This document shows positions 1 through 64,000 of a stretch of DNA of 64,000 nucleotides, piece after piece (the first letter of the stretch is position 1; each line of letters opens with the position of its first letter). Below the pieces are notes generated by a model. The model did not search any database and was not told where the DNA came from. It was given only the letters and a program-made list of their open reading frames with translations. The translations under genes and the position numbers were made by a program. The stretch lies in IMG/VR virus record IMGVR_UViG_3300028384_001500, positions 62,001-126,000 of that record. The stretch is one strand, 5' to 3'.

Positions 1-527
1 TCTTCTGGACCTAGGTCAGAAGGTAGTGCCTCAATTGTTTTTTCTGTGCCTCTTTTCTTTTTTCTAACGCGAATTCCTGATTGATTAGAAATAGATTCTG
101 CTATAAGATCAAAATCAGATATTTTTGTTTTCTTAGAGATGCTAAATCCTTCAAAGAGTGTATTAGTGTCTTCCTCTCTATCGATTGCTTCATCTAAGAT
201 TACGTGAAGTTTTCTGTAAAAAAATTCTACTTGTGATATAGGCACTTCTTTACATATGACAGATGCTGCAGCGCATAATTCATTGATTGTACCGGGCACA
301 TATTCTTCATCCTCGACAGGAGGTGTTTCAATAGACAACTGGGTTGCCATATGTGATGATGGTTTAATTGGATTATCTTCCTCGTAAAAACCAAAGGGGT
401 CAGAGTTTGGAGACTGGACGTTAAAAGGGTGAATCATTCTACCACCTGTCCCATCATTACCTCTATTTTCATTTAGGCGCTTTTTTAATATATTAAAAAG
501 AACACTTTTTTTAACAGCAACTTTCAT
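1..527 (-). CDS. Hypothetical late protein, partial (runs off the left edge); N-terminus MKVAVKKSVLFNILKKRLNEN resembles the shared leader
   Basis: Not in the ORF track. Hand translation gives ATG at 527 with GAGG RBS at about 533-538, no stop seen in the part translated, and an ATAATTA motif at 555-561. Confidence 0.75.
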   Translation of the reverse strand, partial: MKVAVKKSVLFNILKKRLNENRGNDGTGGRMIHPFNVQSPNSDPFGFYEEDNPIKPSSHMATQLSIETPPVEDEEYVPGTINELCAAASVICKEVPISQVEFFYRKLHVILDEAIDREEDTNTLFEGFSISKKTKISDFDLIAESISNQSGIRVRKKKRGTEKTIEALPSDLGPE

Positions 528-571
528 GTAAACCTCACTTAAAACTATCTTTATTAATTATCAAAGAAAAA

Positions 572-967
572 TTAATTTTGATTTACAGAATATGTAATTC
601 CTATTGTAACGGCACTGCCAAGTGCAAAACCGCCTATAAAGGCAGCACGCTGGATCCAATCTTTTCTTGCCTGAATTTTTAACTCTTCGTCTCTATTTTC
701 TAACATTTTTTTATACATGTCTTCATTTGCTTGACATGTTATTGCATAAAGATCATATTTTAAATTTAATTCATCAGCAAGTTTTTGAACTTGATATTCT
801 CTTTCTAGATCAGCATTAAGTAACTCGCTTTCATGTGTAGCAATAATTCCTGCCAGTGCATCATGTGTAATTAGTTTTCCGGAAAAAGGTGCTGACTCAC
901 CTTTTTCTAATGTAATAAAATCAACACTTGCTGCCCAAAGTGTCCCAATCAAAGCATATAAAAACAT
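572..967 (-). CDS. Putative spanin-like or envelope protein: signal peptide, coiled coil, C-terminal TM helix
   Basis: Hydrophobic N-terminus, LEKGESAPFSGKL motif, C-terminal AAFIGGFALGSAVTIGITY; follows a holin-like and an i-spanin-like gene. Confidence 0.4.
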   Translation of the reverse strand: MFLYALIGTLWAASVDFITLEKGESAPFSGKLITHDALAGIIATHESELLNADLEREYQVQKLADELNLKYDLYAITCQANEDMYKKMLENRDEELKIQARKDWIQRAAFIGGFALGSAVTIGITYSVNQN

Positions 968-1305
968 TATTCCCCCTTTAAACTGTATTTCTCCTTTAAG
1001 ATTTTATCAAGTTCTTCAGGATTGTTTTCTAATTCTTTTTGACGTTCTTCTTTATTTTCAGCGATTTTTTCAATATCTTCACGAAATTTCTCTTCCGCTT
1101 CTGATCGCTTAGATATAAATTCTTTGTAAGACTTTTTCTGCTCTTCATTAACTTTCTGATCGCGTTCTGCTTTAGCCTTACTGTCACCTTTTTCTACCTT
1201 TTCTATACTATCTCTTTTTTTGGAAGCAGCAATTGCAATAATTGCAAGTATGCCGCCGATAATCCACTGCCATTGATCTTTTAGCCAATTCATTAGCCTT
1301 TCCAT
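967..1305 (-). CDS. Putative i-spanin (Rz-like): single N-terminal TM followed by a charged coiled coil
   Basis: WQWIIGGILAIIAIAA then a K/E-rich helix; overlaps its neighbours. Confidence 0.45.
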   Translation of the reverse strand: MERLMNWLKDQWQWIIGGILAIIAIAASKKRDSIEKVEKGDSKAKAERDQKVNEEQKKSYKEFISKRSEAEEKFREDIEKIAENKEERQKELENNPEELDKILKEKYSLKGE

Positions 1306-1562
1306 ATTTTTGCAAAATCAATTGCAGATTGGCCACCAATATACATCATAGCAATCATTCCCCAGGTATCAGCATCTAGCCCTGAGTAAACTAAAAGTGC
1401 TGTTGCTGTGGCAAATACTAATAATTTTCTAGATATTACTTTTTCTTGTAGCCCATCTAACAAGCCTTTTGACTTACTTTCAAGATAAAAGTCTTTTTTG
1501 AATTTTTCTACCTTATCTTCAGGTAACTTATTAACTGCTTCTTTAATTTCTTCTAAGCTCAT
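1293..1562 (-). CDS. Putative holin (2 TM)
   Basis: SRKLLVFATATALLVY...WGMIAMMYIGGQSAID pattern typical of small phage holins. Confidence 0.55.
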   Translation of the reverse strand: MSLEEIKEAVNKLPEDKVEKFKKDFYLESKSKGLLDGLQEKVISRKLLVFATATALLVYSGLDADTWGMIAMMYIGGQSAIDFAKIWKG

Positions 1563-1563
1563 G

Positions 1564-1833
1564 CTAATCCTCGTCTTCTATCATATTAAATATACTTTCA
1601 ACATCTGATTTACTAAAACTTTTATTTGATTTTTGCTTCTTTTCTTCGACAACATCATCTAAAAACTTTAACATTTTATTGTCTTCAATTTCAATTCTCT
1701 TTGCAAAAGCTTCAACAACTTCTTGCATTGATAGGCTTCTTGCTGCACAAGCCATTTTTAGAGCTGTGTGGCTGTCTTTTGTCAGGCTAAAATGAACTGA
1801 CTTTTTAACAAGAACATTATATTTTGAAGACAT
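1564..1833 (-). CDS. Ribbon-helix-helix DNA-binding protein
   Basis: KSVHFSL beta strand, helix HTALKMACAARS, then LSMQEVVEAF. Confidence 0.6.
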   Translation of the reverse strand: MSSKYNVLVKKSVHFSLTKDSHTALKMACAARSLSMQEVVEAFAKRIEIEDNKMLKFLDDVVEEKKQKSNKSFSKSDVESIFNMIEDED

Positions 1834-1834
1834 A

Positions 1835-2440
1835 TTAACCCCCTACAGATCCTGCGCCGGCAGGATTTGCACCCACAGCTAATGGTACATCTTCTGCATA
1901 ATCTACGTCAAACTCTTCAACAGTAATACCAAATTGTTCTTCAAGGATATCTAGATAGGCTGATACAAATCTATCACCATAGTTTTCATCAAGAAAGTTT
2001 TTTGCTCTATTGACAATTGCAGTCTCTACATCTAAAAGTTTTCGATAATTCATAATTAATCTTGCAACTTTAATTGTAAACTTATCAATGTCTAAGTCAG
2101 GAACTCTTTCTTTTTCGGCAGCGTCAGCCGTCATTTCTTCTGATCCGGAAGGTTCTGTTACACCGGCATCATCCTCAATAGGCTCTTCTGCCGGTTCTTC
2201 TTCAGCGCCTTCTTCTTGTTCTAAGAGCATTCGAAGAGATCCTTTAAATAACGCTTCCATCAAGGCATCTTCTTCGTCTCTGATTGCTCTTTTTTCATAC
2301 AATAAGATTAAGGAGTCAATTTGGTCATCGACACTGTCAGCTGACTTTCTAGCTTTTGCATCACCTGAAGATTTCACTTTGCCTTCTGGCGCGTCTTTTG
2401 ACTCTTCATCTTGTTCAAATAAAAACTTTGTTAAGTTCAT
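1835..2440 (-). CDS. Acidic hypothetical protein, possible prohead core/scaffold
   Basis: Several L-x-E sites (LFEQ, LMEA, LLEQ, ILEE) and E/D-rich linkers; late operon context. Confidence 0.35.
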   Translation of the reverse strand: MNLTKFLFEQDEESKDAPEGKVKSSGDAKARKSADSVDDQIDSLILLYEKRAIRDEEDALMEALFKGSLRMLLEQEEGAEEEPAEEPIEDDAGVTEPSGSEEMTADAAEKERVPDLDIDKFTIKVARLIMNYRKLLDVETAIVNRAKNFLDENYGDRFVSAYLDILEEQFGITVEEFDVDYAEDVPLAVGANPAGAGSVGG

Positions 2441-2441
2441 T

Positions 2442-3119
2442 TTAACTCCTTAAAACTTGAATAATTTTATCTGCCTTTGCGATTCTTTCTTCAATAACAG
2501 GCCATCTTAAAAGCTTCATCATGGCACGTGTATATGTATCTACGTCTTTTAAATAGTCTCTATAATAAGCGTGTTGCCATGCGTCCATTACAATAATAGG
2601 ATAAGAACCAAAAGGGACGTTGTTTGTGTGTAAGTCTACAACTGCATTCATGTATGTTTGGGTATAAGTGTTTAGATAAGTTATTGCCCATCCGCATTGA
2701 GAAGCAGACATACAAGCCATAAAATCTTTTTGCCATGCATCAAAACTACCAAAGTCTCTTGCTAATCTCATGTATGCAAGCGAGTCCATTTTTATTTCTG
2801 AATGAGGATCACCAATATTTGAAAAATACAGCTCATGAAGATAAACACCATTCATATTAAAGGCTTCATCAAGCTTTAAAGAGCGAAATTCTGAGTGATT
2901 GCAGTTAACGTTTGATTTGTCAACTGTGTCTAACTTTGCACTAATTTTATTAAAGTTTTTTAAGTAACCTTGATAAAGTTCAACGTGATTTTGAAAATTA
3001 TCTTTACTTAAAAAGTCAGAGTTAAAAGTAAAAGACTTTTCTTGCGCGCTTAATGCTTCATTAAGATTTAATGTTTCTTTGATAATTTCTTTTGCTTTTT
3101 TACTAAAAAGATCTTTCAT
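2442..3119 (-). CDS. sod: Fe/Mn superoxide dismutase
   Basis: Ligands NHVELY, LHELYF, D-A-W-Q-H-A-Y-Y; FGSFDAW and GWA motifs. Confidence 0.9.
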   Translation of the reverse strand: MKDLFSKKAKEIIKETLNLNEALSAQEKSFTFNSDFLSKDNFQNHVELYQGYLKNFNKISAKLDTVDKSNVNCNHSEFRSLKLDEAFNMNGVYLHELYFSNIGDPHSEIKMDSLAYMRLARDFGSFDAWQKDFMACMSASQCGWAITYLNTYTQTYMNAVVDLHTNNVPFGSYPIIVMDAWQHAYYRDYLKDVDTYTRAMMKLLRWPVIEERIAKADKIIQVLRS

Positions 3120-3359
3120 TTAAACTGCCTCGTATTCACTAAACTCTTTTTCAGGTATTTGAACATAAACTTTTTTATTGTCACCTGGCTTACTATAATA
3201 TCTATAAGCAATAATTAAAGGTTTGCCGTTTTCAAAAGTAATTTTTTTAATTGTATATTCTATTTTTGTAGGCTTATGTCTTATTAAAAGATGATTAGAC
3301 AACATTGAAATTGTCTTTCCCTTCTTTTTTGTAATACCTTTTTTTAAATTTTCTTTCAT
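3120..3359 (-). CDS. Hypothetical protein
   Basis: ORF abutting sod; ATAATTA motif upstream. Confidence 0.6.
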   Translation of the reverse strand: MKENLKKGITKKKGKTISMLSNHLLIRHKPTKIEYTIKKITFENGKPLIIAYRYYSKPGDNKKVYVQIPEKEFSEYEAV

Positions 3360-3399
3360 AGTAGAGTCTCAATAGATAATATAATTATCGATGATTTAA

Positions 3400-3816
3400 T
3401 CAAACATCACTTAATTTTTTTACTTCTACGCCGCACCCTTTTAATATCTCAATACCTGTCATATCTGGTTCATAGTCTTTTATGTACAAAACTTTGTCAA
3501 TCCCAGCGTTAACAATACATTTTGCGCAAACAGGGCATGGAGAATGTGTTAGATACATTTTCTTTTTCTTTGGGTTATTAAAATCACACTTAATAAGCGC
3601 GTTAACTTCGGCGTGTATAAATCCGCTTCTTCCTGTTTCTAAACTATCACGCTGATTAGGGCCGCCTTTATGATCACCGTTATATCCAAGTGCTAAAACT
3701 TGCGTATTGTCCTCAGTTACAATAACAGCGCCCACTTGAAACTTTTGATCAGGTGAGCGCTTGGAAATGTTTGTAACAAATTCGGACCAAATTGAATTCC
3801 AATCAGGTCTATTCAT
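3400..3816 (-). CDS. dCMP deaminase
   Basis: HAE and PCPVC zinc motifs, VGAVIV, GYNG. Confidence 0.92.
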   Translation of the reverse strand: MNRPDWNSIWSEFVTNISKRSPDQKFQVGAVIVTEDNTQVLALGYNGDHKGGPNQRDSLETGRSGFIHAEVNALIKCDFNNPKKKKMYLTHSPCPVCAKCIVNAGIDKVLYIKDYEPDMTGIEILKGCGVEVKKLSDV

Positions 3817-3819
3817 TCT

Positions 3820-4659
3820 TTACTCCTTGTCAAAAAGGTCCTCAATTTTAAAGTCTCCAGGCAAAGTAAATCCAGCAGCTTTTTTATGACCACCTCCACC
3901 AAAGCGCTTAGATACTTCAGAAACATCAATGTGCTCATGAAATGCTCTTAAACTAACCTTGATCATTTTATCATTATGATCATAATACCAAATAAGTGCA
4001 TAATCACAATCAGGAGACAACTTAGCGCCAATTTCACTCATCCAATGAGATGAGTTAACTACCATTACGTGCTTACCGCCAATTTTTCTGCTAGCTGCCT
4101 TGTCACATACTTTTTTAATAACAGTCTTTGAGTAGGCAAGAATATAACTACCTCTTTTAACAGCATCATCAAAGACACTGTCATCTTCAAACTTCTCAAA
4201 CTCTTCAAACTCAAAAGGTACCATATCAAATGCTGCACTAAACTCTTTTGAGTAGGGCAGTTCCCATCTCCAAAGGTCTCTGTCTGTAATATACTGAATA
4301 AACTTTGGTGCTTCTTTGCCGGGGTGAAAAAATTCCCATGCCATTGTTGCTCCGCTTTTATTCATGTCAAAAATTGTATTTGATATATCATGAAGTTCTA
4401 CAACAGCAGACTTGTGATGATCGATCACAAGCAACTCTTTTGCTTCTTCGATCATCTTTTTTGTTGTTGCGTTGTTAAATGAAAAATCTAGTATCACCAC
4501 AGTCTTACCTTTGACGTCTGGTGGCTCTTGACCGTGTTTGCAAGGATAATACTCAGCTCTGTTACCAAGAAGCTTCCAAGCTGAATACGCAGATCCGAAT
4601 CCATCAGTACAATTTGCATGATAAATAACACAGTTAACACTTGAAGGGTCTAACATCAT
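3820..4659 (-). CDS. DHH/DHHA1 phosphoesterase (NrnB/oligoribonuclease-like)
   Basis: YHANCTDG, ILDFS, IDHH, DRDLW, GGGGHKKAAG. Confidence 0.88.
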   Translation of the reverse strand: MMLDPSSVNCVIYHANCTDGFGSAYSAWKLLGNRAEYYPCKHGQEPPDVKGKTVVILDFSFNNATTKKMIEEAKELLVIDHHKSAVVELHDISNTIFDMNKSGATMAWEFFHPGKEAPKFIQYITDRDLWRWELPYSKEFSAAFDMVPFEFEEFEKFEDDSVFDDAVKRGSYILAYSKTVIKKVCDKAASRKIGGKHVMVVNSSHWMSEIGAKLSPDCDYALIWYYDHNDKMIKVSLRAFHEHIDVSEVSKRFGGGGHKKAAGFTLPGDFKIEDLFDKE

Positions 4660-4670
4660 TCTCTCCTGAT

Positions 4671-5249
4671 TTAGTCTCTCATATAATTATGGTGTAATTG
4701 ACATCTTGCTTCATAAAGTTCTGACCCACCTACTTGAATTTGATTATTACCTTTTGTGTTTGAAAGACTGTTTTGTGTTTTTCTTGCTGTGTACCTCGCA
4801 TCAGACTGACACACAGTACACACTGCAGTACATTTTTCTATTTTTGTACAATAAGGCATAATGTTTTTTACCTCCTCAAAAGGTTCTCCCGTGAAGGAAA
4901 GGTCGATAGAAGCTACAATTACATTATAACCTTTTTTAAAAAGTTTTACACAAGCCTCAGCACCATTTTGAATTAAAAACAACTCGTCAATAATAACACT
5001 GTCTATTTCAGATAACTCTTCTAATTCAACAATCTTGTTTATGATTTCATCGCCTGACGACACTAGATGCGCCGGCAATTTATTAAAGTTATGTGTAACT
5101 ATTTCTCCAAACTCAGAATATCGATCATCCATTCTAGACTTAAAAGAAACAATTTTTTGTTTTTGATATTGACGCTTATCAGCCTCCATCAAAAGCCTAG
5201 TTGTTTTTGAACTAAACATAGGACCGGTATACAAAATCAATTCAGTCAT
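4671..5249 (-). CDS. tdk: Thymidine kinase
   Basis: GPMFSSKTT Walker A, IDE, AVCTVC and QVGGSELYEARC zinc lasso. Confidence 0.93.
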   Translation of the reverse strand: MTELILYTGPMFSSKTTRLLMEADKRQYQKQKIVSFKSRMDDRYSEFGEIVTHNFNKLPAHLVSSGDEIINKIVELEELSEIDSVIIDELFLIQNGAEACVKLFKKGYNVIVASIDLSFTGEPFEEVKNIMPYCTKIEKCTAVCTVCQSDARYTARKTQNSLSNTKGNNQIQVGGSELYEARCQLHHNYMRD

Positions 5250-6258
5250 CTAACCCCCACCATTTATAAGTTCTTTCCATTCCTTCCCAAAAGTGCACCA
5301 AAGGCTCATAACCAAAGTCTTTATTGGCTTTTTTCCAGCTAGCTAATGTGTGTTTTACATCACCAGGCCGCTCAGGAGCATGTTTTACTTTGACTTTATC
5401 GCCAAAGCGCTCTTTCATTGCATCAAGTATTTCGTTATTTGATACAAATTGTCTACAAGCAATATTATAGCAGTCGCCTTTAAAAGACTTTTTTGACATG
5501 GCTGCCAGAATGTTAGCACTTACAATATTGTCAATATAGCACATATCACGTGTTTGCTCACCATCTCCATCAGATCTACATTCCAATCCGTTAGCAATTG
5601 CGTGACACCATGCTGATACTGCCGTTGAATATGGGCTGTCTCCATATTGCCCAGGCCCAAAAACATTAAAGTATCTAAGGCAAACAATATCTAAGTTATA
5701 AAGCTTACATGCCATTTTTGAAAAATCTTCAATTGCTGATTTTTGCCAGGCATAAGGCGACTTTGGATCTTTTGGGTGTGTTTCAGGCGTTGGTAATACA
5801 TCAGCTCCTCCGTATACAGACGAAGAAGAAGCCCAAACAATTCTATCTACACATCCCCTTGCTGCTTCAAAAAGCTTTATAGTTTTTCCGATATTAACAT
5901 CTGTTGTATGATAAGGTTGCTCTACAGAGTAGCTCACACGCGGTACAGCTGCTTGATGAAACACAACGTCGTACATTCCTTGCATAATCGCATTGCAAGT
6001 ATTGTCATTTGCAAAGTCATCCTCAATTACCAATACTTCATCTTGTGGACGGTCTTTTCCTTCTTTTGATAATGCATATTGGTATGCATCATAAAAACTT
6101 CCGTTAGGTATCATTCTTGTGTTTAGTCCGTCAAGTAACTCATAATGACCATTTGACATGTCATCAACAATATCTACTTGCCAACCTTTTTTAACCAGTG
6201 CTTTTGTGAGATTACTACCAATAAAACCACACCCACCTGTTACTAAAGCTTTTTTCAT
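5242..6258 (-). CDS. NAD-dependent NDP-sugar epimerase/dehydratase (extended SDR)
   Basis: TGGCGFIG, HQAA, SSSSVYG, YAWQK (YxxxK), LRYFNVFGP, RPGDVKH. Confidence 0.92.
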   Translation of the reverse strand: MKKALVTGGCGFIGSNLTKALVKKGWQVDIVDDMSNGHYELLDGLNTRMIPNGSFYDAYQYALSKEGKDRPQDEVLVIEDDFANDNTCNAIMQGMYDVVFHQAAVPRVSYSVEQPYHTTDVNIGKTIKLFEAARGCVDRIVWASSSSVYGGADVLPTPETHPKDPKSPYAWQKSAIEDFSKMACKLYNLDIVCLRYFNVFGPGQYGDSPYSTAVSAWCHAIANGLECRSDGDGEQTRDMCYIDNIVSANILAAMSKKSFKGDCYNIACRQFVSNNEILDAMKERFGDKVKVKHAPERPGDVKHTLASWKKANKDFGYEPLVHFWEGMERTYKWWGLDD

Positions 6259-6323
6259 ATATTCTCCTTAACATAGTTATTATAACCAGTCAGTTAAGTT
6301 TTTATAAATAATATACTTATTGT

Positions 6324-8051
6324 CTATCTTAATTTAGGGCGAAGTTTGTCAATTAATCCTTCGACACTTTCTGAAGGGATAAATCTTTTATTTAAAAAAT
6401 ACCCTAGTGAATTATATGCTGCCATGGCATGTTCTTTATCAACTTTTTTAAAAGCTTCAATGAGAACAAGAAACATGGCATATTCGCCGGGTTTAGTTAC
6501 ACCGTCCATCCCATATGTTAAATTAGCCATAGATACAATTAACTCACTTAAAGCCTTACTGGCATTGCGCATGTACCTCATTACGACAGAAAGAAGCCTG
6601 TTATTATTCACAGCGTTAATAATTGCATTAGCTGGTTTGACTCCGCTATTAATTTTGTTTGCTGCTTCTTTTCCAGCTTTTTCAGACTCCCGACCAAATA
6701 TGTAGTATAATTCATTGCTTAAAACTCTTATGGTTTCTTTTTCGCCTAGTTTTTTAAGTACTGGCAGTACTCTATTTGCAAAAGAAAGAATGTCAACGCT
6801 GTCTTTCCTAAGTTTAACTATAGACAACAATTCAGCAATTATTGTTGCGGTAATATTAAAACTGCCTGTGGATTGGTAAAGGCCTTTTGTTTTTTTAACA
6901 AACTGTGGAGAAATTCTTAATTCTAACAATGCGCCTCCAAGGGTTTCAACATCGGCACTTTTGTACTTTGCACGAATTATTTCCCGTGCCTTTTCTTTTG
7001 CCCTATTGCCTATTATTGTCTCTTGTCCAAACCTATCACCTAGTATTGCATCATCAAATACGTCATCAAACTCAATTACATTTATAATGCCTTGCAAAGT
7101 AGAAGCAGTTGACAGTGCTTTTTCAAAAAACAAAATTTCTAGTGCATATTTTTTATACTGGTCTTCTGTTGTGCCGTCAACGACGCTAAAAGATGACAAC
7201 ACTTTTTGCTTAAGATAGTGATATCCTTCCTCTTGAATGACGTCAGCGTTTATTTTTATATATTTTTTGAGTCCTTGATATCTTTTTAAGAAAACTTCAA
7301 CGTTTGACAGTTCTAGCTCTGTTAGCCCGATACCCTTTGAACGGTCTCTTAGATTGTTGCTTATAAACTTACCTGGCCGGGCAGTTGTTGTCGCGGATCT
7401 TTTTAATACATTTTTAATGCTAGACTTATCTATTCTTTTCCAGTTTACATTTTTTATTGTACCTGCGGCTTGAATTTCATCAACTGTTGTATGTGCAACA
7501 GGAAAGGTGTTTGCATCATCAAATATTAGACAAACGTACCCGTCATTACTACCTCTAAATAACATACCAACGATATCATTCATTAAAAAAACTGATAATA
7601 CTTTTGCCCACCCACCGCTTAACACGTCTTTTTCTGGTAACGACGCGTCAAGAAGATGCGCGTTTTTAGAATTTTCAATATCACTAATTTGAGTTCGCAC
7701 GTTTTGCATTTTTTCTAACTGTTGTCTTACTGTCAAAACTTTTCCATGAACTAGTTTGCATGTGTCTTCGTTCAATGCAAGAAAATTGTTTAAATTTGTT
7801 TTAAACTTGTAAACGTAAGGACCATAACTACCTGTACCTGTATTGGAAACAAACAGATCTTTGTCATCATACACAGTGTAAAGACCCATACCGTAAAGTC
7901 CACCGGCACCTCCACCAGGTTGAAAACCGCCAGAATTGTAGCTTTTAATCAGCTCAACTGGAGGTGTTCTAGACCCATGGTAAACTATTGCTGTTTTGCC
8001 GTAAATCGCTTCATTTATTAATTTTCTTAATTGTTTTCTTTCAAGTATCAT
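6324..8051 (-). CDS. Leader-bearing protein with an N-terminal ADP-ribosyltransferase-like domain
   Basis: Start revised to the ATG at 8051 (AAGGA RBS). MILERKQLRKLINEA leader, then VYHGS...GGLYGMGLYT...YGPYVY, the H-Y type ART signature. Confidence 0.6.
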   Translation of the reverse strand: MILERKQLRKLINEAIYGKTAIVYHGSRTPPVELIKSYNSGGFQPGGGAGGLYGMGLYTVYDDKDLFVSNTGTGSYGPYVYKFKTNLNNFLALNEDTCKLVHGKVLTVRQQLEKMQNVRTQISDIENSKNAHLLDASLPEKDVLSGGWAKVLSVFLMNDIVGMLFRGSNDGYVCLIFDDANTFPVAHTTVDEIQAAGTIKNVNWKRIDKSSIKNVLKRSATTTARPGKFISNNLRDRSKGIGLTELELSNVEVFLKRYQGLKKYIKINADVIQEEGYHYLKQKVLSSFSVVDGTTEDQYKKYALEILFFEKALSTASTLQGIINVIEFDDVFDDAILGDRFGQETIIGNRAKEKAREIIRAKYKSADVETLGGALLELRISPQFVKKTKGLYQSTGSFNITATIIAELLSIVKLRKDSVDILSFANRVLPVLKKLGEKETIRVLSNELYYIFGRESEKAGKEAANKINSGVKPANAIINAVNNNRLLSVVMRYMRNASKALSELIVSMANLTYGMDGVTKPGEYAMFLVLIEAFKKVDKEHAMAAYNSLGYFLNKRFIPSESVEGLIDKLRPKLR

Positions 8052-8107
8052 AAGATAATCAATCCTTTTTTTATACATATCTTACACAACTTAAACTTTA
8101 ACCTAAT

Positions 8108-8662
8108 TTACAACACTACTTCGATATCACTAGCGTCAATGCCTGTACTATATATTACTTTATCTCTACCTTCTAGTCCTTTAATCTCCATAAGAAACCA
8201 GAAACCTGCAACATTACCTTCCAGTGCTTTAACAATATCAGCAACTGCAACTGCCGTTCCACCTGTCGCTAGAACATCATCAACAATAAGAATGTTTTCA
8301 TCAGTCCTGATATCATCTTTGTGGATCTCAACTCTATCTTTGCCGTATTCTAGGCCATAATCTTGATGCACAACATCGCGAGGCAACTTTCCTGCTTTCC
8401 TAGCAAGTACTAGGGGTAAACCGGTTTCGTACGCAAGAAGTGATCCAAAGAGAAAACCTCGTGACTCTATTGCAACAATTTTGTCAAAGGCGCGGCCGCT
8501 GTTTTTAATAAAACGTGCTTGTGCCTTAATTAGATTTTTAAGCTCACTTTGATCTTGCAATAAGGGTGTAATATCTTTAAATGTAATTCCTGGCTTTGGA
8601 AAATCAGGTACATCAATAATTAGTTTTTGAATTCTTTTTAACATAAAATCGTATTCGCTCAT
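8108..8662 (-). CDS. apt: Adenine phosphoribosyltransferase
   Basis: DFPKPGITFKDITPLL, IESRGF, RKAGKLP, LEYG, ILIVDDVLATGGT. Confidence 0.95.
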   Translation of the reverse strand: MSEYDFMLKRIQKLIIDVPDFPKPGITFKDITPLLQDQSELKNLIKAQARFIKNSGRAFDKIVAIESRGFLFGSLLAYETGLPLVLARKAGKLPRDVVHQDYGLEYGKDRVEIHKDDIRTDENILIVDDVLATGGTAVAVADIVKALEGNVAGFWFLMEIKGLEGRDKVIYSTGIDASDIEVVL

Positions 8663-8892
8663 TTTTTCTTTTTCCTTCCTCGCTTTTTAGGTTGAGGTTT
8701 TACCTTTTTCTTTTCTGGTATTTTTATATGATTTTTATGGATTTCAAGGTGAAGACAAAAGTCTTTTCCCTCTGTTGTTGATTTAAAAACAATCCATCCT
8801 TCTGCATCACAAGAGATAACTTCGTGTTTTTTAAATCGCTTGCCAATTTTAACAGAAACTTTGTCACCTTTTTCTGGATAAACTAGTTTCAT
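8659..8892 (-). CDS. Hypothetical small basic protein
   Basis: Overlaps dut and apt; SH3-like beta pattern with a basic tail. Confidence 0.6.
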   Translation of the reverse strand: MKLVYPEKGDKVSVKIGKRFKKHEVISCDAEGWIVFKSTTEGKDFCLHLEIHKNHIKIPEKKKVKPQPKKRGRKKKK

Positions 8893-9308
8893 TGCCCGGT
8901 GCTTCCGTATCCACCTGTACCACGTTCAGTTGGTGTTAACTCGTCTACCTCAACAAAGTCAATCCTAGGATAAGGCATAATAATTAACTGACCTATTCGA
9001 TCTCCAATTTGATATTCATTACGATTTGCAGACAAAGAAAACTTCATCATAATTTCGCCTCTGTATCCACTGTCAATTACTCCTACACAATTTGTTAGTG
9101 ACTGGCCAGTTTTGTACACAGATGATCGTGGAAAGAGTAAACCAACGTGCCATGGAGGTATTTCAACTGCTAATCCGGTGTGATATGTAAAACAACCATA
9201 TTGGTCTGTTGTTACATCTATTGCTGTTAGGTCCATTCCAGCGTCACCTCGTTTTGCGTATTTTGGAATAACTGCATCTTTGTGTAGTTTTTTAATGCTT
9301 ACTTTCAA
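8889..9308 (-). CDS. dut: Trimeric dUTPase
   Basis: DAGMDL, PRSS, GVIDSGYRGEI, RGTGGYGSTG; TTG start. Confidence 0.96.
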   Translation of the reverse strand: MKVSIKKLHKDAVIPKYAKRGDAGMDLTAIDVTTDQYGCFTYHTGLAVEIPPWHVGLLFPRSSVYKTGQSLTNCVGVIDSGYRGEIMMKFSLSANRNEYQIGDRIGQLIIMPYPRIDFVEVDELTPTERGTGGYGSTGQ

Positions 9309-9309
9309 T

Positions 9310-9426
9310 TTAATCCTCTAACTTGTATTTTTTAAAAACGTATTTGAACATGTATACCCAGATTAAAATACTAGGTACAGTTGTAAAAGGTACAATAATC
9401 TGGTACCACTCTTGCGATGCTGACAT
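9310..9426 (-). CDS. 38-aa single-TM membrane protein MSASQEWYQIIVPFTTVPSILIWVYMFKYVFKKYKLED
   Basis: Below the ORF-track cutoff; AGGAG RBS at 9432-9436; fills the gap between neighbours. Confidence 0.65.
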   Translation of the reverse strand: MSASQEWYQIIVPFTTVPSILIWVYMFKYVFKKYKLED

Positions 9427-9437
9427 TATAACTCCTG

Positions 9438-9680
9438 TTATCTTTTGAGATCTGATTGAATAAATCTATCTACTAATACCCATTTGTTTTCTGACAAAAA
9501 ATCTCTTCTGTATAAATCTCCTTTTTCATCATATGCGTAGCCAAGAAAATTTGAGAAATTTCTTTTTTTATAATCTATCCATCTTTGCAAATAAGGTTTA
9601 TTTACCATGTTCTCTTCTTTTTTAGACAAATAGTCTTTTAAAGAATTGTCTGTAATAGGTTTAAGTTGATCTGAATTCAT
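9438..9680 (-). CDS. Hypothetical protein
   Basis: ORF with GGAG RBS inside the operon. Confidence 0.6.
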   Translation of the reverse strand: MNSDQLKPITDNSLKDYLSKKEENMVNKPYLQRWIDYKKRNFSNFLGYAYDEKGDLYRRDFLSENKWVLVDRFIQSDLKR

Positions 9681-9688
9681 TGTTACTC

Positions 9689-10600
9689 CTAAATAATATG
9701 TCCTGAATTAATTTTAATTTCTATTTTGCAATAATCACCTTGACGGTCACATTTAAAATATCGAAAAACTTCTGCTGTAAGATGTTTAATAAAGTTAAGA
9801 TCATATGACAGTGTTTCTTTCACATTTGATGATCGTAAAAAGAACTTTGCGTCCATGTGGCCATCACGAACTAAAAAATGAGCAAGGCTAATACAAGAAT
9901 TATCAGTGTAAATATATCTTCTCGAGTCCAACCCTTCTGCTCTTTCGTACTCATTTTCACCTCGCATTTCTGCTTTAATTTTATTAAATACTGCATTTTC
10001 AATTTTTCGGTAGTATTCTTTTTCTTTGTGGTAGTTTAACATTGTTTTGTTGACGTCGGAAAAATCGCCTGTATCATAATGAACAAAATTAAGGCCTAGT
10101 ACTTCGTTGCCGCTTTTAAGGGCTGCCATTTGTGTTGCTGCGTTACTGAGGTTGGCCATAGAATCATTTTCCAGTTTATAATACTGGTTTACTAAGTCTT
10201 TGACTAACTGTTTATCCACAACCTTACCAATAACTGTCACATTAGGATAATTGCCAAATTCATCAGCAGCCTCTTGAAAAAGATCGTATATTTTTCTAAG
10301 ACTAGTGATGTTTTGAATTGGATCACCTCGTTTTTGAAAACGATCAACAATTACCTTCCATTCAGGCAAGCAGATAATTGTTTGGTTGTTTAAGTTGTGT
10401 AATTCTCGTTTTAATTGTTCAACGTGATTAAAAGTGTCGCGACCGTAATAACGAGCGTGAATAAGCATAGAAAGTGCAGATCGATCTTGAATATTCCACT
10501 TATATCCTGTTTCTTTATGAATCATTTCATAAAGAGTTGTTTTTCCACTACAATCAGGGCCTTCAATAAAAATATAATCAATTGGTGTGCTGTGTGACAT
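9689..10600 (-). CDS. dNMP (thymidylate-type) kinase fused to a truncated ThyA/dCMP-hydroxymethylase-fold domain
   Basis: N-terminal IFIEGPDCSGKTT and QDRS; C-terminal DSRRYIY, SCISLAHFLVRDG, RSSNVKETLSYD, NSGHII. Confidence 0.72.
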   Translation of the reverse strand: MSHSTPIDYIFIEGPDCSGKTTLYEMIHKETGYKWNIQDRSALSMLIHARYYGRDTFNHVEQLKRELHNLNNQTIICLPEWKVIVDRFQKRGDPIQNITSLRKIYDLFQEAADEFGNYPNVTVIGKVVDKQLVKDLVNQYYKLENDSMANLSNAATQMAALKSGNEVLGLNFVHYDTGDFSDVNKTMLNYHKEKEYYRKIENAVFNKIKAEMRGENEYERAEGLDSRRYIYTDNSCISLAHFLVRDGHMDAKFFLRSSNVKETLSYDLNFIKHLTAEVFRYFKCDRQGDYCKIEIKINSGHII

Positions 10601-10621
10601 TTATTACCTCATTTATATAGT

Positions 10622-10650
10622 ATTATATTTTAAAGGCAATAAATTTACAT
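10622..10650 (-). promoter_or_regulatory. Early sigma70-like promoter ATGTAA-17-TATAAT
   Basis: Exact 17-nt spacer, upstream of the kinase fusion. Confidence 0.65.
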
Positions 10651-10654
10651 TTAA

Positions 10655-11590
10655 TTAAGCAGGAGGAGTACCTCTTAACCAGAAATATAGATCTTTTATA
10701 AAATCTTTAATGTTAGAACTTCCGCCCGGGCCTTTTTTAAGTACTTCTTTTTTAACGAGACGATAGCTACCGTCGCTTTTTTTAACAAGTTGTTCAATAG
10801 TATGCCTTGAACCGTCTTTTCTAATTACATACCTTATCGATCCTTTTCTACCTGCTACATCTTTTAATACATCCCATTCCATCACCGGATCTAAGCCGTC
10901 GTAAGTTAGATCAAATTTACTAGCTATGTCAGGGCTTAGATCAGCCAGATGATCATCAGCAACTCTTAAAAGTTCATCAACAGCTGATTCAGTAGGAGAG
11001 ATAAATGGGTCAAAGACACCTGCAGCTCCGGCAGCAGCAGTTCCGGCTAACATGTTCTTAAGAAGGTCGCGACGGCTTAAATTCATTGACAGATTGGTCA
11101 CGTCAATTGTATTTCCATCGTCTTCGTCAGGCGTCATTTCTATGCTAGGATAGTTGGTTGGTCCTGGCAAAGCATGCATATTTTTTCCTTTACTCGGGCT
11201 TTGAGATTTAGATGAAGCTGGTACTATTTCTTTTTTTGCTGTGGGCTGAAACTGATCTTCCCAGGATCTTTTTTTGTTTGGATCTGCAGATGCGTATTCA
11301 GAACTTCTTCTGTTTATCTTGACCTTTAGCGGTTCGATTGGAGGTACAGACATACCGGCTTCCTTTGCAGCAATTCTTTTTTGTGTTTCTTCTTTGACTT
11401 GCTGAAGGAATATTTGATACATTCTATCGTAATCGTCTAGATCTTTTGCTTGTGCTGCTAACAGTTCAAACTCTTCACCTAGCTCTAACTCTACTTGCAT
11501 TCTAATTAACTCTTTTTCTGATTTGGATAAGCGGGCTTCGTTCAGTATGTTTTTGATTATTTTTTTTAATTTATGCTTCGTTAGTTTCAT
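10655..11590 (-). CDS. Leader-bearing hypothetical protein with an internal Tat-like motif
   Basis: MKLTKHKLKKIIKNILNEA leader; internal SRRDLLKNMLAGTAAAGAAG. Confidence 0.7.
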   Translation of the reverse strand: MKLTKHKLKKIIKNILNEARLSKSEKELIRMQVELELGEEFELLAAQAKDLDDYDRMYQIFLQQVKEETQKRIAAKEAGMSVPPIEPLKVKINRRSSEYASADPNKKRSWEDQFQPTAKKEIVPASSKSQSPSKGKNMHALPGPTNYPSIEMTPDEDDGNTIDVTNLSMNLSRRDLLKNMLAGTAAAGAAGVFDPFISPTESAVDELLRVADDHLADLSPDIASKFDLTYDGLDPVMEWDVLKDVAGRKGSIRYVIRKDGSRHTIEQLVKKSDGSYRLVKKEVLKKGPGGSSNIKDFIKDLYFWLRGTPPA

Positions 11591-11625
11591 TTTTCTATAT
11601 TTTGTTTATTCTTTAATCTTAGCGA

Positions 11626-14073
11626 TCAAATAAGAAAGTCATTATAAGCTTCTGGCCATGGGACGTTGTTTGCTAGCGAATAGCTTTGCCATCTGAGCTT
11701 CCCGTCAATCACATACTTTACAATTTCATAAAGAGACAAGGCCCAACCGTATGTTTCAGGGTTATTCATTTCAGGTTGATCTTCATATTCTTGTAAGTAA
11801 GCAATTATTTCTGCCATATAGTCGTGAATATTATTAATTGTCCTATATCCTCTTTCGTATAATTTTACTATTTTTGCATGCTCTATTCCCATTTCAGATG
11901 CCGGCATCATAGCTTCCATCCATTGATCTTGAAAAATTTCTTGTAAATCAACGACACTATTTCGATCAACAAATATAGAGATATTTTCAGCTAGCCTTTT
12001 TGTCTTTCCTGCTTGGGCTTTATATGATTGAAAGTTTGGTCCTTTAATTAACGGATCTTCTCGCAACTTAAATATGACTGATGCAGCATTAACTCTAGGT
12101 GTTGTTCTAAAGTCTAGCATACCGTTTCTATAATTTTGTGGGTTTAATAAGATTTCTCTGTGTATTGCTCTTTCGTACACTTTGATTGGATAAATTGGAT
12201 CAAGATGTATTTTGCTGCCAAAATAATAAAACGAATTAAGTTCAGCAGCAGAATCAAGATATTTTAAAAATGTACTAGGTAATTTTTCTTCTATCATTGC
12301 AAACGTTTTGTTATCAGCATACGTCGCAAATGTACTTATTAGCTTATCATGTTTTCCTTGTATTTCGCCAAATTCGTTAGACACGACATTTCCTTGACCT
12401 GGTAGAGTACGCATTTGATAGTTAAAACTGCCGTGGAATTCTCTTAATTTTAAATCTTCAGGGCAATTTGGATGTGTTGTTAAGACAAGTGTATGCCGTC
12501 TAGCATTATCGGCGTCTCTTTGACTGTTAAAAAGTTCATATAACGCTGTTATATGTTCAGGTGTTAAGCCGGGGTGTCGAATAATTCTTGTAAAATAGTA
12601 GTCTCGAGGTGGATTAGGATCGTTCCATTCATTACCAGAAATTACGTTATTTGTGACAATATCTTCAACCATTTCATTGAATAGCTCAGGCGTAGGTTCT
12701 CGTTTATAAATTTGAATCCCATAGTACTGGTTCATATCCAAAGTGTTTGTTGTGTCAATAAAGTTATGTAATATTCCCGAAGGTATTTTTCCGCCATTTT
12801 TTGCCTTTTCTGATCTATACACTTTTGTCATAAAATCAGGAGGTAAAGGTAGAATTGACTTAATTAACGCGTCAAAAGGAACATGTTCTATTGCGACTGC
12901 TGCTACTTCTGGCCGTGCTGAATTTCTAAAACTTATCGGGTGTCTGTAAACTGCCCGCTCAGGATCTTTGACCATTTCAATAAAAATGTCAACGTTCGAA
13001 GAATATTGACATATACCTCTAACTTGCTCTGCAAATAAATTTAAATCTTCCGGAGAAGTAGCAGCTGCTCTTAAGTCTCTATATTGATCAAGCGTTAATG
13101 ACTTATAATAAGCAATTATATCTACTGTCTTTCTACTAGGTTTTTTAACATCAGCCTCAATCAAATCATAAAGTCTTTGTCCTATGTGTCTAATAATTGT
13201 TTCTTTTGATGCTGGTTTGTTGTCACCGTTAACTGTCGCATGCCCATCACTGCGCAATTCAACGTGATCACCCTGTTTGACAAAACTTAGACAAAATTTT
13301 CGCTCTGGAGCGCGTGGGTTATAGTCGCCAACACGAGTTAGATAATACATATGCAAGTTCATTTTTTTGTGATAGTTAAGGAACATATTTCCACTTCCAT
13401 CGACTGTTGTGCACCATGTCATATTACCTAGCTGTGCTTTATCAATAGGTGAGTTAGGGTTAAGATAATTATAGTTTGGCCCCATACGCCCTAATGATAT
13501 TGATCCTTTATAGGTTTTAGGATAAGCAACAAAGTAAGGATTAGAGCTAGATGGCATAGCAATAACTTCAAACTCTGATGTTTGACCATTAACACCGTCA
13601 GCGATTACTTGGTTAAGTACATCAGTTCTTTTACCTACTCCTGATCCACTTTCTATATATTCCATTGCTTCATTGTATGTTAAAGTTGTGTTGTCAGGTT
13701 GTACTACATCGATCTTTGGTAGAAGATCAATAAACTGATTTGCAGTCCCTCTAACAGGACGTGGCGGTAATTCACCTCGTCGAGCATTATTAATAATCTT
13801 ATTTAAGATATCTTTACCACCTTGGGCTATATCTCTAAGACTATGTCCTTGACCACCGTCATTAAGTGTATTGAAAAGTATTTTTGCCATGATCGGATCG
13901 TTAAACGGAGGTTTCCAGTCATTTCCAAAAACATACATTTTAAAGTCTTGATCACTAATAATTCCCCTTTGGATAAATTGATTAAATGACCTTTTCTTTA
14001 TTTCAGTAAGAAGACTAGCCTCTTTTAGATAATTTTCAATTATCAAAGACAGTTGTTTGCGTGTTACTTTCAC
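11626..14073 (-). CDS. Leader-bearing large protein with a WCT-motif domain and helical repeats
   Basis: MKVTRKQLSLIIENYLKEA leader (GTG start, GGAG RBS); TWCTT...NMFLNY; HPGLTPE and HPNCPED repeats. Confidence 0.7.
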   Translation of the reverse strand: MKVTRKQLSLIIENYLKEASLLTEIKKRSFNQFIQRGIISDQDFKMYVFGNDWKPPFNDPIMAKILFNTLNDGGQGHSLRDIAQGGKDILNKIINNARRGELPPRPVRGTANQFIDLLPKIDVVQPDNTTLTYNEAMEYIESGSGVGKRTDVLNQVIADGVNGQTSEFEVIAMPSSSNPYFVAYPKTYKGSISLGRMGPNYNYLNPNSPIDKAQLGNMTWCTTVDGSGNMFLNYHKKMNLHMYYLTRVGDYNPRAPERKFCLSFVKQGDHVELRSDGHATVNGDNKPASKETIIRHIGQRLYDLIEADVKKPSRKTVDIIAYYKSLTLDQYRDLRAAATSPEDLNLFAEQVRGICQYSSNVDIFIEMVKDPERAVYRHPISFRNSARPEVAAVAIEHVPFDALIKSILPLPPDFMTKVYRSEKAKNGGKIPSGILHNFIDTTNTLDMNQYYGIQIYKREPTPELFNEMVEDIVTNNVISGNEWNDPNPPRDYYFTRIIRHPGLTPEHITALYELFNSQRDADNARRHTLVLTTHPNCPEDLKLREFHGSFNYQMRTLPGQGNVVSNEFGEIQGKHDKLISTFATYADNKTFAMIEEKLPSTFLKYLDSAAELNSFYYFGSKIHLDPIYPIKVYERAIHREILLNPQNYRNGMLDFRTTPRVNAASVIFKLREDPLIKGPNFQSYKAQAGKTKRLAENISIFVDRNSVVDLQEIFQDQWMEAMMPASEMGIEHAKIVKLYERGYRTINNIHDYMAEIIAYLQEYEDQPEMNNPETYGWALSLYEIVKYVIDGKLRWQSYSLANNVPWPEAYNDFLI

Positions 14074-14100
14074 TTACTTCTCCAAATATATTATATATAT

Positions 14101-17100
14101 TTAATCAGTTACTAAAGGTCTTACTTTTCTTGAACTAGTGCTAGCACCCCAATTAGGATCGTTAGATGCGTCAGTTAACCATATTGAATACGGCACCATT
14201 GTTTCAGGTTTCTCGCCCCACATTCTTAACCAGCCTGTGTTGTTTTCATAGTCTGTAATTTTAAGTCGATAAAAAGTCTTTTTATTCTTAGTTGTCTTTT
14301 TAATCATGTCAACAATACAACACCAAGCAATGCATTTTTCACCAGGTAACATTTTAAGAACTGACTTAACGCCTGCTGATTGTATTTTTTCCATCATATC
14401 ATCTGGGAAAGCAAGATCATCACGTGTTGCTGAACAAAGATCTTGATACATTGTTAACTTGTCAATTCTACCCCAGTCTTCAATGTCTTTTGTTTGATCA
14501 ATAAGAATAGGCAGGATAGGGTCAGCATCTTTTTTCTTTGCTTGCCGGAGTGTCATACCATACTTTGACTTTTTAAGTGTGTTATAATTTTCAATAATAA
14601 TTTCGTAAAGCTGTTTATGATTATTGATTGTTCCATCCCACATTTCTTGCAGGCCATTAAATGCCTCAACTTGACATAGAGATGCAAAACCGGTTTTGTT
14701 AAGTTTAGAGTGACGCCATTTACCTTCATCATTGAACAACATGTCAGCAACTGATTTATATGGCCTGTTTTGCATAATTTCAACAACTGCTGTTTTACCT
14801 ACACCTTTGATTGATGTTAAGGGTGGTATAAAGGCTTTTTTCTTATCAGACCATTGCCAATATGTACCTGATTCGTTAACATCTGGCAATTCAACACGGT
14901 AACCCATTTCTTTAATTTCAGCAATTGCCTTGGTTAATGCGTTAGGGTTATTGTTTTCTGACTCAAGAATAGTACCTAACCAGTCTGTTTCGTAGTAAGT
15001 ATGCAACCATGCTGCGTAATACGAACCGATTGCATATGCGACAGCATGCGACTTATTAAAACCATAAACTGAGAAGAATTCAATACGCTCCCATAGTTCT
15101 TGCGAGACATGCTCTGGCACACCATTAATTTCTTTCGCACCGGTTACAAACTTAATGCGTGCAGCTTCACGTTCATCACCTTTCTTACCCATTGTATCGA
15201 GAGATTTTTTAACCAAGGTTTTACGAAGTTTATCTGACTCAGCTGGTGTGAAACCGCCTAACTTTTGTGCAAGAAGCATAAACTGTTCTTGAAAGGTAAC
15301 ATGACCAAACGTCGGTCCAAGAATATCCTTAATGATAGGATGATCATAGTGGATTTCATCAGCACGCATTTTATCTTTTACATATTTCTTGTGCACGTTT
15401 GCTCGAAGTGGACCTGGTCGATAAATAGCTGTAAGTGCGGCTAATTCAATAATTGTTGTTGGTTTAGCATCTTCACAAAAGCGACGAGCACCTTCAGCAG
15501 TAAATTGAAAAACACCTACCTTGCGACGCTGATGGTATACATGTTTCCAAACCTCAGGATCGTCTTGTTCTACATAACGACAATTTAGATGCTTATCAAA
15601 CCAATCACGAATTTCTAGAAATGTAGGTTCTTTACCTGTTTCACGCGTCAAAATACGCTTAATGCAGTTTTCAACGTCTTTAAGTAGTGTTAAGCCAAGA
15701 AAGTCAAACTTAATAAACCCGTTATCTTCAAGATTACGAAAGTTCATACCTTCTGTCCACGGTGTTTGTAGTTCACCTCGCACACCAATAATAGGCATGC
15801 CGCGAGCTAAATCATCAGCTGGGCCAATAATAACACCACCTGCGTGTCGACCAATCGATCGATTTTGCATGAATAGTGCTTCGATATGATCCTTTACTTT
15901 TGGGTATTTTTCCATAAAAGAGCGGTAACCTTTTGAATATGTCATGCAGTCTTCGTGTTTAAGAACAAATACAGACTTTTCAGTATTTTCATCACGAGCT
16001 TGAGACATCACCTCATCTTGTAAAGGGCCGGTCATTTTATTTACTTCAGCAAAGTCGACACCGTAAAACTTAGCGATATCTTTAACAAGTGATTTAAGCT
16101 TAAGTGTGTTAAAGTTGGAGACAGGAATTACAGCTTCATCGCCATATAGTTCACGGGCAGCGTTAATTAGCGCATCACGATCACCAGCATCAGAGTCGAT
16201 ATCGGGCCACGAAGTACGATGTCGACCTAGAAAACGCTCCCATAGCAAATCATATTTAAGTGGATCAACTTGGGTAATCCCTAATAAGTAATTTACTAAT
16301 GAGCCTCCACCAGAGCCACGGGCTGCGCCAAATAGAGTATGATCTGCTGCCTTATGAAAGACTTCATTCATTACTAAGAAGTAGTTTTCGAATCCGAGGA
16401 ACTTGATGTCTTCGAGCTCGTGTTTTGCTCGTTCAACGTATTCAGTTTTTGTATGAAGGCCTTCTTTAACAAGTGCTTGTTTGACTTTTTGCGCCAGCTG
16501 TTGAAAAGCAGTTTGATTAGGGTTGTTGAAATCGGGAAGCTTAACAGAAGTATCAATCCAACAGTCTTCACACTTTTGCCATGCAATATCATGTGTAATT
16601 TCAATCGATCTTTTAATTGTTTCTTCATATCCTTCGTATGTTTCTTTATATTCGTCATAATGTCGTGTAAATTCATCCCACATCTGTGTTGCGTTCTTTG
16701 GATAAAGCTCACATTTTAGATCTTCAAACTCTGGTAACGGACTTGGGTCGTTACCCATCCACCCTAATTTTTTATAAAGTTCTCTTGCCTCCCATTTATC
16801 AGGTGAATAATAGTGTGAGTCTGGCGTGGATATCAGCTGTAAACCTGTTTGATCAGCATGCCGCAAGAGATGATGATTAACAAGGTGCTGCTGTTTAAGT
16901 CGATTAAATTGCAACTCTAAGTAGAAGTTATCTTCACCTACAGCGTCAACAAATCGCTCAGATAAGTATGACAGTTCTTGCTGAATTTGCTCGTCTGATA
17001 TTTTTAAAGCATTACCACGCATAATACGATTAGAATATATTCCACCTAGACAGGCTGTAGAAACATTGAGCCCTTTACCGTATTGTCTAAGCAGGTCAAA

Positions 17101-17619
17101 GTCAATACGAGGATATCTATAAAAGCCATCAGTATAAGCACGTTTAATTAGAGTAAATAAGTTACCTAAACCTTCACGGTTTTGCGCAGTAACTACCAGA
17201 TGATAACGTCGTTTCCATTCGTCTTTACCTAAATCAAAAGACTTAGTTTCTTCTTCGTTTTCAATGATATGACCACCTTCTTCCTCTTCTTTGATTGCCT
17301 TTTTCTTTGCAGCAGCTCGATCGATTTTAGCTTGTTCATAATCAGCTTTCCAGTCTTTAAGTGAAGGAACAAAATAAAACTCACAACCGTAAATCTGACG
17401 AAACTTACGACCAGACTTTTTAACTTTTTCAGCATGCTTATGAGCATGTGCCAATCCACTACCGTTTCCATGATCAGTTAATGCCCAAGCATCCATGCCG
17501 TTTTCTAGTACAAAGTCAATATGGTCAGAGGGGTACCCTAATCCATCAAAAACAGAAAAACCTGTGTGACCGTGAAAACCAACAAATCGATCGGGCGGGG
17601 TAAGTAATTTGATATCCAT
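14101..17619 (-). CDS. dnaE: DNA polymerase III alpha subunit (family C)
   Basis: PHP HGHTGFSVFDG/TDHG/DSH, GAARGSGGGSLV, PDIDSD, GRHAGG, KFDFLGL, FQF, YRPGP, YGFNKSHAVAY. Confidence 0.96.
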   Translation of the reverse strand: MDIKLLTPPDRFVGFHGHTGFSVFDGLGYPSDHIDFVLENGMDAWALTDHGNGSGLAHAHKHAEKVKKSGRKFRQIYGCEFYFVPSLKDWKADYEQAKIDRAAAKKKAIKEEEEGGHIIENEEETKSFDLGKDEWKRRYHLVVTAQNREGLGNLFTLIKRAYTDGFYRYPRIDFDLLRQYGKGLNVSTACLGGIYSNRIMRGNALKISDEQIQQELSYLSERFVDAVGEDNFYLELQFNRLKQQHLVNHHLLRHADQTGLQLISTPDSHYYSPDKWEARELYKKLGWMGNDPSPLPEFEDLKCELYPKNATQMWDEFTRHYDEYKETYEGYEETIKRSIEITHDIAWQKCEDCWIDTSVKLPDFNNPNQTAFQQLAQKVKQALVKEGLHTKTEYVERAKHELEDIKFLGFENYFLVMNEVFHKAADHTLFGAARGSGGGSLVNYLLGITQVDPLKYDLLWERFLGRHRTSWPDIDSDAGDRDALINAARELYGDEAVIPVSNFNTLKLKSLVKDIAKFYGVDFAEVNKMTGPLQDEVMSQARDENTEKSVFVLKHEDCMTYSKGYRSFMEKYPKVKDHIEALFMQNRSIGRHAGGVIIGPADDLARGMPIIGVRGELQTPWTEGMNFRNLEDNGFIKFDFLGLTLLKDVENCIKRILTRETGKEPTFLEIRDWFDKHLNCRYVEQDDPEVWKHVYHQRRKVGVFQFTAEGARRFCEDAKPTTIIELAALTAIYRPGPLRANVHKKYVKDKMRADEIHYDHPIIKDILGPTFGHVTFQEQFMLLAQKLGGFTPAESDKLRKTLVKKSLDTMGKKGDEREAARIKFVTGAKEINGVPEHVSQELWERIEFFSVYGFNKSHAVAYAIGSYYAAWLHTYYETDWLGTILESENNNPNALTKAIAEIKEMGYRVELPDVNESGTYWQWSDKKKAFIPPLTSIKGVGKTAVVEIMQNRPYKSVADMLFNDEGKWRHSKLNKTGFASLCQVEAFNGLQEMWDGTINNHKQLYEIIIENYNTLKKSKYGMTLRQAKKKDADPILPILIDQTKDIEDWGRIDKLTMYQDLCSATRDDLAFPDDMMEKIQSAGVKSVLKMLPGEKCIAWCCIVDMIKKTTKNKKTFYRLKITDYENNTGWLRMWGEKPETMVPYSIWLTDASNDPNWGASTSSRKVRPLVTD

Positions 17620-17625
17620 ATAAGA

Positions 17626-17679
17626 AAACTCCTTGTAGTATTTTTGTTATAGTATACCACAAGGAGTTTAAGATTACAT
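17626..17679 (-). promoter_or_regulatory. Promoter ATGTAA-17-TATACT overlapping an 11-bp inverted repeat that pairs with the dnaE Shine-Dalgarno
   Basis: Arms at 17626-17636 and 17659-17669; -10 at 17651-17656, -35 at 17674-17679. Confidence 0.7.
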
Positions 17680-17690
17680 TTTCACAAATA

Positions 17691-18098
17691 TTATTTATTT
17701 TCTTTGCAACTATCACACAAAGTATAAATCCAACCTCGATTACTATCTTGTTTTGCTGAAGGTTTGCTACATTCTGTGCAAATATGATATGACATAGCCT
17801 CAGCCATACTCACTAATCCATCGATGTAGTCATCACCACCGTATGTGTAGAAACAAAGTCCACCAAACTTTTCTTTAACTTGGACTGCTTCGCAAATAAG
17901 GTGTTCTTCTTCAGATTTGTTTCTGTTTACGTTTATGACCCTGTTTTGAATATTTTCACAAAGAGTATCTATTAGGTCATACCATCCATCGCCGCAAGAT
18001 ATCCCCCAGCACATTGCTGTCACTGTTTTGTCTAGATCTTTTTGGCGAAAAATGTTTGGATATTTTTCATAAAGTTGTTGTTGGAGTTCTGCTTTCAT
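17691..18098 (-). CDS. Conserved phage hypothetical protein (QVKEKFGGL family) with a C-terminal Zn finger
   Basis: CGDGWYDLI, QVKEKFGGLCFY, CTEC...CDSC. Confidence 0.75.
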   Translation of the reverse strand: MKAELQQQLYEKYPNIFRQKDLDKTVTAMCWGISCGDGWYDLIDTLCENIQNRVINVNRNKSEEEHLICEAVQVKEKFGGLCFYTYGGDDYIDGLVSMAEAMSYHICTECSKPSAKQDSNRGWIYTLCDSCKENK

Positions 18099-18109
18099 GA
18101 TTTACCTCT

Positions 18110-19102
18110 TTAAAAGAATTCTGTCAAGTCAATGTTTTTTTCTTCTGCTTCTTCAAGAAAACGAAGCGGATTGTAACCTTCTGATTTTAATATGCTTTCA
18201 AACGACATTCGAATTCCTTCTTCTAGTGATATTCTAGGAGACCAGCCAGTATACTCTCTGACCTTTTTACCACTTAAGATATGATTTCCCATATACTCTG
18301 TCTGCGGGAGCCATTCAATTGTATCTGCAAAACTCTGGCCGCAAACACGATCCATAAGTGATACTATCTCACCGGTGACAAGCGGTGTTTCAGCAGCGAT
18401 ATTAAAGTCGTTATTCCAGCACTTTTCTTCTTTAATGCAAGAAAAGACACCGTCACAATAGTCATTGACATGTAGGTAGTCTTTGATTTTTGTTGGATCC
18501 AAAAACATTTGGACCTTTTTTACGCCGTTTAGCTTCGCGTAAATTGTTTTGGCAATGAGTGAATTCATATCACCGTCACCACCGTAAGCAAAGAGAGGTC
18601 GTACAATCATCCATTTATCACTATGTGACTTGACTACTTCTTCAGCTGCCAATTTTTGGCATCCATAAAATGTATGCGGGCCTCTATCTGAATTTTCTTT
18701 TATTTGGCTTTGCTGGTATTTTTCCGTTGCATAGATGACAGTTGTACCCATATAACAAACAGGAATACCACATTTCTTTGCCGCACGGCAGATGTTAAAT
18801 GTGCCTTGCACGTTTGTTAACGTCGACTCTTTTGAGTTAAGAGCAACAACATCAGTACCAACAACTGCTGCGTTGTGGATGACAACATCAATATCGTTAA
18901 CTTCAAAAAACTTTTGCCATGCTGTTTCGCTATTACGGTGAATACAAGGTTCACCTTTTTCTGTGGTATATTGTGACACATACGCTGCATCTTCATTTAA
19001 TTCATGTACACCTGATATAAATTGAAAACCGTGCATCTTTGCCCGTTTGGCAAGATTAGTGCCGATAAAGCCGCGTTCACCTGTTATAAAAACTTTTGAC
19101 AT
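18110..19102 (-). CDS. Second NAD-dependent NDP-sugar epimerase/dehydratase
   Basis: ITGERGFIG, HNAAVVG, YGCQK (YxxxK), RPLFAYG, KDYLHVND. Confidence 0.88.
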   Translation of the reverse strand: MSKVFITGERGFIGTNLAKRAKMHGFQFISGVHELNEDAAYVSQYTTEKGEPCIHRNSETAWQKFFEVNDIDVVIHNAAVVGTDVVALNSKESTLTNVQGTFNICRAAKKCGIPVCYMGTTVIYATEKYQQSQIKENSDRGPHTFYGCQKLAAEEVVKSHSDKWMIVRPLFAYGGDGDMNSLIAKTIYAKLNGVKKVQMFLDPTKIKDYLHVNDYCDGVFSCIKEEKCWNNDFNIAAETPLVTGEIVSLMDRVCGQSFADTIEWLPQTEYMGNHILSGKKVREYTGWSPRISLEEGIRMSFESILKSEGYNPLRFLEEAEEKNIDLTEFF

Positions 19103-19105
19103 AAA

Positions 19106-19152
19106 AACCTCCGTAGTAAATATACTATACTAGGAGGTTATAAATTTTTCAA
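19106..19152 (-). promoter_or_regulatory. Promoter TTGAAA-17-TATAGT overlapping a hairpin that pairs with the epimerase RBS
   Basis: mRNA AACCUCCUAGUA...UACUACGGAGGUU directly before UUUAUG. Confidence 0.6.
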
Positions 19153-19189
19153 AAACTAAAAACAATTAAATAGTTTATTGGTGAAAGTA

Positions 19190-19486
19190 TTATCTTTTTC
19201 TAGCAATGTCATACTGATGAATTATATAATCAGCTAAAGCGTCAATGCCATGCTTGTCATAAATTTTTATTAATTTATCGCTATTATCATACAATCTCAT
19301 CATAGTTTTATAAGGCATCGTATATTCTTTTGCAAGTTGAAAAATAAAACCGGTTATTCCATCCTTTTCGTAAGCTTGATCTAGATCTGATACCACATCA
19401 TTGGCAACTTCTGTAGGTGATGATGCTAATTTTTGACTCTCAGCAATAATTAATCTTCTTAATTGTCTTCGTGTAATTCTTTTCAT
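19190..19486 (-). CDS. Small leader-bearing hypothetical protein
   Basis: MKRITRRQLRRLIIAES; two ATAATTA motifs upstream. Confidence 0.7.
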   Translation of the reverse strand: MKRITRRQLRRLIIAESQKLASSPTEVANDVVSDLDQAYEKDGITGFIFQLAKEYTMPYKTMMRLYDNSDKLIKIYDKHGIDALADYIIHQYDIARKR

Positions 19487-19559
19487 TATTATTTCCTTGT
19501 TTACATTTAATTATCTAGTTAATTATTAAATTGTTTCTCATACTATTAATTTTTATGAT

Positions 19560-20642
19560 TTAAACACCAGTTACAACTTCTGTATAATCCATCAACTCAG
19601 CTGTATTGGGTATTAATTCAGACGGTTGTGTTGTTGGGTTTGCAGCTATTACTCTTAAATTCCAAAAAGATGATATCAAGCCTTGCCCTTTCCCAGCAAT
19701 ATAAGCAAGGTGTGTTGCAAACGTACCACAATTATATTCATCCATGACTGGAAGCAACGTATATAGGTGACATTTGTCTTTTATGCTTAATCCGTAATCA
19801 ATTGCCGACTGGACATAATTTACGTCTGGGCAAATGTAAAGTTCTCCTGCATGCAATGACCCTAATTTTTTCTTTGCTAGCTGTCCTAACCTTCTAGCCT
19901 CTTTTTGCGTCACAGTTATCATTCCTGTGCCTGTAAATTTTTTAAATGACTTAACGGGGTCAAACATTAGATCTGGGTCATAGTCAACAATGTTTGCCTT
20001 TCCTAACGATGCATACCTAACTTTTCCACCGGTTGCTAAAGATTTCTTAATAAGCTTAGGCGTGTATTTCCCTTGGAGGACGTATTTGTCAATAACTCCT
20101 CTTAGTTTATCTAGACTTGATTTAGAACATTGTCCGCTATATCTACCAAAGTCAAAATAGTGCGCACTACCATCACCTGCTATCAATATAATACCACCGT
20201 GGCCTTGAGGGAATAAATACTCTAAAGCTTGTTTTTCCATGCCTGTCAATCCTAGTGATTTAGATAAGGGTTTAGACCCAGTCCAGTGGCACATTATGAC
20301 ACATCCGTTTGCTGAGCTTGATCCAGTAGTTGATTTAGGCTTTGGTTTTTCGCTCTTTTTACTCTCTTCTTCGTCATCTCCAAAACTAGGTAAGTACTTT
20401 CCTAATCCAAAATATTCAGTATCAGCTTCGTATTCTTTTCCAAATTGTCTATATGCTTTTGCTACATAAGCGTTGTTTTTGGTTTTTTCGCTCGGCGGAT
20501 CTAATTCTAATCGATGTGCATCTTCTGGATATGTATCGTTCAACCACTGTCTAAACGCATCTGCTTCTTTTTTGTTTGTCGGCGCTGCTTCGTTTAGATA
20601 ATTTTCAATTATAATTTTTAAATCGCTTTTTTTAATTTTCAT
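19560..20642 (-). CDS. Leader-bearing protein with a permuted papain-like (His...Cys) domain
   Basis: MKIKKSDLKIIIENYLNEA; PQGHGGIILI...FDFGRY; YTLLP...YNCGTF. Confidence 0.55.
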   Translation of the reverse strand: MKIKKSDLKIIIENYLNEAAPTNKKEADAFRQWLNDTYPEDAHRLELDPPSEKTKNNAYVAKAYRQFGKEYEADTEYFGLGKYLPSFGDDEEESKKSEKPKPKSTTGSSSANGCVIMCHWTGSKPLSKSLGLTGMEKQALEYLFPQGHGGIILIAGDGSAHYFDFGRYSGQCSKSSLDKLRGVIDKYVLQGKYTPKLIKKSLATGGKVRYASLGKANIVDYDPDLMFDPVKSFKKFTGTGMITVTQKEARRLGQLAKKKLGSLHAGELYICPDVNYVQSAIDYGLSIKDKCHLYTLLPVMDEYNCGTFATHLAYIAGKGQGLISSFWNLRVIAANPTTQPSELIPNTAELMDYTEVVTGV

Positions 20643-20663
20643 CTTCTTGTCTTTTTAGTTGCT

Positions 20664-21290
20664 TTACCAGTTTTGGTATACTTTGTATATATTAATATCG
20701 TTACTTAAATATCCAGGCGAAACAACATTTTCTTCTAATTTTAAACTATTTAATTTATAACCATTTGGAATGATTTTACCAATTTTAACAGCTAAAGTTA
20801 AATCTTTAATTTTTTGGGGTTCTTCTAAATCTAAATTGGCATATTCCAGAGATTTATAAGCTAATTCTGAGCAATACTGTGCTGAACTAGACCAGCTAAG
20901 TCGGCTGTCGTAAGGTTTTCCTACTTGTGACTTTAAGTACCTTTTTACTTTTGCGTGATTTTTTTCTGTGATATCATCATGACGATAAACTACAAATCTT
21001 TTTCCTGTCCCTCTTCTATTAATATATTTTGTCAAGCTTATTTTTTTAACTGGGCCGTGCGCTTCATAAACGTAAAATTTGTTATTTTCTTTTACGACAA
21101 CCCCTACATGGTTGTAAGGACTAAAAGTCGCAGCTTGAATTGCGAGTGCCTGACTGCGACCTACTTCTGTTTGGAAAATTAAATCTCCAGTCTCGGCAAT
21201 ATTTTCATAGTCCTGTTGGTCATATGTAAGTCTTAAAGCTTCACAAGATACAAATAGTCCTGCGATCGCGGCGTATATATATTTTTTCAT
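20664..21290 (-). CDS. YiiX/YaeF-like permuted papain-like amidase (C92), lipoprotein
   Basis: Lipobox FVSC; GDLIFQ, SPYNHVG, VYEA, KPYD...YCSEL. Confidence 0.85.
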   Translation of the reverse strand: MKKYIYAAIAGLFVSCEALRLTYDQQDYENIAETGDLIFQTEVGRSQALAIQAATFSPYNHVGVVVKENNKFYVYEAHGPVKKISLTKYINRRGTGKRFVVYRHDDITEKNHAKVKRYLKSQVGKPYDSRLSWSSSAQYCSELAYKSLEYANLDLEEPQKIKDLTLAVKIGKIIPNGYKLNSLKLEENVVSPGYLSNDINIYKVYQNW

Positions 21291-21325
21291 AACATCCTTT
21301 GTTTTGTTAGGGTTTGTATATTAAT

Positions 21326-21354
21326 ATTATACCTAAGAAATAAAATAGTTGCAC
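21326..21354 (-). promoter_or_regulatory. Early promoter GTGCAA-17-TATAAT
   Basis: Exact spacer, upstream of the YiiX-like gene. Confidence 0.55.
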
Positions 21355-21422
21355 TTTTGTAAGTTTTTAATATATTCTTAGGTAAAATAATATTTTTCTT
21401 TACATTTAAGCTATTTTATTGA

Positions 21423-22253
21423 CTATAAAAGATAAAACAGTCCATACAACTCAGAAACTGATTTTCCTTTTCCTTCCCTGTTTAATCTTTTTACTTCTTT
21501 TAACCATACAGCCTTTCTTTGACTAGGCTTCATTTTAATTGCTTCATAGCTAAACTTTGACGTTTCTTTTGTATCAGTAATGATTACCCAATACGGTTTT
21601 GCCATCCCTACCCTTTCTAAGTCATTAGTCCAACTAATAAAATCCGATCCTTTCAACCCTAAAGGTTTGGCAAATATATCAAATTGCGGTCCTAGGTTAG
21701 ACTCATTTCTGTGATCACAAATAACCCCGAGACCCCATACAATAAAAGAGCTTTTAGGTTCACCATTAACAATTTCAGTTCTAATTGTTACGGCAAAGTG
21801 ATCCATGAAAGGTAAACCGTATCTATAAAAAGAAACAGCTTGCGTTATATTTTTAGTATAGGATTTTCTTTTACTCTTATTGTAAAGACTAAGCGCAGTT
21901 TGCTCATGCTCTAAAAACCTCATTTTAAATGATTTGTTTTTTCCGTGCGCTGGTGCGTACATTACAGCGTCTCTTAAAAAGTCCATTTGTGAATCACTTG
22001 GCAAATCTTTATCAAGGTAAGCATCCCCTAAAACAGAGACATGATGATATCCTTTTAGAGGGCCGACTGCAGGGACAAAATAAGAAGCAAATCCAATTGT
22101 TTCTAAATAAGACTTAACTCTTATTTTGTCAAATGTTGTCCAGACATCTTTTTTTCCTAGCCCAGCTAAGTCATGAATTACAAAAGGTGAAGATAATATT
22201 GATGTTATTGTGATCGTAATTAAGGATTTTTTAAGTAATTGAAATATTTTCAT
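21423..22253 (-). CDS. Hypothetical membrane-anchored or exported protein
   Basis: N-terminal hydrophobic segment; GAGG RBS; own promoter. Confidence 0.65.
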   Translation of the reverse strand: MKIFQLLKKSLITITITSILSSPFVIHDLAGLGKKDVWTTFDKIRVKSYLETIGFASYFVPAVGPLKGYHHVSVLGDAYLDKDLPSDSQMDFLRDAVMYAPAHGKNKSFKMRFLEHEQTALSLYNKSKRKSYTKNITQAVSFYRYGLPFMDHFAVTIRTEIVNGEPKSSFIVWGLGVICDHRNESNLGPQFDIFAKPLGLKGSDFISWTNDLERVGMAKPYWVIITDTKETSKFSYEAIKMKPSQRKAVWLKEVKRLNREGKGKSVSELYGLFYLL

Positions 22254-22294
22254 TGTTTTCCTCTTTAAAAGGTTGCGTTGTTGATTATATTTCT

Positions 22295-22323
22295 ATTATA
22301 TACTTAAAAAAATTAGGTTACAT
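22295..22323 (-). promoter_or_regulatory. Early promoter ATGTAA-17-TATAAT
   Basis: Exact spacer in the intergenic region. Confidence 0.65.
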
Positions 22324-22354
22324 TTTTACAAATTAAAAAAATTTAATTTTACTA

Positions 22355-23500
22355 TTACTCTTCATCATCACCAAAAAACGAGTCACTTGCTGCACTTGCG
22401 ATATTTTGAAGTTTATTTGCTCCGCCGAAAGTCAATGACTGTAGTGCATCAGTCGCGTACGCACCAATATCCCACAATGTACCTAGTACTTCATTAGGTG
22501 ATTCTTTATCCAGCTCAATGTCAATTGGAATCCCGGTGTAACCAAAGAGCCCCTCATAAAATCTACAAATATTTTCTATTGATGCTCTTGATAAAAAGTC
22601 TTCAGGTACCCACCCTTTTTTCTTACCACGATAGACTAATAAATTACCTTTTGCTGCAGCTGACAAAAACTTTTTAAAATTTTCTTCTTTTTGAAAAAAT
22701 TCAGGATCTTCAGCAGCTCTTTGCCCTTTTTTAATGTCGTCTTGTCCAAGTAAATTAACTGCGGGATTAAAATCATACTGATCTTTTATGAAGATCTTGT
22801 CATTTTTTACTACAACTGTCATATGTGTAAAACTATTGAAGATATTATTTAAAGGATCTTTTGATGTAAGACTGTCTTTAATAGAAGAATTACCTTTCAT
22901 ATTTTCAGCCATGTTATACGTTCCTGTACTAGGACCGCCAAATCTTTCAACATATGCTTTTGATGTAGCAACACGCTTATAGTCGGCATCAGAACCCCAC
23001 CCGCCTATTTTGTTTGTCTTTTTATGTTTAACAGCGTCAGCTGCTATAATTCTTAAACAATCTGCTAAAGAAGTTGTTAATGAATTTTCAGTTATTGGTG
23101 CAGTTCTCATTTCCACAAAGTCAAAAAACAATTGTGATATCCAATTTTCTTGCCCTAAAACAGCTAAAAAAGGCCGAAGAAGAACAACAGCAGACTTTGC
23201 AGTAATTGCTGTTGCAACTGAAAATAAACCCGCGCCTTTATTTTCTTTTTCTCTTGATTTTTCAAACTCTTTACCAAATTTTTCGTAAGCTACATAAAGA
23301 CCGTCCCAAGTAGAACTACCTGATGCTTTTGTGATGTCAATTTCAGGATCAGCAGCTTCTTCCTTTTTATTAGCTAGCATCCAAGCTCTAAACTCATCTG
23401 AAGTTTTTTTATCTTTGGCATATTTCCACGTTTTACCTTCACCGGCTTCAGTTAAATAATTTTCAATTAAAATTCTTAAATTTCTTTTTGATATTCTCAT
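22355..23500 (-). CDS. Leader-bearing protein with a DxYDFN motif
   Basis: MRISKRNLRILIENYLTEA; shares a roughly 55-aa domain with 19560..20642; KDQYDFN at 22766-22783. Confidence 0.65.
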   Translation of the reverse strand: MRISKRNLRILIENYLTEAGEGKTWKYAKDKKTSDEFRAWMLANKKEEAADPEIDITKASGSSTWDGLYVAYEKFGKEFEKSREKENKGAGLFSVATAITAKSAVVLLRPFLAVLGQENWISQLFFDFVEMRTAPITENSLTTSLADCLRIIAADAVKHKKTNKIGGWGSDADYKRVATSKAYVERFGGPSTGTYNMAENMKGNSSIKDSLTSKDPLNNIFNSFTHMTVVVKNDKIFIKDQYDFNPAVNLLGQDDIKKGQRAAEDPEFFQKEENFKKFLSAAAKGNLLVYRGKKKGWVPEDFLSRASIENICRFYEGLFGYTGIPIDIELDKESPNEVLGTLWDIGAYATDALQSLTFGGANKLQNIASAASDSFFGDDEE

Positions 23501-23511
23501 AACATTCCTTT

Positions 23512-24552
23512 TTATTTTAAAGTTTCTTTTGCTAAGTTTACAGCGTGAGGTGGAAATTGAAAAAGTTTTTTGTCAATTGATCCTGGCATTTTTCCTTTTT
23601 TTGCAAGATGTAGTAGTTTGTATCCTAAACTAGAACAATTATCTGATCCATCACTTTTAGTAACTGTATCGTCCCCAGTGAAAGTATCAATCATACCCCT
23701 TAAAGAACTTGCCAAGTCTCCAGCAGATGATGCCGGAACTAATGAGTACTTATTGCATTTATAACTAGCTGTATGACCAATTACTTTATTGATAAATTTG
23801 CAGTCATTAATAATTGCATAATCTTCATAGTCTGATGTTCTACTAAGAATGTTTTCAACTTCGCCTTCTTTGAATAAATAGTGTGTACCATCTTTTGATT
23901 TTACCAAAGATGCTTCCGGCCCGGGTAAATCTTTTTTAACTAAAGATCCAACAGCATATACACCTACTGATCCACCAATTGCATTTAAAATATTTTCAAA
24001 AGCACTTTTATTTTTTTGTTGACATTCCGCATGCCCTCCATCCTCTTTAGAATAGACACCAAAATCTACGCTAAAAGGAATTCTTGTCCTAGGATGAATA
24101 TAAATCACCTTAATATGTCCTTCAGGTATTGCGTCTAATACTTTTTTCTTTGCTGACTCAGGAACCATACCAATAAACAAGTCTGATACAGGCTTGGAGG
24201 TTGTATTAATTATGATTGCAGGATACCCTACATCTTTTTCATATGCATACTTTCTACCTGTCTGCTTTTTTGATATCATTTTTTCAACTTCTGCATTGAT
24301 TTTTTGATGTACGTCTTTATAAGCAGACTTAATTTTTTCTAAACTTAAAGGCTTTTCTTTACTCACGTTTGAAACATCAGTACCTGAAATTTTTGCTTGC
24401 GCAGGCCAAGAAGTAAGAAATATACCCTTGCTATCTTTATACCCTTTAATATTAAAGTTTGAAAATTTTATAGAAAATTCTTTTTTTTCATTTTCGTTTT
24501 CAAACAAATATTGCTTAATTAAATTTTTTAAGTTATTTTCAGATATTAACAT
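23512..24552 (-). CDS. Leader-bearing protein with a permuted papain-like domain (paralogue of 19560..20642)
   Basis: MLISENNLKNLIKQYLFEN; PEGHIKVIYI...VDFGVY; YSLVP...DNCSSL. Confidence 0.55.
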   Translation of the reverse strand: MLISENNLKNLIKQYLFENENEKKEFSIKFSNFNIKGYKDSKGIFLTSWPAQAKISGTDVSNVSKEKPLSLEKIKSAYKDVHQKINAEVEKMISKKQTGRKYAYEKDVGYPAIIINTTSKPVSDLFIGMVPESAKKKVLDAIPEGHIKVIYIHPRTRIPFSVDFGVYSKEDGGHAECQQKNKSAFENILNAIGGSVGVYAVGSLVKKDLPGPEASLVKSKDGTHYLFKEGEVENILSRTSDYEDYAIINDCKFINKVIGHTASYKCNKYSLVPASSAGDLASSLRGMIDTFTGDDTVTKSDGSDNCSSLGYKLLHLAKKGKMPGSIDKKLFQFPPHAVNLAKETLK

Positions 24553-24562
24553 TATCGCTTCC

Positions 24563-25162
24563 TTAAAAAGAAGACTTCATAGATGCATCACCAGATGACT
24601 TTGCTGATTTTGCAATTGAATCTGTTGACTTTCTTAAAGAGTCAGCAGATGAATCCATTGCAGCACTTAATATGTCACCAAAAGAAAACTTTTTCTGTTT
24701 TTCTTTATCCATTGTAAAAGTTTTACCCATTGTAGAAGCTTTTGGTCCCGCAACAACTCTAAATTTGTCACCACCAGCTTTCTGATAAAGATACGGATCT
24801 TGCTTTCTAGATCCTACTTCACCCATTTCTGTCATACCGCTTGACCAAAATTTATCTAACCCCTTCCAAATAAAGTAGTCTTTTGATTTTAAATCTTTTC
24901 CTGTTCTTTTTCCAATTGAATTCATTACATTCTTAACTTGATTATTAGTTCCAGGTGCAGCATCACCAACACCATATTGGTTCCCGCCAAAGTGAATTTT
25001 AAGTGCTTCTTTGTTTGATTTATCAGCAACAAAGTGTCCTGAATTTGGTAACATGTCGTCACCAAACATTTTCTTTGCCATTTGTTCAAAAGCGTTTTCG
25101 TTGATTGCGTAACTAATAGCTTCGTTAATAAGTCGTCTAAGCTGCATTCTAGAAAGTTTCAT
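24563..25162 (-). CDS. Leader-bearing hypothetical protein
   Basis: Start revised to 25162 (GGAG RBS); MKLSRMQLRRLINEAISYAINEN. Confidence 0.7.
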   Translation of the reverse strand: MKLSRMQLRRLINEAISYAINENAFEQMAKKMFGDDMLPNSGHFVADKSNKEALKIHFGGNQYGVGDAAPGTNNQVKNVMNSIGKRTGKDLKSKDYFIWKGLDKFWSSGMTEMGEVGSRKQDPYLYQKAGGDKFRVVAGPKASTMGKTFTMDKEKQKKFSFGDILSAAMDSSADSLRKSTDSIAKSAKSSGDASMKSSF

Positions 25163-25184
25163 ATTATACTCCAAATAAAATAAA

Positions 25185-25209
25185 AGGTCAGAATTAATTA
25201 TTCTGACCT
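25185..25209 (-). terminator. Intrinsic terminator with an ATAATTA motif across its arm and loop
   Basis: 10-bp stem AGGTCAGAAT/ATTCTGACCT followed by a T-run on the minus strand. Confidence 0.7.
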
Positions 25210-25238
25210 ATACATATTATCTAGTAAATTTTTAAAGT

Positions 25239-25688
25239 TTATTCGATATCACCTTGATATCGCTCAACAATAAGTCTTTCTGTAACCTTACATTGTGCGA
25301 GATAAACATCTAGATCCTCTAAAGATCTACACACCTTAATACCACTTGCTGCTAGCATAAGATTAAATTGTGCACCTGGAGGAAGCCCATCGCAAAAATA
25401 CACAATTGGCTTTTCTAGACAATTCATGTAACCTGCTTCAAAAATACTACCCATGTCTTTATTTCGAGTATTACATAACATCCAATCACACTCATGTAAA
25501 TGTTTAATATTACCACTAAAGATTTGATCTTGCATTGATTCATTAGCATCATTATCACATAGATTTTCATCTTTTGGTGAAAAATAGCTAACACCATGCT
25601 TTTCAAATACCGATTTAATATTTTCTACTTCTTCAAGCCATTCAGGTGAAAACCACCCACTAGCTAAATAAACTTTTCCAAATCCCAT
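25239..25688 (-). CDS. Nucleoside 2'-deoxyribosyltransferase / nucleotide N-hydrolase (NDT, Rcl, MilB-like)
   Basis: KVYLASGWFS, YFSP, IFSGNIKHLHECD, DMGSIFEAGY, KPIV. Confidence 0.85.
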   Translation of the reverse strand: MGFGKVYLASGWFSPEWLEEVENIKSVFEKHGVSYFSPKDENLCDNDANESMQDQIFSGNIKHLHECDWMLCNTRNKDMGSIFEAGYMNCLEKPIVYFCDGLPPGAQFNLMLAASGIKVCRSLEDLDVYLAQCKVTERLIVERYQGDIE

Positions 25689-25689
25689 G

Positions 25690-26676
25690 TTATTGTCTCC
25701 CCATAAATTGATTATGTTCTTGTGTTAGTTCGTTAATTTCGCTTAAAGCATTTTCCCATAGCTTTGTAAATACTGTGTCGCCACCTGGGTTTTCTGTACC
25801 ATTAATGTCTTCCCGGCGTGATTGATATATACTGTCATTTGGGTGATAATCAAAGATATCATTCTTGGGTTCTGGCCAGTAAAGATTCGTACCTCTAGAT
25901 GTGTGACCACCTTTACCATCAGGTACTCGGAAAGTTTTAACGTAATGCATATCTGGTTTGCCGAAATTAATACGTGTACTTGCTTCAGGTAAAACTTTAA
26001 GTACTTCTCGTGCCATGTATGCAGCAAGCAGATTATCAGCTGCAGGTTGAATTTGCATATCTTGACGTTGAGCAATAAAACCTAACAGATCTTTTAAATT
26101 AAGACGCATTAGATAGAATGACGTCATTGCTTTTGGAAGTATCATTCGAGCGTCCATCATAGATACAGCTTTTGAGTCTGTCATATCTGCGTAGAGCTGT
26201 TTTGACTCACGTACGAGACGGCGCCACCTATCAGCAAACTCAGGACTATTTTGTACTGATTCAGGAATAACTGCATCGTCATGGCGCAAGTCGCGGTCAC
26301 CTGTACATTGTGCTGCAAAAGAACCAGCACGATGGCGAATAATATGAGTAACTTCTTGAAATGAAAGCCCTGACAATTTAAAGGTAAAACCTAGACATTC
26401 CATAGGGGTTGGTAATGCACGAAAATTAAGTACATCTTCAAGATTTTCTGACAACTCTTTTAAAGAAGCTGTTGCCGGGTTTGTGTCATCGTGATGATCA
26501 GCCCAAGTAGCTTTTACATATTGCCATGCAACATTAAGCGCTTGAGATCGAGTTGGTGCATCTACAAGTTCTACTTTAAGTGCTTTAAGGTTATTATGAA
26601 ATGTTGTTTTTGGTTCTTCACCAAACTTTAAATCCATTGGTAAAGTAATAGGAATTAAATTTAAGTTTTGAGGCAT
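25690..26676 (-). CDS. thyX: Flavin-dependent thymidylate synthase-like protein (divergent)
   Basis: THIIRHRAGSFAAQC (RHRx7S with Cys), DARMILP, NLKDLLGFIAQR. Confidence 0.75.
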   Translation of the reverse strand: MPQNLNLIPITLPMDLKFGEEPKTTFHNNLKALKVELVDAPTRSQALNVAWQYVKATWADHHDDTNPATASLKELSENLEDVLNFRALPTPMECLGFTFKLSGLSFQEVTHIIRHRAGSFAAQCTGDRDLRHDDAVIPESVQNSPEFADRWRRLVRESKQLYADMTDSKAVSMMDARMILPKAMTSFYLMRLNLKDLLGFIAQRQDMQIQPAADNLLAAYMAREVLKVLPEASTRINFGKPDMHYVKTFRVPDGKGGHTSRGTNLYWPEPKNDIFDYHPNDSIYQSRREDINGTENPGGDTVFTKLWENALSEINELTQEHNQFMGRQ

Positions 26677-26707
26677 TTTATCTCCTTGTTAAATAATGTG
26701 TGTTTAT

Positions 26708-26746
26708 ATAATATAGCAAAAAAAGCACTATTACAAAATAGTGCTT
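26708..26746 (-). terminator. Terminator (stem 26723-26732/26737-26746) overlapping promoter TTGTAA-17-TATTAT for thyX
   Basis: 10-bp stem with a T7 run; -35 at 26731-26736, -10 at 26708-26713. Confidence 0.6.
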
Positions 26747-26768
26747 AATTATTTTAAAGTATTTTTAA

Positions 26769-26999
26769 TTATTTTATTAAGTTAACTGATGATGCCATTT
26801 CCGGGTCAAAATCCATCCTTAACTCAATAAGCGGATTAAATTTTACACCGCTTCTTTCTACAATAAGCGCACCTTGCGGTTTTACTAACTCTCCAGAAAT
26901 TTCTATTCCGTCAAAATCAATCTCTGTTTCTTTTTGATACTTTACACTTCTGTCATTTTCTTGACTATACGCTAATGCTATCCCTAATATTAAAAACAT
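26769..26999 (-). CDS. cglF: CglF/GltF-like adventurous gliding motility protein
   Basis: Signal peptide; ETEIDFDGIEISGELVKPQG...FNPLIELRMDFDPEMASSV matches the recalled myxobacterial CglF pattern; AGGAGG RBS. Confidence 0.75.
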   Translation of the reverse strand: MFLILGIALAYSQENDRSVKYQKETEIDFDGIEISGELVKPQGALIVERSGVKFNPLIELRMDFDPEMASSVNLIK

Positions 27000-27000
27000 T

Positions 27001-27954
27001 TTACCCTCCTAATAATAAATTTAATTCTTTTAAAGTTGACATTGCCTGATAATAGTTTTCATAATGAAAAATATTTTCATTGTTTAAATGTTCATTGTAT
27101 GCTTTTTTAGGAACCAAACACTTAATACCGTGTTTTGCATAGTCTTCAGCATGTTTTGGCGCGTCGTCAATGGCAAACTTAATTGCACCTTGATCATAGT
27201 ATTTTGACTTAGCACACCAACGAAATTTTTCAGCTGAAAAACTAATTGCATCACACGGAATGTTTTGTTGGCAAATCCAAAAATACGTATCATACAAGCA
27301 TTGCAACTCTTCTTCAGGGCGTGCAGTCAAAAGATGAATCCAGTATCCTCGGTGCTTTAATTGCCATAGAAGTTCTAAATTATCTGTGTCAATTGAAAGT
27401 TTTGCAAATCCTTCGTCATCTAAGAACATTTTAAAGACTGCTTCAGAGTTAAGATTGATTTTTGACAATGCTGAAATAAAGTAGTATTCTTTTGAGTTGA
27501 CATCAGCATCTACTTTAAATTTTTCTTTAAGCCAGTCAGAAAAACCTTGACGGAAGTTTGCCAGCACGTCATCAATATCTACAATTGCAACCGGTTGAAG
27601 ATCTTTCCGTTTTCTATTTTGCAATTCACGGTGTTTGTTAAGGTAGATATCTTTTTTATTAAAAGCTTTTTCAAACTCTTCTGGAGTTATTTCCCATGTG
27701 TTTAATGTAGCCATCATATATCTAATGACGTCAACTGTTTCATACAAAACAGTTTTTCTATTTGCTAAAGGTTCTGTATGTGAATGATGATTTTTATAGT
27801 GGGTTGCGTTAACTAATGCACTTAATTCAGCATGCGCACATAAGACATTTTCTTGCGTAATTTTCTCTTTAAGTTCACGTGATAATTGATCTGATCTTCC
27901 TACAATTTTATTGTTGTATACCTTTTGAAGGTTCATCATGCGTTTGAATGACAA
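27001..27954 (-). CDS. Degenerate MazG-like domain fused to a HAD 5'(3')-deoxyribonucleotidase
   Basis: HAELSAL...YETVDVIRY; IVDIDDVL, LLTAR, AIDDAP. Confidence 0.75.
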   Translation of the reverse strand: MSFKRMMNLQKVYNNKIVGRSDQLSRELKEKITQENVLCAHAELSALVNATHYKNHHSHTEPLANRKTVLYETVDVIRYMMATLNTWEITPEEFEKAFNKKDIYLNKHRELQNRKRKDLQPVAIVDIDDVLANFRQGFSDWLKEKFKVDADVNSKEYYFISALSKINLNSEAVFKMFLDDEGFAKLSIDTDNLELLWQLKHRGYWIHLLTARPEEELQCLYDTYFWICQQNIPCDAISFSAEKFRWCAKSKYYDQGAIKFAIDDAPKHAEDYAKHGIKCLVPKKAYNEHLNNENIFHYENYYQAMSTLKELNLLLGG

Positions 27955-28168
27955 ATTTCACCTCTTTATTATTTATTTTAAAGTTATTAAATTCATTTAA
28001 ATAATAATCAAACATGTCATTTTTTACATTATTAAAAATAAACATTGTGTCTTTTGTTTCAACGCTACCAGAAATTAAAACGTTTCCAACCATATTTTTT
28101 TTAATGGTTGAAAACGTCTTTTTGTTATCTGGTAATTCCTTTCCGTTAAAAATTACCTTAGTACCCAT
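27908..28168 (-). CDS. Hypothetical protein
   Basis: Overlaps both neighbours within the operon. Confidence 0.55.
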   Translation of the reverse strand: MGTKVIFNGKELPDNKKTFSTIKKNMVGNVLISGSVETKDTMFIFNNVKNDMFDYYLNEFNNFKINNKEVKFVIQTHDEPSKGIQQ

Positions 28169-28535
28169 TCCTTAACCTCTCCTTAATTATCTTGTGTTTT
28201 GATAAAAAAGCTTGATAAAGGTCATTCTCATCAAATCCTGTCACAATAAGCATTGCAAAAAAGTAGTTAAATGCGTCAACAATCTCTTCTAAAAATTCAT
28301 CTTTGTCAACTTCTGGTATATCAGTTTGGCGATGAGGTTTCCAATTTTTAAGATGCTGTAGTGCTTCAAACATTTCTTCAACGCCTTTAAGCGCTAAATC
28401 TCTGCAAACTTGCTGTGATTCTTTTTGTGACATGTCAAGAGGAAAGTCAGGATAAGAGCCGGGGATGTTTTCTTTCATTTCATTAATAAAATCTAATCGC
28501 TTATCAAACATTTCTTTAAGTTTGCAATTAGTCAT
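28158..28535 (-). CDS. MazG-superfamily all-alpha dUTPase/dCTPase
   Basis: GVEEMFEALQHLKNWKPH; FLEEIVDAFNYF. Confidence 0.8.
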   Translation of the reverse strand: MTNCKLKEMFDKRLDFINEMKENIPGSYPDFPLDMSQKESQQVCRDLALKGVEEMFEALQHLKNWKPHRQTDIPEVDKDEFLEEIVDAFNYFFAMLIVTGFDENDLYQAFLSKHKIIKERLRNGY

Positions 28536-28774
28536 TAGGACTCCTGATCAGGTTTAATCTTAGCAGCTTCTGATAACATTTTTTCAATATTAGATTTTTG
28601 GGTTTTTTCATACTCTGGTTCTAGGTGTAAAGAGCCATTTTCATCTGATACTAATTGAATCATTCTAAAGTGATCAACAACATCTGTCCCTGTAATAAAG
28701 CCTAGTTGGATCAATTGAACAATATGTGCTATAGTGCTATCGTTAAGTTTAAAATTGCTTAGTTTGTTTTCCAT
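28535..28774 (-). CDS. Conserved phage hypothetical protein
   Basis: LIQLGFITGTDVVDHFRMI; RBS present. Confidence 0.65.
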   Translation of the reverse strand: MENKLSNFKLNDSTIAHIVQLIQLGFITGTDVVDHFRMIQLVSDENGSLHLEPEYEKTQKSNIEKMLSEAAKIKPDQES

Positions 28775-28784
28775 TTTTTATCTC

Positions 28785-29594
28785 CTACTTTTGAAATGAT
28801 GGTACCCAATGTGTTGTTCTTTTATCAGCAGTTTTTTCTTTAATTACTGCCCTTCCATTTGGGTCAGTTTTCTGATTATACACTGCAAATCTTCGACTGT
28901 ACAATCCTTCCTTACCATTTGGTTGCCTATAACTTTCAATTGTTGCACCACCTATTTTGTACGATCTTTTTGATTGAGTAAACGTATTATAGTAAAGATC
29001 ATGCCATTCATCGTTAGATATGTCTTTAACCAATCGATTAGGTGATACTTTGGAATTCCAAAGAATTTCAGCCTTGAGGTAATTACCAACCCCTGAAATA
29101 ACTGATTGATTCATAAGACATTCCGCAATTGTTTTGTTTTGTTTTTTAATAAATCTATTTTTAAAACCTTTCCAATCGATATTTGCTGTTAAAACATCTG
29201 GACCTAATGAATTAAGCTTTTTATTTAAAACTTTTTTATCGTTAACAAATTTAAGTGTTCCAAAGTTTCTAATATCATTATAATAAAGTTCTGTTCCATC
29301 GTCAAAAAACATTACAAATCTTGCGTGTTTGTGTCGTTTATTACTCCACATACCAGTCATTCCTAGTGTACTAAAAAGATAATATTCGCTATAACCTTCA
29401 GTAAAGGTTATATAAATAAATTTACCTTTGCAATTTGCTGCATGAAATATTGCTGGTAAAGTAATAATATCTTCTCCGGGTATACTACCTTTTTTACTAT
29501 AACGACCGGATAATATTGAATATCCTGTCAAACCTTTTCCGTTAAATTGCGTTAAAAAGTCTGTTGTTGTTCTTACTTCTGGTCCTTCTGGCAT
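28785..29594 (-). CDS. mutM: Fpg/Nei DNA glycosylase-AP lyase (zincless finger)
   Basis: MPEGPEV, KGKF, LGMTG, NDIRNFG, LGPD, LMNQSVISGVGNYLKAE, RTTHWVP. Confidence 0.92.
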   Translation of the reverse strand: MPEGPEVRTTTDFLTQFNGKGLTGYSILSGRYSKKGSIPGEDIITLPAIFHAANCKGKFIYITFTEGYSEYYLFSTLGMTGMWSNKRHKHARFVMFFDDGTELYYNDIRNFGTLKFVNDKKVLNKKLNSLGPDVLTANIDWKGFKNRFIKKQNKTIAECLMNQSVISGVGNYLKAEILWNSKVSPNRLVKDISNDEWHDLYYNTFTQSKRSYKIGGATIESYRQPNGKEGLYSRRFAVYNQKTDPNGRAVIKEKTADKRTTHWVPSFQK

Positions 29595-29629
29595 ATTATA
29601 AATCCTAGATTAAAGTTGTTTTTATAATA

Positions 29630-30355
29630 TTACTTAAGCCTTTTTCTTTTTACACTAATTTTTTGTGGTCTTTGCCCAACTTTTCTTTTAGGTTTTCTGG
29701 CTTTAATGACTTCTTGAATTTTTTCTTCTGCAAACTCAAATCCCATTGCTATTAAAATTTTTTTTAATTCAGCATCTTTATTTTCTTCTGGAACGTGATA
29801 CCACTGCCAGCCTAGCTTTCTTGATATATCTTTGATTTTATTTGTTTTTTTAAGCAAATCGGTAGCTATGTTTTTTTCGATTTCTTTTTCAGGGACTTCA
29901 ATATCTAAATCGTGTGCAACCATTATAAGATCTGAGTAATTAGTTTTTTCATATGCACTTTGAGCTATTTCAAAAAGTGTATTAAATTTGTTTCTTAACA
30001 CTTCTGAATTAATATGCATTGTTACGTCTGGGTGCGTTGACTTTGCAATTCTGATGTATGTTTTCCGTGCCCATTTATCTATATTAGTATTTTTTTTAGA
30101 TGACTTCTGTATATTATCTCGTTTGTCTGTCACAACAATATCTTTATCTTTTGGACCGGTCTGAAATATATTGTCATATACCTCTTTTTGGTCAACGCCT
30201 TTATGATTAGTATTTTTAATTTTTTCTCTAAAAAAAGAAAGTCTAAAGTTTAAGTCAGAATTACCTTCCTCAAATTCTTTAGACACTACTTTTTCTTTTT
30301 CAAATGCTAGTTTATATTCTAATATTTTTACTTTATTTTCTAGACTTATATTCAT
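29630..30355 (-). CDS. J-domain-containing protein
   Basis: RKTYIRIAKSTHPD...FEIAQSAYE (HPD loop and flanking helices). Confidence 0.7.
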   Translation of the reverse strand: MNISLENKVKILEYKLAFEKEKVVSKEFEEGNSDLNFRLSFFREKIKNTNHKGVDQKEVYDNIFQTGPKDKDIVVTDKRDNIQKSSKKNTNIDKWARKTYIRIAKSTHPDVTMHINSEVLRNKFNTLFEIAQSAYEKTNYSDLIMVAHDLDIEVPEKEIEKNIATDLLKKTNKIKDISRKLGWQWYHVPEENKDAELKKILIAMGFEFAEEKIQEVIKARKPKRKVGQRPQKISVKRKRLK

Positions 30356-30548
30356 TTTTAATTTTTTTAGCCAAGAGCCAAGGCCACACTAAAAACAAGT
30401 TTAAGTCTTTCTCTAACTCTTTAATCTTAGCTTGCGTTTTGTTTCTTGTTTTTAAGTCTGTCTTGATAGGCGTATGACGCAGATTTTCTAAGTCTGTCAT
30501 AATAGTGTAAGCAAAAACTATTGATAGCGCAAAATATAATTCAATCAT
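30333..30548 (-). CDS. Small membrane protein
   Basis: Hydrophobic N-terminus and LFLVWPWLL. Confidence 0.55.
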   Translation of the reverse strand: MIELYFALSIVFAYTIMTDLENLRHTPIKTDLKTRNKTQAKIKELEKDLNLFLVWPWLLAKKIKNEYKSRK

Positions 30549-31051
30549 TATTTACCCTTCGTTAATTTTTTAATTAAATTCATTATGTCTTGATCTGTAA
30601 ACTCTTTTTTTCTTCTTGACTCAGAAACTACTTTTCTTTTTCTTTTTGTATTGTTTGACACGCTTACGCTTGCTGGTCTATTATTTTTCTTTTTAACTTC
30701 AACAAGCGAAGCAGATGTTTTTACTTTTGGTTTACTTCTTACTGTCACTGCCTCTGCAGTGACTTTAAGCCTTTTCTCAAATTCACCTTGCAATTTAAGA
30801 GGTTCAAAAAATCGATCGTCTACGACAACTTCTAAAGTCATATCGTAGACACCCTCCTTTAAAACGTGATCTAGTGGTGGAAGTGTCACAGAAACTTCGT
30901 CACCAGCGCTTTGCCCCTCAAATGCCAGTGACATATTTTTAGATTCAAGCATAAGTCGACACTTAGCAGAACCCGGGCGTGTGCCCTCAATTTGCACTTG
31001 AAACGTTAATTCGTTTTCTTCGTCAATCATCAAATCAATCTTTGAGGACAT
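30548..31051 (-). CDS. Hypothetical beta-sandwich protein with a basic tail
   Basis: Alternating beta pattern; translationally coupled to neighbours. Confidence 0.6.
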   Translation of the reverse strand: MSSKIDLMIDEENELTFQVQIEGTRPGSAKCRLMLESKNMSLAFEGQSAGDEVSVTLPPLDHVLKEGVYDMTLEVVVDDRFFEPLKLQGEFEKRLKVTAEAVTVRSKPKVKTSASLVEVKKKNNRPASVSVSNNTKRKRKVVSESRRKKEFTDQDIMNLIKKLTKGK

Positions 31052-31406
31052 TTTTTCTCCTTATTTCAGCTTCAACAATTATCTCAGGATTTTTAACTGC
31101 AAGTTTTGTAGGTGTAACTTCAATCCTAGGTGTAGGTTTATCCTGATATGTTGTACTTACTTTATTAATTATCGGATTGATTAAGTCTTTTCCATTAATT
31201 GCTACCAATGCCACACTTATCTTTAATTCTTCTAACAAGTCTTGGTATTTATCTTTTGCACGTCTCCCTGCAATTCTTGCGCCTCTTGCTGCATCAACAA
31301 CTTGGTCAACAAGGAAAGGTAAAAAACCTCTTGCTATAACTTGAGTCGTAGGGCCACCTAATCCTCTTGTTACTAGTAATCCTCCCGGGCGATTAGTCAA
31401 AGCCAC
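31035..31406 (-). CDS. Hypothetical virion-associated protein
   Basis: LVTRGLG motif; coupled ORF. Confidence 0.55.
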   Translation of the reverse strand: MALTNRPGGLLVTRGLGGPTTQVIARGFLPFLVDQVVDAARGARIAGRRAKDKYQDLLEELKISVALVAINGKDLINPIINKVSTTYQDKPTPRIEVTPTKLAVKNPEIIVEAEIRRKNVLKD

Positions 31407-31825
31407 TAGGTTACTCTTGTTCTTTCAAATATTTCATTTATTGATGCATTGCCGTTTCTATCTTTTAAGTCATATCTTGCAATTTCCGTGACGTTGTCAT
31501 CTTCGTAAAAAACCATTTGATTTGTATTTTCATCAATAATCCATCGTCCAGTATGAATAAAACGAGCCATTTTCTGATCCATTTTAATTTCTTCAGTTGC
31601 ATACACAGACGTGTTTCCGTCTACTGACCAAACAATAGACCCACTAAATCTGTTATTAAGGTCAAGCTCTACACCATACAATCCCGTTGAACTACCTAAC
31701 TGGTATACACCGGTATTAGTTGCTGATGTAGTTTCTGATCCTAATGTATCATATATAGAGTACCTAATATCAGACGTTCTATCAGCATAGCCTTTTCCTA
31801 GGTTTGCAGTTTGTAAAACTTTCAC
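31406..31825 (-). CDS. Hypothetical virion-associated protein
   Basis: GRWII...NQMVFYEDD...RYDL motif; GGAG RBS, GTG start. Confidence 0.6.
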   Translation of the reverse strand: MKVLQTANLGKGYADRTSDIRYSIYDTLGSETTSATNTGVYQLGSSTGLYGVELDLNNRFSGSIVWSVDGNTSVYATEEIKMDQKMARFIHTGRWIIDENTNQMVFYEDDNVTEIARYDLKDRNGNASINEIFERTRVT

Positions 31826-31844
31826 TTATTTCTCCTTTTGTCAC

Positions 31845-32186
31845 TTAGTTTGACGGGTCTGACGCCAAGATTTCGCTTAGATTCTGAGATTGACTTTCTT
31901 CTTGCCCTTGCAAATCGTTTCCCAGTTCAGCTTGTTTTTCTAGTTTTTGGAACTGTACCATTAAATTTTGGCGCAAACTATTTTCAGTTGTTAAAGCTAG
32001 AGCAAAGTCTCTAATACTATGAAGCGTTTCTATTAAATATTTAATTTTTTCTTGATCATCTTGATAATCTTTTGATGCTACTTCTTTAAGAGAATTATCA
32101 ACAAAAGACTTCATTTGTGAAAGTTGGTAAAGAGTTTGCTTTTCAAGTGTTGGTTTAATTAATTGTACAAAAGTTTCTTTATTCAT
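31845..32186 (-). CDS. Hypothetical helical protein
   Basis: GGAGG RBS; ATAATTA upstream. Confidence 0.6.
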   Translation of the reverse strand: MNKETFVQLIKPTLEKQTLYQLSQMKSFVDNSLKEVASKDYQDDQEKIKYLIETLHSIRDFALALTTENSLRQNLMVQFQKLEKQAELGNDLQGQEESQSQNLSEILASDPSN

Positions 32187-32217
32187 GTTGCCTCCAAGAC
32201 TAATTATTATAAAAAAA

Positions 32218-32244
32218 AAGAGAAGGCAGTAAATACCTTCTCTT
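32218..32244 (-). terminator. Intrinsic terminator
   Basis: AAGAGAAGG/CCTTCTCTT stem with a long T-run. Confidence 0.75.
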
Positions 32245-32269
32245 AATTATTCATCAAAAATTAATTTGA

Positions 32270-34096
32270 TTATCCGCGCTTAATGATCTGTACAAGATCT
32301 TCAGCTTCCAAGTCAAAAGCAAATGCCAATTCAGTTGAACTTGAGATTTCATAATCTCTAGAACCGGCGATTCTTTGTGCGTTTGAACCAGAAACTAAAA
32401 GTTGACCGTTAACAAATACATCAAGAACCTTACCTTGATCTGCGCCCTGTGAAAGATCATCAATAGTGTCACCAATATAAGATACACCAGTTTCACCACT
32501 GTCAATAGAAATATCAGTTCCAGCTGCAATTGGAGAGTCAATTACAAGTACCTGCTTTTTAGTAGTAGCTGTCGCGCTAGCATCACCAAAAGTTAAGTTT
32601 CCTGAACCATCAGTTTGTAATACTTGATTAGCAGCACCATCAGCAGCCGGCAATACAAAAGTAAGATTTGTGTCACCATCAATGTTATTAGGTGCCTTAA
32701 GCGATACAAATTCTGAACTAGATCCGGTAGTTACTAATCTTAATTCAGCGGCTGATGAACCGGCGTCGATTTGTAAACCGCTAGAAGCAGAAAGTACTGA
32801 AACTGCGTTATCTTTTAAGTTTAAGAAACCTACGTTAAAAGCAGTGTTTGGAGCATCATAGTGACCAAACTTGACTTCATTAGTTGTAGCTACATTAACT
32901 GCTGCAGTTGCTGGTGATGATCCGCCGGCGCCGGCTTGAGCAAACATAACGTTACCCGTGTTAGCGTCTAGTCCTAAATCATTACCTGCAGATGAACTTA
33001 AAGCAAGCGTGTTTTGAGATGAAATAAATTCTAACAAACCTGTTCTAGTTCCGCCATCTTCAAATTTAATTTTTCCGCTATCAGCATCTAATGTAATATC
33101 AGTAGCTGCATTAACTACAAATGACGCATTAGCTATAGCCGTTAAATTAGTTGAGTCAATCTCAAACTTATCTGTTGAACTACCAACTTCAATATCCTTT
33201 GCTCTAAATGTTACTAAGTTAGAAAATGAAGGTGTTGCTTCACCATTCTGTGCGTCCATTCTTGCAACAGCAATAATATCGTTTCCTAAGGTACCAATGA
33301 TAGTAGATTCGTCTGACGTATTAGAACCAGATGCAAATGCAATTGCTGATGTACCACTAGCATTACCTGCATTAACTGCGTTGTTTTTGTGAAGCAAGAT
33401 CATTCTATCTTCAACAAGCAGGTTAGTTGTATCAAGTGTTGTTGTTGCACCATTTACAGTGAGATCACCTGTAACCGTAAGATTGTCTGCAACTGTTACT
33501 TCAGAAGTTGTATGACCAATTGTAATGGCAACTCCTGAACTATCTGTACCTAAGTTAATCTGTGTATCAGCTTCAATATCCAGTGTACCGTCTGCTGATG
33601 ATCCAATATTAATAGCTGAGTCTCTAAATTGAAAAACGCTCGCACCGTTCAACAGTAACCCAGTGTCAGCAACGTGTGTTAAATTAACATCATCATCTGC
33701 ACCAAAGTTAAGTACTGCTGCGTCTGACTGAAGACTTGCATCATCAGCGAATACAACAGTTTTGTCTGTTCCTGTACTACTCCCAATTGTTAAAGCAGCA
33801 GATGCACCGTCTTCCTGATTAAAAATGATACCACCATCTGCGGCATAGGTAATACGAGTATTGCCATCAATATCTTTTAAAGTTGAAAGATCGTTGCCAG
33901 CAAAGGTTGTTGCACCGTGCACCCTGGTAATAGATGATACAATTTCTGAAAGTACACCCACCATCGATCCGGAACTTAAAGCAATTGCGTCTAATGATCC
34001 AGCTGCAGAAGCTGGTCTTGTGTCAATAATACCACCTTCGACGTCCCCGAAAGAACCGGTAATTTGACCTAATCTTAATTGTGTTCTTGAAGCCAT
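32270..34096 (-). CDS. Fibre or decoration-like structural protein
   Basis: G/S/T/D-rich beta repeats, VEDRMILL, LKAP...TFVLPAADGAANQVLQTDGSGNLTF, C-terminal VFVNGQ domain. Confidence 0.65.
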   Translation of the reverse strand: MASRTQLRLGQITGSFGDVEGGIIDTRPASAAGSLDAIALSSGSMVGVLSEIVSSITRVHGATTFAGNDLSTLKDIDGNTRITYAADGGIIFNQEDGASAALTIGSSTGTDKTVVFADDASLQSDAAVLNFGADDDVNLTHVADTGLLLNGASVFQFRDSAINIGSSADGTLDIEADTQINLGTDSSGVAITIGHTTSEVTVADNLTVTGDLTVNGATTTLDTTNLLVEDRMILLHKNNAVNAGNASGTSAIAFASGSNTSDESTIIGTLGNDIIAVARMDAQNGEATPSFSNLVTFRAKDIEVGSSTDKFEIDSTNLTAIANASFVVNAATDITLDADSGKIKFEDGGTRTGLLEFISSQNTLALSSSAGNDLGLDANTGNVMFAQAGAGGSSPATAAVNVATTNEVKFGHYDAPNTAFNVGFLNLKDNAVSVLSASSGLQIDAGSSAAELRLVTTGSSSEFVSLKAPNNIDGDTNLTFVLPAADGAANQVLQTDGSGNLTFGDASATATTKKQVLVIDSPIAAGTDISIDSGETGVSYIGDTIDDLSQGADQGKVLDVFVNGQLLVSGSNAQRIAGSRDYEISSSTELAFAFDLEAEDLVQIIKRG

Positions 34097-34202
34097 AATT
34101 TTCTCCTTGTGTTAGTTATATAGCATATTCGACCTAACTCAACGTAACCTACGATATTTCTTCGTTATTATTATATATTATGATACAATCTAAAGTGACG
34201 TT

Positions 34203-34421
34203 CTAATTTTTGAAAATTATATTCTTTAAATTTTTAATGTGACTATCAAATTTTGCAGACTCGCTATTAACATACTCAATAGCAAACTTATTTCCTTTAT
34301 TATCAGCGTCGTCAAACTCAAATCTAAATCGTCCACTTCGCTCTCTGCGGGCATCAATAAGTGTCATGCCTTTCATCATAAGGTAAGCAGCAATAGCGAT
34401 GTCAGAAGTTATATATGTCAT
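34203..34421 (-). CDS. DUF5659-like small protein
   Basis: TSDIAIAAYLMMKG...FRFEF pattern. Confidence 0.6.
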   Translation of the reverse strand: MTYITSDIAIAAYLMMKGMTLIDARRERSGRFRFEFDDADNKGNKFAIEYVNSESAKFDSHIKNLKNIIFKN

Positions 34422-35791
34422 GATACCACCTTATTATACATTGCCATAACCAAACTGTTTTCCTCAGGTGTTGATCCTGTTGTAAAATATAAATGAGAGC
34501 CAGTGACAGAATAGTCCTGGTAATCTGCTTTGTCGTTAGGGACCTGTAATTGACCGTTAACAAAAACACTAACTTCGTCAGAAGAAAAAGGTGTATTTGC
34601 AAACGTAAAATAAGTATTCTCTCCGTTTGCATTACCTCCTAAGACTTCATTAAAAACCATTTCTTTTTCAACTTTTATTGTAAAACTTCCACCTGCTCCA
34701 GCGTCAGAAGAAGTTAAACCGGTACCAACATCAATTACCCTTTCATTATCTAAAGATCCGGTTGCAGATAAAACTAAGTATGATGCCCCGGCGTCACCGT
34801 CACCGCTTGAAGAAGATCCTGAGTTGTAAGTTACTACGCTTACTACGTCGGAAGGGTTAAGATCAAAACCAAACTTAATTTCATTTGAAGTTGGTGTAAA
34901 GTAGTCAACATCAGCTGTGCCTACTTCTGAATCTGAACCTGAAAGAAGTAATTGACCGTTAACAAAAACATCAATCAGCGTTTCATCAAAAGCGCTGTCT
35001 TGAAAGTTTGAATTAGGTACAGAAAATGCAGATCCGGAAGTTGTTAATGAAGTAACAATATAGTCTCTTTTTTCTCTTCCACCACCCCCACCGCCTGATC
35101 CACCTGAGGCAGCTGCATCAGAAACAACCTCGTCAAGCATTTTACCAACATAGATAAATGCTCGTGCAAATGCAGGTATTTTTGACGCATTATAATCTTG
35201 TACAAAAAGTACTCCGTTGTACGTGTCTACTTGCCAATCAATATCATCAAGCAGCGGTATTTCTGTTCCTGCATTTCCCGACCCGTCGTCTTCGTATATT
35301 TTAATAACATAAGGGTTAACTAGCTCTCTTGAATAAAAGGGTGGAATTAACTGGACTTTGCCTAACGTTTCATGAACAATTTTGTCATTATCAAAGTTAC
35401 TGTCTCCTGCTTTAGAGTTGTCTGTGTCAGTTTCATATGTGGATTTAAATTTAAAAGCATAAGCATGAGGCCCAGAGACTTGAGAAGATTCTCCACTGTC
35501 ACTACCGGCGCCACCGCCTGAATCATTTGCGTCATATGTTGAACCAGGAATTGTTTCTAAAACAAACTCAACGTATTCGACAGTGCTGCTTTGTACTGTA
35601 TTTAAAGTCAACGTAGGCGTTTGTGGTATTGCTTCACCAAACAAAAGATCTGCAGATGTTTGTACAGTTGAACCAATTGACTCATTAACATCAAGGTTAA
35701 GATTTGAAGTATGTGCTTTACCTAATAGTTTTTTCTGAGAAAAGAGCGTTGCTGTTTCGTTAGTTTTTAATGCCATTACGCAACGCTCCAT
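34418..35791 (-). CDS. Fibre-associated structural protein with two VFVNGQ domains
   Basis: WQVDTYNGVLF, YVG, two C-terminal VFVNGQL...DY modules. Confidence 0.65.
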   Translation of the reverse strand: MERCVMALKTNETATLFSQKKLLGKAHTSNLNLDVNESIGSTVQTSADLLFGEAIPQTPTLTLNTVQSSTVEYVEFVLETIPGSTYDANDSGGGAGSDSGESSQVSGPHAYAFKFKSTYETDTDNSKAGDSNFDNDKIVHETLGKVQLIPPFYSRELVNPYVIKIYEDDGSGNAGTEIPLLDDIDWQVDTYNGVLFVQDYNASKIPAFARAFIYVGKMLDEVVSDAAASGGSGGGGGGREKRDYIVTSLTTSGSAFSVPNSNFQDSAFDETLIDVFVNGQLLLSGSDSEVGTADVDYFTPTSNEIKFGFDLNPSDVVSVVTYNSGSSSSGDGDAGASYLVLSATGSLDNERVIDVGTGLTSSDAGAGGSFTIKVEKEMVFNEVLGGNANGENTYFTFANTPFSSDEVSVFVNGQLQVPNDKADYQDYSVTGSHLYFTTGSTPEENSLVMAMYNKVVS

Positions 35792-38700
35792 CTGATGTCT
35801 ATTTGACTAACATATCCAGTCCAGTCTTCGCTAGCTGTAATTCTTACAACAATTGATTCTGCACCTGAGGTTTGACCATTTATGCTAAACGTTCCAAAGT
35901 TAACTTCGTTTGCAGCTCCTCCACTATCAATTGTCGCGTCTAGCGTTCCTGAAAGACAACCGTCGCCTTCTTGACCTGATACAGACCCTGCCCCTGAGGT
36001 GAATGCAACTGCTAAATCAACAAATTCGTTTTTGCCCGGGCATTTTAATTCAATTGTGCAATTTTTGTTTGCACCTTTTCCTGTTGATCGATCAACAATT
36101 GTTGCATCACCATAAATTGTTATACCAAAACGTGCCAAATCGTTATTAGAGCTATTTTCAAAATATCTAAAATACTCACGCGTTGATTCTGTTAGTGAGC
36201 TGTAATTAACATTATTATCAGGACCTTCAAAAACACCTCCATCAGTATGATTTCTAAAGTCACCAGAGTTACCACCTTTAAGCGGAGATATTAGAATTCC
36301 GTCATAAACCATTAAACCTTTGGCAAATCCTGCATAACTACCAGCGTCATTTATGGATATCTGAGAGTCCCATGCGTTTCCTGCCAATGTTATACTATTT
36401 TGTGTTGCAAAAGTTCCACTTTGAATTCGATATTGTTCACCATTAAAATATTCGTTGTCATGAGTAGAATTATCGCTAGCTGAATATACTAACAGATTTG
36501 TTGCAGTTTGTGTTGCAATTGTATGATTGTTTTTAAGTGGATGTTTAAACGTTAAAGCCCCACCACAATTTAGCAATGAAGTTCCTGTATCTGAAGTAAA
36601 TGCGCCTGATAGAGAAGTTGATTGACTAAATTGTATAGATGCAGTTATGTGCGTGACTTCGTTTTGAGCGTCAGCGTTTGTGTTTAAAGACTGTAAAGGA
36701 GCAGCACCATCATTTTCAGTCCTGTCAGCAGTTAAACCGTCCCCTCTCTGGACAATCGATACTGCATTTGCATTTGTAAGACTAGTCAATCTAATTGCAT
36801 CGCTATCGTTTGAGTATACATTTTTATAAATGTTACTTATTCGTGTTTCAATACTTCCTGTTGGGTTGACAAAGTATTTGACACCGCTCAAGTAAAATAC
36901 ATCATCATCACCAAATTGTGTTATTCCTGTTCCTGCATCTGTGATATTATTATTTTGACTTTCGCTGTCATTTACCCACTCAATATAGTTTGTGGTTCTA
37001 GTTCCCCAACTTCCTACATGTTTGACACGTGCATAATTCCATCCGTCTCTTTGATCATCAGTATGTACACGATATTTCCCTGTTCTTTGTATCTCTAAAT
37101 AATAAGGAACATCATTATCGTATTCAGCTGGTCTCCAAACACTTAAATCAAAAAACCCGCTACTACCTGTAAATGTTGTACCTGTTCCGCTTCCTGGTTC
37201 ACCAGCCCCAACATTGTTGTATGTTCCTGTTAAGTCAACTGTATGTAAGTCTGTTCCATTTACTTCTAGTACTAGTGAACCGCTATTGGCGTCTGAAAAA
37301 GAATTTGTAACATAATCTGGTAAAACTGCTGAGACATCTTCATTTAAGTCTCCCTCTATAGTAGTCGTCTTATCAAAAACAGCTGTTCTAATATTATTAC
37401 TTGACGTTAAAACCTGATATGTAGCATTTAGGCCTACTGAACTAAATCCTGCTGTTGTTCCTACATTTGTATAGCCTGTGATTGATTTTGTCGTACCAAA
37501 TGACAAAGCAGCCGTTACACCGGTATCGTTACAATCTATGTCGTCTAGGTCAGGTATTGCTGTGATTGTTCCTGTTCCTGCACCAAAAGTGACGTCAATT
37601 TGACTTATATAACCTGTCCAAGAAGTATCAGCCTCTATTCTTATTCCAATATACTCGTCATCAAGTATACCTACTGTGCCTAATGTAATGTAGTTAAGTG
37701 CATCTAAACTATTGTCAAAAGACAAGGATCCGTTTGCTGTGTGAGCTCCGTCATTATCATCATATGCGTCTAATACAAACTCTGTTGCTAAGTCCAACCA
37801 ACCGGTTTCTCTGGTTCCGTTATCTGGAAATTTAACAAATACTCTAATTCTTCCGGTGTTTAACGAGGTTGATGCTGGCACAATTGTTGTACCCGACCCT
37901 TGTATATTTAAGGTTAGATCATATTGAGTTGATCCTGTTTCATTTCTGAACCACCTATAAAACGTTCTTTGACCGGTTTCACCGCTATAATCCGGATTAC
38001 CAGATGGACCATTGCTAAAAGTACTAAAGTCACCGCTGTTTAATGTATTTAAAGGCGATTTAAGTCTTTGATTAAAAAACTGCAATCCGTTAGAATGACC
38101 ACCATTTGATGCCGTCATAAAGACTTCACTATCCCAAATATTACCGGCATCAACTAAAGAAGCTTGTGTATTATAAGATCCGGAAATTATTCTAAAATTT
38201 TCTCTTCTAAATGTTTCTCTTTGATTTGTCGAATTATTAGATCGATTATAAATTAGTATCCCTTCATCTGTTGCTTGCCCTGCATTAGAAAGATTAGATT
38301 TAAAAGGATGAGTAACATTTACACCAGCAGTGATTGACCCACTCAACATTTGTGTTGCAGTTATTGTAGAAGAACCTGTGATATGTAAATTTTTTGTATG
38401 ATCTTCACCTGCAATAGTATCAATTGTTGGCTTTGTTTGGCTGGATATAGAAAAAGAAACACCTGAGTTTAGAGAACCGGCATTAGAAGTTGTAAATGTT
38501 ATGTTGTTTGTGTCGTACACATTTCTATAAACATTATCTGCCCTTACACGATATTCTGCGCTTCCTCCAGTAAAATACTCTACACCTGACAAATGCACTG
38601 TTCCTGTGCCGGTAAATTCTAATTCATTACCAGAAGTTGACAACGCATCTGAATTTGTATCATTTAACCATTCTACATAGTTTGTTTCGATTGTTGTTGT

Positions 38701-39645
38701 ACCGTAAACATGAAGTACACGAGCATAATTCCAACCTTGTCTTTGATCAGATGAAACAACTCGATACCCGCCTGTTCTATGTTTAAAGTTAGGAAATGAT
38801 GATCCGTTATCAAGAGTACCATCAGTTGCTACTGATAAAGATGTAAAGCAAGATCCCGTTGTGTTTGTATTGCCGCTTCCGAAAGAAGTAAGATCTGTTG
38901 TGTGTACAACAGCTCCGTTGATTTCAAGCCTTAATTCGCCTTGATCAGCGTTGCCAAAAGCATTAGCAGCGTAATTGTTACCTGTTCCAGAAGGATCTTG
39001 GGTCACGTCTTCGTTAAGCGTCCCTTCTATCGTTCTTAAAGATCCAAAAGCGCCCACCCTAATATTATTACCTGATGAACCGGGCGAATAAGTATCATTT
39101 ACGTCTAATGCTCCAAAACCTGCTGCAGTTCCGACTGAATAATAAGGTGTTAATTCACTTTCTAAATCGTTATCAGCTCCAAATGAAAGCTCAACTGTAC
39201 TTGCGCCTGTGTTGTCATTATCAATATCGTCTAAATCAGGTGCGGGAGCAGGTGCCAACAAAGAAAGTATTTCATTAAATCTATCAATTGCAATTCCTAG
39301 ACGTGTTGCGGGTGTAAAATCTTTAAACAAACCGTCTGTATAGTCACCATCTTCAGCAATACCAATTGATGCTGTTAGAGCTGCCCTTCCTCCAGTTTCA
39401 TCGTTTAATATAAAACCGTCTGAGGCCGCAATAGTAGAAACGGTGGAAACATCAACAGATCCTGAACTAACTGTTATACTTCCACCGGCACCTGCTGTAC
39501 CAATAGTAAAGTTTCCATTTCCATCATCTTGTACAGTTACATTGCTTCCAGCGACAATACTTCCAGATAAAAATCCTCCGTATCCATCAGCAATTTGCAG
39601 CGACCCTAAGGACCCTGACGACTCATTAACTCTTAATGCTGTCAT
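35776..39645 (-). CDS. Large fibre or structural protein made of two tandem homologous units of about 560 aa
   Basis: PDLDDID, LEI/VNG, DQRxGWNYARV, LSGVxYF and YRxFxN each occur twice. Confidence 0.7.
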   Translation of the reverse strand: MTALRVNESSGSLGSLQIADGYGGFLSGSIVAGSNVTVQDDGNGNFTIGTAGAGGSITVSSGSVDVSTVSTIAASDGFILNDETGGRAALTASIGIAEDGDYTDGLFKDFTPATRLGIAIDRFNEILSLLAPAPAPDLDDIDNDNTGASTVELSFGADNDLESELTPYYSVGTAAGFGALDVNDTYSPGSSGNNIRVGAFGSLRTIEGTLNEDVTQDPSGTGNNYAANAFGNADQGELRLEINGAVVHTTDLTSFGSGNTNTTGSCFTSLSVATDGTLDNGSSFPNFKHRTGGYRVVSSDQRQGWNYARVLHVYGTTTIETNYVEWLNDTNSDALSTSGNELEFTGTGTVHLSGVEYFTGGSAEYRVRADNVYRNVYDTNNITFTTSNAGSLNSGVSFSISSQTKPTIDTIAGEDHTKNLHITGSSTITATQMLSGSITAGVNVTHPFKSNLSNAGQATDEGILIYNRSNNSTNQRETFRRENFRIISGSYNTQASLVDAGNIWDSEVFMTASNGGHSNGLQFFNQRLKSPLNTLNSGDFSTFSNGPSGNPDYSGETGQRTFYRWFRNETGSTQYDLTLNIQGSGTTIVPASTSLNTGRIRVFVKFPDNGTRETGWLDLATEFVLDAYDDNDGAHTANGSLSFDNSLDALNYITLGTVGILDDEYIGIRIEADTSWTGYISQIDVTFGAGTGTITAIPDLDDIDCNDTGVTAALSFGTTKSITGYTNVGTTAGFSSVGLNATYQVLTSSNNIRTAVFDKTTTIEGDLNEDVSAVLPDYVTNSFSDANSGSLVLEVNGTDLHTVDLTGTYNNVGAGEPGSGTGTTFTGSSGFFDLSVWRPAEYDNDVPYYLEIQRTGKYRVHTDDQRDGWNYARVKHVGSWGTRTTNYIEWVNDSESQNNNITDAGTGITQFGDDDVFYLSGVKYFVNPTGSIETRISNIYKNVYSNDSDAIRLTSLTNANAVSIVQRGDGLTADRTENDGAAPLQSLNTNADAQNEVTHITASIQFSQSTSLSGAFTSDTGTSLLNCGGALTFKHPLKNNHTIATQTATNLLVYSASDNSTHDNEYFNGEQYRIQSGTFATQNSITLAGNAWDSQISINDAGSYAGFAKGLMVYDGILISPLKGGNSGDFRNHTDGGVFEGPDNNVNYSSLTESTREYFRYFENSSNNDLARFGITIYGDATIVDRSTGKGANKNCTIELKCPGKNEFVDLAVAFTSGAGSVSGQEGDGCLSGTLDATIDSGGAANEVNFGTFSINGQTSGAESIVVRITASEDWTGYVSQIDIRWSVA

Positions 39646-39746
39646 TAACTATACTCAAACAAAAACTTAACTTAACTTAAAAACATCATGCAGCGTAACC
39701 ACATGATGTTATAAATATACACTATCAAGTAAAAGTGTTAAAAAAA

Positions 39747-40640
39747 TTATTTAAGGTCTTGTAACAAGTTTTTAATGTCTAGTCCTGCACAATCTATTTT
39801 TCTTCTTGTGGCGTGGTAGTGACTTACAAATCCTTTAAATTTATTTGTCTCAACTTCTTTAGAAACACCTTTTAAAGTATTACCATTTTTGTCGACTGGG
39901 CATTCTAAAGGTATACCTAAGCCTTTGTGAATAGCTTTCCATAATGCTTGTAGTGCCTGGATCTGAACATTGTAAAAACCTGTAAATGGTTTCATAGGTT
40001 TTCCGTGAATTGTTTCACCTTCAATTACTGGCCGTTCTCCAAATCCATTTTTCTTGTACCAACTTTGCCACTTTAAATCATATGCATTACTAATTTCAAT
40101 TCCTACTGTGCTATGATTTAAAGTTCTAGAGCCTGCATGCCATGCAGCATGATTCATGTCCATAGTTTGATAAATTGTGCCATCATTGTCTAGTAAAAAG
40201 TGAACCGATATTCCTCGCTTTTTAAGTACACGATTACACGTTTTTGAATTGAGACAAACATCCCAGTGATTCATGAACATTTTAATGTCTCTTTTTTCTG
40301 TATATGGCGTATATCCTTTTTCTAATTTAAGGCCTTTTTCCTCAGACCACAGCACCACTTTAGGCCAGTTAATTGGAATAAAATTTCCTTGGTGTACTAT
40401 AAACGACTCGTCTTTGTCAGGTATAAGATCCGGTTCATAATCGTCAATATTCTGCTCCCTTTCTGTTAGCAGTCTTCTATATGTCCCAGACCCACAAAGA
40501 CCGTCTGCAGTTAGACCGTTATTTTTTTGCCAATTAGTAATTTTTTTAATTAAATCTTTGTCGAATTTATCATGCCCGAACCACTCAGGTGTCCACCCGT
40601 GTTTTTCTGCCTTTGATTTATTGTAAGCTATTTTATCCAT
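39747..40640 (-). CDS. N-acetylmuramoyl-L-alanine amidase (Amidase_2) with a PG-binding domain; endolysin candidate
   Basis: Start revised to 40640 (GAGGAG RBS); WQKNNGLTADGLCG, NHWD, SVHFLLDNDGTIYQ, AWHAG, GIEISN, SHYH. Confidence 0.88.
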   Translation of the reverse strand: MDKIAYNKSKAEKHGWTPEWFGHDKFDKDLIKKITNWQKNNGLTADGLCGSGTYRRLLTEREQNIDDYEPDLIPDKDESFIVHQGNFIPINWPKVVLWSEEKGLKLEKGYTPYTEKRDIKMFMNHWDVCLNSKTCNRVLKKRGISVHFLLDNDGTIYQTMDMNHAAWHAGSRTLNHSTVGIEISNAYDLKWQSWYKKNGFGERPVIEGETIHGKPMKPFTGFYNVQIQALQALWKAIHKGLGIPLECPVDKNGNTLKGVSKEVETNKFKGFVSHYHATRRKIDCAGLDIKNLLQDLK

Positions 40641-40641
40641 A

Positions 40642-41106
40642 TTATACTCCTCTTTTGACTCGCTGCCCGAGTAAATATATATATGTCTCATATTGGTTAG
40701 CTGCAGCCGCTAAATAGTCGTCCAATCCAAGTGTTAACATTCTTTTACTTTCTAGGCTTCTATAAAGACTAGTTAGATGTTTAACATGATGTCGCATAAA
40801 AGCTAGACCTTCAGCAGATATCGCGTCTGCGTTCATGTCGACAGGTGAGGAAAACTGGGTTAAAAATTTAATGGACTCAGAAGTAGCTGCTATTGGACAT
40901 GCAATTTTTTCTGTGTCTAAAATAACAATAAATTTTTCAATTAATGCGTCAAAATCTTCGTTAATTCCATTGTATATTTCACCGTAAAGATTGACATGAT
41001 CACCCGCAAATCCTGCACCTTTTGTAACATGATGTGCGGCGTGAAACCATGTTAATAGCGCTTTTGTACACCCAACGTAAGCAGATACTTCTTCTAACAT
41101 TTTCAA
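40642..41106 (-). CDS. Dps/ferritin-like protein
   Basis: WFHAAHHVTKGAGFAGDH...YGEIY...DALIEK four-helix ferroxidase pattern. Confidence 0.7.
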   Translation of the reverse strand: MKMLEEVSAYVGCTKALLTWFHAAHHVTKGAGFAGDHVNLYGEIYNGINEDFDALIEKFIVILDTEKIACPIAATSESIKFLTQFSSPVDMNADAISAEGLAFMRHHVKHLTSLYRSLESKRMLTLGLDDYLAAAANQYETYIYLLGQRVKRGV

Positions 41107-41123
41107 CTCCTATAATAACTTAA

Positions 41124-41726
41124 CTATTCTAAATTAATTGTAACATCCAAGTCAACACTCATTTTAGGCACTCTTAAGTGATTTGCTAAATTATGCTTTT
41201 TAGCTTCAGTCGAATCTAAAAACCAATCAGCGTGCTTTTTCTTATCTACTAGCTTAAGAAAGTAGTCATCTGCCTTGCCGCAGTTTTGTGCCATCATTTT
41301 ATACACAATTTGATTAAGGCGATCTGACTCTTTTGCAGAAGCTTTTACTTCTTCTACTTTACCTAGTTGTCCTGAACTTACGTCGTGGATCATAAGTGTT
41401 GCGTTAGGATCCATGAATCTACGTCCTTCTTCTCCAAAAGAAAATAGTATAGCTCCACAACTCATTGCTTTTCCTTGCACGATTGTTGCAACAGGTAATT
41501 CTGCGTTTTTAATTGTAGAAATCATCGACATCAAAGAGTATACTTGGCCACCGTAACTATCAATAACAATTGGAATTACTTTTTGCCCTGTGTTGTGTGC
41601 CATTGCCATTTTTGTTGCAAACTCTTTTGCGCTTTCTTCATCAAACTTATTAACTCTAACAATTACAGGTTGTAAGTGTAATTCATATTCTTTAACAAGT
41701 GGCGATGTATTATATTTCCAAAGCAT
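41124..41726 (-). CDS. clpP: ClpP-like protease
   Basis: IDSYGG, KAMSCGA (catalytic Ser), LMIHD (His), DWFLDSTEA. Confidence 0.88.
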   Translation of the reverse strand: MLWKYNTSPLVKEYELHLQPVIVRVNKFDEESAKEFATKMAMAHNTGQKVIPIVIDSYGGQVYSLMSMISTIKNAELPVATIVQGKAMSCGAILFSFGEEGRRFMDPNATLMIHDVSSGQLGKVEEVKASAKESDRLNQIVYKMMAQNCGKADDYFLKLVDKKKHADWFLDSTEAKKHNLANHLRVPKMSVDLDVTINLE

Positions 41727-41755
41727 ATATTTCTCCTTTTTAAATTTATGTTTCT

Positions 41756-41791
41756 ATTATAACAAAAAAGAGGAGTTATTACACTCCTCTT
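41756..41791 (-). terminator. Terminator (41768-41775/41784-41791) overlapping promoter GTGTAA-17-TATAAT for clpP
   Basis: AAGAGGAG/CTCCTCTT stem with a T-run; exact 17-nt spacer. Confidence 0.7.
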
Positions 41792-41812
41792 GATAAACAG
41801 GTAACGGTTATT

Positions 41813-44287
41813 TTATCCGCATTTACTGCTACCGCAAGACTTACATGTGACACAGCCTTCTTGATATACTAGGCTACCTTCTGCTCCACAGTGTGGGCAT
41901 TTTTTAGCAACCTTAGTTCCGTCGACAATGTAGTTTTTAAGACAGCGGGAAATAACCTTTGAAAAACTAAACATGTCCATTTCTTTGTCTTTTTGCATTT
42001 GTTCAACTAAGTACTGAACTGGTACTCCATGTCGCAAAGAAGTAGAAATAACTCTTGTATAACCGGCATGATTAGGATTGTCAAAGACAGATACTACGTC
42101 TTTTATAATAAGGGTATTATCGTCTTTTCCTACTGTTAGGTCGTATTTACTATTCTTGGTCTTGAAAACTCTTTTTTGGAGTTTACCATGTTTATATCTT
42201 GTCGGGATTTCTATCTGATCTGCTTCGCCGCCAATGACTTCATAAGGCATTCCGTCTAGGAGGCCAACTAACACTACCCATTTTTGTCCTTTAACAGACG
42301 TGTGGTATATGTCGCAATCTAACTCTTCCGGTCTTTTTGGCGCATCTCTTTCTACAATTTTATTATTATCTTCTTTCTTATCATCTGTTGAAACTAGCAC
42401 ACCTGATCGTGAACCATCGCGGTATACAGTCACACCTTTGCATCCGAGCTCCCAACCAAGCATGTAAATGTCTTTTACTGTCTCTACGTCAATGTCATTT
42501 GGAAGATTAGTAGTATTCGAGATAGCATGGCAGATCCACTTTTGTGCAACTGACTGGAGTTTCACCTTTGCACGCCAATCAATTTCATTAGCAGTGCCAC
42601 CATGATATGGAGAGCGTTCGATTGCTGTATCTACTTCCTCGTCAGAAACGTAATTCACGGCCATCCATTCTTTAAATTTGTGATGGTACACATTAAACTC
42701 TGTCCATTCGTCGCCAAGATCGTCTACAAACATCACCTTCTCACCGTTTTGCACTTTCTTACGTCTCTTGTAGTACAGCATGAAAGCAGGTTCAATACCT
42801 GATGTAGTTTGGGTGAGACATGACACTGAGCCGGCAGGTGCTGTTGTTGTGTTCGCAATGTTGCGACGTCCGTAAGTACGATAATCTTCAACAACTTCAG
42901 GCGTCAATTCGCTAATAACTCTTTTTAGGAAAGGGTGAACTTTTTCTTTTCTGTGATTAAATATTTCAAAAGCGCCTCTTTCTTTTGCAAGCTGAATAGA
43001 TTCTTCGTAAGAAGCAAGTGACAACCATTTATAGATCTCTTCAACTGTTTCGATTGATTTATCATCACCATATATCTGGCCTAACATAGCGATAGTGTCG
43101 CCTAATCCAGTTACACCTAGGCCAGTTCTACGACCGTTTTGAGCGACCTCTTTAATCTTAAGCCAGAGCTGTTTTTCTGGTAATTTTGTTTCATCTCCTT
43201 CGGGGTCGCTATCAATTTTTGCAAGAATTTTATCAATCTGTTCAATTTCAAGATCGATCATGTCGTCCATTAAGCGCTGAGCTTTTCGAGAATAGTTTCT
43301 AAACTTACCCCAATCGAAACTTGCTTTGTCTGTCCATGCGTTTTCTACGAAGGAGGTGAGGTTCATTAGCATAAGACGACATGAGTCATACGGGGAAAGG
43401 ATAATTTCTCCGCAAGGGTTCGTCGACACAGAGCCAAAACCTACATCCGAGTAAGCATCAGATGGAGTCATGCGTGTGGCTGTATCCCAGAAAAGAACGC
43501 CTGGTTCTGCTGATGCGTGTGCTCCTTCGATAAGTTCGTTCCAAACTTCTGTTGCTTTTAAGTGGTCATGAACTTCAGGATTATCTGAGTCGACTGGCCA
43601 TCGAACTGTATAGTGATCATCATTTTTTACAGCATTCATAAACTCGTCTGTGACGCGAACAGAGATATTGGCACCTGTCACTTTTGTCAAGTCTCGCTTA
43701 ATTCTAATAAAGTCTAGTACTTGTGGGTGGTGAACAGAGATTGAAAGCATTAATGCACCTCGGCGACCACCTTGTGCAACCTCTCGACATGAGTTTGAAA
43801 ACCTTTCTAAAAAGACCTCAATACCGTCTGTAGTTTTTGCTGCATTTGATGTGATCATTCCCTTAGGGCGAATAGTGGAAACATCAAAGCCTACGCCACC
43901 TCTTCGCTTCATAATCTGTACTTGCTCTTGGTCTGTCTTTAGAATCCCACCGTAAGAGTCTTCTGGCGCTTCAATTACAAAGCAGTTAGATATAGACTGT
44001 ATTTTTGCTTTATTTCCAATACCACTCATAGGTGATCCTTGAGGTACCACAAAGCGAAACCCTTGAAATAAGCCATATATCTCTTCAAAGCTCATTGGGT
44101 TGTCATATTTTTGTTCAATACGGGCAAATTCCTTTGCCAATCTTTTGTGCATATCATCCGGTGTTAATTCCAGATAACTGCCTTCTTCATCTTGCAATGC
44201 ATATTTTCCTGCAAAAACTGATGCTGCTAATTCGTCACCACCAAAATATTCTAGCGACGATTCATAAACCTTTTGATAATCGTACAT
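41813..44287 (-). CDS. nrdJ: Class II (B12-dependent) ribonucleotide reductase
   Basis: PQGSPM, SNCFV, QGGRRGALM, TNPCGEI, TTAPAGS, GCKGVTVYRDGSR, C-terminal Zn ribbon; no ATP cone and no beta subunit nearby. Confidence 0.9.
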   Translation of the reverse strand: MYDYQKVYESSLEYFGGDELAASVFAGKYALQDEEGSYLELTPDDMHKRLAKEFARIEQKYDNPMSFEEIYGLFQGFRFVVPQGSPMSGIGNKAKIQSISNCFVIEAPEDSYGGILKTDQEQVQIMKRRGGVGFDVSTIRPKGMITSNAAKTTDGIEVFLERFSNSCREVAQGGRRGALMLSISVHHPQVLDFIRIKRDLTKVTGANISVRVTDEFMNAVKNDDHYTVRWPVDSDNPEVHDHLKATEVWNELIEGAHASAEPGVLFWDTATRMTPSDAYSDVGFGSVSTNPCGEIILSPYDSCRLMLMNLTSFVENAWTDKASFDWGKFRNYSRKAQRLMDDMIDLEIEQIDKILAKIDSDPEGDETKLPEKQLWLKIKEVAQNGRRTGLGVTGLGDTIAMLGQIYGDDKSIETVEEIYKWLSLASYEESIQLAKERGAFEIFNHRKEKVHPFLKRVISELTPEVVEDYRTYGRRNIANTTTAPAGSVSCLTQTTSGIEPAFMLYYKRRKKVQNGEKVMFVDDLGDEWTEFNVYHHKFKEWMAVNYVSDEEVDTAIERSPYHGGTANEIDWRAKVKLQSVAQKWICHAISNTTNLPNDIDVETVKDIYMLGWELGCKGVTVYRDGSRSGVLVSTDDKKEDNNKIVERDAPKRPEELDCDIYHTSVKGQKWVVLVGLLDGMPYEVIGGEADQIEIPTRYKHGKLQKRVFKTKNSKYDLTVGKDDNTLIIKDVVSVFDNPNHAGYTRVISTSLRHGVPVQYLVEQMQKDKEMDMFSFSKVISRCLKNYIVDGTKVAKKCPHCGAEGSLVYQEGCVTCKSCGSSKCG

Positions 44288-44300
44288 TAAGTCTCCCTGA

Positions 44301-45683
44301 TTATTTTCCTGTTATCTCTTTCCATTTTGATTTAAGCATGTTTTTTGTTCCAACATTAGAGGCTTCAACTACATCTGCAATTGACATTTCTCCAACGTCT
44401 TCTAATACGTTAATTTTTGACATTGACGTATCGATACGGATTGGGAACATTAATCCGTCGCGACCTGCACGATTTTTTGCCACAAAGAGTCGACCTGCTC
44501 CTGTAGATTTTTCCATAGGCTTACGTGAAAGTGAAACAACAACATCTGCCACCATGGCTTTACCATATGCCTCAGACATATTTTCCAATCCTACAACATC
44601 AGCTTTAGCAGAGTCTCTGTTTGCTTGTGATGCTGTCCAGATAGGTATATTCATTTCCATTGCCAAGTTCCTAAGTTCTTCATATACTAATTTTAGTTCG
44701 TGTCTAAGTGAATCGTAAGTTCGTGTTGATCGCATAATATCCGCATAATCGATCACGAGTAAGCTCGGTTTGAAATCTTTCATAGCTAGTTTTTCTAGGT
44801 GATTTCTAATAGTTACGATGCTTGCCGCGCCGGTCGGGTATTGCTTAATTATTAAGCGACCATAGTCATTTTCTGAATAAGTTTCGAGTATTTTTTCTTT
44901 ATGTTGAATAACATTTGAAGATGGTATACTACATAAATTACTGTCGTATCTTATACCAACTGCAGTTTCAGTTAATTCAAAAGTATAATGAACTACATTT
45001 TTTCCACGACGCAATGCCTCAGCACCCATAGCAACTAGGTAATGAGATTTTCCAACCCCAGTATTAGCAACTACAACGCCAATTTCACCTCGTCCTAAGC
45101 CACCGTTTAAGACATCTTTTTTGTCCAAATGGCTAATACCTGTTGGGCATGTTGCACGATCAATAAGTTGAAAGCGCGCTTCATGGTCTTCAAAAAAGTC
45201 ATGACCTGTCGTTGATGAACTACCTTTAAAGACAGCATCTTTCATAATACTAAGAACAGACTCGTAATTTTCTGACTTAATTGCTTTTACACTATCTTCA
45301 AGTGCTTGTTGGAGTGCTTGTTTCTTGCAAAAGTCAAGCGATTTATCTTTTACGTACTTGAGATCTGTTAGGTTGGGATTTGCTTTCATGCGAGAAAGAT
45401 ATTCAATTACTTGTTCTCGAAGAATAACATCATCGCCAGTAGACAAATCATCCTTGATAATAGAAACTAATAATGGGAGTGTCGGGAAGTTCCTATATTT
45501 TTCATGAAAACTGAAAAATCTGTCACAAAGAAATTGGAGATATTTAAGTTCAAAGTAGTCATATTTCATTACCTCCATCATTTGTGAAGCCCAAGAATGA
45601 TCATCTAAAAGTGCTTGAAAAATCTTTTCTTGAAAATCTTTTCCGTATTTTGAAAAGTAATTGATATTTGCTGATGCGTTCAT
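44301..45683 (-). CDS. dnaB: DnaB/gp41-like replicative helicase
   Basis: ANTGVGKS, IDYAD, WTASQANR, KNRAG. Confidence 0.9.
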   Translation of the reverse strand: MNASANINYFSKYGKDFQEKIFQALLDDHSWASQMMEVMKYDYFELKYLQFLCDRFFSFHEKYRNFPTLPLLVSIIKDDLSTGDDVILREQVIEYLSRMKANPNLTDLKYVKDKSLDFCKKQALQQALEDSVKAIKSENYESVLSIMKDAVFKGSSSTTGHDFFEDHEARFQLIDRATCPTGISHLDKKDVLNGGLGRGEIGVVVANTGVGKSHYLVAMGAEALRRGKNVVHYTFELTETAVGIRYDSNLCSIPSSNVIQHKEKILETYSENDYGRLIIKQYPTGAASIVTIRNHLEKLAMKDFKPSLLVIDYADIMRSTRTYDSLRHELKLVYEELRNLAMEMNIPIWTASQANRDSAKADVVGLENMSEAYGKAMVADVVVSLSRKPMEKSTGAGRLFVAKNRAGRDGLMFPIRIDTSMSKINVLEDVGEMSIADVVEASNVGTKNMLKSKWKEITGK

Positions 45684-46660
45684 TATAAAATTTTTCCTTG
45701 TTTGAGGTTTCTAAAAAGATACCCATGTTGAAGAATATCAATGTTGTTTATATTATTTTCTTTTAGGTATTTTATTGCATTCATATTATTCCATGCCGGC
45801 TTAAAATTTTCAATGCTTTCATCAAGTTTTTTGGTTTGCATATGTACTAAGTTGTCTACATCCAATCTAACCAATCTAATATTACGCTCTATCAACTTTT
45901 CGTTATCTTTAATGGATTTATATATCTTTTTCTTTGGATTGTCTTGGTGTTTAACGTCGTTCTCTACAAATAATTGAAATGCATTACTTTCGAAGTCTTC
46001 TTTTTTAAGCAGATCTCCGTATTCCTTTACCAGTGTTTTATAACCAGCACCCGGGACTCCTGGAATATTATCTGACTTATCACCTACTATTGATTTAGCC
46101 AGGCAGAAGTTATGAGGATGAACACCATACTTTTCTAAGACTTTGTCCGTGTTAATAAATGACTTTGAGTTTGGAGAATACAGAATGCAATTCTCGTCAA
46201 CAAGTTGATAAAAATCATGATCGCCTGTAACAATAATCTTATTTTTATCTTTGAGTTTGTATTTTGCCATATAGCCAATTGCGTCGTCAGCCTCTGCGTC
46301 TTCTATGTAGACTTGACAGACAGGTAGGTTACTCAGTATTCCTACAAGATTTCTAATTTGAAAGTTTCTGTTTTCAACTGTGTCTGGTATTTCTTCTTTA
46401 TCATAATACCGATTCATCTTTGCCGGTCGACTTCCGCGTTTATAATCTGGATATAGATCTCTTTTTCGCTTGCTTCCTCCACCTTCCCAAACAACAATTA
46501 CACCTTCAGGCTTGCACTTTTCAATAAGGTTAATGAGATTGTAGTAAAAACCCACAATCCCGCCTATTTGTTCACCGTTTTCTGACATTGCCGGATGCGC
46601 TATATAATGCCTCATAAAAACATTGAGTGCATCAAATATAAGAATTCTGTCTTTTACCAT
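45683..46660 (-). CDS. 5'-3' exonuclease / flap endonuclease (T4 RNase H, Pol I N-terminal-like)
   Basis: LIFDALN, EADDAIG, TGDHDFYQL, GDKSDNIPGVPGAG. Confidence 0.92.
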   Translation of the reverse strand: MVKDRILIFDALNVFMRHYIAHPAMSENGEQIGGIVGFYYNLINLIEKCKPEGVIVVWEGGGSKRKRDLYPDYKRGSRPAKMNRYYDKEEIPDTVENRNFQIRNLVGILSNLPVCQVYIEDAEADDAIGYMAKYKLKDKNKIIVTGDHDFYQLVDENCILYSPNSKSFINTDKVLEKYGVHPHNFCLAKSIVGDKSDNIPGVPGAGYKTLVKEYGDLLKKEDFESNAFQLFVENDVKHQDNPKKKIYKSIKDNEKLIERNIRLVRLDVDNLVHMQTKKLDESIENFKPAWNNMNAIKYLKENNINNIDILQHGYLFRNLKQGKIL

Positions 46661-47826
46661 TATAAGTCACTCTCATCAAAGTCTAAGAGTAAATTACCAA
46701 CTTCTTTTACTTCCTCATATGACTCTGTGTCAATATCAACGCCGTCAGATGTGCCCATCTTTTTAATCATTGCGTCTTTAAGAATAATATTGACAATCGG
46801 ACCCCAGTAGTTATCTTCCATAATTTCGTTAAACTCAGTTTTTCTAAACTTTTTAGAGTCTATTTCACTACCGTTTTCATCCATAATTTGAATTGTTTTC
46901 CAGCCACCAGTACCAGAAACAAGATAACATCGATCTTTATGAGTTACCATGCCGTGTTTTCTTAATAAGTCAAAAGTCTCTTCATGTTCAACAATACCTT
47001 TTCCAAAGTGAATCTGGAATGCTACTTTTCTAAAAGGCGGTGCAACTTTGTTTTTAACCGTTTTAGCCCAAACATTAATACCGATAACGTCGTCACCATC
47101 TTTGATCTGTTGTCCCGCTCCCAATTTGATTCGTATAGATGAGTGAAAAGGGATTGCCTTACCTCCGGGTGTAGTATCAGGATCTCCATACATAACTCCT
47201 ACTTTTGTTCGTATTTGATTTAAGCAAACTAAAAGACTGTTTGTTTGCCCAATCACACCTGTAATTTTTCTCATACCTTTAGAAATAGCCCTTGCTTGGA
47301 GCCCAATACTTTCTTTGTCATAATCACCTAACAACTCTGCTTTTGGAGAAGATGCAGCAACACTATCCCATATAATAGTAACAGGTACATCTTTATCTAA
47401 AGCTCGTGCTTTAAGAATAGTTTTTTCAGCCAAATCAAGAACTTCTTCAGTACAATGTGTATCTACATATACAAACCTTTGAGAGACATCTACACCTAAG
47501 TTGCCTAAATTTTCAATACTTGTTGCGTTCTCAGTGTCGATGTAAACAACAATACCACCCATTTTTTGGGTACTTCTTGCAATTTGCGTGGCGATGTGAG
47601 ATTTTCCAATCGATGGCGGCCCGAACATTTCAACAATTCTTCCTTCTGGAAAACCTCCATTTTCTTGATTAGCACAGATATAGTCTAGCATTTTAGACCC
47701 TGTGCTAATCCATCTTTTTACTTGCGTAGGGCTTTCGTCTTCTGCAAGGTTATAAGCAACTTTTGTTTTATAATCTTTGTTTAAAGACTTAATAAGCTGC
47801 GAGGTAAAATCATCTTTCTTTCCCAT
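46660..47826 (-). CDS. recA: RecA/UvsX recombinase
   Basis: GPPSIGKS, YIDTE, WDSVAA, NQIR, PGGKA, KNKVAPPF. Confidence 0.94.
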   Translation of the reverse strand: MGKKDDFTSQLIKSLNKDYKTKVAYNLAEDESPTQVKRWISTGSKMLDYICANQENGGFPEGRIVEMFGPPSIGKSHIATQIARSTQKMGGIVVYIDTENATSIENLGNLGVDVSQRFVYVDTHCTEEVLDLAEKTILKARALDKDVPVTIIWDSVAASSPKAELLGDYDKESIGLQARAISKGMRKITGVIGQTNSLLVCLNQIRTKVGVMYGDPDTTPGGKAIPFHSSIRIKLGAGQQIKDGDDVIGINVWAKTVKNKVAPPFRKVAFQIHFGKGIVEHEETFDLLRKHGMVTHKDRCYLVSGTGGWKTIQIMDENGSEIDSKKFRKTEFNEIMEDNYWGPIVNIILKDAMIKKMGTSDGVDIDTESYEEVKEVGNLLLDFDESDL

Positions 47827-47876
47827 TATTTACTCCTAGATTATAGGAATATTATACAATGAGATGATTATAATTT

Positions 47877-50381
47877 TCAATCAATAAGATTAATAATTTT
47901 TTGGCTTTTAATAATTTTTCTACGAATATTAGACTCCCACAATAAATCATCTAAAAACAAATTTTCTTTTAAATTTTCAGATTTACCCATAATAAAGTCA
48001 TATATTTTAATAATTTGATTAGGGGATAAATGACTTCCTGTTTTTGCACCAATAGCCTTCATTGTTTGTGGATCTTTTCTCATTTGATTATAAAAGTCTA
48101 ACCATGTCTTGTAATTTCCGTCGTTAACTTTACCTGCTGATGCTAACTCTTCAAACCCAGACTTGACTTTATTTCCGGCGTCTCCTGTTTTTGAAATATA
48201 GTATTCCCAAGACATTTTATTTTTTGGCTCACTTTCTTTTGTTGCTGATATAGTTTCTTTACCTTTATTTTTGATTTTTTTATTTTCTTCCCCTCCGGAA
48301 GGTGGTTTTACTGATATCTCTTTCTCTGCTGCTTTTCTTAACTTTTTAAATTCTGGATACCACGTTTCAGCATTTAAAAATCCTTTATCAAACAAACTTC
48401 TTAGTTTTTTGGCAATTTTTGCATTTTCTCCAGTAGCACTCGATAGTTTTTCACCATTTAGCATCATTATTCTTTCAATTGCTAGTAGGTTAAATAAAGC
48501 ACTGCGCCTTTTCTCATCAATATCTTTTGGATTAAGACCCTTAAAGTCTTTTTTTGCTGCAGCGTCAATAAAATCTTGTGCCCATTCATTTTCTTCATGC
48601 CACTTGGTAAACATTCCCGTATCAAGAACGCCAACTTTATCGGCTGCTTGCCGTCCAACACTGACGAATAAATCATTAGTATCTACTGTCATAAAGTCAT
48701 TAAATGGTTTTCCGATAAGAAAATAACCAGCTCCACCAGCTGCCGTCGCAGCAATTGTCGCGCCAAAAGCGACTCCTAAAGTCAATGCAAGGCCAGCACC
48801 AGCTGGTGCAGCTATAGCAAGTGTACCAAATCCAATTGTCATGTTTCCAGCTGCTATGGCTAACGCGTTATAAAACTCCTCATCATTGTATTCCTCGTTT
48901 GTAAAAGCGTTATACAGTTCGTAAAAACCAAATGCTAAGACGATTGCTGGGCCTAGCGCTTTTGCGAGACCGGTTACAAACTTTCCACTTGCGCTGACTG
49001 CCACTTCTGTAGATTCTTGTCCTGCATTTTTAGCTACTATTTCTGCAACTTCTTCACCCGGCAACGATCCCAGAAGTCCGTGAGCTCCTTGCTTTGCGAC
49101 TTCTTCAGAAATCTCACCACTACCGGCATTTACAATTTGTTGTGTCAATGCTGTCTCTAACTGAGGAGCTCCTTTAGCTATTTGTGCACCTTTTTCTATA
49201 GCGCCTTCAGCAAAATCTTTCACCACAAGCTCTGTGGTTCCAGAAGCTGTTTGTATTGCTGTTTTACTTGTGGTTTGCGCGCCTGTCTTTGTTAATCCTG
49301 TTTCAGCAGCTTGTGCTCCTGTTTTTGCTAATCCTGTTTCAGCAGCAGCTGATGCTTTCACGCCTAATTGTTTTCCTAGCTCTGCAAGAGCATCATCAGA
49401 CATACCAGCAGCTTGAGCTTGTGCCATTTTTTTAAGTGTCTCTTGGGAAACATCTTTAAAACCTTGCTCTGAAAGCGACTGGGAAATATTTTTAATAATT
49501 GCTTTTTCTAATTCTGGTGAATTTGCAAGTTTAGATGCACCTTTTTTAAAATATTCTTCTCCCAATTCGCTTGTCATTGCTGCAACTAAGTCATCAGGGG
49601 TCGACGATGCAGATGACGAAGCTACACTGGCTAGCCTTTGAGTACCTTGTGATTCAGCGGCTGGTGTTGTTGTTAAAGCAGTTGTCATTTTTTCTGTTGC
49701 AGCAACTTGGGAGGCGGGAGGAGGAGCTATAGCTTTAGTTGCATTAGTATGAACAGCTAGCGATGATTCTGGTGCTGCCGTATCAATTATTTTTTCCATA
49801 GGCAGTAATTTTTCAGCATTTTGAATAGCTTTTTTTGCTGCTTGTGATGTTGAATTAGATGACACTACAGCTGGAGTTCCTTTAGAAGTTTGAGCTACAA
49901 TTTTACCAGTATCAGTTGTTATTTTGTACTCTGTCCCACGCAAACCATTCATATATAGAACACTAGATCTAGAAATTGCGTCTTTAGATACTTTAATAGT
50001 TTCTGCAAAACCGGTTTTTGTTAAGACCTTACCTGTTTTGACACTAACTCTTGCTAAAACTGCTTCTCCTCCATCTACACCAATAACACGGTAAAGACCT
50101 TTACACCCTTTAGGTATTGTGTTGTTTGTAAAAATAGCTTTAGAAGTTGCTTTTGCGACACCCTTTACCGTATTAGGGCTTCTAATGACCTTACCATTCG
50201 TTGATACCATGATAAAATCACCCATTGCATCAGCTGATCCGGTAAGCAAAGACTCGTTTAAAATTGAATTATACCATCTTTGCTGACGCTTAATATTTTC
50301 ATGAATAATATTTTTTCCTTTTTCTCTTCGTATAGACTCTTCTAATAGTTTTCTAATCTGTAATCTTTTTAACTTTTTCAT
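47877..50381 (-). CDS. Leader-bearing large protein with an A/T/S/K-rich linker and a hydrophobic helical hairpin; possible ejected membrane protein
   Basis: MKKLKRLQIRKLLEES; hydrophobic ALGPAIVLAFGFY and GFGTLAIAAPAGAGLALTLGVAFGATIAATAAGGAGYFL. Confidence 0.6.
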   Translation of the reverse strand: MKKLKRLQIRKLLEESIRREKGKNIIHENIKRQQRWYNSILNESLLTGSADAMGDFIMVSTNGKVIRSPNTVKGVAKATSKAIFTNNTIPKGCKGLYRVIGVDGGEAVLARVSVKTGKVLTKTGFAETIKVSKDAISRSSVLYMNGLRGTEYKITTDTGKIVAQTSKGTPAVVSSNSTSQAAKKAIQNAEKLLPMEKIIDTAAPESSLAVHTNATKAIAPPPASQVAATEKMTTALTTTPAAESQGTQRLASVASSSASSTPDDLVAAMTSELGEEYFKKGASKLANSPELEKAIIKNISQSLSEQGFKDVSQETLKKMAQAQAAGMSDDALAELGKQLGVKASAAAETGLAKTGAQAAETGLTKTGAQTTSKTAIQTASGTTELVVKDFAEGAIEKGAQIAKGAPQLETALTQQIVNAGSGEISEEVAKQGAHGLLGSLPGEEVAEIVAKNAGQESTEVAVSASGKFVTGLAKALGPAIVLAFGFYELYNAFTNEEYNDEEFYNALAIAAGNMTIGFGTLAIAAPAGAGLALTLGVAFGATIAATAAGGAGYFLIGKPFNDFMTVDTNDLFVSVGRQAADKVGVLDTGMFTKWHEENEWAQDFIDAAAKKDFKGLNPKDIDEKRRSALFNLLAIERIMMLNGEKLSSATGENAKIAKKLRSLFDKGFLNAETWYPEFKKLRKAAEKEISVKPPSGGEENKKIKNKGKETISATKESEPKNKMSWEYYISKTGDAGNKVKSGFEELASAGKVNDGNYKTWLDFYNQMRKDPQTMKAIGAKTGSHLSPNQIIKIYDFIMGKSENLKENLFLDDLLWESNIRRKIIKSQKIINLID

Positions 50382-50438
50382 GAATATTATCTCCCTAATG
50401 CAAAGCTTTACTTCTATATATATTTAATTAAACACAAA

Positions 50439-50463
50439 AAAACCTAGGCAGCGCCTAGGTTTT
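50439..50463. terminator. Intrinsic terminator after ssb (symmetric)
   Basis: AAAACCTAGGC/GCCTAGGTTTT. Confidence 0.75.
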
Positions 50464-50487
50464 AATATATCTTTTAAGTTAATTAAG

Positions 50488-51279
50488 TTAACTCATAAGA
50501 TCAGAAAAAGCATCGTCTAGACTAGAGTAACTTTTTCCACCTTCGTCACTAGAGCTTTTAGAAGAAGTTTCATTGCTACTAGTCCATTCAGATCCAGTGC
50601 TTTCTGCTTCTTCTTCACCGTTAAGCCAGTTATTGATAATATTACTTAGTTCGTCGTATGACTTAAGTCTAAAAATATTATTAATATCTGGAATACCGTC
50701 TACCCATTCTTTTGCTTGACTCTTATCTTTAGAAAGAGCAGATGCTTTACGAACAGGGAGTACTTCAGTTTTTGCCCATTGTTGGCCAGGTGATTTAGTA
50801 CATTTAATCTTAAGATCAGTGCCTGTTTTAAGATCTGTAATATCACCGTAGTCTTCATCCATCATAAGTGATAGTAGCGACTGATACACTAATTTACCAA
50901 ATGACCAAATACGTACACCTTCACCTTCTTCACCTCGTACAACGACTGGTGCGTATACACGCATTTTAGGATACAATTTTTTTGCCATTTCATAGCTTTC
51001 TTTTGTTCCTTCGTCGCGAAGCTTATTAATCAACTCTTGGATTGGGTCACGCTTACCAAATTGGCTTGGTGCCAGTAATCCTCGTTGACCGGGAATATTG
51101 TAGTAGAATTGTAATTCTTTGAATGGTTGCCCGTCGTTATCAGGAAAAGAAAGAAGTCTTACTTTATATTCTTGCCCCTCTTCAGGTTTCCACATTACAT
51201 TTCTGCTAGTGTTATTACCGCTAAGTTTGTCTAGTTTACGTTTAATCGCATCAAAATCAAGTGCCATTATTTCCTCCAT
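50488..51279 (-). CDS. T4 gp32-like single-stranded DNA-binding protein
   Basis: VMWKP, VRLL, VVRGEEGEGVRIWSFGK, DITDLKTGTDL, acidic tail LDDAFSDLMS. Confidence 0.8.
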   Translation of the reverse strand: MEEIMALDFDAIKRKLDKLSGNNTSRNVMWKPEEGQEYKVRLLSFPDNDGQPFKELQFYYNIPGQRGLLAPSQFGKRDPIQELINKLRDEGTKESYEMAKKLYPKMRVYAPVVVRGEEGEGVRIWSFGKLVYQSLLSLMMDEDYGDITDLKTGTDLKIKCTKSPGQQWAKTEVLPVRKASALSKDKSQAKEWVDGIPDINNIFRLKSYDELSNIINNWLNGEEEAESTGSEWTSSNETSSKSSSDEGGKSYSSLDDAFSDLMS

Positions 51280-51365
51280 TAATGTTTAACTTGTAATGTT
51301 CAAATTGCAATGTTTAAATTGAACTATAACATTATAGACAGTAATTAGAAGATTTATTAAAAAAT

Positions 51366-51854
51366 TTACTTGTAAGGAAAACTTTTTTCTCTATTGAACT
51401 TTTGACGCTTTTTTCTTTGTCTTACAGTCTCTGGTCGACCTTTACTAGTAAAGCCCATAGGAACAGCTGGGCCGGCTACGCCTCCTGCGGACATCTCATC
51501 AATCATATCGTCTAGGCCTTCTAAGTCTTCAACCTTTTCTTTACTTTTTCTAGACTGTCTAACTAGCTTTTGGTTCATTGCGTTAAGATCGTCTACACTG
51601 GTCTCAAAAATATTTTCTAGCGTTTCTACTAACATATATTTTCCTGCGCGATAAACTCTACATTCTAATATAATGTCTTCGTCGTCTTCTTCCATTTCAT
51701 CAAATTCGTAACCTTTATTTACCCTTTGAGAGTATCTAGAAAAAGCTGTATCAGCATCTGCCAAAGGTGCTGTTGTATTTTTATGCCTGTAACCACCTGC
51801 ACCAAAACCATCCGGTCTAAATGCACCCATTCCTATTTCTTTTAATTTTTTCAT
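51366..51854 (-). CDS. Hypothetical late protein
   Basis: EMSAGGVAGPAVPMG motif; ATAGTTA upstream. Confidence 0.6.
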   Translation of the reverse strand: MKKLKEIGMGAFRPDGFGAGGYRHKNTTAPLADADTAFSRYSQRVNKGYEFDEMEEDDEDIILECRVYRAGKYMLVETLENIFETSVDDLNAMNQKLVRQSRKSKEKVEDLEGLDDMIDEMSAGGVAGPAVPMGFTSKGRPETVRQRKKRQKFNREKSFPYK

Positions 51855-51865
51855 AATAATAACTA

Positions 51866-52933
51866 TTATGAATATACTTTAAATTCTATCGGAATTGTAA
51901 TGTTGCTTATTTTTTCTGTTATACTTTTAATGTTTTTTAATTCTTTTAGTCTAGACTTTTCTATTTGAAATGTCATGCTATCATGTATAAAAAAACATCT
52001 GTCTACTTTTAAAGTCTGGGCAAAGTCATAGAAAGCCAAAGAGCAATAATCAACAGCAGAAGACTGAATCCAGTAGTTGATTAAATTGCTGTCGCTTGTA
52101 ATTGGACGTCCGTAATAGTTAAGCATAAAACCATTATCTTCAAACTCTTTTGTTAAATCGCTATTAAGTTTGTTAAGTCCTATTTCTTCCTTAATTTTTC
52201 TTACATTCGTGACACTAGTTTGCATAATTCTAGAAATAGTGTTTTCATTTGCGCCATATATCATCGATAGTATACCTCGTTTAAAACTATCACGGTCAGT
52301 AATTTTTACATTATAGTTATTAGATATCCATTGATATACATCTTTTACGCCTTTCAAATCATAGCCTTTTGATAGTAAATAAAAGAAAGGTTCGCAAGAT
52401 TTAAAATCAACCTCAACCAATACCTTACTATCATCAATTGACTTAAGTCTGTAACGATTTTCTTTTTTCATTGTTAAGAAATTATAGCCCTTATGTATAC
52501 CGGTTCTTCCTGTCACACCGGCGTGATTATAGTGTGGTACTTCTAATATTTCACCGTTCAAACTAACATTTTTAAGATCTAGATAACACTTTTTCCTAAT
52601 TGGGAATATTGATGTGTGATAATTAGTAACTAAATTAATAGTATCTTTAATAGAGTTAAATAAATACTCAGTGTATTCTCTGGACTTAGGTTTACCTAGT
52701 AATTTATTCACCTCAAGACTACCTGAAATATTTAAGCAGTTTAACCCTGGATAGTATTCTTTTACAGTTTTAATCTTATCTAAGTTAGACAATTGTCTAA
52801 TATTTGATAGTGATTGAATTGTTAAAGTTGTCTTAGCTTTCTCAGATATGCTAATAGATATATCTTTTTTGTTCAAAGAATAATCTTTATTAATAACAAC
52901 TGAATTTATAATTTCTTTATTTCTAATACTCAT
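51866..52933 (-). CDS. Minimal family-A DNA polymerase domain
   Basis: Motif A EVDFKSCEP, motif B RDSFKRGILSMIYG, YYGR, NYWIQSSAVD, motif C IHDS. Confidence 0.75.
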   Translation of the reverse strand: MSIRNKEIINSVVINKDYSLNKKDISISISEKAKTTLTIQSLSNIRQLSNLDKIKTVKEYYPGLNCLNISGSLEVNKLLGKPKSREYTEYLFNSIKDTINLVTNYHTSIFPIRKKCYLDLKNVSLNGEILEVPHYNHAGVTGRTGIHKGYNFLTMKKENRYRLKSIDDSKVLVEVDFKSCEPFFYLLSKGYDLKGVKDVYQWISNNYNVKITDRDSFKRGILSMIYGANENTISRIMQTSVTNVRKIKEEIGLNKLNSDLTKEFEDNGFMLNYYGRPITSDSNLINYWIQSSAVDYCSLAFYDFAQTLKVDRCFFIHDSMTFQIEKSRLKELKNIKSITEKISNITIPIEFKVYS

Positions 52934-52971
52934 GTATTATTAATATAGCTAAAGTATACCAATTTACATTT

Positions 52972-55900
52972 TTATTTTGTTGTTTCAAACGTCTTTGCTA
53001 AGTTATCAGCAAATGATGATACAGCACCCATATTAGAAGGCACTAAAGTAAGCGTTGTTGAAAAGTCACCAGCTCTAATTGTATGCGTTACGTCTTTTAC
53101 TGTATAAATGTTGTCCAAACTTGTATTTGTTCCAAAGTCAATAAAAATAGTATTACCTCTACTTATCATTGGCATACCCATTAAAGTGCAACTAACTGTA
53201 TTGGGGAACATTGTTATAGACTCAAAATTAGTCTCTTCAGATAATCCGTTAACCTGACCGTTTCTAAGGTTACCATAACTCTCAACCATTAAAATATTAG
53301 CCATCTCTCCGGATGTATTTGAATTTACAGATAAGTTTCTAACTGTAGAACCGGCTGAACCGTATATTATAGTTGGATACGTTCTTTTAATGTATTGTTT
53401 TGCCTCGTTAAAATTCATATTTTTGATATTGGTAATGACGTCTTCTTCGTTACCTGACCCTAAAGAAATAAGTTCACCATTAATCCCATCAGTCATGGCA
53501 GTCATTAATGTGTGCTCTTTTGGCGACATAACTGTTTCTTCGTCGTATACATGCACTCTAAGAATTGTTTTGTTTTTGTGTAGACCGTTGTCTACGTCTT
53601 TTGGTGGAAAAATACTATTCTTAACACGCTGGTAATAATCAGGTTCTTGATCGTTGTTAGTAGCATAAATAGCATCAACAACTTCAAAGTCTAACGATAT
53701 ATTAGGTCTTACAAACTTATCATAATTAGGAAATATTTTTGCTAGGCCGTCTGTTTTGTACATTTCTGAAAGCTTTTGTGAAAGCGCAGATTTTGTTTGT
53801 TTTGACAAAACTGATGAATATTTTTTTGTTAATTCACTTACTCTTTTTTTATATTCTTCATTACTAAGTAAACCTTTATTAAAAGAATTCTTATTTCCGT
53901 ATCCTAGTTTTATGTTTGTTTGGGATATATTAAATATAATCTCGTCAGTAGAATCGCTTAAATCTAATCCTAACGCTGTTTTAGTTTCTTCATCGCTTAA
54001 GTTTGCTAGCATTAAGTCAACTTTATCAGCTTCTTCTTTTTGCCCCATAAATTCGGTCTGTTTTTTAAAAACGTCGCTAATATTATATACTGGTAAGTTT
54101 TTATCCTTAACAATATTTTCAAGAATACTAAAAGCTCTTTTTACAGATATGTTTGAGCTTATCTTTACAGCTTCTTGAAATTTTTCTCTAATTTCTTTTA
54201 TAGGGATTGGCAAACTAGCAGTTGTGTGAACTCTTCCTCCTCCTGAATGGTGATTAAGAGGATAAAATACTAGTTGAACTTCATCATAAAGACATGTCGC
54301 AGCTAGTGGATATCCTACTAGACTTGATATTGCTTTTCCTAAGGTAACGTATTCAGAAAATTCTGAATCACCTATTCCTTTGTTTTTAGAAAATGCTGTT
54401 TTTTGGAGGCTTGGGCTGTTTTCATGTATAAAGCCTGTAAGAAAGTCTTTTTCATTTAAATCTTTTTGTAAACTGCTGTTATAGACGACAGCTGTTATAA
54501 AAGGGTCGACAATATCAATTCCTAATTCAAATGCTTTAATCTTACCGTACATCCTCTGCAACATTGTTTCTTTATTTTCAGAAAAAATACCTGCGCTTTC
54601 TAATTTTTGCATAATAGGTCGAACAGAGATGTCAACATCTTCATCGATTAGCGCTTCAAGTCTAATTTCTTCTTTTTCTTCTTCTGTTAAAGCACTTTCA
54701 ATTCTAAGTGCATACTTTAAAGCTACAATCGCATTTTGATTATTATGTCTAAAAGCTTTCATTAATTCTCGATAGGTTGGCCATGAAATTGAATTACTAA
54801 TATCTTTAGCTGATCTTTCGTTAAGTTTGATTTCGTGTCGTACTTCTGCAGCTTTTTCCTTCCCTAACGTGCTATTTAATGACTTACTATAATCTTGAGC
54901 TGCTTTTTTAATAAACTCTTTAAATACGTTCATAGGGACTTCTGGACCAGCCCCACAGTGTACTCTTTCAGTTTGTCTAAATCCATAGGCTACTAGACCT
55001 ACATTGATACCGACAGCACTTCCTTCTGAAAAGTCATAATCACAACTAACAACTTGAAAAACTGACCGGTCTTTAAGGGAATTTAAATACCTACCAATGA
55101 CATTGTCAGAGTTAACTCCACCTTCAGGGTGATTCCAACCATATTCAATAACAATTCTAGTTGTTGCAAATTGAGAACTTGAAACTAAAGGGGCCAAGTC
55201 TCTTAAGCGTGACCGGTCGTGAAGAGTAAGTTTTAGACTGGCCTTTTTTGATGACATAATACCATACCCAGCACCTGTTATGCTAACATTAATACTGTCA
55301 AGCGATAAAAAAGGCATAATTGGTTCAAGTATCGGATCATTATTATTTGGTTTACCTGTAAACGGATCAATTTTATCTATGCTATATTCGTTTCTATTAA
55401 TATCTGCGTTTGAAAAAGTCTGAGGTGCGTTAAATATGTCCATATAAGCAATGTCTATGTTTTGCAATGCTTCTTTTTCATCGTCTTTAATCGCTGACGA
55501 AACAGGTTTAAGATCACCAAATCCAAAAGAGTCCTCGAGTACATATCCCCCACCTTCTTTTTCTCTAGTAAACCTCATGAAAGCAGCACTGTTTAACTTA
55601 TTAGGCGCTAATTTTTTATTATTTGCATCTCTTTGATAATTCTCTGTTAAGACGTTAATTGAAACATAGGGCACACACCTAGACATCTCAATGGGTGGTA
55701 TTGCATTAAAAAATATAGGCAGGTGATCTCGACCTTTACCCGCAATACTAGCCTTAGGGTGTTTCATTACTAATGCACTTAAGCTAGGACTATTATACCT
55801 GTCAGGAATACCTTTTGATTTATTAATTTCCGGAACAAAAAGCTGATCACTGTATATATTGACATCTGACGGATACTGTTTTGGTTTTTTCTTATCATCA

Positions 55901-56580
55901 TCTTCATAAAGAACTTTTCCGTTTTTATCTTTTATTTTGTCCTTTTTAAGATTTTTTACTCCATAAAAAAGTAAACAATCGTTCATCGATGCTATATTGT
56001 CTTGTGTTGGAGATTGCTCATAAGCAATAAGTTGATCATTTGACCTAAATGCAATATCAGCGTCTAGACTATCGCCAATAACTACTATTTCTTCTTGAGT
56101 AAACTCTTGTTGTTGTCCACTTTGTATGTCCAAAGATTGTCCTGCCTCTTGACGTTCAAAAATTTTTAAATCTTTATTAGGCGTATAGTTAAAAACTGAG
56201 TCAATAAAGCCTTCCCCTTGACCAGGTGGAAAAGTTCCAGGTACTGTCGTCATGACCTGTCTTATAAATTCATCTCCTTTAAATTCAGCCAGTTTGTCTA
56301 ACTTTGAAATATTACCTTGAGTCAATAAGTCATGAATAAAATACGTACCAGTCGTTCGATCTAAAATTCTAGGGGCAATCTGACTTATAAATTTAACTAA
56401 GTCTTCGTCTTGCTTATCTTCATTAACCGGTGGTAAAACATTGTCTATATTTTCATTAAAAATGTAAACATTGTTTTTAGACAGACCTAAAACAAAACCA
56501 GTAAAATCAGATGCTGCTTCTTTTAAGTTTTCATAGCTTAGGTTGTAATTACCTATTGAATCGTATTTTGAACTACTCAT
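52972..56580 (-). CDS. Large baseplate hub-like protein
   Basis: IVIEYGW; C-terminal MGMPMISRGNTIFID...YTVKDVTHTI...FSTTLTL; tail context. Confidence 0.6.
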   Translation of the reverse strand: MSSSKYDSIGNYNLSYENLKEAASDFTGFVLGLSKNNVYIFNENIDNVLPPVNEDKQDEDLVKFISQIAPRILDRTTGTYFIHDLLTQGNISKLDKLAEFKGDEFIRQVMTTVPGTFPPGQGEGFIDSVFNYTPNKDLKIFERQEAGQSLDIQSGQQQEFTQEEIVVIGDSLDADIAFRSNDQLIAYEQSPTQDNIASMNDCLLFYGVKNLKKDKIKDKNGKVLYEDDDKKKPKQYPSDVNIYSDQLFVPEINKSKGIPDRYNSPSLSALVMKHPKASIAGKGRDHLPIFFNAIPPIEMSRCVPYVSINVLTENYQRDANNKKLAPNKLNSAAFMRFTREKEGGGYVLEDSFGFGDLKPVSSAIKDDEKEALQNIDIAYMDIFNAPQTFSNADINRNEYSIDKIDPFTGKPNNNDPILEPIMPFLSLDSINVSITGAGYGIMSSKKASLKLTLHDRSRLRDLAPLVSSSQFATTRIVIEYGWNHPEGGVNSDNVIGRYLNSLKDRSVFQVVSCDYDFSEGSAVGINVGLVAYGFRQTERVHCGAGPEVPMNVFKEFIKKAAQDYSKSLNSTLGKEKAAEVRHEIKLNERSAKDISNSISWPTYRELMKAFRHNNQNAIVALKYALRIESALTEEEKEEIRLEALIDEDVDISVRPIMQKLESAGIFSENKETMLQRMYGKIKAFELGIDIVDPFITAVVYNSSLQKDLNEKDFLTGFIHENSPSLQKTAFSKNKGIGDSEFSEYVTLGKAISSLVGYPLAATCLYDEVQLVFYPLNHHSGGGRVHTTASLPIPIKEIREKFQEAVKISSNISVKRAFSILENIVKDKNLPVYNISDVFKKQTEFMGQKEEADKVDLMLANLSDEETKTALGLDLSDSTDEIIFNISQTNIKLGYGNKNSFNKGLLSNEEYKKRVSELTKKYSSVLSKQTKSALSQKLSEMYKTDGLAKIFPNYDKFVRPNISLDFEVVDAIYATNNDQEPDYYQRVKNSIFPPKDVDNGLHKNKTILRVHVYDEETVMSPKEHTLMTAMTDGINGELISLGSGNEEDVITNIKNMNFNEAKQYIKRTYPTIIYGSAGSTVRNLSVNSNTSGEMANILMVESYGNLRNGQVNGLSEETNFESITMFPNTVSCTLMGMPMISRGNTIFIDFGTNTSLDNIYTVKDVTHTIRAGDFSTTLTLVPSNMGAVSSFADNLAKTFETTK

Positions 56581-56882
56581 ACTAACAACCCAAAGACTTC
56601 AGAAAGACTACTAGGAACTCTGACAACTGTTCCTGGCGGAACTTGAAGAGCGTAACCTATTCCACTAGCTGCTGCAAGAACCCACCAAAAACTAGAGTCT
56701 CCATAATAGAGACCTGCTAAGTAATCTAGTCTCTCGCCTTCTTCTAAGATATGAACTGTATAATTAATAGCTTGTCTTTCGACAGCTTTGAATATTCTTG
56801 GACTAGCATTTGATATACCTACAAATCCTTCACCCAGGCTAGTTTTTCCGTTTTTTGTAAAAGAGTATCTTGAAAATGCCAT
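56577..56882 (-). CDS. LysM / gp53-like baseplate wedge protein
   Basis: ERLDYLAGLYYGDSSFWWVLAAASGI. Confidence 0.75.
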   Translation of the reverse strand: MAFSRYSFTKNGKTSLGEGFVGISNASPRIFKAVERQAINYTVHILEEGERLDYLAGLYYGDSSFWWVLAAASGIGYALQVPPGTVVRVPSSLSEVFGLLV

Positions 56883-56889
56883 AATCTAC

Positions 56890-59800
56890 CTATTTGTTGT
56901 TTTTACCTGTTGACTTTAAAGAATATGCACCTTTTTCCCTAAAGTTAAACTCAGCCTGATTTCCTCCGTCACTATAAACGTCACCTGAAACATTACGCAT
57001 AATTTCACCAACGTTGTAAAGAGGTGCTTTATTATAACCACTATGATCAAGACCAGGAGGAATGTCATGAATAACATCAAAACTAAAAGATATTTTACAT
57101 CCCATAGGTGCACGAGCGCCATAATCAACTTCCCATGGAAAATTATCTAACCAGTTAAAGTTAATGCCACCCATAACACCTGCCAATCCTCGCCCTCTTG
57201 TAGTTTCTATAGCCCTTACAAAAGGATTGTTTTCCGGTCTCATAAATAAAGAAGTATCTGAAGCGTAAAGTGTTCTGACAAAATCAACTACTTCGTTAGG
57301 AACACCTACACCCTGGGACCATTCTGTACTTAAATTAAGTGCTGAATCTATTACACCTGTCGGGTCTGTTAAGAAAAGTGAAGCGCCAACAATACTAGTG
57401 TTAAAAAGCTCTTTAGGGTCTGGTAATATATCGTGATGAGACACAATCAAATACGTTTCTTTTAACTCTTTTGGTGCATTACCATCTGTCACTTTAACTT
57501 TATAGCCAATTGTATTTGCTGGTAATCCTTCAAAGTCTGTTCCTTTTTCTACAACCCTTATTTTTAGTCTTCTACTCACAAGAAACTTTTTACCTGTCTC
57601 GGCATAATAACCATTAACGACATTAGGTTTAAGTATCATCCTTCTGAAAGCACTAACGATTCCTGTCGTATTGTACCCACCTGATATGTTGTTGCCTGTT
57701 GTAGGATTATAAAGAGAGCTATTGTCAATATTTCTCCTTAGTTTACCTAATGTAGTTCCAGAAACGCCTACGTCAGTTAAATTTGGGTCTCTCAGTTGTC
57801 TAACTATTCCGCCTACAGCAAGCGGATTTGCATAACCGTTTACTAAAAAATTAGACAACAACTGTATAACAGCGCCTTTTCCAGCTTTCATTGCTGATTT
57901 AGCTATTTGACTTCCAGGAGTTTCAGCGCTATTAAAAGCTGTTGTAACTATTGAATGCGGGCTTCCAAATAAAGCTAGCCAAGTTTTTAAAACAACCTCT
58001 TGAGCCTGGTTCATATCATCAATAGCAGCACTGTCATTTATACCTTGTTTTAAAAGAGAAGACTCTTCAGGTCTTACACTAACGTTACCATCACCAATAC
58101 CAAACGTTCTTGCCAGCGCAAATCTAGAATAATTTGACTTAATAACATCACCAATGCGCAAACGAACAATAGGGGAAGCACCAATTACCTGACTAAAAGG
58201 CATGTAAAATTTACTGTCTCCTGACTCAGAGTTAGAAACCATAGATCCGGCAGTCCATTGCGGGTATAATAGTGTCACTAATTTATTTATCTTATACCAC
58301 ATCGCATCAAAGTCTTCTCTATTAGTGGCAAAAAGAGTAAATCCTACACTCAAACTCCTGCTAGTGCTTTTATATATTTGAACTGCATCCATACGACCGT
58401 AACCATCGACCTTGTTAAAGTTAGGAGATATCTGATCTGTTAGTGTGTCTAAAAATGCATTAAAAGAAATAATTTCGTTAGTTCTAAGGTCTTGAATATA
58501 GAACGGTACATACTCAGCATCAAGTTTATCTTCAAGTACTTTTACCACTTCGTTAGGAATTCTATTATAAGATCCGTCAACGTCGATACCAGTGAAGGTA
58601 TTTTTGACTAATTTTGATCCAAACATGCCTCTAACAGGACTAGCTCCATATACAGTATTGTTAAGTTTTGATGCAGCTCTAATTATATTTGCTGGAAGTA
58701 TGTACATAGAAGGTGTACTATCTTGAGACCAACTTAACTCATTTTTATTCATACCAAATTTCTTTCTAGACTTGTGAACAGCTGCTTCGTCCGGGTATGA
58801 GTCTACATCTCTAAGTGTTTTAAAGTCTTGTTCAGCATTTTTAACACCTGAGGTTGTCTGTAAGCTAATATCACCTATAACTGCCATGGCATTAAAAAAT
58901 CTAATAAACTTGTTATTCTCTAAAAGATCTTTATAGACAATAAAAAGATCGTTTTCGTCCATAGGTTCGTTAAGGCTGCTAGTTCTACCCACAACTGTCT
59001 CATATGTTTTAAGAACAGATTTTGCCACTGCTAACCAAAAACCAGGTGCTTGACCCAACACTCTGCTTTTAATTATTTTTTCTTCATCATCTGATTTAAA
59101 GTCTTTGCCTAATATAACCTCAAGCCCTCTGTCTATCGCATCACCAAGCGGATAAGTTGTATTTGTCAGGACATTTGAAAAAATATGATTATCTATTTTT
59201 AAAGAAGCTAGCTTTCTTGAACGACCTAGCATATAAGCACCAATGTCAACTTTGCTATTTTCTGATAAGTAAGCCTCAGCCGAAGACTGAAGATCAAATT
59301 TATCTTCTTCTCTAAGAATATTTATAAAACTATCAAAAAACGACTTACCAATATTTTTTAAAGCAATTAGTGCTATAGCAGCTTGTATTTTATGTAACTT
59401 GAGTGATTGACCTGAAAACCTAAATACACTATTGTAAGTTGCCCCAAAAGTCTGATTACTTTCAGCGCCTGCTTCATTTTCAATTATTTCACCTCGACCG
59501 GCTCTAATTGACTCGCCACTTACTTCTTCTGGAAAACCCTTCGCATTTTTGGCTCTAACATTGCTAAAATTAACTTTGGTTAACCCAGAAGATTTACCTA
59601 GGTTACTACCTATTTCATTGTTAAAGATTTGATCAGAGACATCTGTGATATCGCCAGAACTACTAGGGGAGTCTCCGAGATCAAAACCCGTACTTTTAAA
59701 AAGAAGACTAGCTGCCAAAGACTTTAGCTCGTTAATGCTAACAATATTACCATCTACTTCATATTCACCAAACTTATTTTGAGGATTTAGTGTACCACGA

Positions 59801-60426
59801 TTGTCAACCTTGTCTGACGTCTCAAAGTCTTCTGGTCTTTGTGGTTTAACTGTAAAAGATGTTCTTTTTTCATCCCCTACATTAGCAAATCTATTGTTTT
59901 TTAAAAACATTTTTTGAGTTGCTTGCACAATATCATTATTAACACCATTTGGGTTAGTTAGTGTCATTCCTGAATTGCTTAGGCTAGTACCTAGTACGTC
60001 TTTAAGTTTATCGTTATTTTGGTCATTCTGATTAACTTTATCAATTAGTGTAGATAAGGGTGTTCCGGAATCATCAAATTTACCGCTATTACTATACTCA
60101 TTAAGTTTTGACTTTAAAACAGTACCTTGCTTAATAAAAACTTCTTCTGCAGATGACGTATCTGCAATAGGAATTTGATCGCCTTTGTTGTTTCTATTAC
60201 CTAGCGAGTTTCCGCCTTTTAACTTGTAATTGTTTGACGATCCGTCTACAATATGTTTAAGGTAATCACCTAACAGACCGCTAATTTCATTAGATAAATC
60301 TAATAACTCTTCACCAGTTCCAGGTTCAATTCCAACTCCGTCCGGAGCATCTTTAAGTGTAATTGTTATACTATCTTTTGTAGAGCCTCTTTGTGTAAGA
60401 AAGTCTTTAAGTGTTTCTCTTGACAA
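56890..60426 (-). CDS. Large baseplate / tube-initiator-like protein
   Basis: FNAFLDTLTD...YGRMDAVQIYKSTSRSLSVGFTL...KINKL...YP; between tape measure and LysM genes. Confidence 0.6.
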   Translation of the reverse strand: MSRETLKDFLTQRGSTKDSITITLKDAPDGVGIEPGTGEELLDLSNEISGLLGDYLKHIVDGSSNNYKLKGGNSLGNRNNKGDQIPIADTSSAEEVFIKQGTVLKSKLNEYSNSGKFDDSGTPLSTLIDKVNQNDQNNDKLKDVLGTSLSNSGMTLTNPNGVNNDIVQATQKMFLKNNRFANVGDEKRTSFTVKPQRPEDFETSDKVDNRGTLNPQNKFGEYEVDGNIVSINELKSLAASLLFKSTGFDLGDSPSSSGDITDVSDQIFNNEIGSNLGKSSGLTKVNFSNVRAKNAKGFPEEVSGESIRAGRGEIIENEAGAESNQTFGATYNSVFRFSGQSLKLHKIQAAIALIALKNIGKSFFDSFINILREEDKFDLQSSAEAYLSENSKVDIGAYMLGRSRKLASLKIDNHIFSNVLTNTTYPLGDAIDRGLEVILGKDFKSDDEEKIIKSRVLGQAPGFWLAVAKSVLKTYETVVGRTSSLNEPMDENDLFIVYKDLLENNKFIRFFNAMAVIGDISLQTTSGVKNAEQDFKTLRDVDSYPDEAAVHKSRKKFGMNKNELSWSQDSTPSMYILPANIIRAASKLNNTVYGASPVRGMFGSKLVKNTFTGIDVDGSYNRIPNEVVKVLEDKLDAEYVPFYIQDLRTNEIISFNAFLDTLTDQISPNFNKVDGYGRMDAVQIYKSTSRSLSVGFTLFATNREDFDAMWYKINKLVTLLYPQWTAGSMVSNSESGDSKFYMPFSQVIGASPIVRLRIGDVIKSNYSRFALARTFGIGDGNVSVRPEESSLLKQGINDSAAIDDMNQAQEVVLKTWLALFGSPHSIVTTAFNSAETPGSQIAKSAMKAGKGAVIQLLSNFLVNGYANPLAVGGIVRQLRDPNLTDVGVSGTTLGKLRRNIDNSSLYNPTTGNNISGGYNTTGIVSAFRRMILKPNVVNGYYAETGKKFLVSRRLKIRVVEKGTDFEGLPANTIGYKVKVTDGNAPKELKETYLIVSHHDILPDPKELFNTSIVGASLFLTDPTGVIDSALNLSTEWSQGVGVPNEVVDFVRTLYASDTSLFMRPENNPFVRAIETTRGRGLAGVMGGINFNWLDNFPWEVDYGARAPMGCKISFSFDVIHDIPPGLDHSGYNKAPLYNVGEIMRNVSGDVYSDGGNQAEFNFREKGAYSLKSTGKNNK

Positions 60427-60657
60427 TTATAACTCCTTAATACTATCTAAAATTAACTTTTTAAAGTTATCTCTTTTCTTCTTATTTTCTAAAATATTTT
60501 TTTGTGCGTCCAATACAGGAGAAAACGATGTAATCATCTCTGTTATATAAGTATCTATAACTTTAAGTTCATCTTGTGACAAATTTAAACCAAGCACATA
60601 ATCATATACTTCTTTTTTGATATGTTCTGATAAATTAAGTTTTTGACGTTGTTGCAT
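60427..60657 (-). CDS. Hypothetical protein
   Basis: Coupled ORF in the tail operon. Confidence 0.5.
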   Translation of the reverse strand: MQQRQKLNLSEHIKKEVYDYVLGLNLSQDELKVIDTYITEMITSFSPVLDAQKNILENKKKRDNFKKLILDSIKEL

Positions 60658-62545
60658 AAACTATTCCTTCGTCTGTTTCTATTTGATAAATTCCTGTTTT
60701 AACTAACCCCTTCGCGTCAATAGTCACATTTGTTGTAGGTTGGAGGTTTATAGAAAAAGCGCCACCCATTAAATTTTTATTTAATGTTTTTAATTCTTCT
60801 TCTGTATTAGCGCTAGACTCAGCTACTTTTTCTTGTGATTCATTAGCTTTTGTTTCAACTTGTTCAGTAATGACTGTATTAGTAGGTTTAACAGGCTCTG
60901 GATTTTTCGGTGCGGGAGGACCTACAAACTCATCTTTTTCAATGCCAGCATAACTTAAACCTACGTTAACACCCTCAGCTCCTAGTTCACCTGCAAGGTT
61001 AGCTAATTGTCCCAATTGAGTAATTGTTTGGGAACCAATACTATTAACCACTTTTTCAGTCTTTTGCAAAGATATGATCGCATTATCTAACGCAGCTTGG
61101 CTTAGTCTAAATTGTCCTATTGCTTTACCTGGTAATTCACCTGCTGCTTCTCTAGTACGAATAATATTTCTTGCAACTTCGTCAGAAAATGTTGCCTGCA
61201 TTCTTAATGACTTTTCAAACTCATGGGCACCTCTATACGCACCTTCATAAGCACCACCAAAATTCTCAATTGCAGTCGCCATACCGTCCATTGTTTCTGC
61301 TTCAGTTGTTGCTGCTTCTAATCCCATTTGATCAACTTGAAGTTCACCATCTCTCATAAACTGTCGCATCTGTTCAACATTCATATTTAGCTGTCCAGCC
61401 AAAGCTCTCTGTCTAGTTTTGGACATGTTTTCTACGTCTAGTCCGGCATCAAGAATTTCCTCTCTCATTCTGAATAAAAATTCTTCTTGATCTTCATTAG
61501 CCAGATATGTCATTTCCATAGCATCCATTTGAATTCCAAATAGCGCTGAAAGGTCGCCCATTTTTTGTGCAGCACTATCAAAATTCATAAACTGATTTGT
61601 CATGTTTTGAAATGTTTGAAAATCCAACCCTAGTTGATTTAATGCGCCTGCGATTCTAGCAGCAGAATCTACACCAATATCTCCAAATTTTTCTGTATCT
61701 TGCATAATATCAAGAATATTAGCTTGCAAAGTTTCTGCTGCAGCACCAGTTGCTTTTCCAACAGATACAGCTGCAGCTGCAACGTCCTCTATAATTTGAG
61801 CAGAAGCTTCACCGGAAAAGGCATATTGTCTTCTTAGAATATTACCCATCGTATTAGATTCAATATTCATACGTTTAGAAAGAATAGCAATTCTCTCAGC
61901 TTCTTCCTCACCGAGTTCTTTTAAAGACATTGACAAGCTTACATTTTCAGCTGAGACGTCTACTAAAACATCTTTAAATAAATTAGCAGCCTCAACAGGA
62001 TCTTTAAATAGTTCTATTAGTGCATTTTTTCCTTTAAGAGCTCCTGATTCTATTTCTAAAGCTGAGTCTTTTCCATTAGCACTGACTAATCCTAAATGTT
62101 GTGCCGCCTCTAATGCTTGGCCCGAAACCCCGCTTAAGGCTTCACCTGAAGCGTATGCAGCCTCTGTTATGCCGCCAAAAGTTTTTTGAACTTGTCGAAA
62201 ATACAATACTTCGTCATCTAACTCTTTATTGTAGCTGCCTAATGCATTAAGGGCAATTTTTCCCATTTCCCCCACAGCTTTAAAAGATGCACCAAACACA
62301 GCTGTCGCATTTGCCGATACTGACTTAATAAACTTTTTATTTTTTTCGCTTTCAGATTCTCTTTCATCGTCTCTTTCATCACTAGAACTAGAAAAATCAA
62401 CGTCCGGAACGGTGTCATCACTACCTGAAGTAGATGTCGTGTCACCCGGTGAACTTGATCTTCTACCGGTGAACAGTCTTGAAACACTAGGGTCGGACAT
62501 AGCTTCTATAAAAGCTTCTTTAATTTCGTCTTTTGTAATTGACAT
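60635..62545 (-). CDS. Tape measure protein
   Basis: Ala/Gly-rich helical; FMNFDSAAQKMGDLSALFG, LAGQL; follows the tail chaperones. Confidence 0.7.
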   Translation of the reverse strand: MSITKDEIKEAFIEAMSDPSVSRLFTGRRSSSPGDTTSTSGSDDTVPDVDFSSSSDERDDERESESEKNKKFIKSVSANATAVFGASFKAVGEMGKIALNALGSYNKELDDEVLYFRQVQKTFGGITEAAYASGEALSGVSGQALEAAQHLGLVSANGKDSALEIESGALKGKNALIELFKDPVEAANLFKDVLVDVSAENVSLSMSLKELGEEEAERIAILSKRMNIESNTMGNILRRQYAFSGEASAQIIEDVAAAAVSVGKATGAAAETLQANILDIMQDTEKFGDIGVDSAARIAGALNQLGLDFQTFQNMTNQFMNFDSAAQKMGDLSALFGIQMDAMEMTYLANEDQEEFLFRMREEILDAGLDVENMSKTRQRALAGQLNMNVEQMRQFMRDGELQVDQMGLEAATTEAETMDGMATAIENFGGAYEGAYRGAHEFEKSLRMQATFSDEVARNIIRTREAAGELPGKAIGQFRLSQAALDNAIISLQKTEKVVNSIGSQTITQLGQLANLAGELGAEGVNVGLSYAGIEKDEFVGPPAPKNPEPVKPTNTVITEQVETKANESQEKVAESSANTEEELKTLNKNLMGGAFSINLQPTTNVTIDAKGLVKTGIYQIETDEGIVYATTSKT

Positions 62546-62571
62546 AAATATTCCTGTTTAGATATAAATAT

Positions 62572-62842
62572 CTATGTTCCTAACTTATTTTTAATACCAG
62601 CTTCAAACTTATTTAGCATATCCATTTGGTTGTTACTATTACGATTTTTATTTCCACCGCTTCTAGCATCTTCAAATGCTTTGTTTTTATCGTCAAAATG
62701 TTTAACAAGTCGGCGTAGAAACCAAGTACGATACCGTATTGGTAACTTATGCACCTCTGAATATGACATGTTAAGGTGAAGCTGGAGGGCGAAGAATTCT
62801 TCTAGTATGTCTTCTCTCCAACTATGTACTGGGCCAAAAAAA
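62572..62842 (-). CDS. Tail chaperone extension (gpT-like), probably reached by frameshift
   Basis: EEFFALQLHLNMSYSEVHKLPIRYRTWFL; overlaps the end of the upstream chaperone at a T7 run. Confidence 0.6.
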
Positions 62843-63625
62843 CTCCGAATTAATCGGAAGCCCCATGTCATTATAATGATCGCAATTACTGCAATTATAC
62901 TTCCAGCGCATATCAATGCCTGGTTCAGTATCTTTGATATGTTTTCTTAGTTTTCTACTATCCATTGCCGGCATATTTAAAACAAAATGCTTGATTTTAT
63001 TTTTATCTGTAATACCATCAATAGAAACAATTGTATTTTCTAAATAACTGGTAACAGAGTTATTATAAACTACACCCGCTGCTTTAAGTCTTTTTTCTGT
63101 AATTTCAATTTCTTTTTGATCATGCCCAGTTAAAAGTTTAAATTTTACTTCTTTTTTTGTAACAGGTAACACATAGGAAAATAAGTTTTTACCAGGCTCT
63201 ACTGGGTTTTCACTAAGGCGCCTAATAGATAACTGACTTAAGTCTACATCGACTTTGTTGTTTTTTCCGCACTTTTGACAATTGTGTTTTACTTTGTAGT
63301 CTGTACCATAACCTGTGATTCTAATAGAAACCATCAAAGAGTTTCTGTCGCCATCAATCATGTCGTTAACATTAATTGTTTTGTTAATCAAACAAGATTC
63401 AATAAGCTTTTCAATTACTGTACCATCTTTAATGTATGCCTGACTAGAAAGAATGTCTTCTTCACGCGCTGTCATTGCCTTTATTTGTAGGGTTTCTGTA
63501 TTATGTAAAATAGAGTCTGGGTGGTAAATTACTCCTTTTGACGGAAGAGGTACACTCTCAACTGGAACCTCCCATCCAAATTCGTCTTTTATAACGTTAC
63601 TACGTGGAATCATGTCATTGTTCAT
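62822..63625 (-). CDS. T4 gp26-like tail/baseplate assembly chaperone
   Basis: VPLPSKG, KAMTAREEDIL, GDRNSLMVSIRITGYG, CQKC and CSNC, ends EFFWP. Confidence 0.8.
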   Translation of the reverse strand: MNNDMIPRSNVIKDEFGWEVPVESVPLPSKGVIYHPDSILHNTETLQIKAMTAREEDILSSQAYIKDGTVIEKLIESCLINKTINVNDMIDGDRNSLMVSIRITGYGTDYKVKHNCQKCGKNNKVDVDLSQLSIRRLSENPVEPGKNLFSYVLPVTKKEVKFKLLTGHDQKEIEITEKRLKAAGVVYNNSVTSYLENTIVSIDGITDKNKIKHFVLNMPAMDSRKLRKHIKDTEPGIDMRWKYNCSNCDHYNDMGLPINSEFFWPST

Positions 63626-63648
63626 ATTTCTACTCCTAAATACAGAAA

Positions 63649-63675
63649 AAGCTTCTATAAATTATATAGAAGCTT
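63649..63675 (-). terminator. Hairpin or terminator after the tail tube gene
   Basis: AAGCTTCTATA/TATAGAAGCTT followed by a T-run. Confidence 0.6.
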
Positions 63676-63704
63676 CTCTAAAAGTAAATAAAAATTAATT
63701 CTTC

Positions 63705-64000
63705 TTAGAACTGTAGTACACAATTGTCAACTTCTAGCGTTAAAGAAACTTTCATTAAGTCAGTTCCATCATAAGATAGACTTCCAAAGTTTGCTGATTG
63801 AATAATTGCACCTTTAATATCCCAAAGCTCAACAACTGTACCAATTGGATCTAACATTTTAAGTTGAAGATCACGCTTATAAAAATCAGCGTACCCTGCA
63901 CGACCTGAAACTGATTCGTAATGTGTTCTAACCCACTCCATAACTTGTTGCGCGCCTGATGGTGCAATTGGGTCATGAAGATCAACTGATATCGAGCCCC
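63705..64000 (-). CDS. Tail tube protein (gp19-like), partial, runs off the right edge
   Basis: The frame stays open upstream of the track start: DLHDPIAPSGAQQVMEWVR...GRAGYADFYKRD...W.IKGA. Confidence 0.85.
   Translation of the reverse strand, partial: GSISVDLHDPIAPSGAQQVMEWVRTHYESVSGRAGYADFYKRDLQLKMLDPIGTVVELWDIKGAIIQSANFGSLSYDGTDLMKVSLTLEVDNCVLQF

What the first reader, a model, noticed from the sequence alone, without database searches (positions are those of the whole stretch)
51866..52933. Minimal 355-aa family-A polymerase: Pol I split into stand-alone parts
Seen: motifs A, B and C with both catalytic Asp residues, but no 3'-5' exonuclease and little thumb. A separate 5'-3' exonuclease lies at 45683-46660, and DnaE is also present. 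Known: Klenow-type fragments are about 600 aa. Inference: a gap-filling or primer-synthesis enzyme working with the FEN and Fpg, possibly because host Pol I handles modified DNA poorly.
Basis: partly seen in the sequence, partly recalled or inferred. Interest (0 to 1): 0.6.

Follow-up and report, generated by a model that had tools for sequence, protein, structure and literature searches.

The report
Compact exonuclease-less phage family-A polymerase
This is an intact, conserved 355-residue DNA polymerase of the Pol I family, stripped of its proofreading domain, that a large uncultured marine phage carries beside its main DnaE replicase; it belongs to a recently described class of "divergent PolA" accessory polymerases whose job is still untested.

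Summary
The ORF at 51866-52933 (-) is real, intact and 355 aa long. It is a complete but compacted family-A polymerase domain. Motif 2 (TGR), motif A (D176, steric-gate E181), motif B (R214, K218, Y226), Q290 and motif C (H317-D318) are invariant in its relatives. The AlphaFold2 model (pLDDT 93) matches Pol nu, Pol theta, Bst, T7, Klenow and Taq at Z about 20. There is no 3'-5' exonuclease domain, and the thumb and fingers are shortened.

It is not a decaying fragment. More than 150 clusters keep the same length, and dN/dS is 0.08.

The window lies in a 237-kb IMG/VR phage record. The gene heads a conserved module: mini-PolA, a disordered ORF, gp32-like SSB, RecA, FEN, DnaB, RNR. DnaE lies about 35 kb downstream in every relative whose contig reaches that far. 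The same gene order follows "divPolA1" in Flavobacterium phage immuto (Yutin et al. 2024), so this is a new, more reduced member of a known class.

The protein evolves about five times less constrained than SSB, RecA or DnaE. That argues for an accessory role, most likely Pol I-like gap filling with FEN and ligase. A recent split of a Pol I gene is not supported. A primer-making role is unlikely because a DnaG-type primase is present.

The parts
51866..52933 (-). mini-PolA: 355-aa family-A DNA polymerase domain (palm, fingers, shortened thumb) with no exonuclease domain
   Evidence: ORF. Pfam and PHROG family-A hits. 157 homologues of the same length. AF2 model pLDDT 92.9. VIA Z about 20 to Pol nu, Pol theta, Bst, T7, Klenow and Taq. 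hhalign to E. coli Pol I residues 696-918. dN/dS 0.08.
52505..52513 (-). Motif 2, T141-G142-R143 (equivalent to Pol I T666-G667-R668, a primer-terminus contact)
   Evidence: Invariant in A1 and in both tiers of the superfamily. Coordinates checked.
52385..52420 (-). Motif A, LVEVDFKSCEPF: catalytic D176 (= D705) and steric-gate E181 (= E710)
52250..52294 (-). Motif B (O-helix), RDSFKRGILSMIYGA: R214, K218, L222 (position B3, = F762) and Y226
52049..52078 (-). Motif 6, NYWIQSSAVD: N286 (= N845), Q290 (= Q849), D295
51971..51994 (-). Motif C, FFIHDSMT: H317-D318 (= H881-D882). The E883 position is Ser.
51366..51854 (-). ORF162: conserved gene immediately downstream. Mostly disordered, with an acidic middle and a basic C-terminal tail. 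Function unknown.
   Evidence: Homologues directly follow the polymerase gene in most related loci, some with large insertions. No Pfam or PHROG hit.
50488..51279 (-). gp32-like single-stranded-DNA-binding protein
   Evidence: Pfam gp32 E = 6e-10, phrog_1192 E = 8e-21. It is the second gene downstream in nearly all related loci, at 60-93% identity.
46660..47826 (-). RecA/UvsX-type recombinase
   Evidence: Pfam RecA E = 1.5e-65.
45683..46660 (-). Stand-alone 5'-3' exonuclease / flap endonuclease (FEN)
   Evidence: Pfam 5_3_exonuc_N E = 2.4e-26 and 5_3_exonuc E = 1.4e-9.
44301..45683 (-). DnaB-type replicative helicase
   Evidence: Pfam DnaB_C E = 7.6e-19, phrog_19 E = 6e-66.
41813..44287 (-). 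Ribonucleotide reductase large subunit (end of the conserved module)
   Evidence: Pfam Ribonuc_red_lgC E = 1e-87.
14101..17619 (-). DnaE-type DNA polymerase III alpha (PHP, NTPase, finger and HhH domains): the presumed main replicase
   Evidence: 91% identical in relative G001, where mini-PolA is 52% identical. Found 31-41 kb from mini-PolA in five related contigs.

Best explanation
The gene encodes an active, template-dependent DNA polymerase of family A. It is reduced to a compact polymerase domain of 355 aa with no proofreading domain and a shortened thumb and fingers. It is the marine, DnaE-linked counterpart of the 'divPolA1' accessory polymerases of Flavobacterium phage immuto and its relatives.

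It heads a conserved replication and recombination module: mini-PolA, ORF162, gp32-like SSB, RecA, FEN, DnaB, RNR. It works beside DnaE, not instead of it.

Most likely mechanism (inferred, not shown): short-patch synthesis. It would fill the gaps left when the stand-alone FEN removes the primers laid by the phage's DnaG-type primase, after which the phage ATP-dependent ligase seals the nicks. FEN, mini-PolA and ligase would together do in trans what bacterial Pol I and ligase do.

Shown: the fold, the conserved active site, the synteny, the co-occurrence with DnaE and the relaxed constraint. Inferred: the substrate and the partners.
For: Identity:
- Motifs 2, A, B, 6 and C are invariant and map onto Pol I catalytic residues.
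- The steric-gate Glu is invariant, as in DNA polymerases and unlike RNA polymerases.
- The AF2 model has pLDDT 92.9, with Z 19-20 to solved family-A DNA polymerases.

Intact and selected:
- 157 word-search hits, nearly all 340-370 aa.
- 223 representatives at E <= 1e-30, and none over 443 aa in the top 150.
- dN/dS is 0.08.

Context:
- The same module order occurs in relatives at 52%, 37% and 31% identity.
- It also occurs in immuto phage after its divPolA1 gene. The module proteins are homologous: SSB 36%, FEN 31%, DnaB 33%.

Accessory status:
- DnaE is present here and in 5 of 10 related contigs. The other five are cut off on the side where DnaE would lie.
- There is no PolB and no second PolA.
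- Mini-PolA is 52% identical between two phages whose DnaE, RecA and DnaB are 87-91% identical.
- Its dN/dS is five to six times that of SSB and RecA at a similar dS.

Lagging-strand kit:
- DnaG-type primase, ATP-dependent ligase and a DnaQ-like exonuclease are in the same genome.

Literature:
- divPolA1 is described with the same features (PMC11348598, section 13).
Against: - No biochemical data exist for any member.
- Sequence similarity to the published divPolA1 representative that I could reach is weak: 24% over 243 aa at E = 1e-3, and hhalign E = 6.7e-5 at probability 64%. The A1 profile did not find it in a genome scan. Membership therefore rests largely on synteny and shared architecture.
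- According to the paper, divPolA1 also co-occurs with family-A and family-B replicases. Those would not obviously need a separate gap filler, so the conserved role may be something other than Pol I-like maturation.
- E883 is lost across the superfamily. In Klenow this residue matters for catalysis (my recollection, not checked here).
- No transcript evidence was found for the gene.
Confidence: 0.6

Rival explanations
1. It is a recombination or repair polymerase. It would extend RecA/UvsX-made D-loops (recombination-dependent replication) or perform translesion or gap synthesis on damaged DNA, as the exonuclease-less eukaryotic family-A enzymes Pol theta and Pol nu do.
For: The best sequence and fold matches among solved structures are Pol nu and Pol theta (E = 4.5e-6, Z = 20.1). 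The gene sits two genes from SSB and four from RecA. It lacks proofreading and has a reduced thumb. If divPolA1 co-occurs with A-, B- and C-family replicases (PMC11348598), a role independent of the replicase fits better than Okazaki maturation.
Against: Z scores to Pol nu and Pol theta are tied with those to Bst, T7, Klenow and Taq, so they carry no specific signal. None of the Pol theta-type insertions is evident in a 355-aa protein. Position B3 is Leu or Ile, which in Taq was reported to give a slower but more accurate enzyme (cited in PMC6302109). That is not an obvious translesion signature.
Confidence: 0.22
2. It is the catalytic subunit of a PolA-based primase or initiator, like CcPol-MP of SCCmec elements. 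A truncated N-terminus would bind a small ssDNA-binding partner (ORF162 or the gp32-like SSB), allowing de novo DNA synthesis for DnaB.
For: CcPol is a family-A polymerase with a truncated exonuclease domain. It primes only with the small protein encoded just downstream, and it sits next to a helicase (PMC7581432, PMC10061031, PMC10201439 section 32). Here a conserved small ORF directly follows the polymerase gene and an SSB follows that, across deep divergence.
Against: The genome has a conventional DnaG-type primase (phrog_47, E = 7e-41; Zn-ribbon). ORF162 is predicted to be mostly disordered, not an OB fold (the partner's fold was uncertain). No interaction evidence was obtained.
Confidence: 0.08
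3. It is the true replicative polymerase of the phage, and DnaE is the auxiliary enzyme.
For: The polymerase heads the conserved replisome module with SSB and DnaB. DnaE lies 35 kb away among nucleotide-metabolism genes. Yutin et al. note that the context of the 'regular' polymerases is less clearly replicative.
Against: It diverges far faster than DnaE and the other replisome proteins (52% against 91% identity; dN/dS 0.08 against 0.014-0.016). It has no proofreading domain, a reduced thumb and no detectable clamp or processivity partner. For a genome of 240 kb or more, an exonuclease-less enzyme of low processivity is an unlikely replicase.
Confidence: 0.06
4. It is a degenerate or inactive remnant, or it has another chemistry such as RNA polymerase, reverse transcriptase or terminal transferase.
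For: The Pfam score is below the gathering threshold. The third active-site carboxylate (E883) is lost. Motif C reads HDS, as in T7-type RNA polymerases (my recollection).
Against: All other catalytic and substrate-binding residues are invariant over hundreds of clusters. The steric-gate Glu that excludes rNTPs is invariant. Length is conserved and purifying selection is strong.
Confidence: 0.04

Closest known systems
divPolA1 (Yutin et al. [quoted passage not shown]
   Same: It is a divergent family-A polymerase with catalytic palm residues kept, a truncated thumb and no working 3'-5' exonuclease. It is encoded in addition to a 'regular' polymerase. It is followed by the same genes: one or two small ORFs, SSB, RecA-like recombinase, 5'-3' exonuclease, DnaB, RNR. 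The module proteins are homologous.
   Different: It has 355 aa against 441 aa in immuto; about 80 fewer residues precede the TGR motif. It is only 24% identical. The host genome is at least 237 kb with DnaE, whereas immuto is 160 kb without DnaE. I could not reach the marine GOV-bin members of the published set, which may be closer.
CcPol-MP / PolA-SSB primases of SCCmec and other Bacillota mobile elements (PMC7581432, PMC10061031)
   Same: It is a family-A polymerase with a truncated N-terminal (exonuclease) region and an intact polymerase active site. A small conserved ORF lies immediately downstream, and a helicase lies in the same cluster.
   Different: CcPol keeps part of the exonuclease domain, and its partner MP is an OB fold. 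Here the downstream ORF looks disordered, a separate gp32-like SSB and a DnaG-type primase are present, and the element is a lytic-type jumbo phage, not an integrative island. Priming was not tested.
Split exo/pol T7-like PolA of cyanophage S-SBP1 and relatives (Czernecki et al. 2023, PMC10201439)
   Same: The polymerase domain is encoded as a stand-alone gene without the 3'-5' exonuclease.
   Different: In S-SBP1 the exonuclease gene lies directly upstream, the split is a recent frameshift, and the enzyme is the replicase. Here no PolA-type exonuclease exists anywhere in the 237 kb held, the lineage is old and large, and DnaE is present.
Bacterial Pol I large fragments (Klenow, KlenTaq/Stoffel, Bst LF)
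   Same: It has the same fold (Z 18-20) and the same catalytic residues. A functional analogy exists if it is paired with a FEN.
   Different: The large fragments have about 540-605 aa and include a real or vestigial exonuclease domain. Sequence similarity is marginal (E = 0.26 to Klenow). F762 is replaced by Leu or Ile and E883 by Ser or Ala. The thumb is 18 residues shorter and the motif A to motif C stretch is about 35 residues shorter.
Pol nu / Pol theta polymerase domains
   Same: They are the best sequence and fold hits. They are family-A enzymes that work without proofreading.
   Different: They are eukaryotic, much larger and carry lineage-specific inserts. Their scores are tied with those of other family-A polymerases.

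Membership tests
Family A DNA polymerases (Pol I-like polymerase domain) | Right-hand fold with the family-A palm, fingers and thumb | tested here: met
   AF2 model pLDDT 92.9. Foldseek E about 1e-12. VIA Z 18-20 to more than 40 solved family-A polymerases, e.g. 258 residues at 3.3 A to Taq.
Family A DNA polymerases (Pol I-like polymerase domain) | Motifs A, B and C with the two metal-binding Asp, the O-helix Arg, Lys and Tyr, and His-Asp in motif C | tested here: met
   D176, R214, K218, Y226, H317 and D318 are invariant and align to D705, R754, K758, Y766, H881 and D882. They are conserved in both tiers of the superfamily. The third carboxylate E883 is not kept.
Family A DNA polymerases (Pol I-like polymerase domain) | Score above the Pfam DNA_pol_A gathering threshold | tested here: not met
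   27.5 bits against a cut-off of 34.3, covering only the C-terminal half. Many homologues and the roughly 400-aa sister family do pass it. This is a sensitivity limit, not evidence against homology.
Family A DNA polymerases (Pol I-like polymerase domain) | DNA-dependent DNA polymerase activity | not testable with these tools
   Needs a primer-extension assay.
divPolA1 (Yutin et al. 2024) | Palm catalytic residues conserved, thumb truncated, 3'-5' exonuclease lacking or inactive | tested here: met
   No PF01612 hit in the protein or the genome.
divPolA1 (Yutin et al. 2024) | Encoded in addition to a 'regular' DNA polymerase of family A, B or C | tested here: met
   DnaE is in the same genome and in every related contig that reaches the expected position.
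divPolA1 (Yutin et al. 2024) | Conserved arrangement of replication genes downstream | tested here: met
   The window order equals the immuto order gp1 to gp10. SSB, FEN and DnaB are homologous at E = 1e-43 to 1e-68.
divPolA1 (Yutin et al. 2024) | Sequence homology closer to published divPolA1 than to other PolA subfamilies | tested here: inconclusive
   BLASTP gives 24% over 243 aa, E = 1e-3 in a 9-protein database. hhalign gives E = 6.7e-5 at probability 64%, compared with E = 1.7e-5 at probability 79% to E. coli Pol I. The profile scan of the immuto genome found nothing. The other published members (LR796625, MK892584) are not in the collections held.
PolA-SSB primases (CcPol-MP type) | Family-A polymerase with a truncated N-terminal domain, plus an OB-fold partner encoded directly downstream that binds it | tested here: inconclusive
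   The truncated N-terminus and the conserved downstream ORF are present. The ORF looks disordered, and no interaction evidence was obtained.
PolA-SSB primases (CcPol-MP type) | Primer-independent DNA synthesis | not testable with these tools
   Needs a biochemical assay. A DnaG-type primase in the genome lowers the prior.
Bacterial DNA polymerase I (polA orthologue, or a recent fission product of it) | Fused or adjacent 5' nuclease and 3'-5' exonuclease parts, with close sequence similarity to cellular Pol I | tested here: not met
   The FEN gene is 5.2 kb away with four genes between. There is no PolA-type exonuclease in the genome. Profile E to Klenow is 0.26. The family is phage-specific, with all Atlas clusters labelled Uroviricota.

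The most novel reading that the evidence does not exclude
The compact polymerase, together with the fast-evolving disordered ORF162 and the gp32-like SSB that always follow it, forms a PolA-based initiator or primase (a phage counterpart of CcPol-MP), or some other specialised start-up polymerase for DnaB-driven replication. Its unusually fast evolution, compared with the rest of the replisome, would then reflect an arms race with host defences, not simple relaxation.
Probability: 0.1. Interest if true: 0.7.

Novelty: new member of a known kind. Interest (0 to 1): 0.35.

Why it matters
Short, proofreading-less family-A polymerases turn out to be a large superfamily specific to uncultured phages: at least 150 clusters at 50% identity and 1,369 representatives at E <= 1e-3. 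They sit at the head of the replication module of big marine myophages. No member has been assayed.

At 355 aa this is among the smallest natural family-A polymerase domains with a full set of catalytic residues. That makes it a convenient object for asking what the thumb tip, the third carboxylate and the exonuclease scaffold contribute. It could also serve as a compact enzyme scaffold.

Biologically it raises a question. Phages that already carry a DnaE (or, in relatives, PolA or PolB) replicase universally keep a second, fast-evolving polymerase next to SSB, RecA, FEN and DnaB. Why they do so is unknown.

Tried and rejected
- **Cultured phages.** Megablast of the region and tblastn of the protein against 50,697 phage records gave no match. 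DnaE and RecA found only distant relatives at 40% identity or less. The phage therefore has no cultured close relative.
- **Moraphage and marine jumbo-phage papers.** They describe PolB or other lineages, or mention only Pol III alpha (PGC_A). None describes this polymerase.
- **Complex prediction, mini-PolA with ORF162.** No verdict. This is not evidence either way.
- **Public reads.** Only small shares of the stretch were found. RNA-library contigs cover the SSB gene of relatives but not the polymerase gene. Nothing can be said about expression.
- **A1 profile scan of the immuto genome.** Nothing was found. BLAST and phmmer of immuto gp1 against my 275 collected proteins gave only weak hits.
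- **GOV-bin and LR79 records of the divPolA1 paper.** They are not in the collections held.
- **Decaying fragment or frameshift.** Rejected because length is conserved and dN/dS is 0.08.
- **Trans-acting PolA-type exonuclease gene.** Rejected because PF01612 is absent. The DnaQ-like exonuclease at G000:C1:4438-5043 more likely serves DnaE; this was not tested.
- **N-terminal 35-60 residues as a vestige of the exonuclease domain.** The aligned ranges disagree between entries, so this is left open.
Full report
**Observation**

The minus-strand ORF 51866-52933 starts with ATG, encodes 355 residues and has no stops. Sequence libraries recognise it only weakly:
- Pfam DNA_pol_A scores 27.5 bits, below the 34.3 cut-off, and matches only the C-terminal half of the model.
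- PHROG 'DNA polymerase I' gives E = 2.5e-4.

In an alignment of 30 homologues at 34-93% identity, these residues are invariant:
- T141-G142-R143
- D176 and E181
- R214, K218 and Y226
- N272, G275, R276 and P277
- N286, Q290, S291, S292 and D295
- H317 and D318

A profile-profile alignment with E. coli Pol I places residues 167-355 on Pol I 696-918. It equates D176 with D705, E181 with E710 (the steric gate against rNTPs), R214/K218/Y226 with R754/K758/Y766, Q290 with Q849, and H317-D318 with H881-D882. Motif coordinates were checked by translation.

**Fold and anatomy**

AlphaFold2 on that alignment gives a confident model (pLDDT 92.9, pTM 0.89).
- Foldseek finds family-A polymerases at E about 1e-12.
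- VIA-align gives Z = 18-20 to Pol nu, Pol theta, Bst, T7, Klenow, Taq, M. smegmatis Pol1 and the apicoplast polymerase. The match to Taq, for example, covers 258 residues at 3.3 A.

Only 140 residues precede the TGR motif, against 145 in the polymerase domain of Pol I alone. There is therefore no room for an exonuclease domain.
- The stretch from the NGVKID-like strand to TGR is 105 residues, against 123 in Pol I.
- The stretch from motif A to motif C is 142 residues, against 177 in Pol I (D176 to D318 against D705 to D882).
- The tail after motif C is 37 residues, against 46 in Pol I.

The protein is thus a whole but compacted polymerase domain, with a short thumb and trimmed fingers. 'Little thumb' is half right.

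The first 35 residues or so form a small beta unit. Whether it is a vestige of the exonuclease domain I could not settle, because the aligned ranges differ between entries.

Two active-site departures hold across the whole superfamily:
- The F762 position (B3) is always Leu or Ile.
- The E883 position is Ser here and mostly Ala elsewhere.

**Not a fragment**

- The word-index search found 157 relatives, almost all 340-370 aa, from marine metagenomes.
- The exhaustive profile search found 1,369 representatives at E <= 1e-3 and 223 at E <= 1e-30.
- The top 150 representatives fall into a tier of about 335-365 aa and a tier of about 380-443 aa. None is longer.
- The longer tier passes the Pfam threshold and keeps the same catalytic residues.
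- Against a 91%-identical copy (L006), dN/dS is 0.08.

**What the genome is**

The window is bases 62001-126000 of a 236,652-bp IMG/VR virus record estimated to be 77% complete. Nearly every gene is on one strand. There is no close cultured relative.

The polymerase gene follows baseplate and large structural genes. It opens a replication and recombination block:
- ORF162 (no family hit)
- gp32-like SSB
- an 834-aa ORF
- RecA/UvsX
- FEN
- DnaB
- RNR

Other relevant genes:
- DnaE with its PHP domain lies 35 kb further on, among nucleotide-metabolism genes. These include ThyX, thymidine kinase, a thymidylate-kinase-like protein and Fpg.
- Outside the window, the record encodes a DnaG-type primase (phrog_47, E = 7e-41), a DnaQ-like 'polymerase exonuclease subunit' and an ATP-dependent ligase.
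- No PolB, no PolA-type exonuclease, no beta-clamp and no delta-type clamp loader were detected. The record is incomplete, so these absences are provisional.

**Conservation of context**

The same order recurs in:
- a 202-kb contig, at 52% polymerase identity;
- a 146-kb contig, at 37% identity;
- two NCBI assemblies;
- around the roughly 410-aa sister family, at 31% identity.

In 55 IMG/VR loci the gene directly downstream is usually an ORF162 homologue, sometimes with large insertions. The next gene is the gp32-like SSB.

DnaE is found 31-41 kb from the polymerase gene in five of ten long related contigs. In the other five, the contig ends before the expected position. None has PolB or a second PolA.

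**Rate of evolution**

Between this phage and the 202-kb relative, amino-acid identity is:

| Protein | Identity |
|---|---|
| DnaE | 91% |
| RecA | 90% |
| DnaB | 87% |
| SSB | 84% |
| FEN | 80% |
| RNR | 79% |
| mini-PolA | 52% |
| ORF162 | 43% |

In the close pair, dS is similar for all genes (0.30-0.69), but dN/dS differs:

| Gene | dN/dS |
|---|---|
| mini-PolA | 0.08 |
| ORF162 | 0.13 |
| SSB | 0.014 |
| RecA | 0.016 |

The enzyme is therefore selected but much less constrained than the core replisome. This argues against it being the main replicase and for an accessory role. An arms-race reading is not excluded.

**Comparison with what is known**

Yutin et al. (2024, PMC11348598, section 13) describe 'divPolA1'. 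[quoted passage not shown] Its published features are:
- a divergent PolA present in addition to a regular polymerase of family A, B or C;
- conserved palm residues, a truncated thumb and a dead or absent exonuclease;
- a conserved set of replication genes downstream.

The immuto record shows gp1 (441 aa, 'DNA polymerase family A'), two small ORFs, SSB, recombinase, 5'-3' exonuclease, DnaB and RNR. This is the same order as here.

The module proteins are clearly homologous: SSB 36% (E = 2.5e-43), FEN 31% (E = 6e-44) and DnaB 33% (E = 5e-68). The polymerases are only marginally alike: 24% over 243 aa at E = 1e-3, and hhalign E = 6.7e-5.

I therefore file the gene as a new, more reduced member of the divPolA1 kind. 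The sequence-level test is inconclusive, and the marine members of the published set could not be fetched.

Other comparators:
- CcPol-MP PolA-SSB primases (PMC7581432, PMC10061031) share the truncated N-terminus and a small downstream partner gene.
- The S-SBP1-type split T7-like polymerase (PMC10201439, section 32) is a recent fission with the exonuclease gene adjacent. That is not the case here.

**Mechanism**

The fold, active site, context and accessory status are shown. The job is inferred.

- **Most economical reading (about 0.4 for this specific role).** DnaE replicates. The DnaG-type primase primes. The FEN removes primers. The compact polymerase fills the gaps. The ligase seals the nicks. 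This is Pol I function supplied in trans.
- **Recombination or repair synthesis next to RecA and SSB (0.22).** This is the main rival. It would explain better why divPolA1 persists whichever replicase family a phage carries.
- **CcPol-like priming (0.08).** This is made less likely by the conventional primase.
- **True replicase (0.06).** This is made unlikely by the fast evolution, the lack of proofreading and the short thumb.
- **Inactivity or another chemistry (0.04).** This is made unlikely by the invariant active site and the steric-gate Glu.

'Split Pol I' holds as a functional analogy only. The lineage is old and phage-specific, it is no closer to bacterial Pol I than to Pol nu, and stand-alone FENs are common in phages. 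The links to Fpg and to modified DNA have no support.

**Attempts without result**

The complex prediction with ORF162 gave no verdict. The read and contig mapping found no polymerase transcripts. Neither counts for or against any hypothesis.

**Verdict**

It belongs to a class described in 2024 whose biochemistry is unknown. Interest is moderate.

Noticed in passing
window 51866-52933 and 51366-51854, against 14101-17619, 44301-47826 and 50488-51279: The polymerase and ORF162 diverge far faster than the rest of the replisome. Between two phages they are 52% and 43% identical, against 79-91% for the other replication proteins. Their dN/dS is 0.08-0.13, against about 0.015, at a similar dS. Whether this is relaxation or an arms race is unexplained.
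   Followed up: partly
window 51366-51854 (-): The ORF162 family has conserved N-terminal (MKKxKEIGxGxFRP) and C-terminal (GGxxGPxVPxG...QRKKRQKFNxxKSFPY) motifs around an acidic, variable middle. Some homologues carry 250-350-aa insertions or a C-terminal extension. It has no family hit.
   Followed up: partly
window 47877-50381 (-): An 834-aa Ala/Gly/Thr-rich ORF with a hydrophobic stretch lies between SSB and RecA and has no Pfam or PHROG hit. Relatives have a 218-aa or other ORF at this place. It is a variable insert in an otherwise conserved module.
   Followed up: no
G000:C1:4438-5043 (-), outside the window (L081): A stand-alone DnaQ/RNase T-type exonuclease is present (PF00929 E = 1.5e-15; phrog_192 'DNA polymerase exonuclease subunit' E = 3.8e-34). 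It could proofread for DnaE or, in trans, for the mini-PolA.
   Followed up: partly
G000:C1:166854-167819 (-) and 6345-7601 (-), outside the window (L080, L081): A DnaG-type primase (321 aa) and an ATP-dependent DNA ligase (418 aa) complete a lagging-strand tool kit.
   Followed up: yes
window 28785-29594 (-), 25690-26676 (-), 4671-5249 (-), 9689-10600 (-): Fpg/Nei-type glycosylase, ThyX, thymidine kinase and a thymidylate-kinase-like protein form a nucleotide-metabolism and repair block between DnaE and the lysis genes. I saw no evidence of DNA hypermodification genes.
   Followed up: no
window 50488-51279: Contigs 90-95% identical to the gp32-like SSB gene are present in marine RNA libraries (X16, X18, X20). 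None of these covers the polymerase gene.
   Followed up: partly
P0050 (homologue, 52% identity): A full-length homologue is filed in a eukaryote transcriptome set (EukProt, Siedleckia nematoides). This is probably phage or bacterial carry-over in the sample.
   Followed up: no
L084, L085 (NCBI assemblies GCA_902586775.1 and GCA_902549725.1): Related phage contigs with the same module sit inside NCBI assemblies filed as genomes (GCA accessions). This may give a host clue for the lineage.
   Followed up: no
146-kb ENA contig carrying P0111 (no DNA held): In this distant relative the RNR large-subunit gene is interrupted by intein-like sequences (Pfam Intein_splicing), and two extra genes (519 and 365 aa) lie between the polymerase and SSB.
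   Followed up: no
L008 5059-10004: In the sister lineage, three DUF4379 paralogues and an N6/N4 DNA methyltransferase lie directly upstream of the 411-aa short PolA.
   Followed up: no

What the first reader, a model, noticed from the sequence alone, without database searches (positions are those of the whole stretch)
62572..62860. Probable programmed +1/-2 frameshift at a U7 run in the tail chaperone
Seen: GAG UUU UUU UGG CCC AGU ACA UAG ends the gp26-like ORF (T7 at 62836-62842). The overlapping frame reads UUU UUU GGC CCA GUA into a gpT-like segment that has no good start of its own, directly upstream of the tape measure gene. Known: lambda G-T uses a -1 shift and Mu a -2 shift at this genomic position. 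Inference: a T4-like gp26 homologue uses a non -1 shift, which supports its role as a G/GT-type chaperone.
Basis: partly seen in the sequence, partly recalled or inferred. Interest (0 to 1): 0.6.

Follow-up and report, generated by a model that had tools for sequence, protein, structure and literature searches.

The report
Frameshifted tail chaperone of a phage
A large uncultured phage appears to make a short and a long form of its tail-assembly chaperone (a relative of T4 gp26/gp51) by shifting into the +1 frame at a run of seven U's just before the tape-measure gene; this is a well-supported but ordinary example of a known phage trick.

Summary
On the minus strand a 267-aa gp26-like ORF (PF12322) ends GAG TTT TTT TGG CCC AGT ACA TAG, with T7 at 62836-62842. 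An open frame displaced by +1 (equivalently -2) overlaps it and runs 87 codons further, to just before the tape-measure gene.

Comparative evidence supports recoding:
- All 16 marine relatives, 85 further IMG/VR loci and 8 GenBank phages carry the homologous extension in the +1 frame.
- In many of them that frame opens only 5 codons before the run and holds no start codon.
- Codon-position variability switches from the 0 frame to the +1 frame at this point, including the stretch before the first ATG.

Seven jumbo phages encode the same extension in the -1 frame, behind U_UUU_UUY heptamers at the same Phe-Phe codons.

T4 has two paralogs instead. The gp26-like ORF matches both gp26 and the N-terminal domain of gp51, and the extension weakly resembles the gp51 C-terminus.

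The gp26-like model has two domains whose best structural matches are tail assembly chaperones (Z 5.2-5.7, weak).

The most likely mechanism is a +1 ribosomal slip of tRNA-Phe on UUU_U. Transcriptional slippage, a -2 shift and a CCC_A site are not excluded.

Novelty is low. [quoted passage not shown]

The parts
63705..64000 (-). 3' part of the tail tube gene (gp19-like). The full gene encodes 163 aa and runs beyond the window end.
   Evidence: phrog_4542 tail tube at 5.9e-14 and a weak PF06841 hit. The full ORF is seen in L033, preceded by a sheath-like ORF.
62822..63625 (-). 0-frame ORF of 267 aa: gp26-like tail assembly chaperone, short form (TAC-N). It has four invariant Cys (C116, C119, C245, C248) forming a predicted zinc ribbon.
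   Evidence: PF12322 at 2.5e-17 and phrog_150. AF2 model pLDDT 86.7. Residues 15-110 match the HK97 TAC 2ob9 (Z 5.2) and residues 144-234 match YqbN 3klu (Z 5.7). Invariant Cys.
62836..62842 (-). U7 run (TTT TTT T), the proposed shift site. Both Phe codons are UUU followed by U, so tRNA-Phe can re-pair one base downstream.
   Evidence: TTTTTTTGGCC is invariant in 13 distinct relatives of 55-73% protein identity.
62830..62833 (-). CCC_A, an alternative +1 site (tRNA-Pro moving from CCC to CCA), four codons before the stop.
   Evidence: It is the only re-pairing site available in the L116-L120 clade. It is absent (CCT GAC) in L018 and in the immuto clade.
62822..62824 (-). 0-frame stop codon TAG, four codons after the run.
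   Evidence: The stop is kept at this position in the relatives, switching from TAG to TGA where the +1-frame residue changes from Ser to Asp.
62572..62835 (-). +1-frame extension: 87 codons from GGC to the TAG stop (62574-62572), a helical domain. The predicted fusion product is 350 aa.
   Evidence: Conserved as protein in the +1 frame. AF2 gives helices 5-23, 27-31, 35-61 and 72-86, pLDDT 78. Fusion read. Related to the T4 gp51 C-terminus.
62767..62769 (-). First ATG of the +1 frame after the run (residue 25 of the extension). This is the start that gene callers use for a 63-66-aa ORF.
   Evidence: The 22 residues before it are conserved, with third-position variability 0.30 against 0.15 and 0.12.
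60635..62545 (-). Probable tape measure protein, 636 aa.
   Evidence: It occupies the position of the annotated tape measure in immuto, HSE3 and LIS04. Atlas features match PF10145/TMP_3 at 0.92. Pfam TMP_2 at E 0.009 is below the cut-off. It shows no sequence similarity to the immuto tape measure.

Best explanation

Most ribosomes read GAG UUU UUU UGG CCC AGU ACA UAG to the stop and release the 267-aa short form. A minority shift one base forward within the U7 run. Peptidyl-tRNA-Phe on UUU re-pairs with the UUU that starts one base downstream. The next codon read is GGC, and translation continues for 87 more codons in the +1 frame. The result is a 350-aa long form with junction ..S-E-F-F-G-P-V-H...

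By analogy with lambda gpG/gpGT, both forms would coat the tape measure through the shared gp26-like part. The helical extension, which is homologous to the C-terminal domain of T4 gp51, would add a second contact needed for hub or tube assembly.

Shown here:
- the frames
- the absence of a conserved start for the extension
- protein-level selection on the extension
- family membership of the first ORF
- synteny
- the same arrangement in more than 100 related loci

Inferred, not shown:
- that the ribosome rather than the RNA polymerase slips
- the exact codon at which it slips
- the ratio of the two forms
- what the extension binds
For: 1. Frame conservation.
- The extension lies in the +1 frame in all 16 close relatives.
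- It is in the +1 frame in 85 of 85 further IMG/VR loci, where the extension HMM hits only that frame.
- It is in the +1 frame in 8 GenBank phages of Flavobacterium, Microcystis, Bacillus, Streptococcus, Listeria and Streptomyces and one megaphage.

2. No independent start.
- In L004, L007/L008, L009, L016 and L019 the +1 frame opens 5 codons before the run and holds no ATG, GTG or TTG.
- In HSE3 the window in which a shift can occur is 10 codons.
- 20 of 79 immuto-like loci also lack any start there.

3. Selection.
- Third-position variability is 0.40 in the 0 frame upstream of the run.
- It moves to the third position of the +1 frame downstream (0.34), including the 54 nt before the first ATG (0.30 against 0.15 and 0.12).

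4. A +1 re-pairing site is present in nearly every member.
- Sites seen: UUU_U, UUU_C or CUU_U.
- The first Phe codon is always TTT in the 79 immuto-like loci, while the next codon varies between TTT, CTT and CTA.
- Variants without any run (TTC TTT CGT, CTG TTT CGC, TTT CTA TGG) rule out -2 and transcriptional slippage for those members.

5. The extension is one ancient domain.
- hhalign gives 96%, 88%, 85% and 88% between clade profiles.
- An HMM built from +1 members alone finds the -1 frame stretch of three jumbo phages at 3e-10 to 2e-5.

6. Chaperone identity.
- Sheath-tube-X-tape measure synteny holds throughout.
- The two best structural matches out of 48,161 chains are YqbN and the HK97 tail assembly chaperone.

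7. T4 parallel.
- T4 gp26 (208 aa) and gp51 (249 aa) both match PF12322.
- The gp51 C-terminus aligns with the extension core.
- The Atlas places the extension next to a cluster carrying Pfam Gp51_C.
Against:
- The nucleotide invariance of the run is largely explained by the Phe-Phe-Trp-Pro residues plus a 122:11 TTT:TTC bias. It is therefore weak evidence for a selected slip site.
- No conserved stimulator was found. The GGAG just 5' of the run in the window is not kept in relatives. The 3' consensus fold is only -5.96 kcal/mol with one compensatory pair.
- The host is unknown, so UGG cannot be shown to be slowly decoded.
- A second possible site (CCC_A) lies in the same shift window.
- The chaperone-fold matches are weak (Z below 6). 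The tool itself warns that such values can reflect common arrangements.
Confidence: 0.6

Rival explanations
1. Transcriptional slippage. RNA polymerase drops one U (or adds two) on the T7 tract, so a fraction of mRNAs carry the extension in frame. The protein products are identical to those of a +1 (or -2) ribosomal shift.
For: - The window clade keeps an uninterrupted T7 in all 13 distinct sequences.
- Members that need -1 also carry T6-T9 tracts at the same place. A tract that serves both directions is natural for polymerase slippage.
- The title of Vladimirov et al. 2022 mentions a non-translational mechanism. That paper was not readable here, and the phrase may refer instead to T4's two separate genes.
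Against: - About half of the immuto-like clade, and also HSE3, GXN1, BRock, LR756508, L118 and L116-L120, have no run longer than three T's. They still keep the extension in +1.
- As far as I know, runs of 7 are at the low end for bacterial polymerase slippage.
- The -1 members all fit the ribosomal X_XXY_YYZ register.
Confidence: 0.15
2. A -2 ribosomal shift in the U7 run. tRNA-Phe on the second UUU slides back two bases, giving junction E-F-F-F-G-P (351 aa).
For: The run allows perfect re-pairing two bases back. The frame reached is the same as +1.
Against: - Relatives with TTC TTT CGT, CTG TTT CGC or TTT CTA cannot re-pair at -2, yet use the same frame.
- A -2 shift needs a larger displacement than +1, and no stimulator was found.
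Confidence: 0.07
3. A +1 ribosomal shift at CCC_A (62833-62830) rather than in the U-run. tRNA-Pro moves from CCC to CCA, giving junction E-F-F-W-P-V-H.
For: - CCC followed by A, C or N is present in most of the window clade, in HSE3, GXN1 and L115.
- It is the only usable site in L116-L120, where the Phe codons read TTA TTT or TTA TTC.
Against: L018 (same clade, 53% identity) and the whole immuto clade have CCT GAC, which cannot re-pair. There only the UUU_Y site remains.
Confidence: 0.08
4. No fusion. The extension is made on its own from an internal start (Met25, or a non-canonical codon), or by termination-reinitiation. Alternatively the T7 is an assembly error in a single long ORF.
For: - Gene callers do-66-aa proteins from Met25.
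- The window itself has an upstream TTG and ATG in the +1 frame.
- HSE3 has an annotated ATG-started ORF.
Against: - The 22 residues before Met25 are conserved as protein.
- The upstream starts seen in the window are replaced by stop codons in most relatives.
- The same frame offset recurs in more than 100 independent assemblies and isolates, which excludes a homopolymer sequencing error.
Confidence: 0.05

Closest known systems
Phage T4 gp26 and gp51 (hub assembly chaperones; Pfam PF12322, with Gp51_C for the gp51 tail)
   Same: The window's 0-frame ORF belongs to the same Pfam family as both T4 proteins, down to the E-F-F motif at the end of gp26. The +1 extension resembles the extra C-terminal 48 aa of gp51. 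The short and long products therefore correspond to gp26 and gp51.
   Different: T4 encodes the two forms as two diverged, divergently transcribed genes. It has no overlap or recoding, its gene 26 is followed by gene 25, and the genes do not lie between the tube and tape-measure genes. A profile of the extension finds nothing in the T4 genome at E <= 1, so the gp51 link rests on weak evidence.
Lambda gpG/gpGT and the conserved tail-chaperone frameshift (Levin 1993; Xu, Hendrix and Duda 2004, 2013, 2014, as summarised in PMC5009743)
   Same: Two overlapping ORFs lie immediately upstream of the tape measure. [quoted passage not shown] Both products are expected to be assembly factors absent from the virion.
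   Different: Lambda shifts -1 on G_GGA_AAG; this phage shifts +1 (or -2) on a U-run. There is no sequence similarity to gpG or gpT. The protein is about twice as long, with two chaperone-like domains and a four-Cys zinc ribbon.
Predicted +1 chaperone frameshift of HF1-group and HSTV-2 haloarchaeal myoviruses (PMC7230728; PMC5009743)
   Same: In these myoviruses two CDS lie between tube and tape measure. A +1 shift is required, and a TTT-CGC motif sits close to the stop of the first CDS. HSE3, GXN1, L115, L118 and BRock carry the same UUU_CGN motif here.
   Different: These are archaeal viruses. I did not test whether their first CDS is in PF12322. The window has UUU_UGG within a U7 run rather than UUU_CGN.
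Jumbo phages XacN1, CM1, RsoM2USA, Serratia BF, E. coli A4, Atu_ph07 and megaphage LR756511
   Same: They have a homologous gp26-like gene and a homologous extension, with the shift at the same Phe-Phe codons in a U-run.
   Different: The extension is in the -1 frame behind classical U_UUU_UUY/A heptamers. In several of these phages the gene is not next to a tape measure.
+1 P-site slippage sites: prfB CUU_UGA, influenza PA-X UUU_CGU, and E. coli UUU_Y sites (own knowledge; PA-X and amalgaviruses as cited in PMC7230728)
   Same: A Phe or Leu tRNA re-pairs one base downstream on UUU_Y or CUU_U.
   Different: The window has no stop or known rare codon in the A site. The upstream Shine-Dalgarno-like GGAG is not conserved.

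Membership tests
Pfam PF12322 T4_baseplate (gp26/gp51) | Profile match above the curated gathering score | tested here: met
   63.7 bits against 24.5, covering residues 42-264 and model positions 12-219. T4 gp26 and gp51 score 215.6 and 177.5 bits.
Pfam PF12322 T4_baseplate (gp26/gp51) | Two CxxC pairs (zinc ribbon) and a C-terminal Phe-Phe motif | tested here: met
   C116, C119, C245, C248, F262 and F263 are invariant in 12 sequences. T4 gp26 ends KEFFELL. Structural matches to zinc ribbons have Z 3-3.8.
G/GT-type tail assembly chaperone with programmed frameshift (Xu et al. 2004) | Position between the tail tube (major tail) gene and the tape measure gene | tested here: met
   Window order is sheath-tube-gp26-like-extension-636-aa tape-measure-like ORF. 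The same order holds in immuto, Mel-JY01, HSE3, SP-15, LIS04 and BRock.
G/GT-type tail assembly chaperone with programmed frameshift (Xu et al. 2004) | A second ORF overlapping the end of the first in another frame, without a conserved start, conserved as protein | tested here: met
G/GT-type tail assembly chaperone with programmed frameshift (Xu et al. 2004) | A slippery sequence in the overlap that allows tRNA re-pairing in the required direction | tested here: met
   UUU_U in the window; UUU_Y or CUU_U in nearly all +1 relatives; U_UUU_UUY in all seven -1 relatives. Exception: L116-L120 have only CCC_A.
G/GT-type tail assembly chaperone with programmed frameshift (Xu et al. 2004) | Tail assembly chaperone fold | tested here: inconclusive
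   The best two of 48,161 chains are YqbN 3klu (Z 5.7, rmsd 3.6, 83 aligned) and the HK97 chaperone 2ob9 (Z 5.2, rmsd 3.5, 82 aligned). The next unrelated row in the second look is Z 3.6. Foldseek finds nothing at E <= 0.001, and no Pfam chaperone family matches.
G/GT-type tail assembly chaperone with programmed frameshift (Xu et al. 2004) | Both short and fused products made in a fixed ratio; bind tape measure and tube; absent from virions | not testable with these tools
The complex prediction gave no verdict.
prfB-type +1 programmed ribosomal frameshift | Slow A-site codon (stop or rare codon) and an upstream Shine-Dalgarno-like stimulator | tested here: inconclusive
   The A-site codon would be UGG or UUU, and the host and its tRNA pool are unknown. 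No tRNA genes lie in the window. GGAG sits directly 5' of the run in the window only and is not conserved.
Programmed transcriptional slippage | A homopolymeric tract conserved wherever the recoding is conserved | tested here: not met
   T7 is kept in the window clade, but many relatives with the same +1 extension have TTT CTT, TTT CTA, TTC TTT C or TTA TTC. This does not exclude slippage in the window itself.

The most novel reading that the evidence does not exclude
The gp26/gp51 chaperone family may have moved repeatedly between three ways of making its long form, all at the same homologous Phe-Phe codons:
- a -1 shift on U_UUU_UUY (proteobacterial jumbo phages)
- a +1 shift on UUU_Y (the window's marine clade, Flavobacterium, cyanobacterial and Gram-positive phages)
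- gene duplication into gp26 and gp51 (T4)

If the +1 class and this three-way pattern are not already described in the 2022 paper that I could not read, the family would be a natural series for asking what sets the direction and efficiency of slippage on one U-run.
Probability: 0.3. Interest if true: 0.55.

Novelty: new member of a known kind. Interest (0 to 1): 0.35.

Why it matters
- Annotation. In every GenBank record examined, the extension is either missed or split off as a 'hypothetical protein', or a spurious ORF is called instead, and the gene is named 'baseplate hub subunit'. Reading it as one recoded chaperone gene corrects the annotation of a very common class of marine, freshwater and jumbo myoviruses.
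- T4 biology. It gives a simple account of why T4 has two paralogous, non-structural hub 'catalysts': gp26 would be the short form and gp51 the long form.
- Frameshifting. The family holds -1 and +1 sites at the same codons, which makes it a useful comparative set.
- None of this changes current concepts. Recoding in tail chaperone genes is textbook knowledge, and the T4-like chaperones have been published.

Tried and rejected
- Complex prediction of the extension with the tail tube protein gave no answer. It is not evidence for or against binding.
No reads were laid.
- A conserved RNA structure 3' of the run was not supported: -5.96 kcal/mol and one compensatory pair. The GAAGAATTCTTC palindrome is a by-product of Glu-Glu-Phe-Phe codons.
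- Fold search of the extension against PDB gave nothing usable; the best E-value was 2.5.
- The extension has no hit in Pfam or PHROGs.
- The word search for the extension found only 12 close proteins, mostly called from Met25.
- PF28602 (Gp51_C) is not in the local Pfam library, so the Atlas lead could not be scored.
- The extension profile finds nothing in the T4 genome at E <= 1.
- BLASTP of the 636-aa ORF against the immuto tape measure shows no similarity.
- blastn of the region against phage genomes found no match.
- A diverse alignment could not seed search for related loci, and the XacN1 query found no IMG/VR relatives.
- Vladimirov et al. 2022 could not be read. Its content is inferred from its title and one citing sentence.
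- An empirical null from the window's other gene ends was uninformative, because ordinary overlapping neighbour genes dominate it.
- The large protein-representative search was not used, since relatives were found through synteny.
Full report
**The observation**

All genes in this part of the window are on the minus strand. In order they are:
- the 3' part of a tail tube gene (63705 to the window end)
- a 267-aa ORF (63625..62822)
- an overlapping open frame ending at 62572
- a 636-aa ORF (62545..60635)

The 267-aa ORF ends GAG TTT TTT TGG CCC AGT ACA TAG. The overlapping frame is displaced by +1 (equivalently -2). It stays open for 41 codons before the stop and 83 after it. The -1 frame is closed.

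The 267-aa ORF matches Pfam PF12322 T4_baseplate (63.7 bits, cut-off 24.5) and PHROG 150 'baseplate hub'.

A T7 run as such is not unusual in this 35% G+C window. There are 60 on both strands, fewer than shuffling predicts. The case therefore has to rest on comparison with relatives.

The window is part of a 236,652-base IMG/VR virus record estimated to be 77% complete.

**Relatives**

tblastn against GenBank phages found 39 records, none above 37% identity. IMG/VR gave 16 closer loci at 55-73% identity.

All 16 keep TTTTTTTGGCC, a 0-frame stop four codons later, and the downstream ORF in the +1 frame. In L004, L007/L008, L009, L016 and L019 the +1 frame opens only five codons before the run, and those five codons include no ATG, GTG or TTG. 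The first ATG lies 24 codons into the extension.

Across 13 distinct sequences, per-codon-position variability is 0.20/0.14/0.40 in the 0 frame upstream of the run. Downstream it is 0.19/0.12/0.34 in the +1 frame. In the 54 nt before that first ATG it is 0.15/0.12/0.30. The stretch that no independent start could reach is therefore evolving as protein in the +1 frame.

More distant phages show the same layout, with sheath, tube, gp26-like gene, +1 extension and tape measure in order. These are Flavobacterium phage immuto, Microcystis phage Mel-JY01, Bacillus phages HSE3 and SP-15, Streptococcus phage GXN1, Listeria phage LIS04, Streptomyces phage BRock and megaphage LR756508.

Two further IMG/VR scans gave 85 analysable loci, 79 immuto-like and 6 HSE3-like. 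A profile of the extension hits the +1 frame, and only that frame, in all 85.

**The other direction**

Seven large phages have the homologous extension in the -1 frame: XacN1, Stenotrophomonas CM1, Ralstonia RsoM2USA, Serratia BF, E. coli A4, Agrobacterium Atu_ph07 and megaphage LR756511. In each, the gp26-like ORF carries a classical heptamer at the same Phe-Phe codons: T_TTT_TTT, T_TTT_TTC or a T9 run.

The extensions of the two groups align on a common core. Profile-profile probabilities between clades are 96%, 88%, 85% and 88%, but only 8% for the most distant pair compared directly. A profile built from +1 members alone finds the -1 frame stretch of three of the seven at 3e-10 to 2e-5, and no other frame.

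Recoding at this point is therefore old, and its direction has changed during evolution.

**Where and how the shift occurs**

Across the +1 members the site reads:
- TTT TTT TGG
- TTT CTT TGG
- TTT CTA TGG
- TTC TTT CGT
- TTT TTT CGT
- CTG TTT CGC
- TTT CTA TTC
- TTT TTT CAC
- TTT TTT AGT

The common element is UUU followed by U or C, or CUU followed by U. On these a Phe or Leu tRNA can re-pair one base downstream. In 79 immuto-like loci the first Phe codon is always TTT, while the second codon varies.

Roughly half of that clade, and several other lineages, have no homopolymer longer than three. That excludes -2 slippage and polymerase slippage as the general mechanism.

One small clade (L116-L120) has TTA TTT or TTA TTC and only CCC_A as a usable site. 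The window also has CCC_A, four codons before the stop. Its clade-mate L018 has CCT GAC, which cannot re-pair there.

For the window I therefore favour a +1 slip of tRNA-Phe within the U7 run, giving junction EFFGPVH and a 350-aa product.

Several cautions apply:
- The nucleotide invariance of the run follows largely from the Phe-Phe-Trp-Pro residues and a 122:11 preference for TTT over TTC. Even so, only 1 of 23 other codons with an invariant residue is itself invariant.
- The GGAG directly upstream is not conserved.
- No 3' structure is supported.
- The host, and so the abundance of its tRNA-Trp, is unknown. The window carries no tRNA genes.

**What the protein is**

The AlphaFold model of the gp26-like ORF is confident (pLDDT 86.7, pTM 0.81). 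Foldseek against PDB finds nothing significant.

An exhaustive alignment against 48,161 chains ranks these first:
- B. subtilis prophage protein YqbN (3klu): Z 5.7, rmsd 3.6, 83 residues, model residues 144-234
- HK97 tail assembly chaperone (2ob9): Z 5.2, rmsd 3.5, 82 residues, model residues 15-110
- two further small phage or prophage proteins (3fgx, 5ir0)
- zinc ribbons

The second look at Foldseek's own matches gives the same two on top, with the next row at Z 3.6.

To my knowledge YqbN belongs to the XkdN-like chaperone family; I did not test this. These Z values are low, so I treat them as a lead. The picture they suggest is two chaperone-like domains joined by a four-Cys zinc ribbon (C116, C119, C245 and C248 are invariant).

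Viral predicted structures that match are all annotated as baseplate hub subunit or hub assembly protein.

The extension is predicted as a helical domain (pLDDT 78). It has no PDB, Pfam or PHROG match.

**The T4 connection**

In T4, gene 26 (208 aa) ends KEFFELL and is followed directly by gene 25. There is no overlapping extension.

T4 gp51 (249 aa) matches the same Pfam family over residues 1-201, at 3.9e-52. Its remaining C-terminus contains a segment, [24 protein letters not shown], that aligns with the conserved core of the extension (hhalign P 0.003, weak).

Independently, the protein Atlas places the window's extension next to a cluster in which 30% of members carry Pfam PF28602 'Gp51_C' (score 0.92, 179 shared features). 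That family is not in the local Pfam copy, so I could not score it. A profile of the extension finds nothing in the T4 genome at E <= 1.

My reading is that the window's short product corresponds to gp26 and its frameshift product to gp51, and that T4 replaced recoding with two genes. Both T4 proteins are listed as hub assembly chaperones absent from the virion (PMC3004832). That fits a role as chaperones of the tape measure gp29.

**Prior knowledge**

- The conserved frameshift in tail chaperone genes, and the roles of lambda gpG and gpGT, are summarised in PMC5009743. That review also notes a likely +1 shift in the halovirus HSTV-2.
- PMC7230728 predicts a +1 shift at TTT-CGC between the tube and tape measure genes of HF1-group haloviruses. 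Several relatives here carry the same motif.
- A citing paper says that poly-T slippery sequences occur in the TAC-N genes of T4-like phages (PMC12846349).

I could not read the 2022 paper. I assume it covers the gp26/gp51 assignment, and I do not know whether it covers the +1 class.

None of the GenBank records I opened annotates the recoding. The extension is left unannotated, called as a small hypothetical protein, or replaced by a spurious ORF.

**Verdict**

The feature is a recoded tail assembly chaperone gene of the gp26/gp51 family, shifting into the +1 frame at or next to a U7 run.

I put recoding of some kind at about 0.9 and a +1 ribosomal slip in the run at about 0.6. The rivals are transcriptional slippage (0.15), the CCC_A site (0.08), a -2 shift (0.07) and no fusion (0.05).

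It is a new member of a known kind. Interest is modest, and comes mainly from better annotation and from the -1 / +1 / duplication series within one family.

Noticed in passing
L032 (T4 NC_000866) 1803-3229: T4 gp26 and gp51 both match PF12322. gp51 carries about 48 extra C-terminal residues whose core resembles the window's +1 extension. T4 thus seems to encode the short and long chaperone forms as two genes. T4 also annotates an in-frame internal start, 26'.
   Followed up: partly
L025-L028, L030, L031, L023 (RsoM2USA, CM1, BF, XacN1, A4, Atu_ph07, LR756511): The gp26-like genes of these jumbo phages end with U_UUU_UUY/A heptamers, and the homologous extension lies in the -1 frame. GenBank lists the extension as separate hypothetical proteins (for example BF_0247, A4_1, XacN1 ORF316). 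In BF, A4 and Atu_ph07 the gene is not next to a tape measure gene.
   Followed up: partly
L001 4839-4949 (immuto35A_232); L002 4734-4970: In phage immuto the annotated 36-aa CDS downstream of the gp26-like gene lies in the 0 frame and looks spurious, while the conserved +1 ORF is unannotated. In Mel-JY01 the +1 ORF was annotated from a TTG inside the overlap.
   Followed up: partly
L116-L120, about 1890-1925: A small clade reads TTA TTT or TTA TTC, then AAT CCC AGT AAG, then a stop. It has no U-run and no UUU_Y, yet keeps the extension in the +1 frame. CCC_A is the only re-pairing site available.
   Followed up: partly
window 62822-63625 (-): Four invariant cysteines in two CxxC pairs about 125 residues apart come together in the model as a zinc ribbon bridging the two chaperone-like halves. 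The known lambda-type chaperones do not have this feature.
   Followed up: partly
BFVD hits (for example phiRSL1 B2ZYI8, 384 aa; Motura A0A514CT42, 438 aa; G4KKH9, 475 aa): Some structural homologues are 380-475 aa long. They may be in-frame fusions of the gp26-like part with an extension or with other domains.
   Followed up: no
window 62340-62480 (-), N-terminus of the 636-aa ORF: The probable tape measure begins with a Ser/Asp/Glu-rich low-complexity stretch, roughly residues 25-70, before its Ala/Gly-rich helical body.
   Followed up: no
window 60427-60657 (-) and 56890-60426 (-): A 76-aa ORF overlaps the end of the tape-measure-like gene by 23 nt and abuts a 1178-aa ORF that is listed with a TTG start. 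Immuto also has a small ORF after its tape measure. Function unknown.
   Followed up: no
whole window: Of the 60 T7 matches, only 13 are T7 on the coding (minus) strand. The other 47 are A7 in the mRNA sense. All large ORFs in the 64 kb lie on the minus strand.
   Followed up: no
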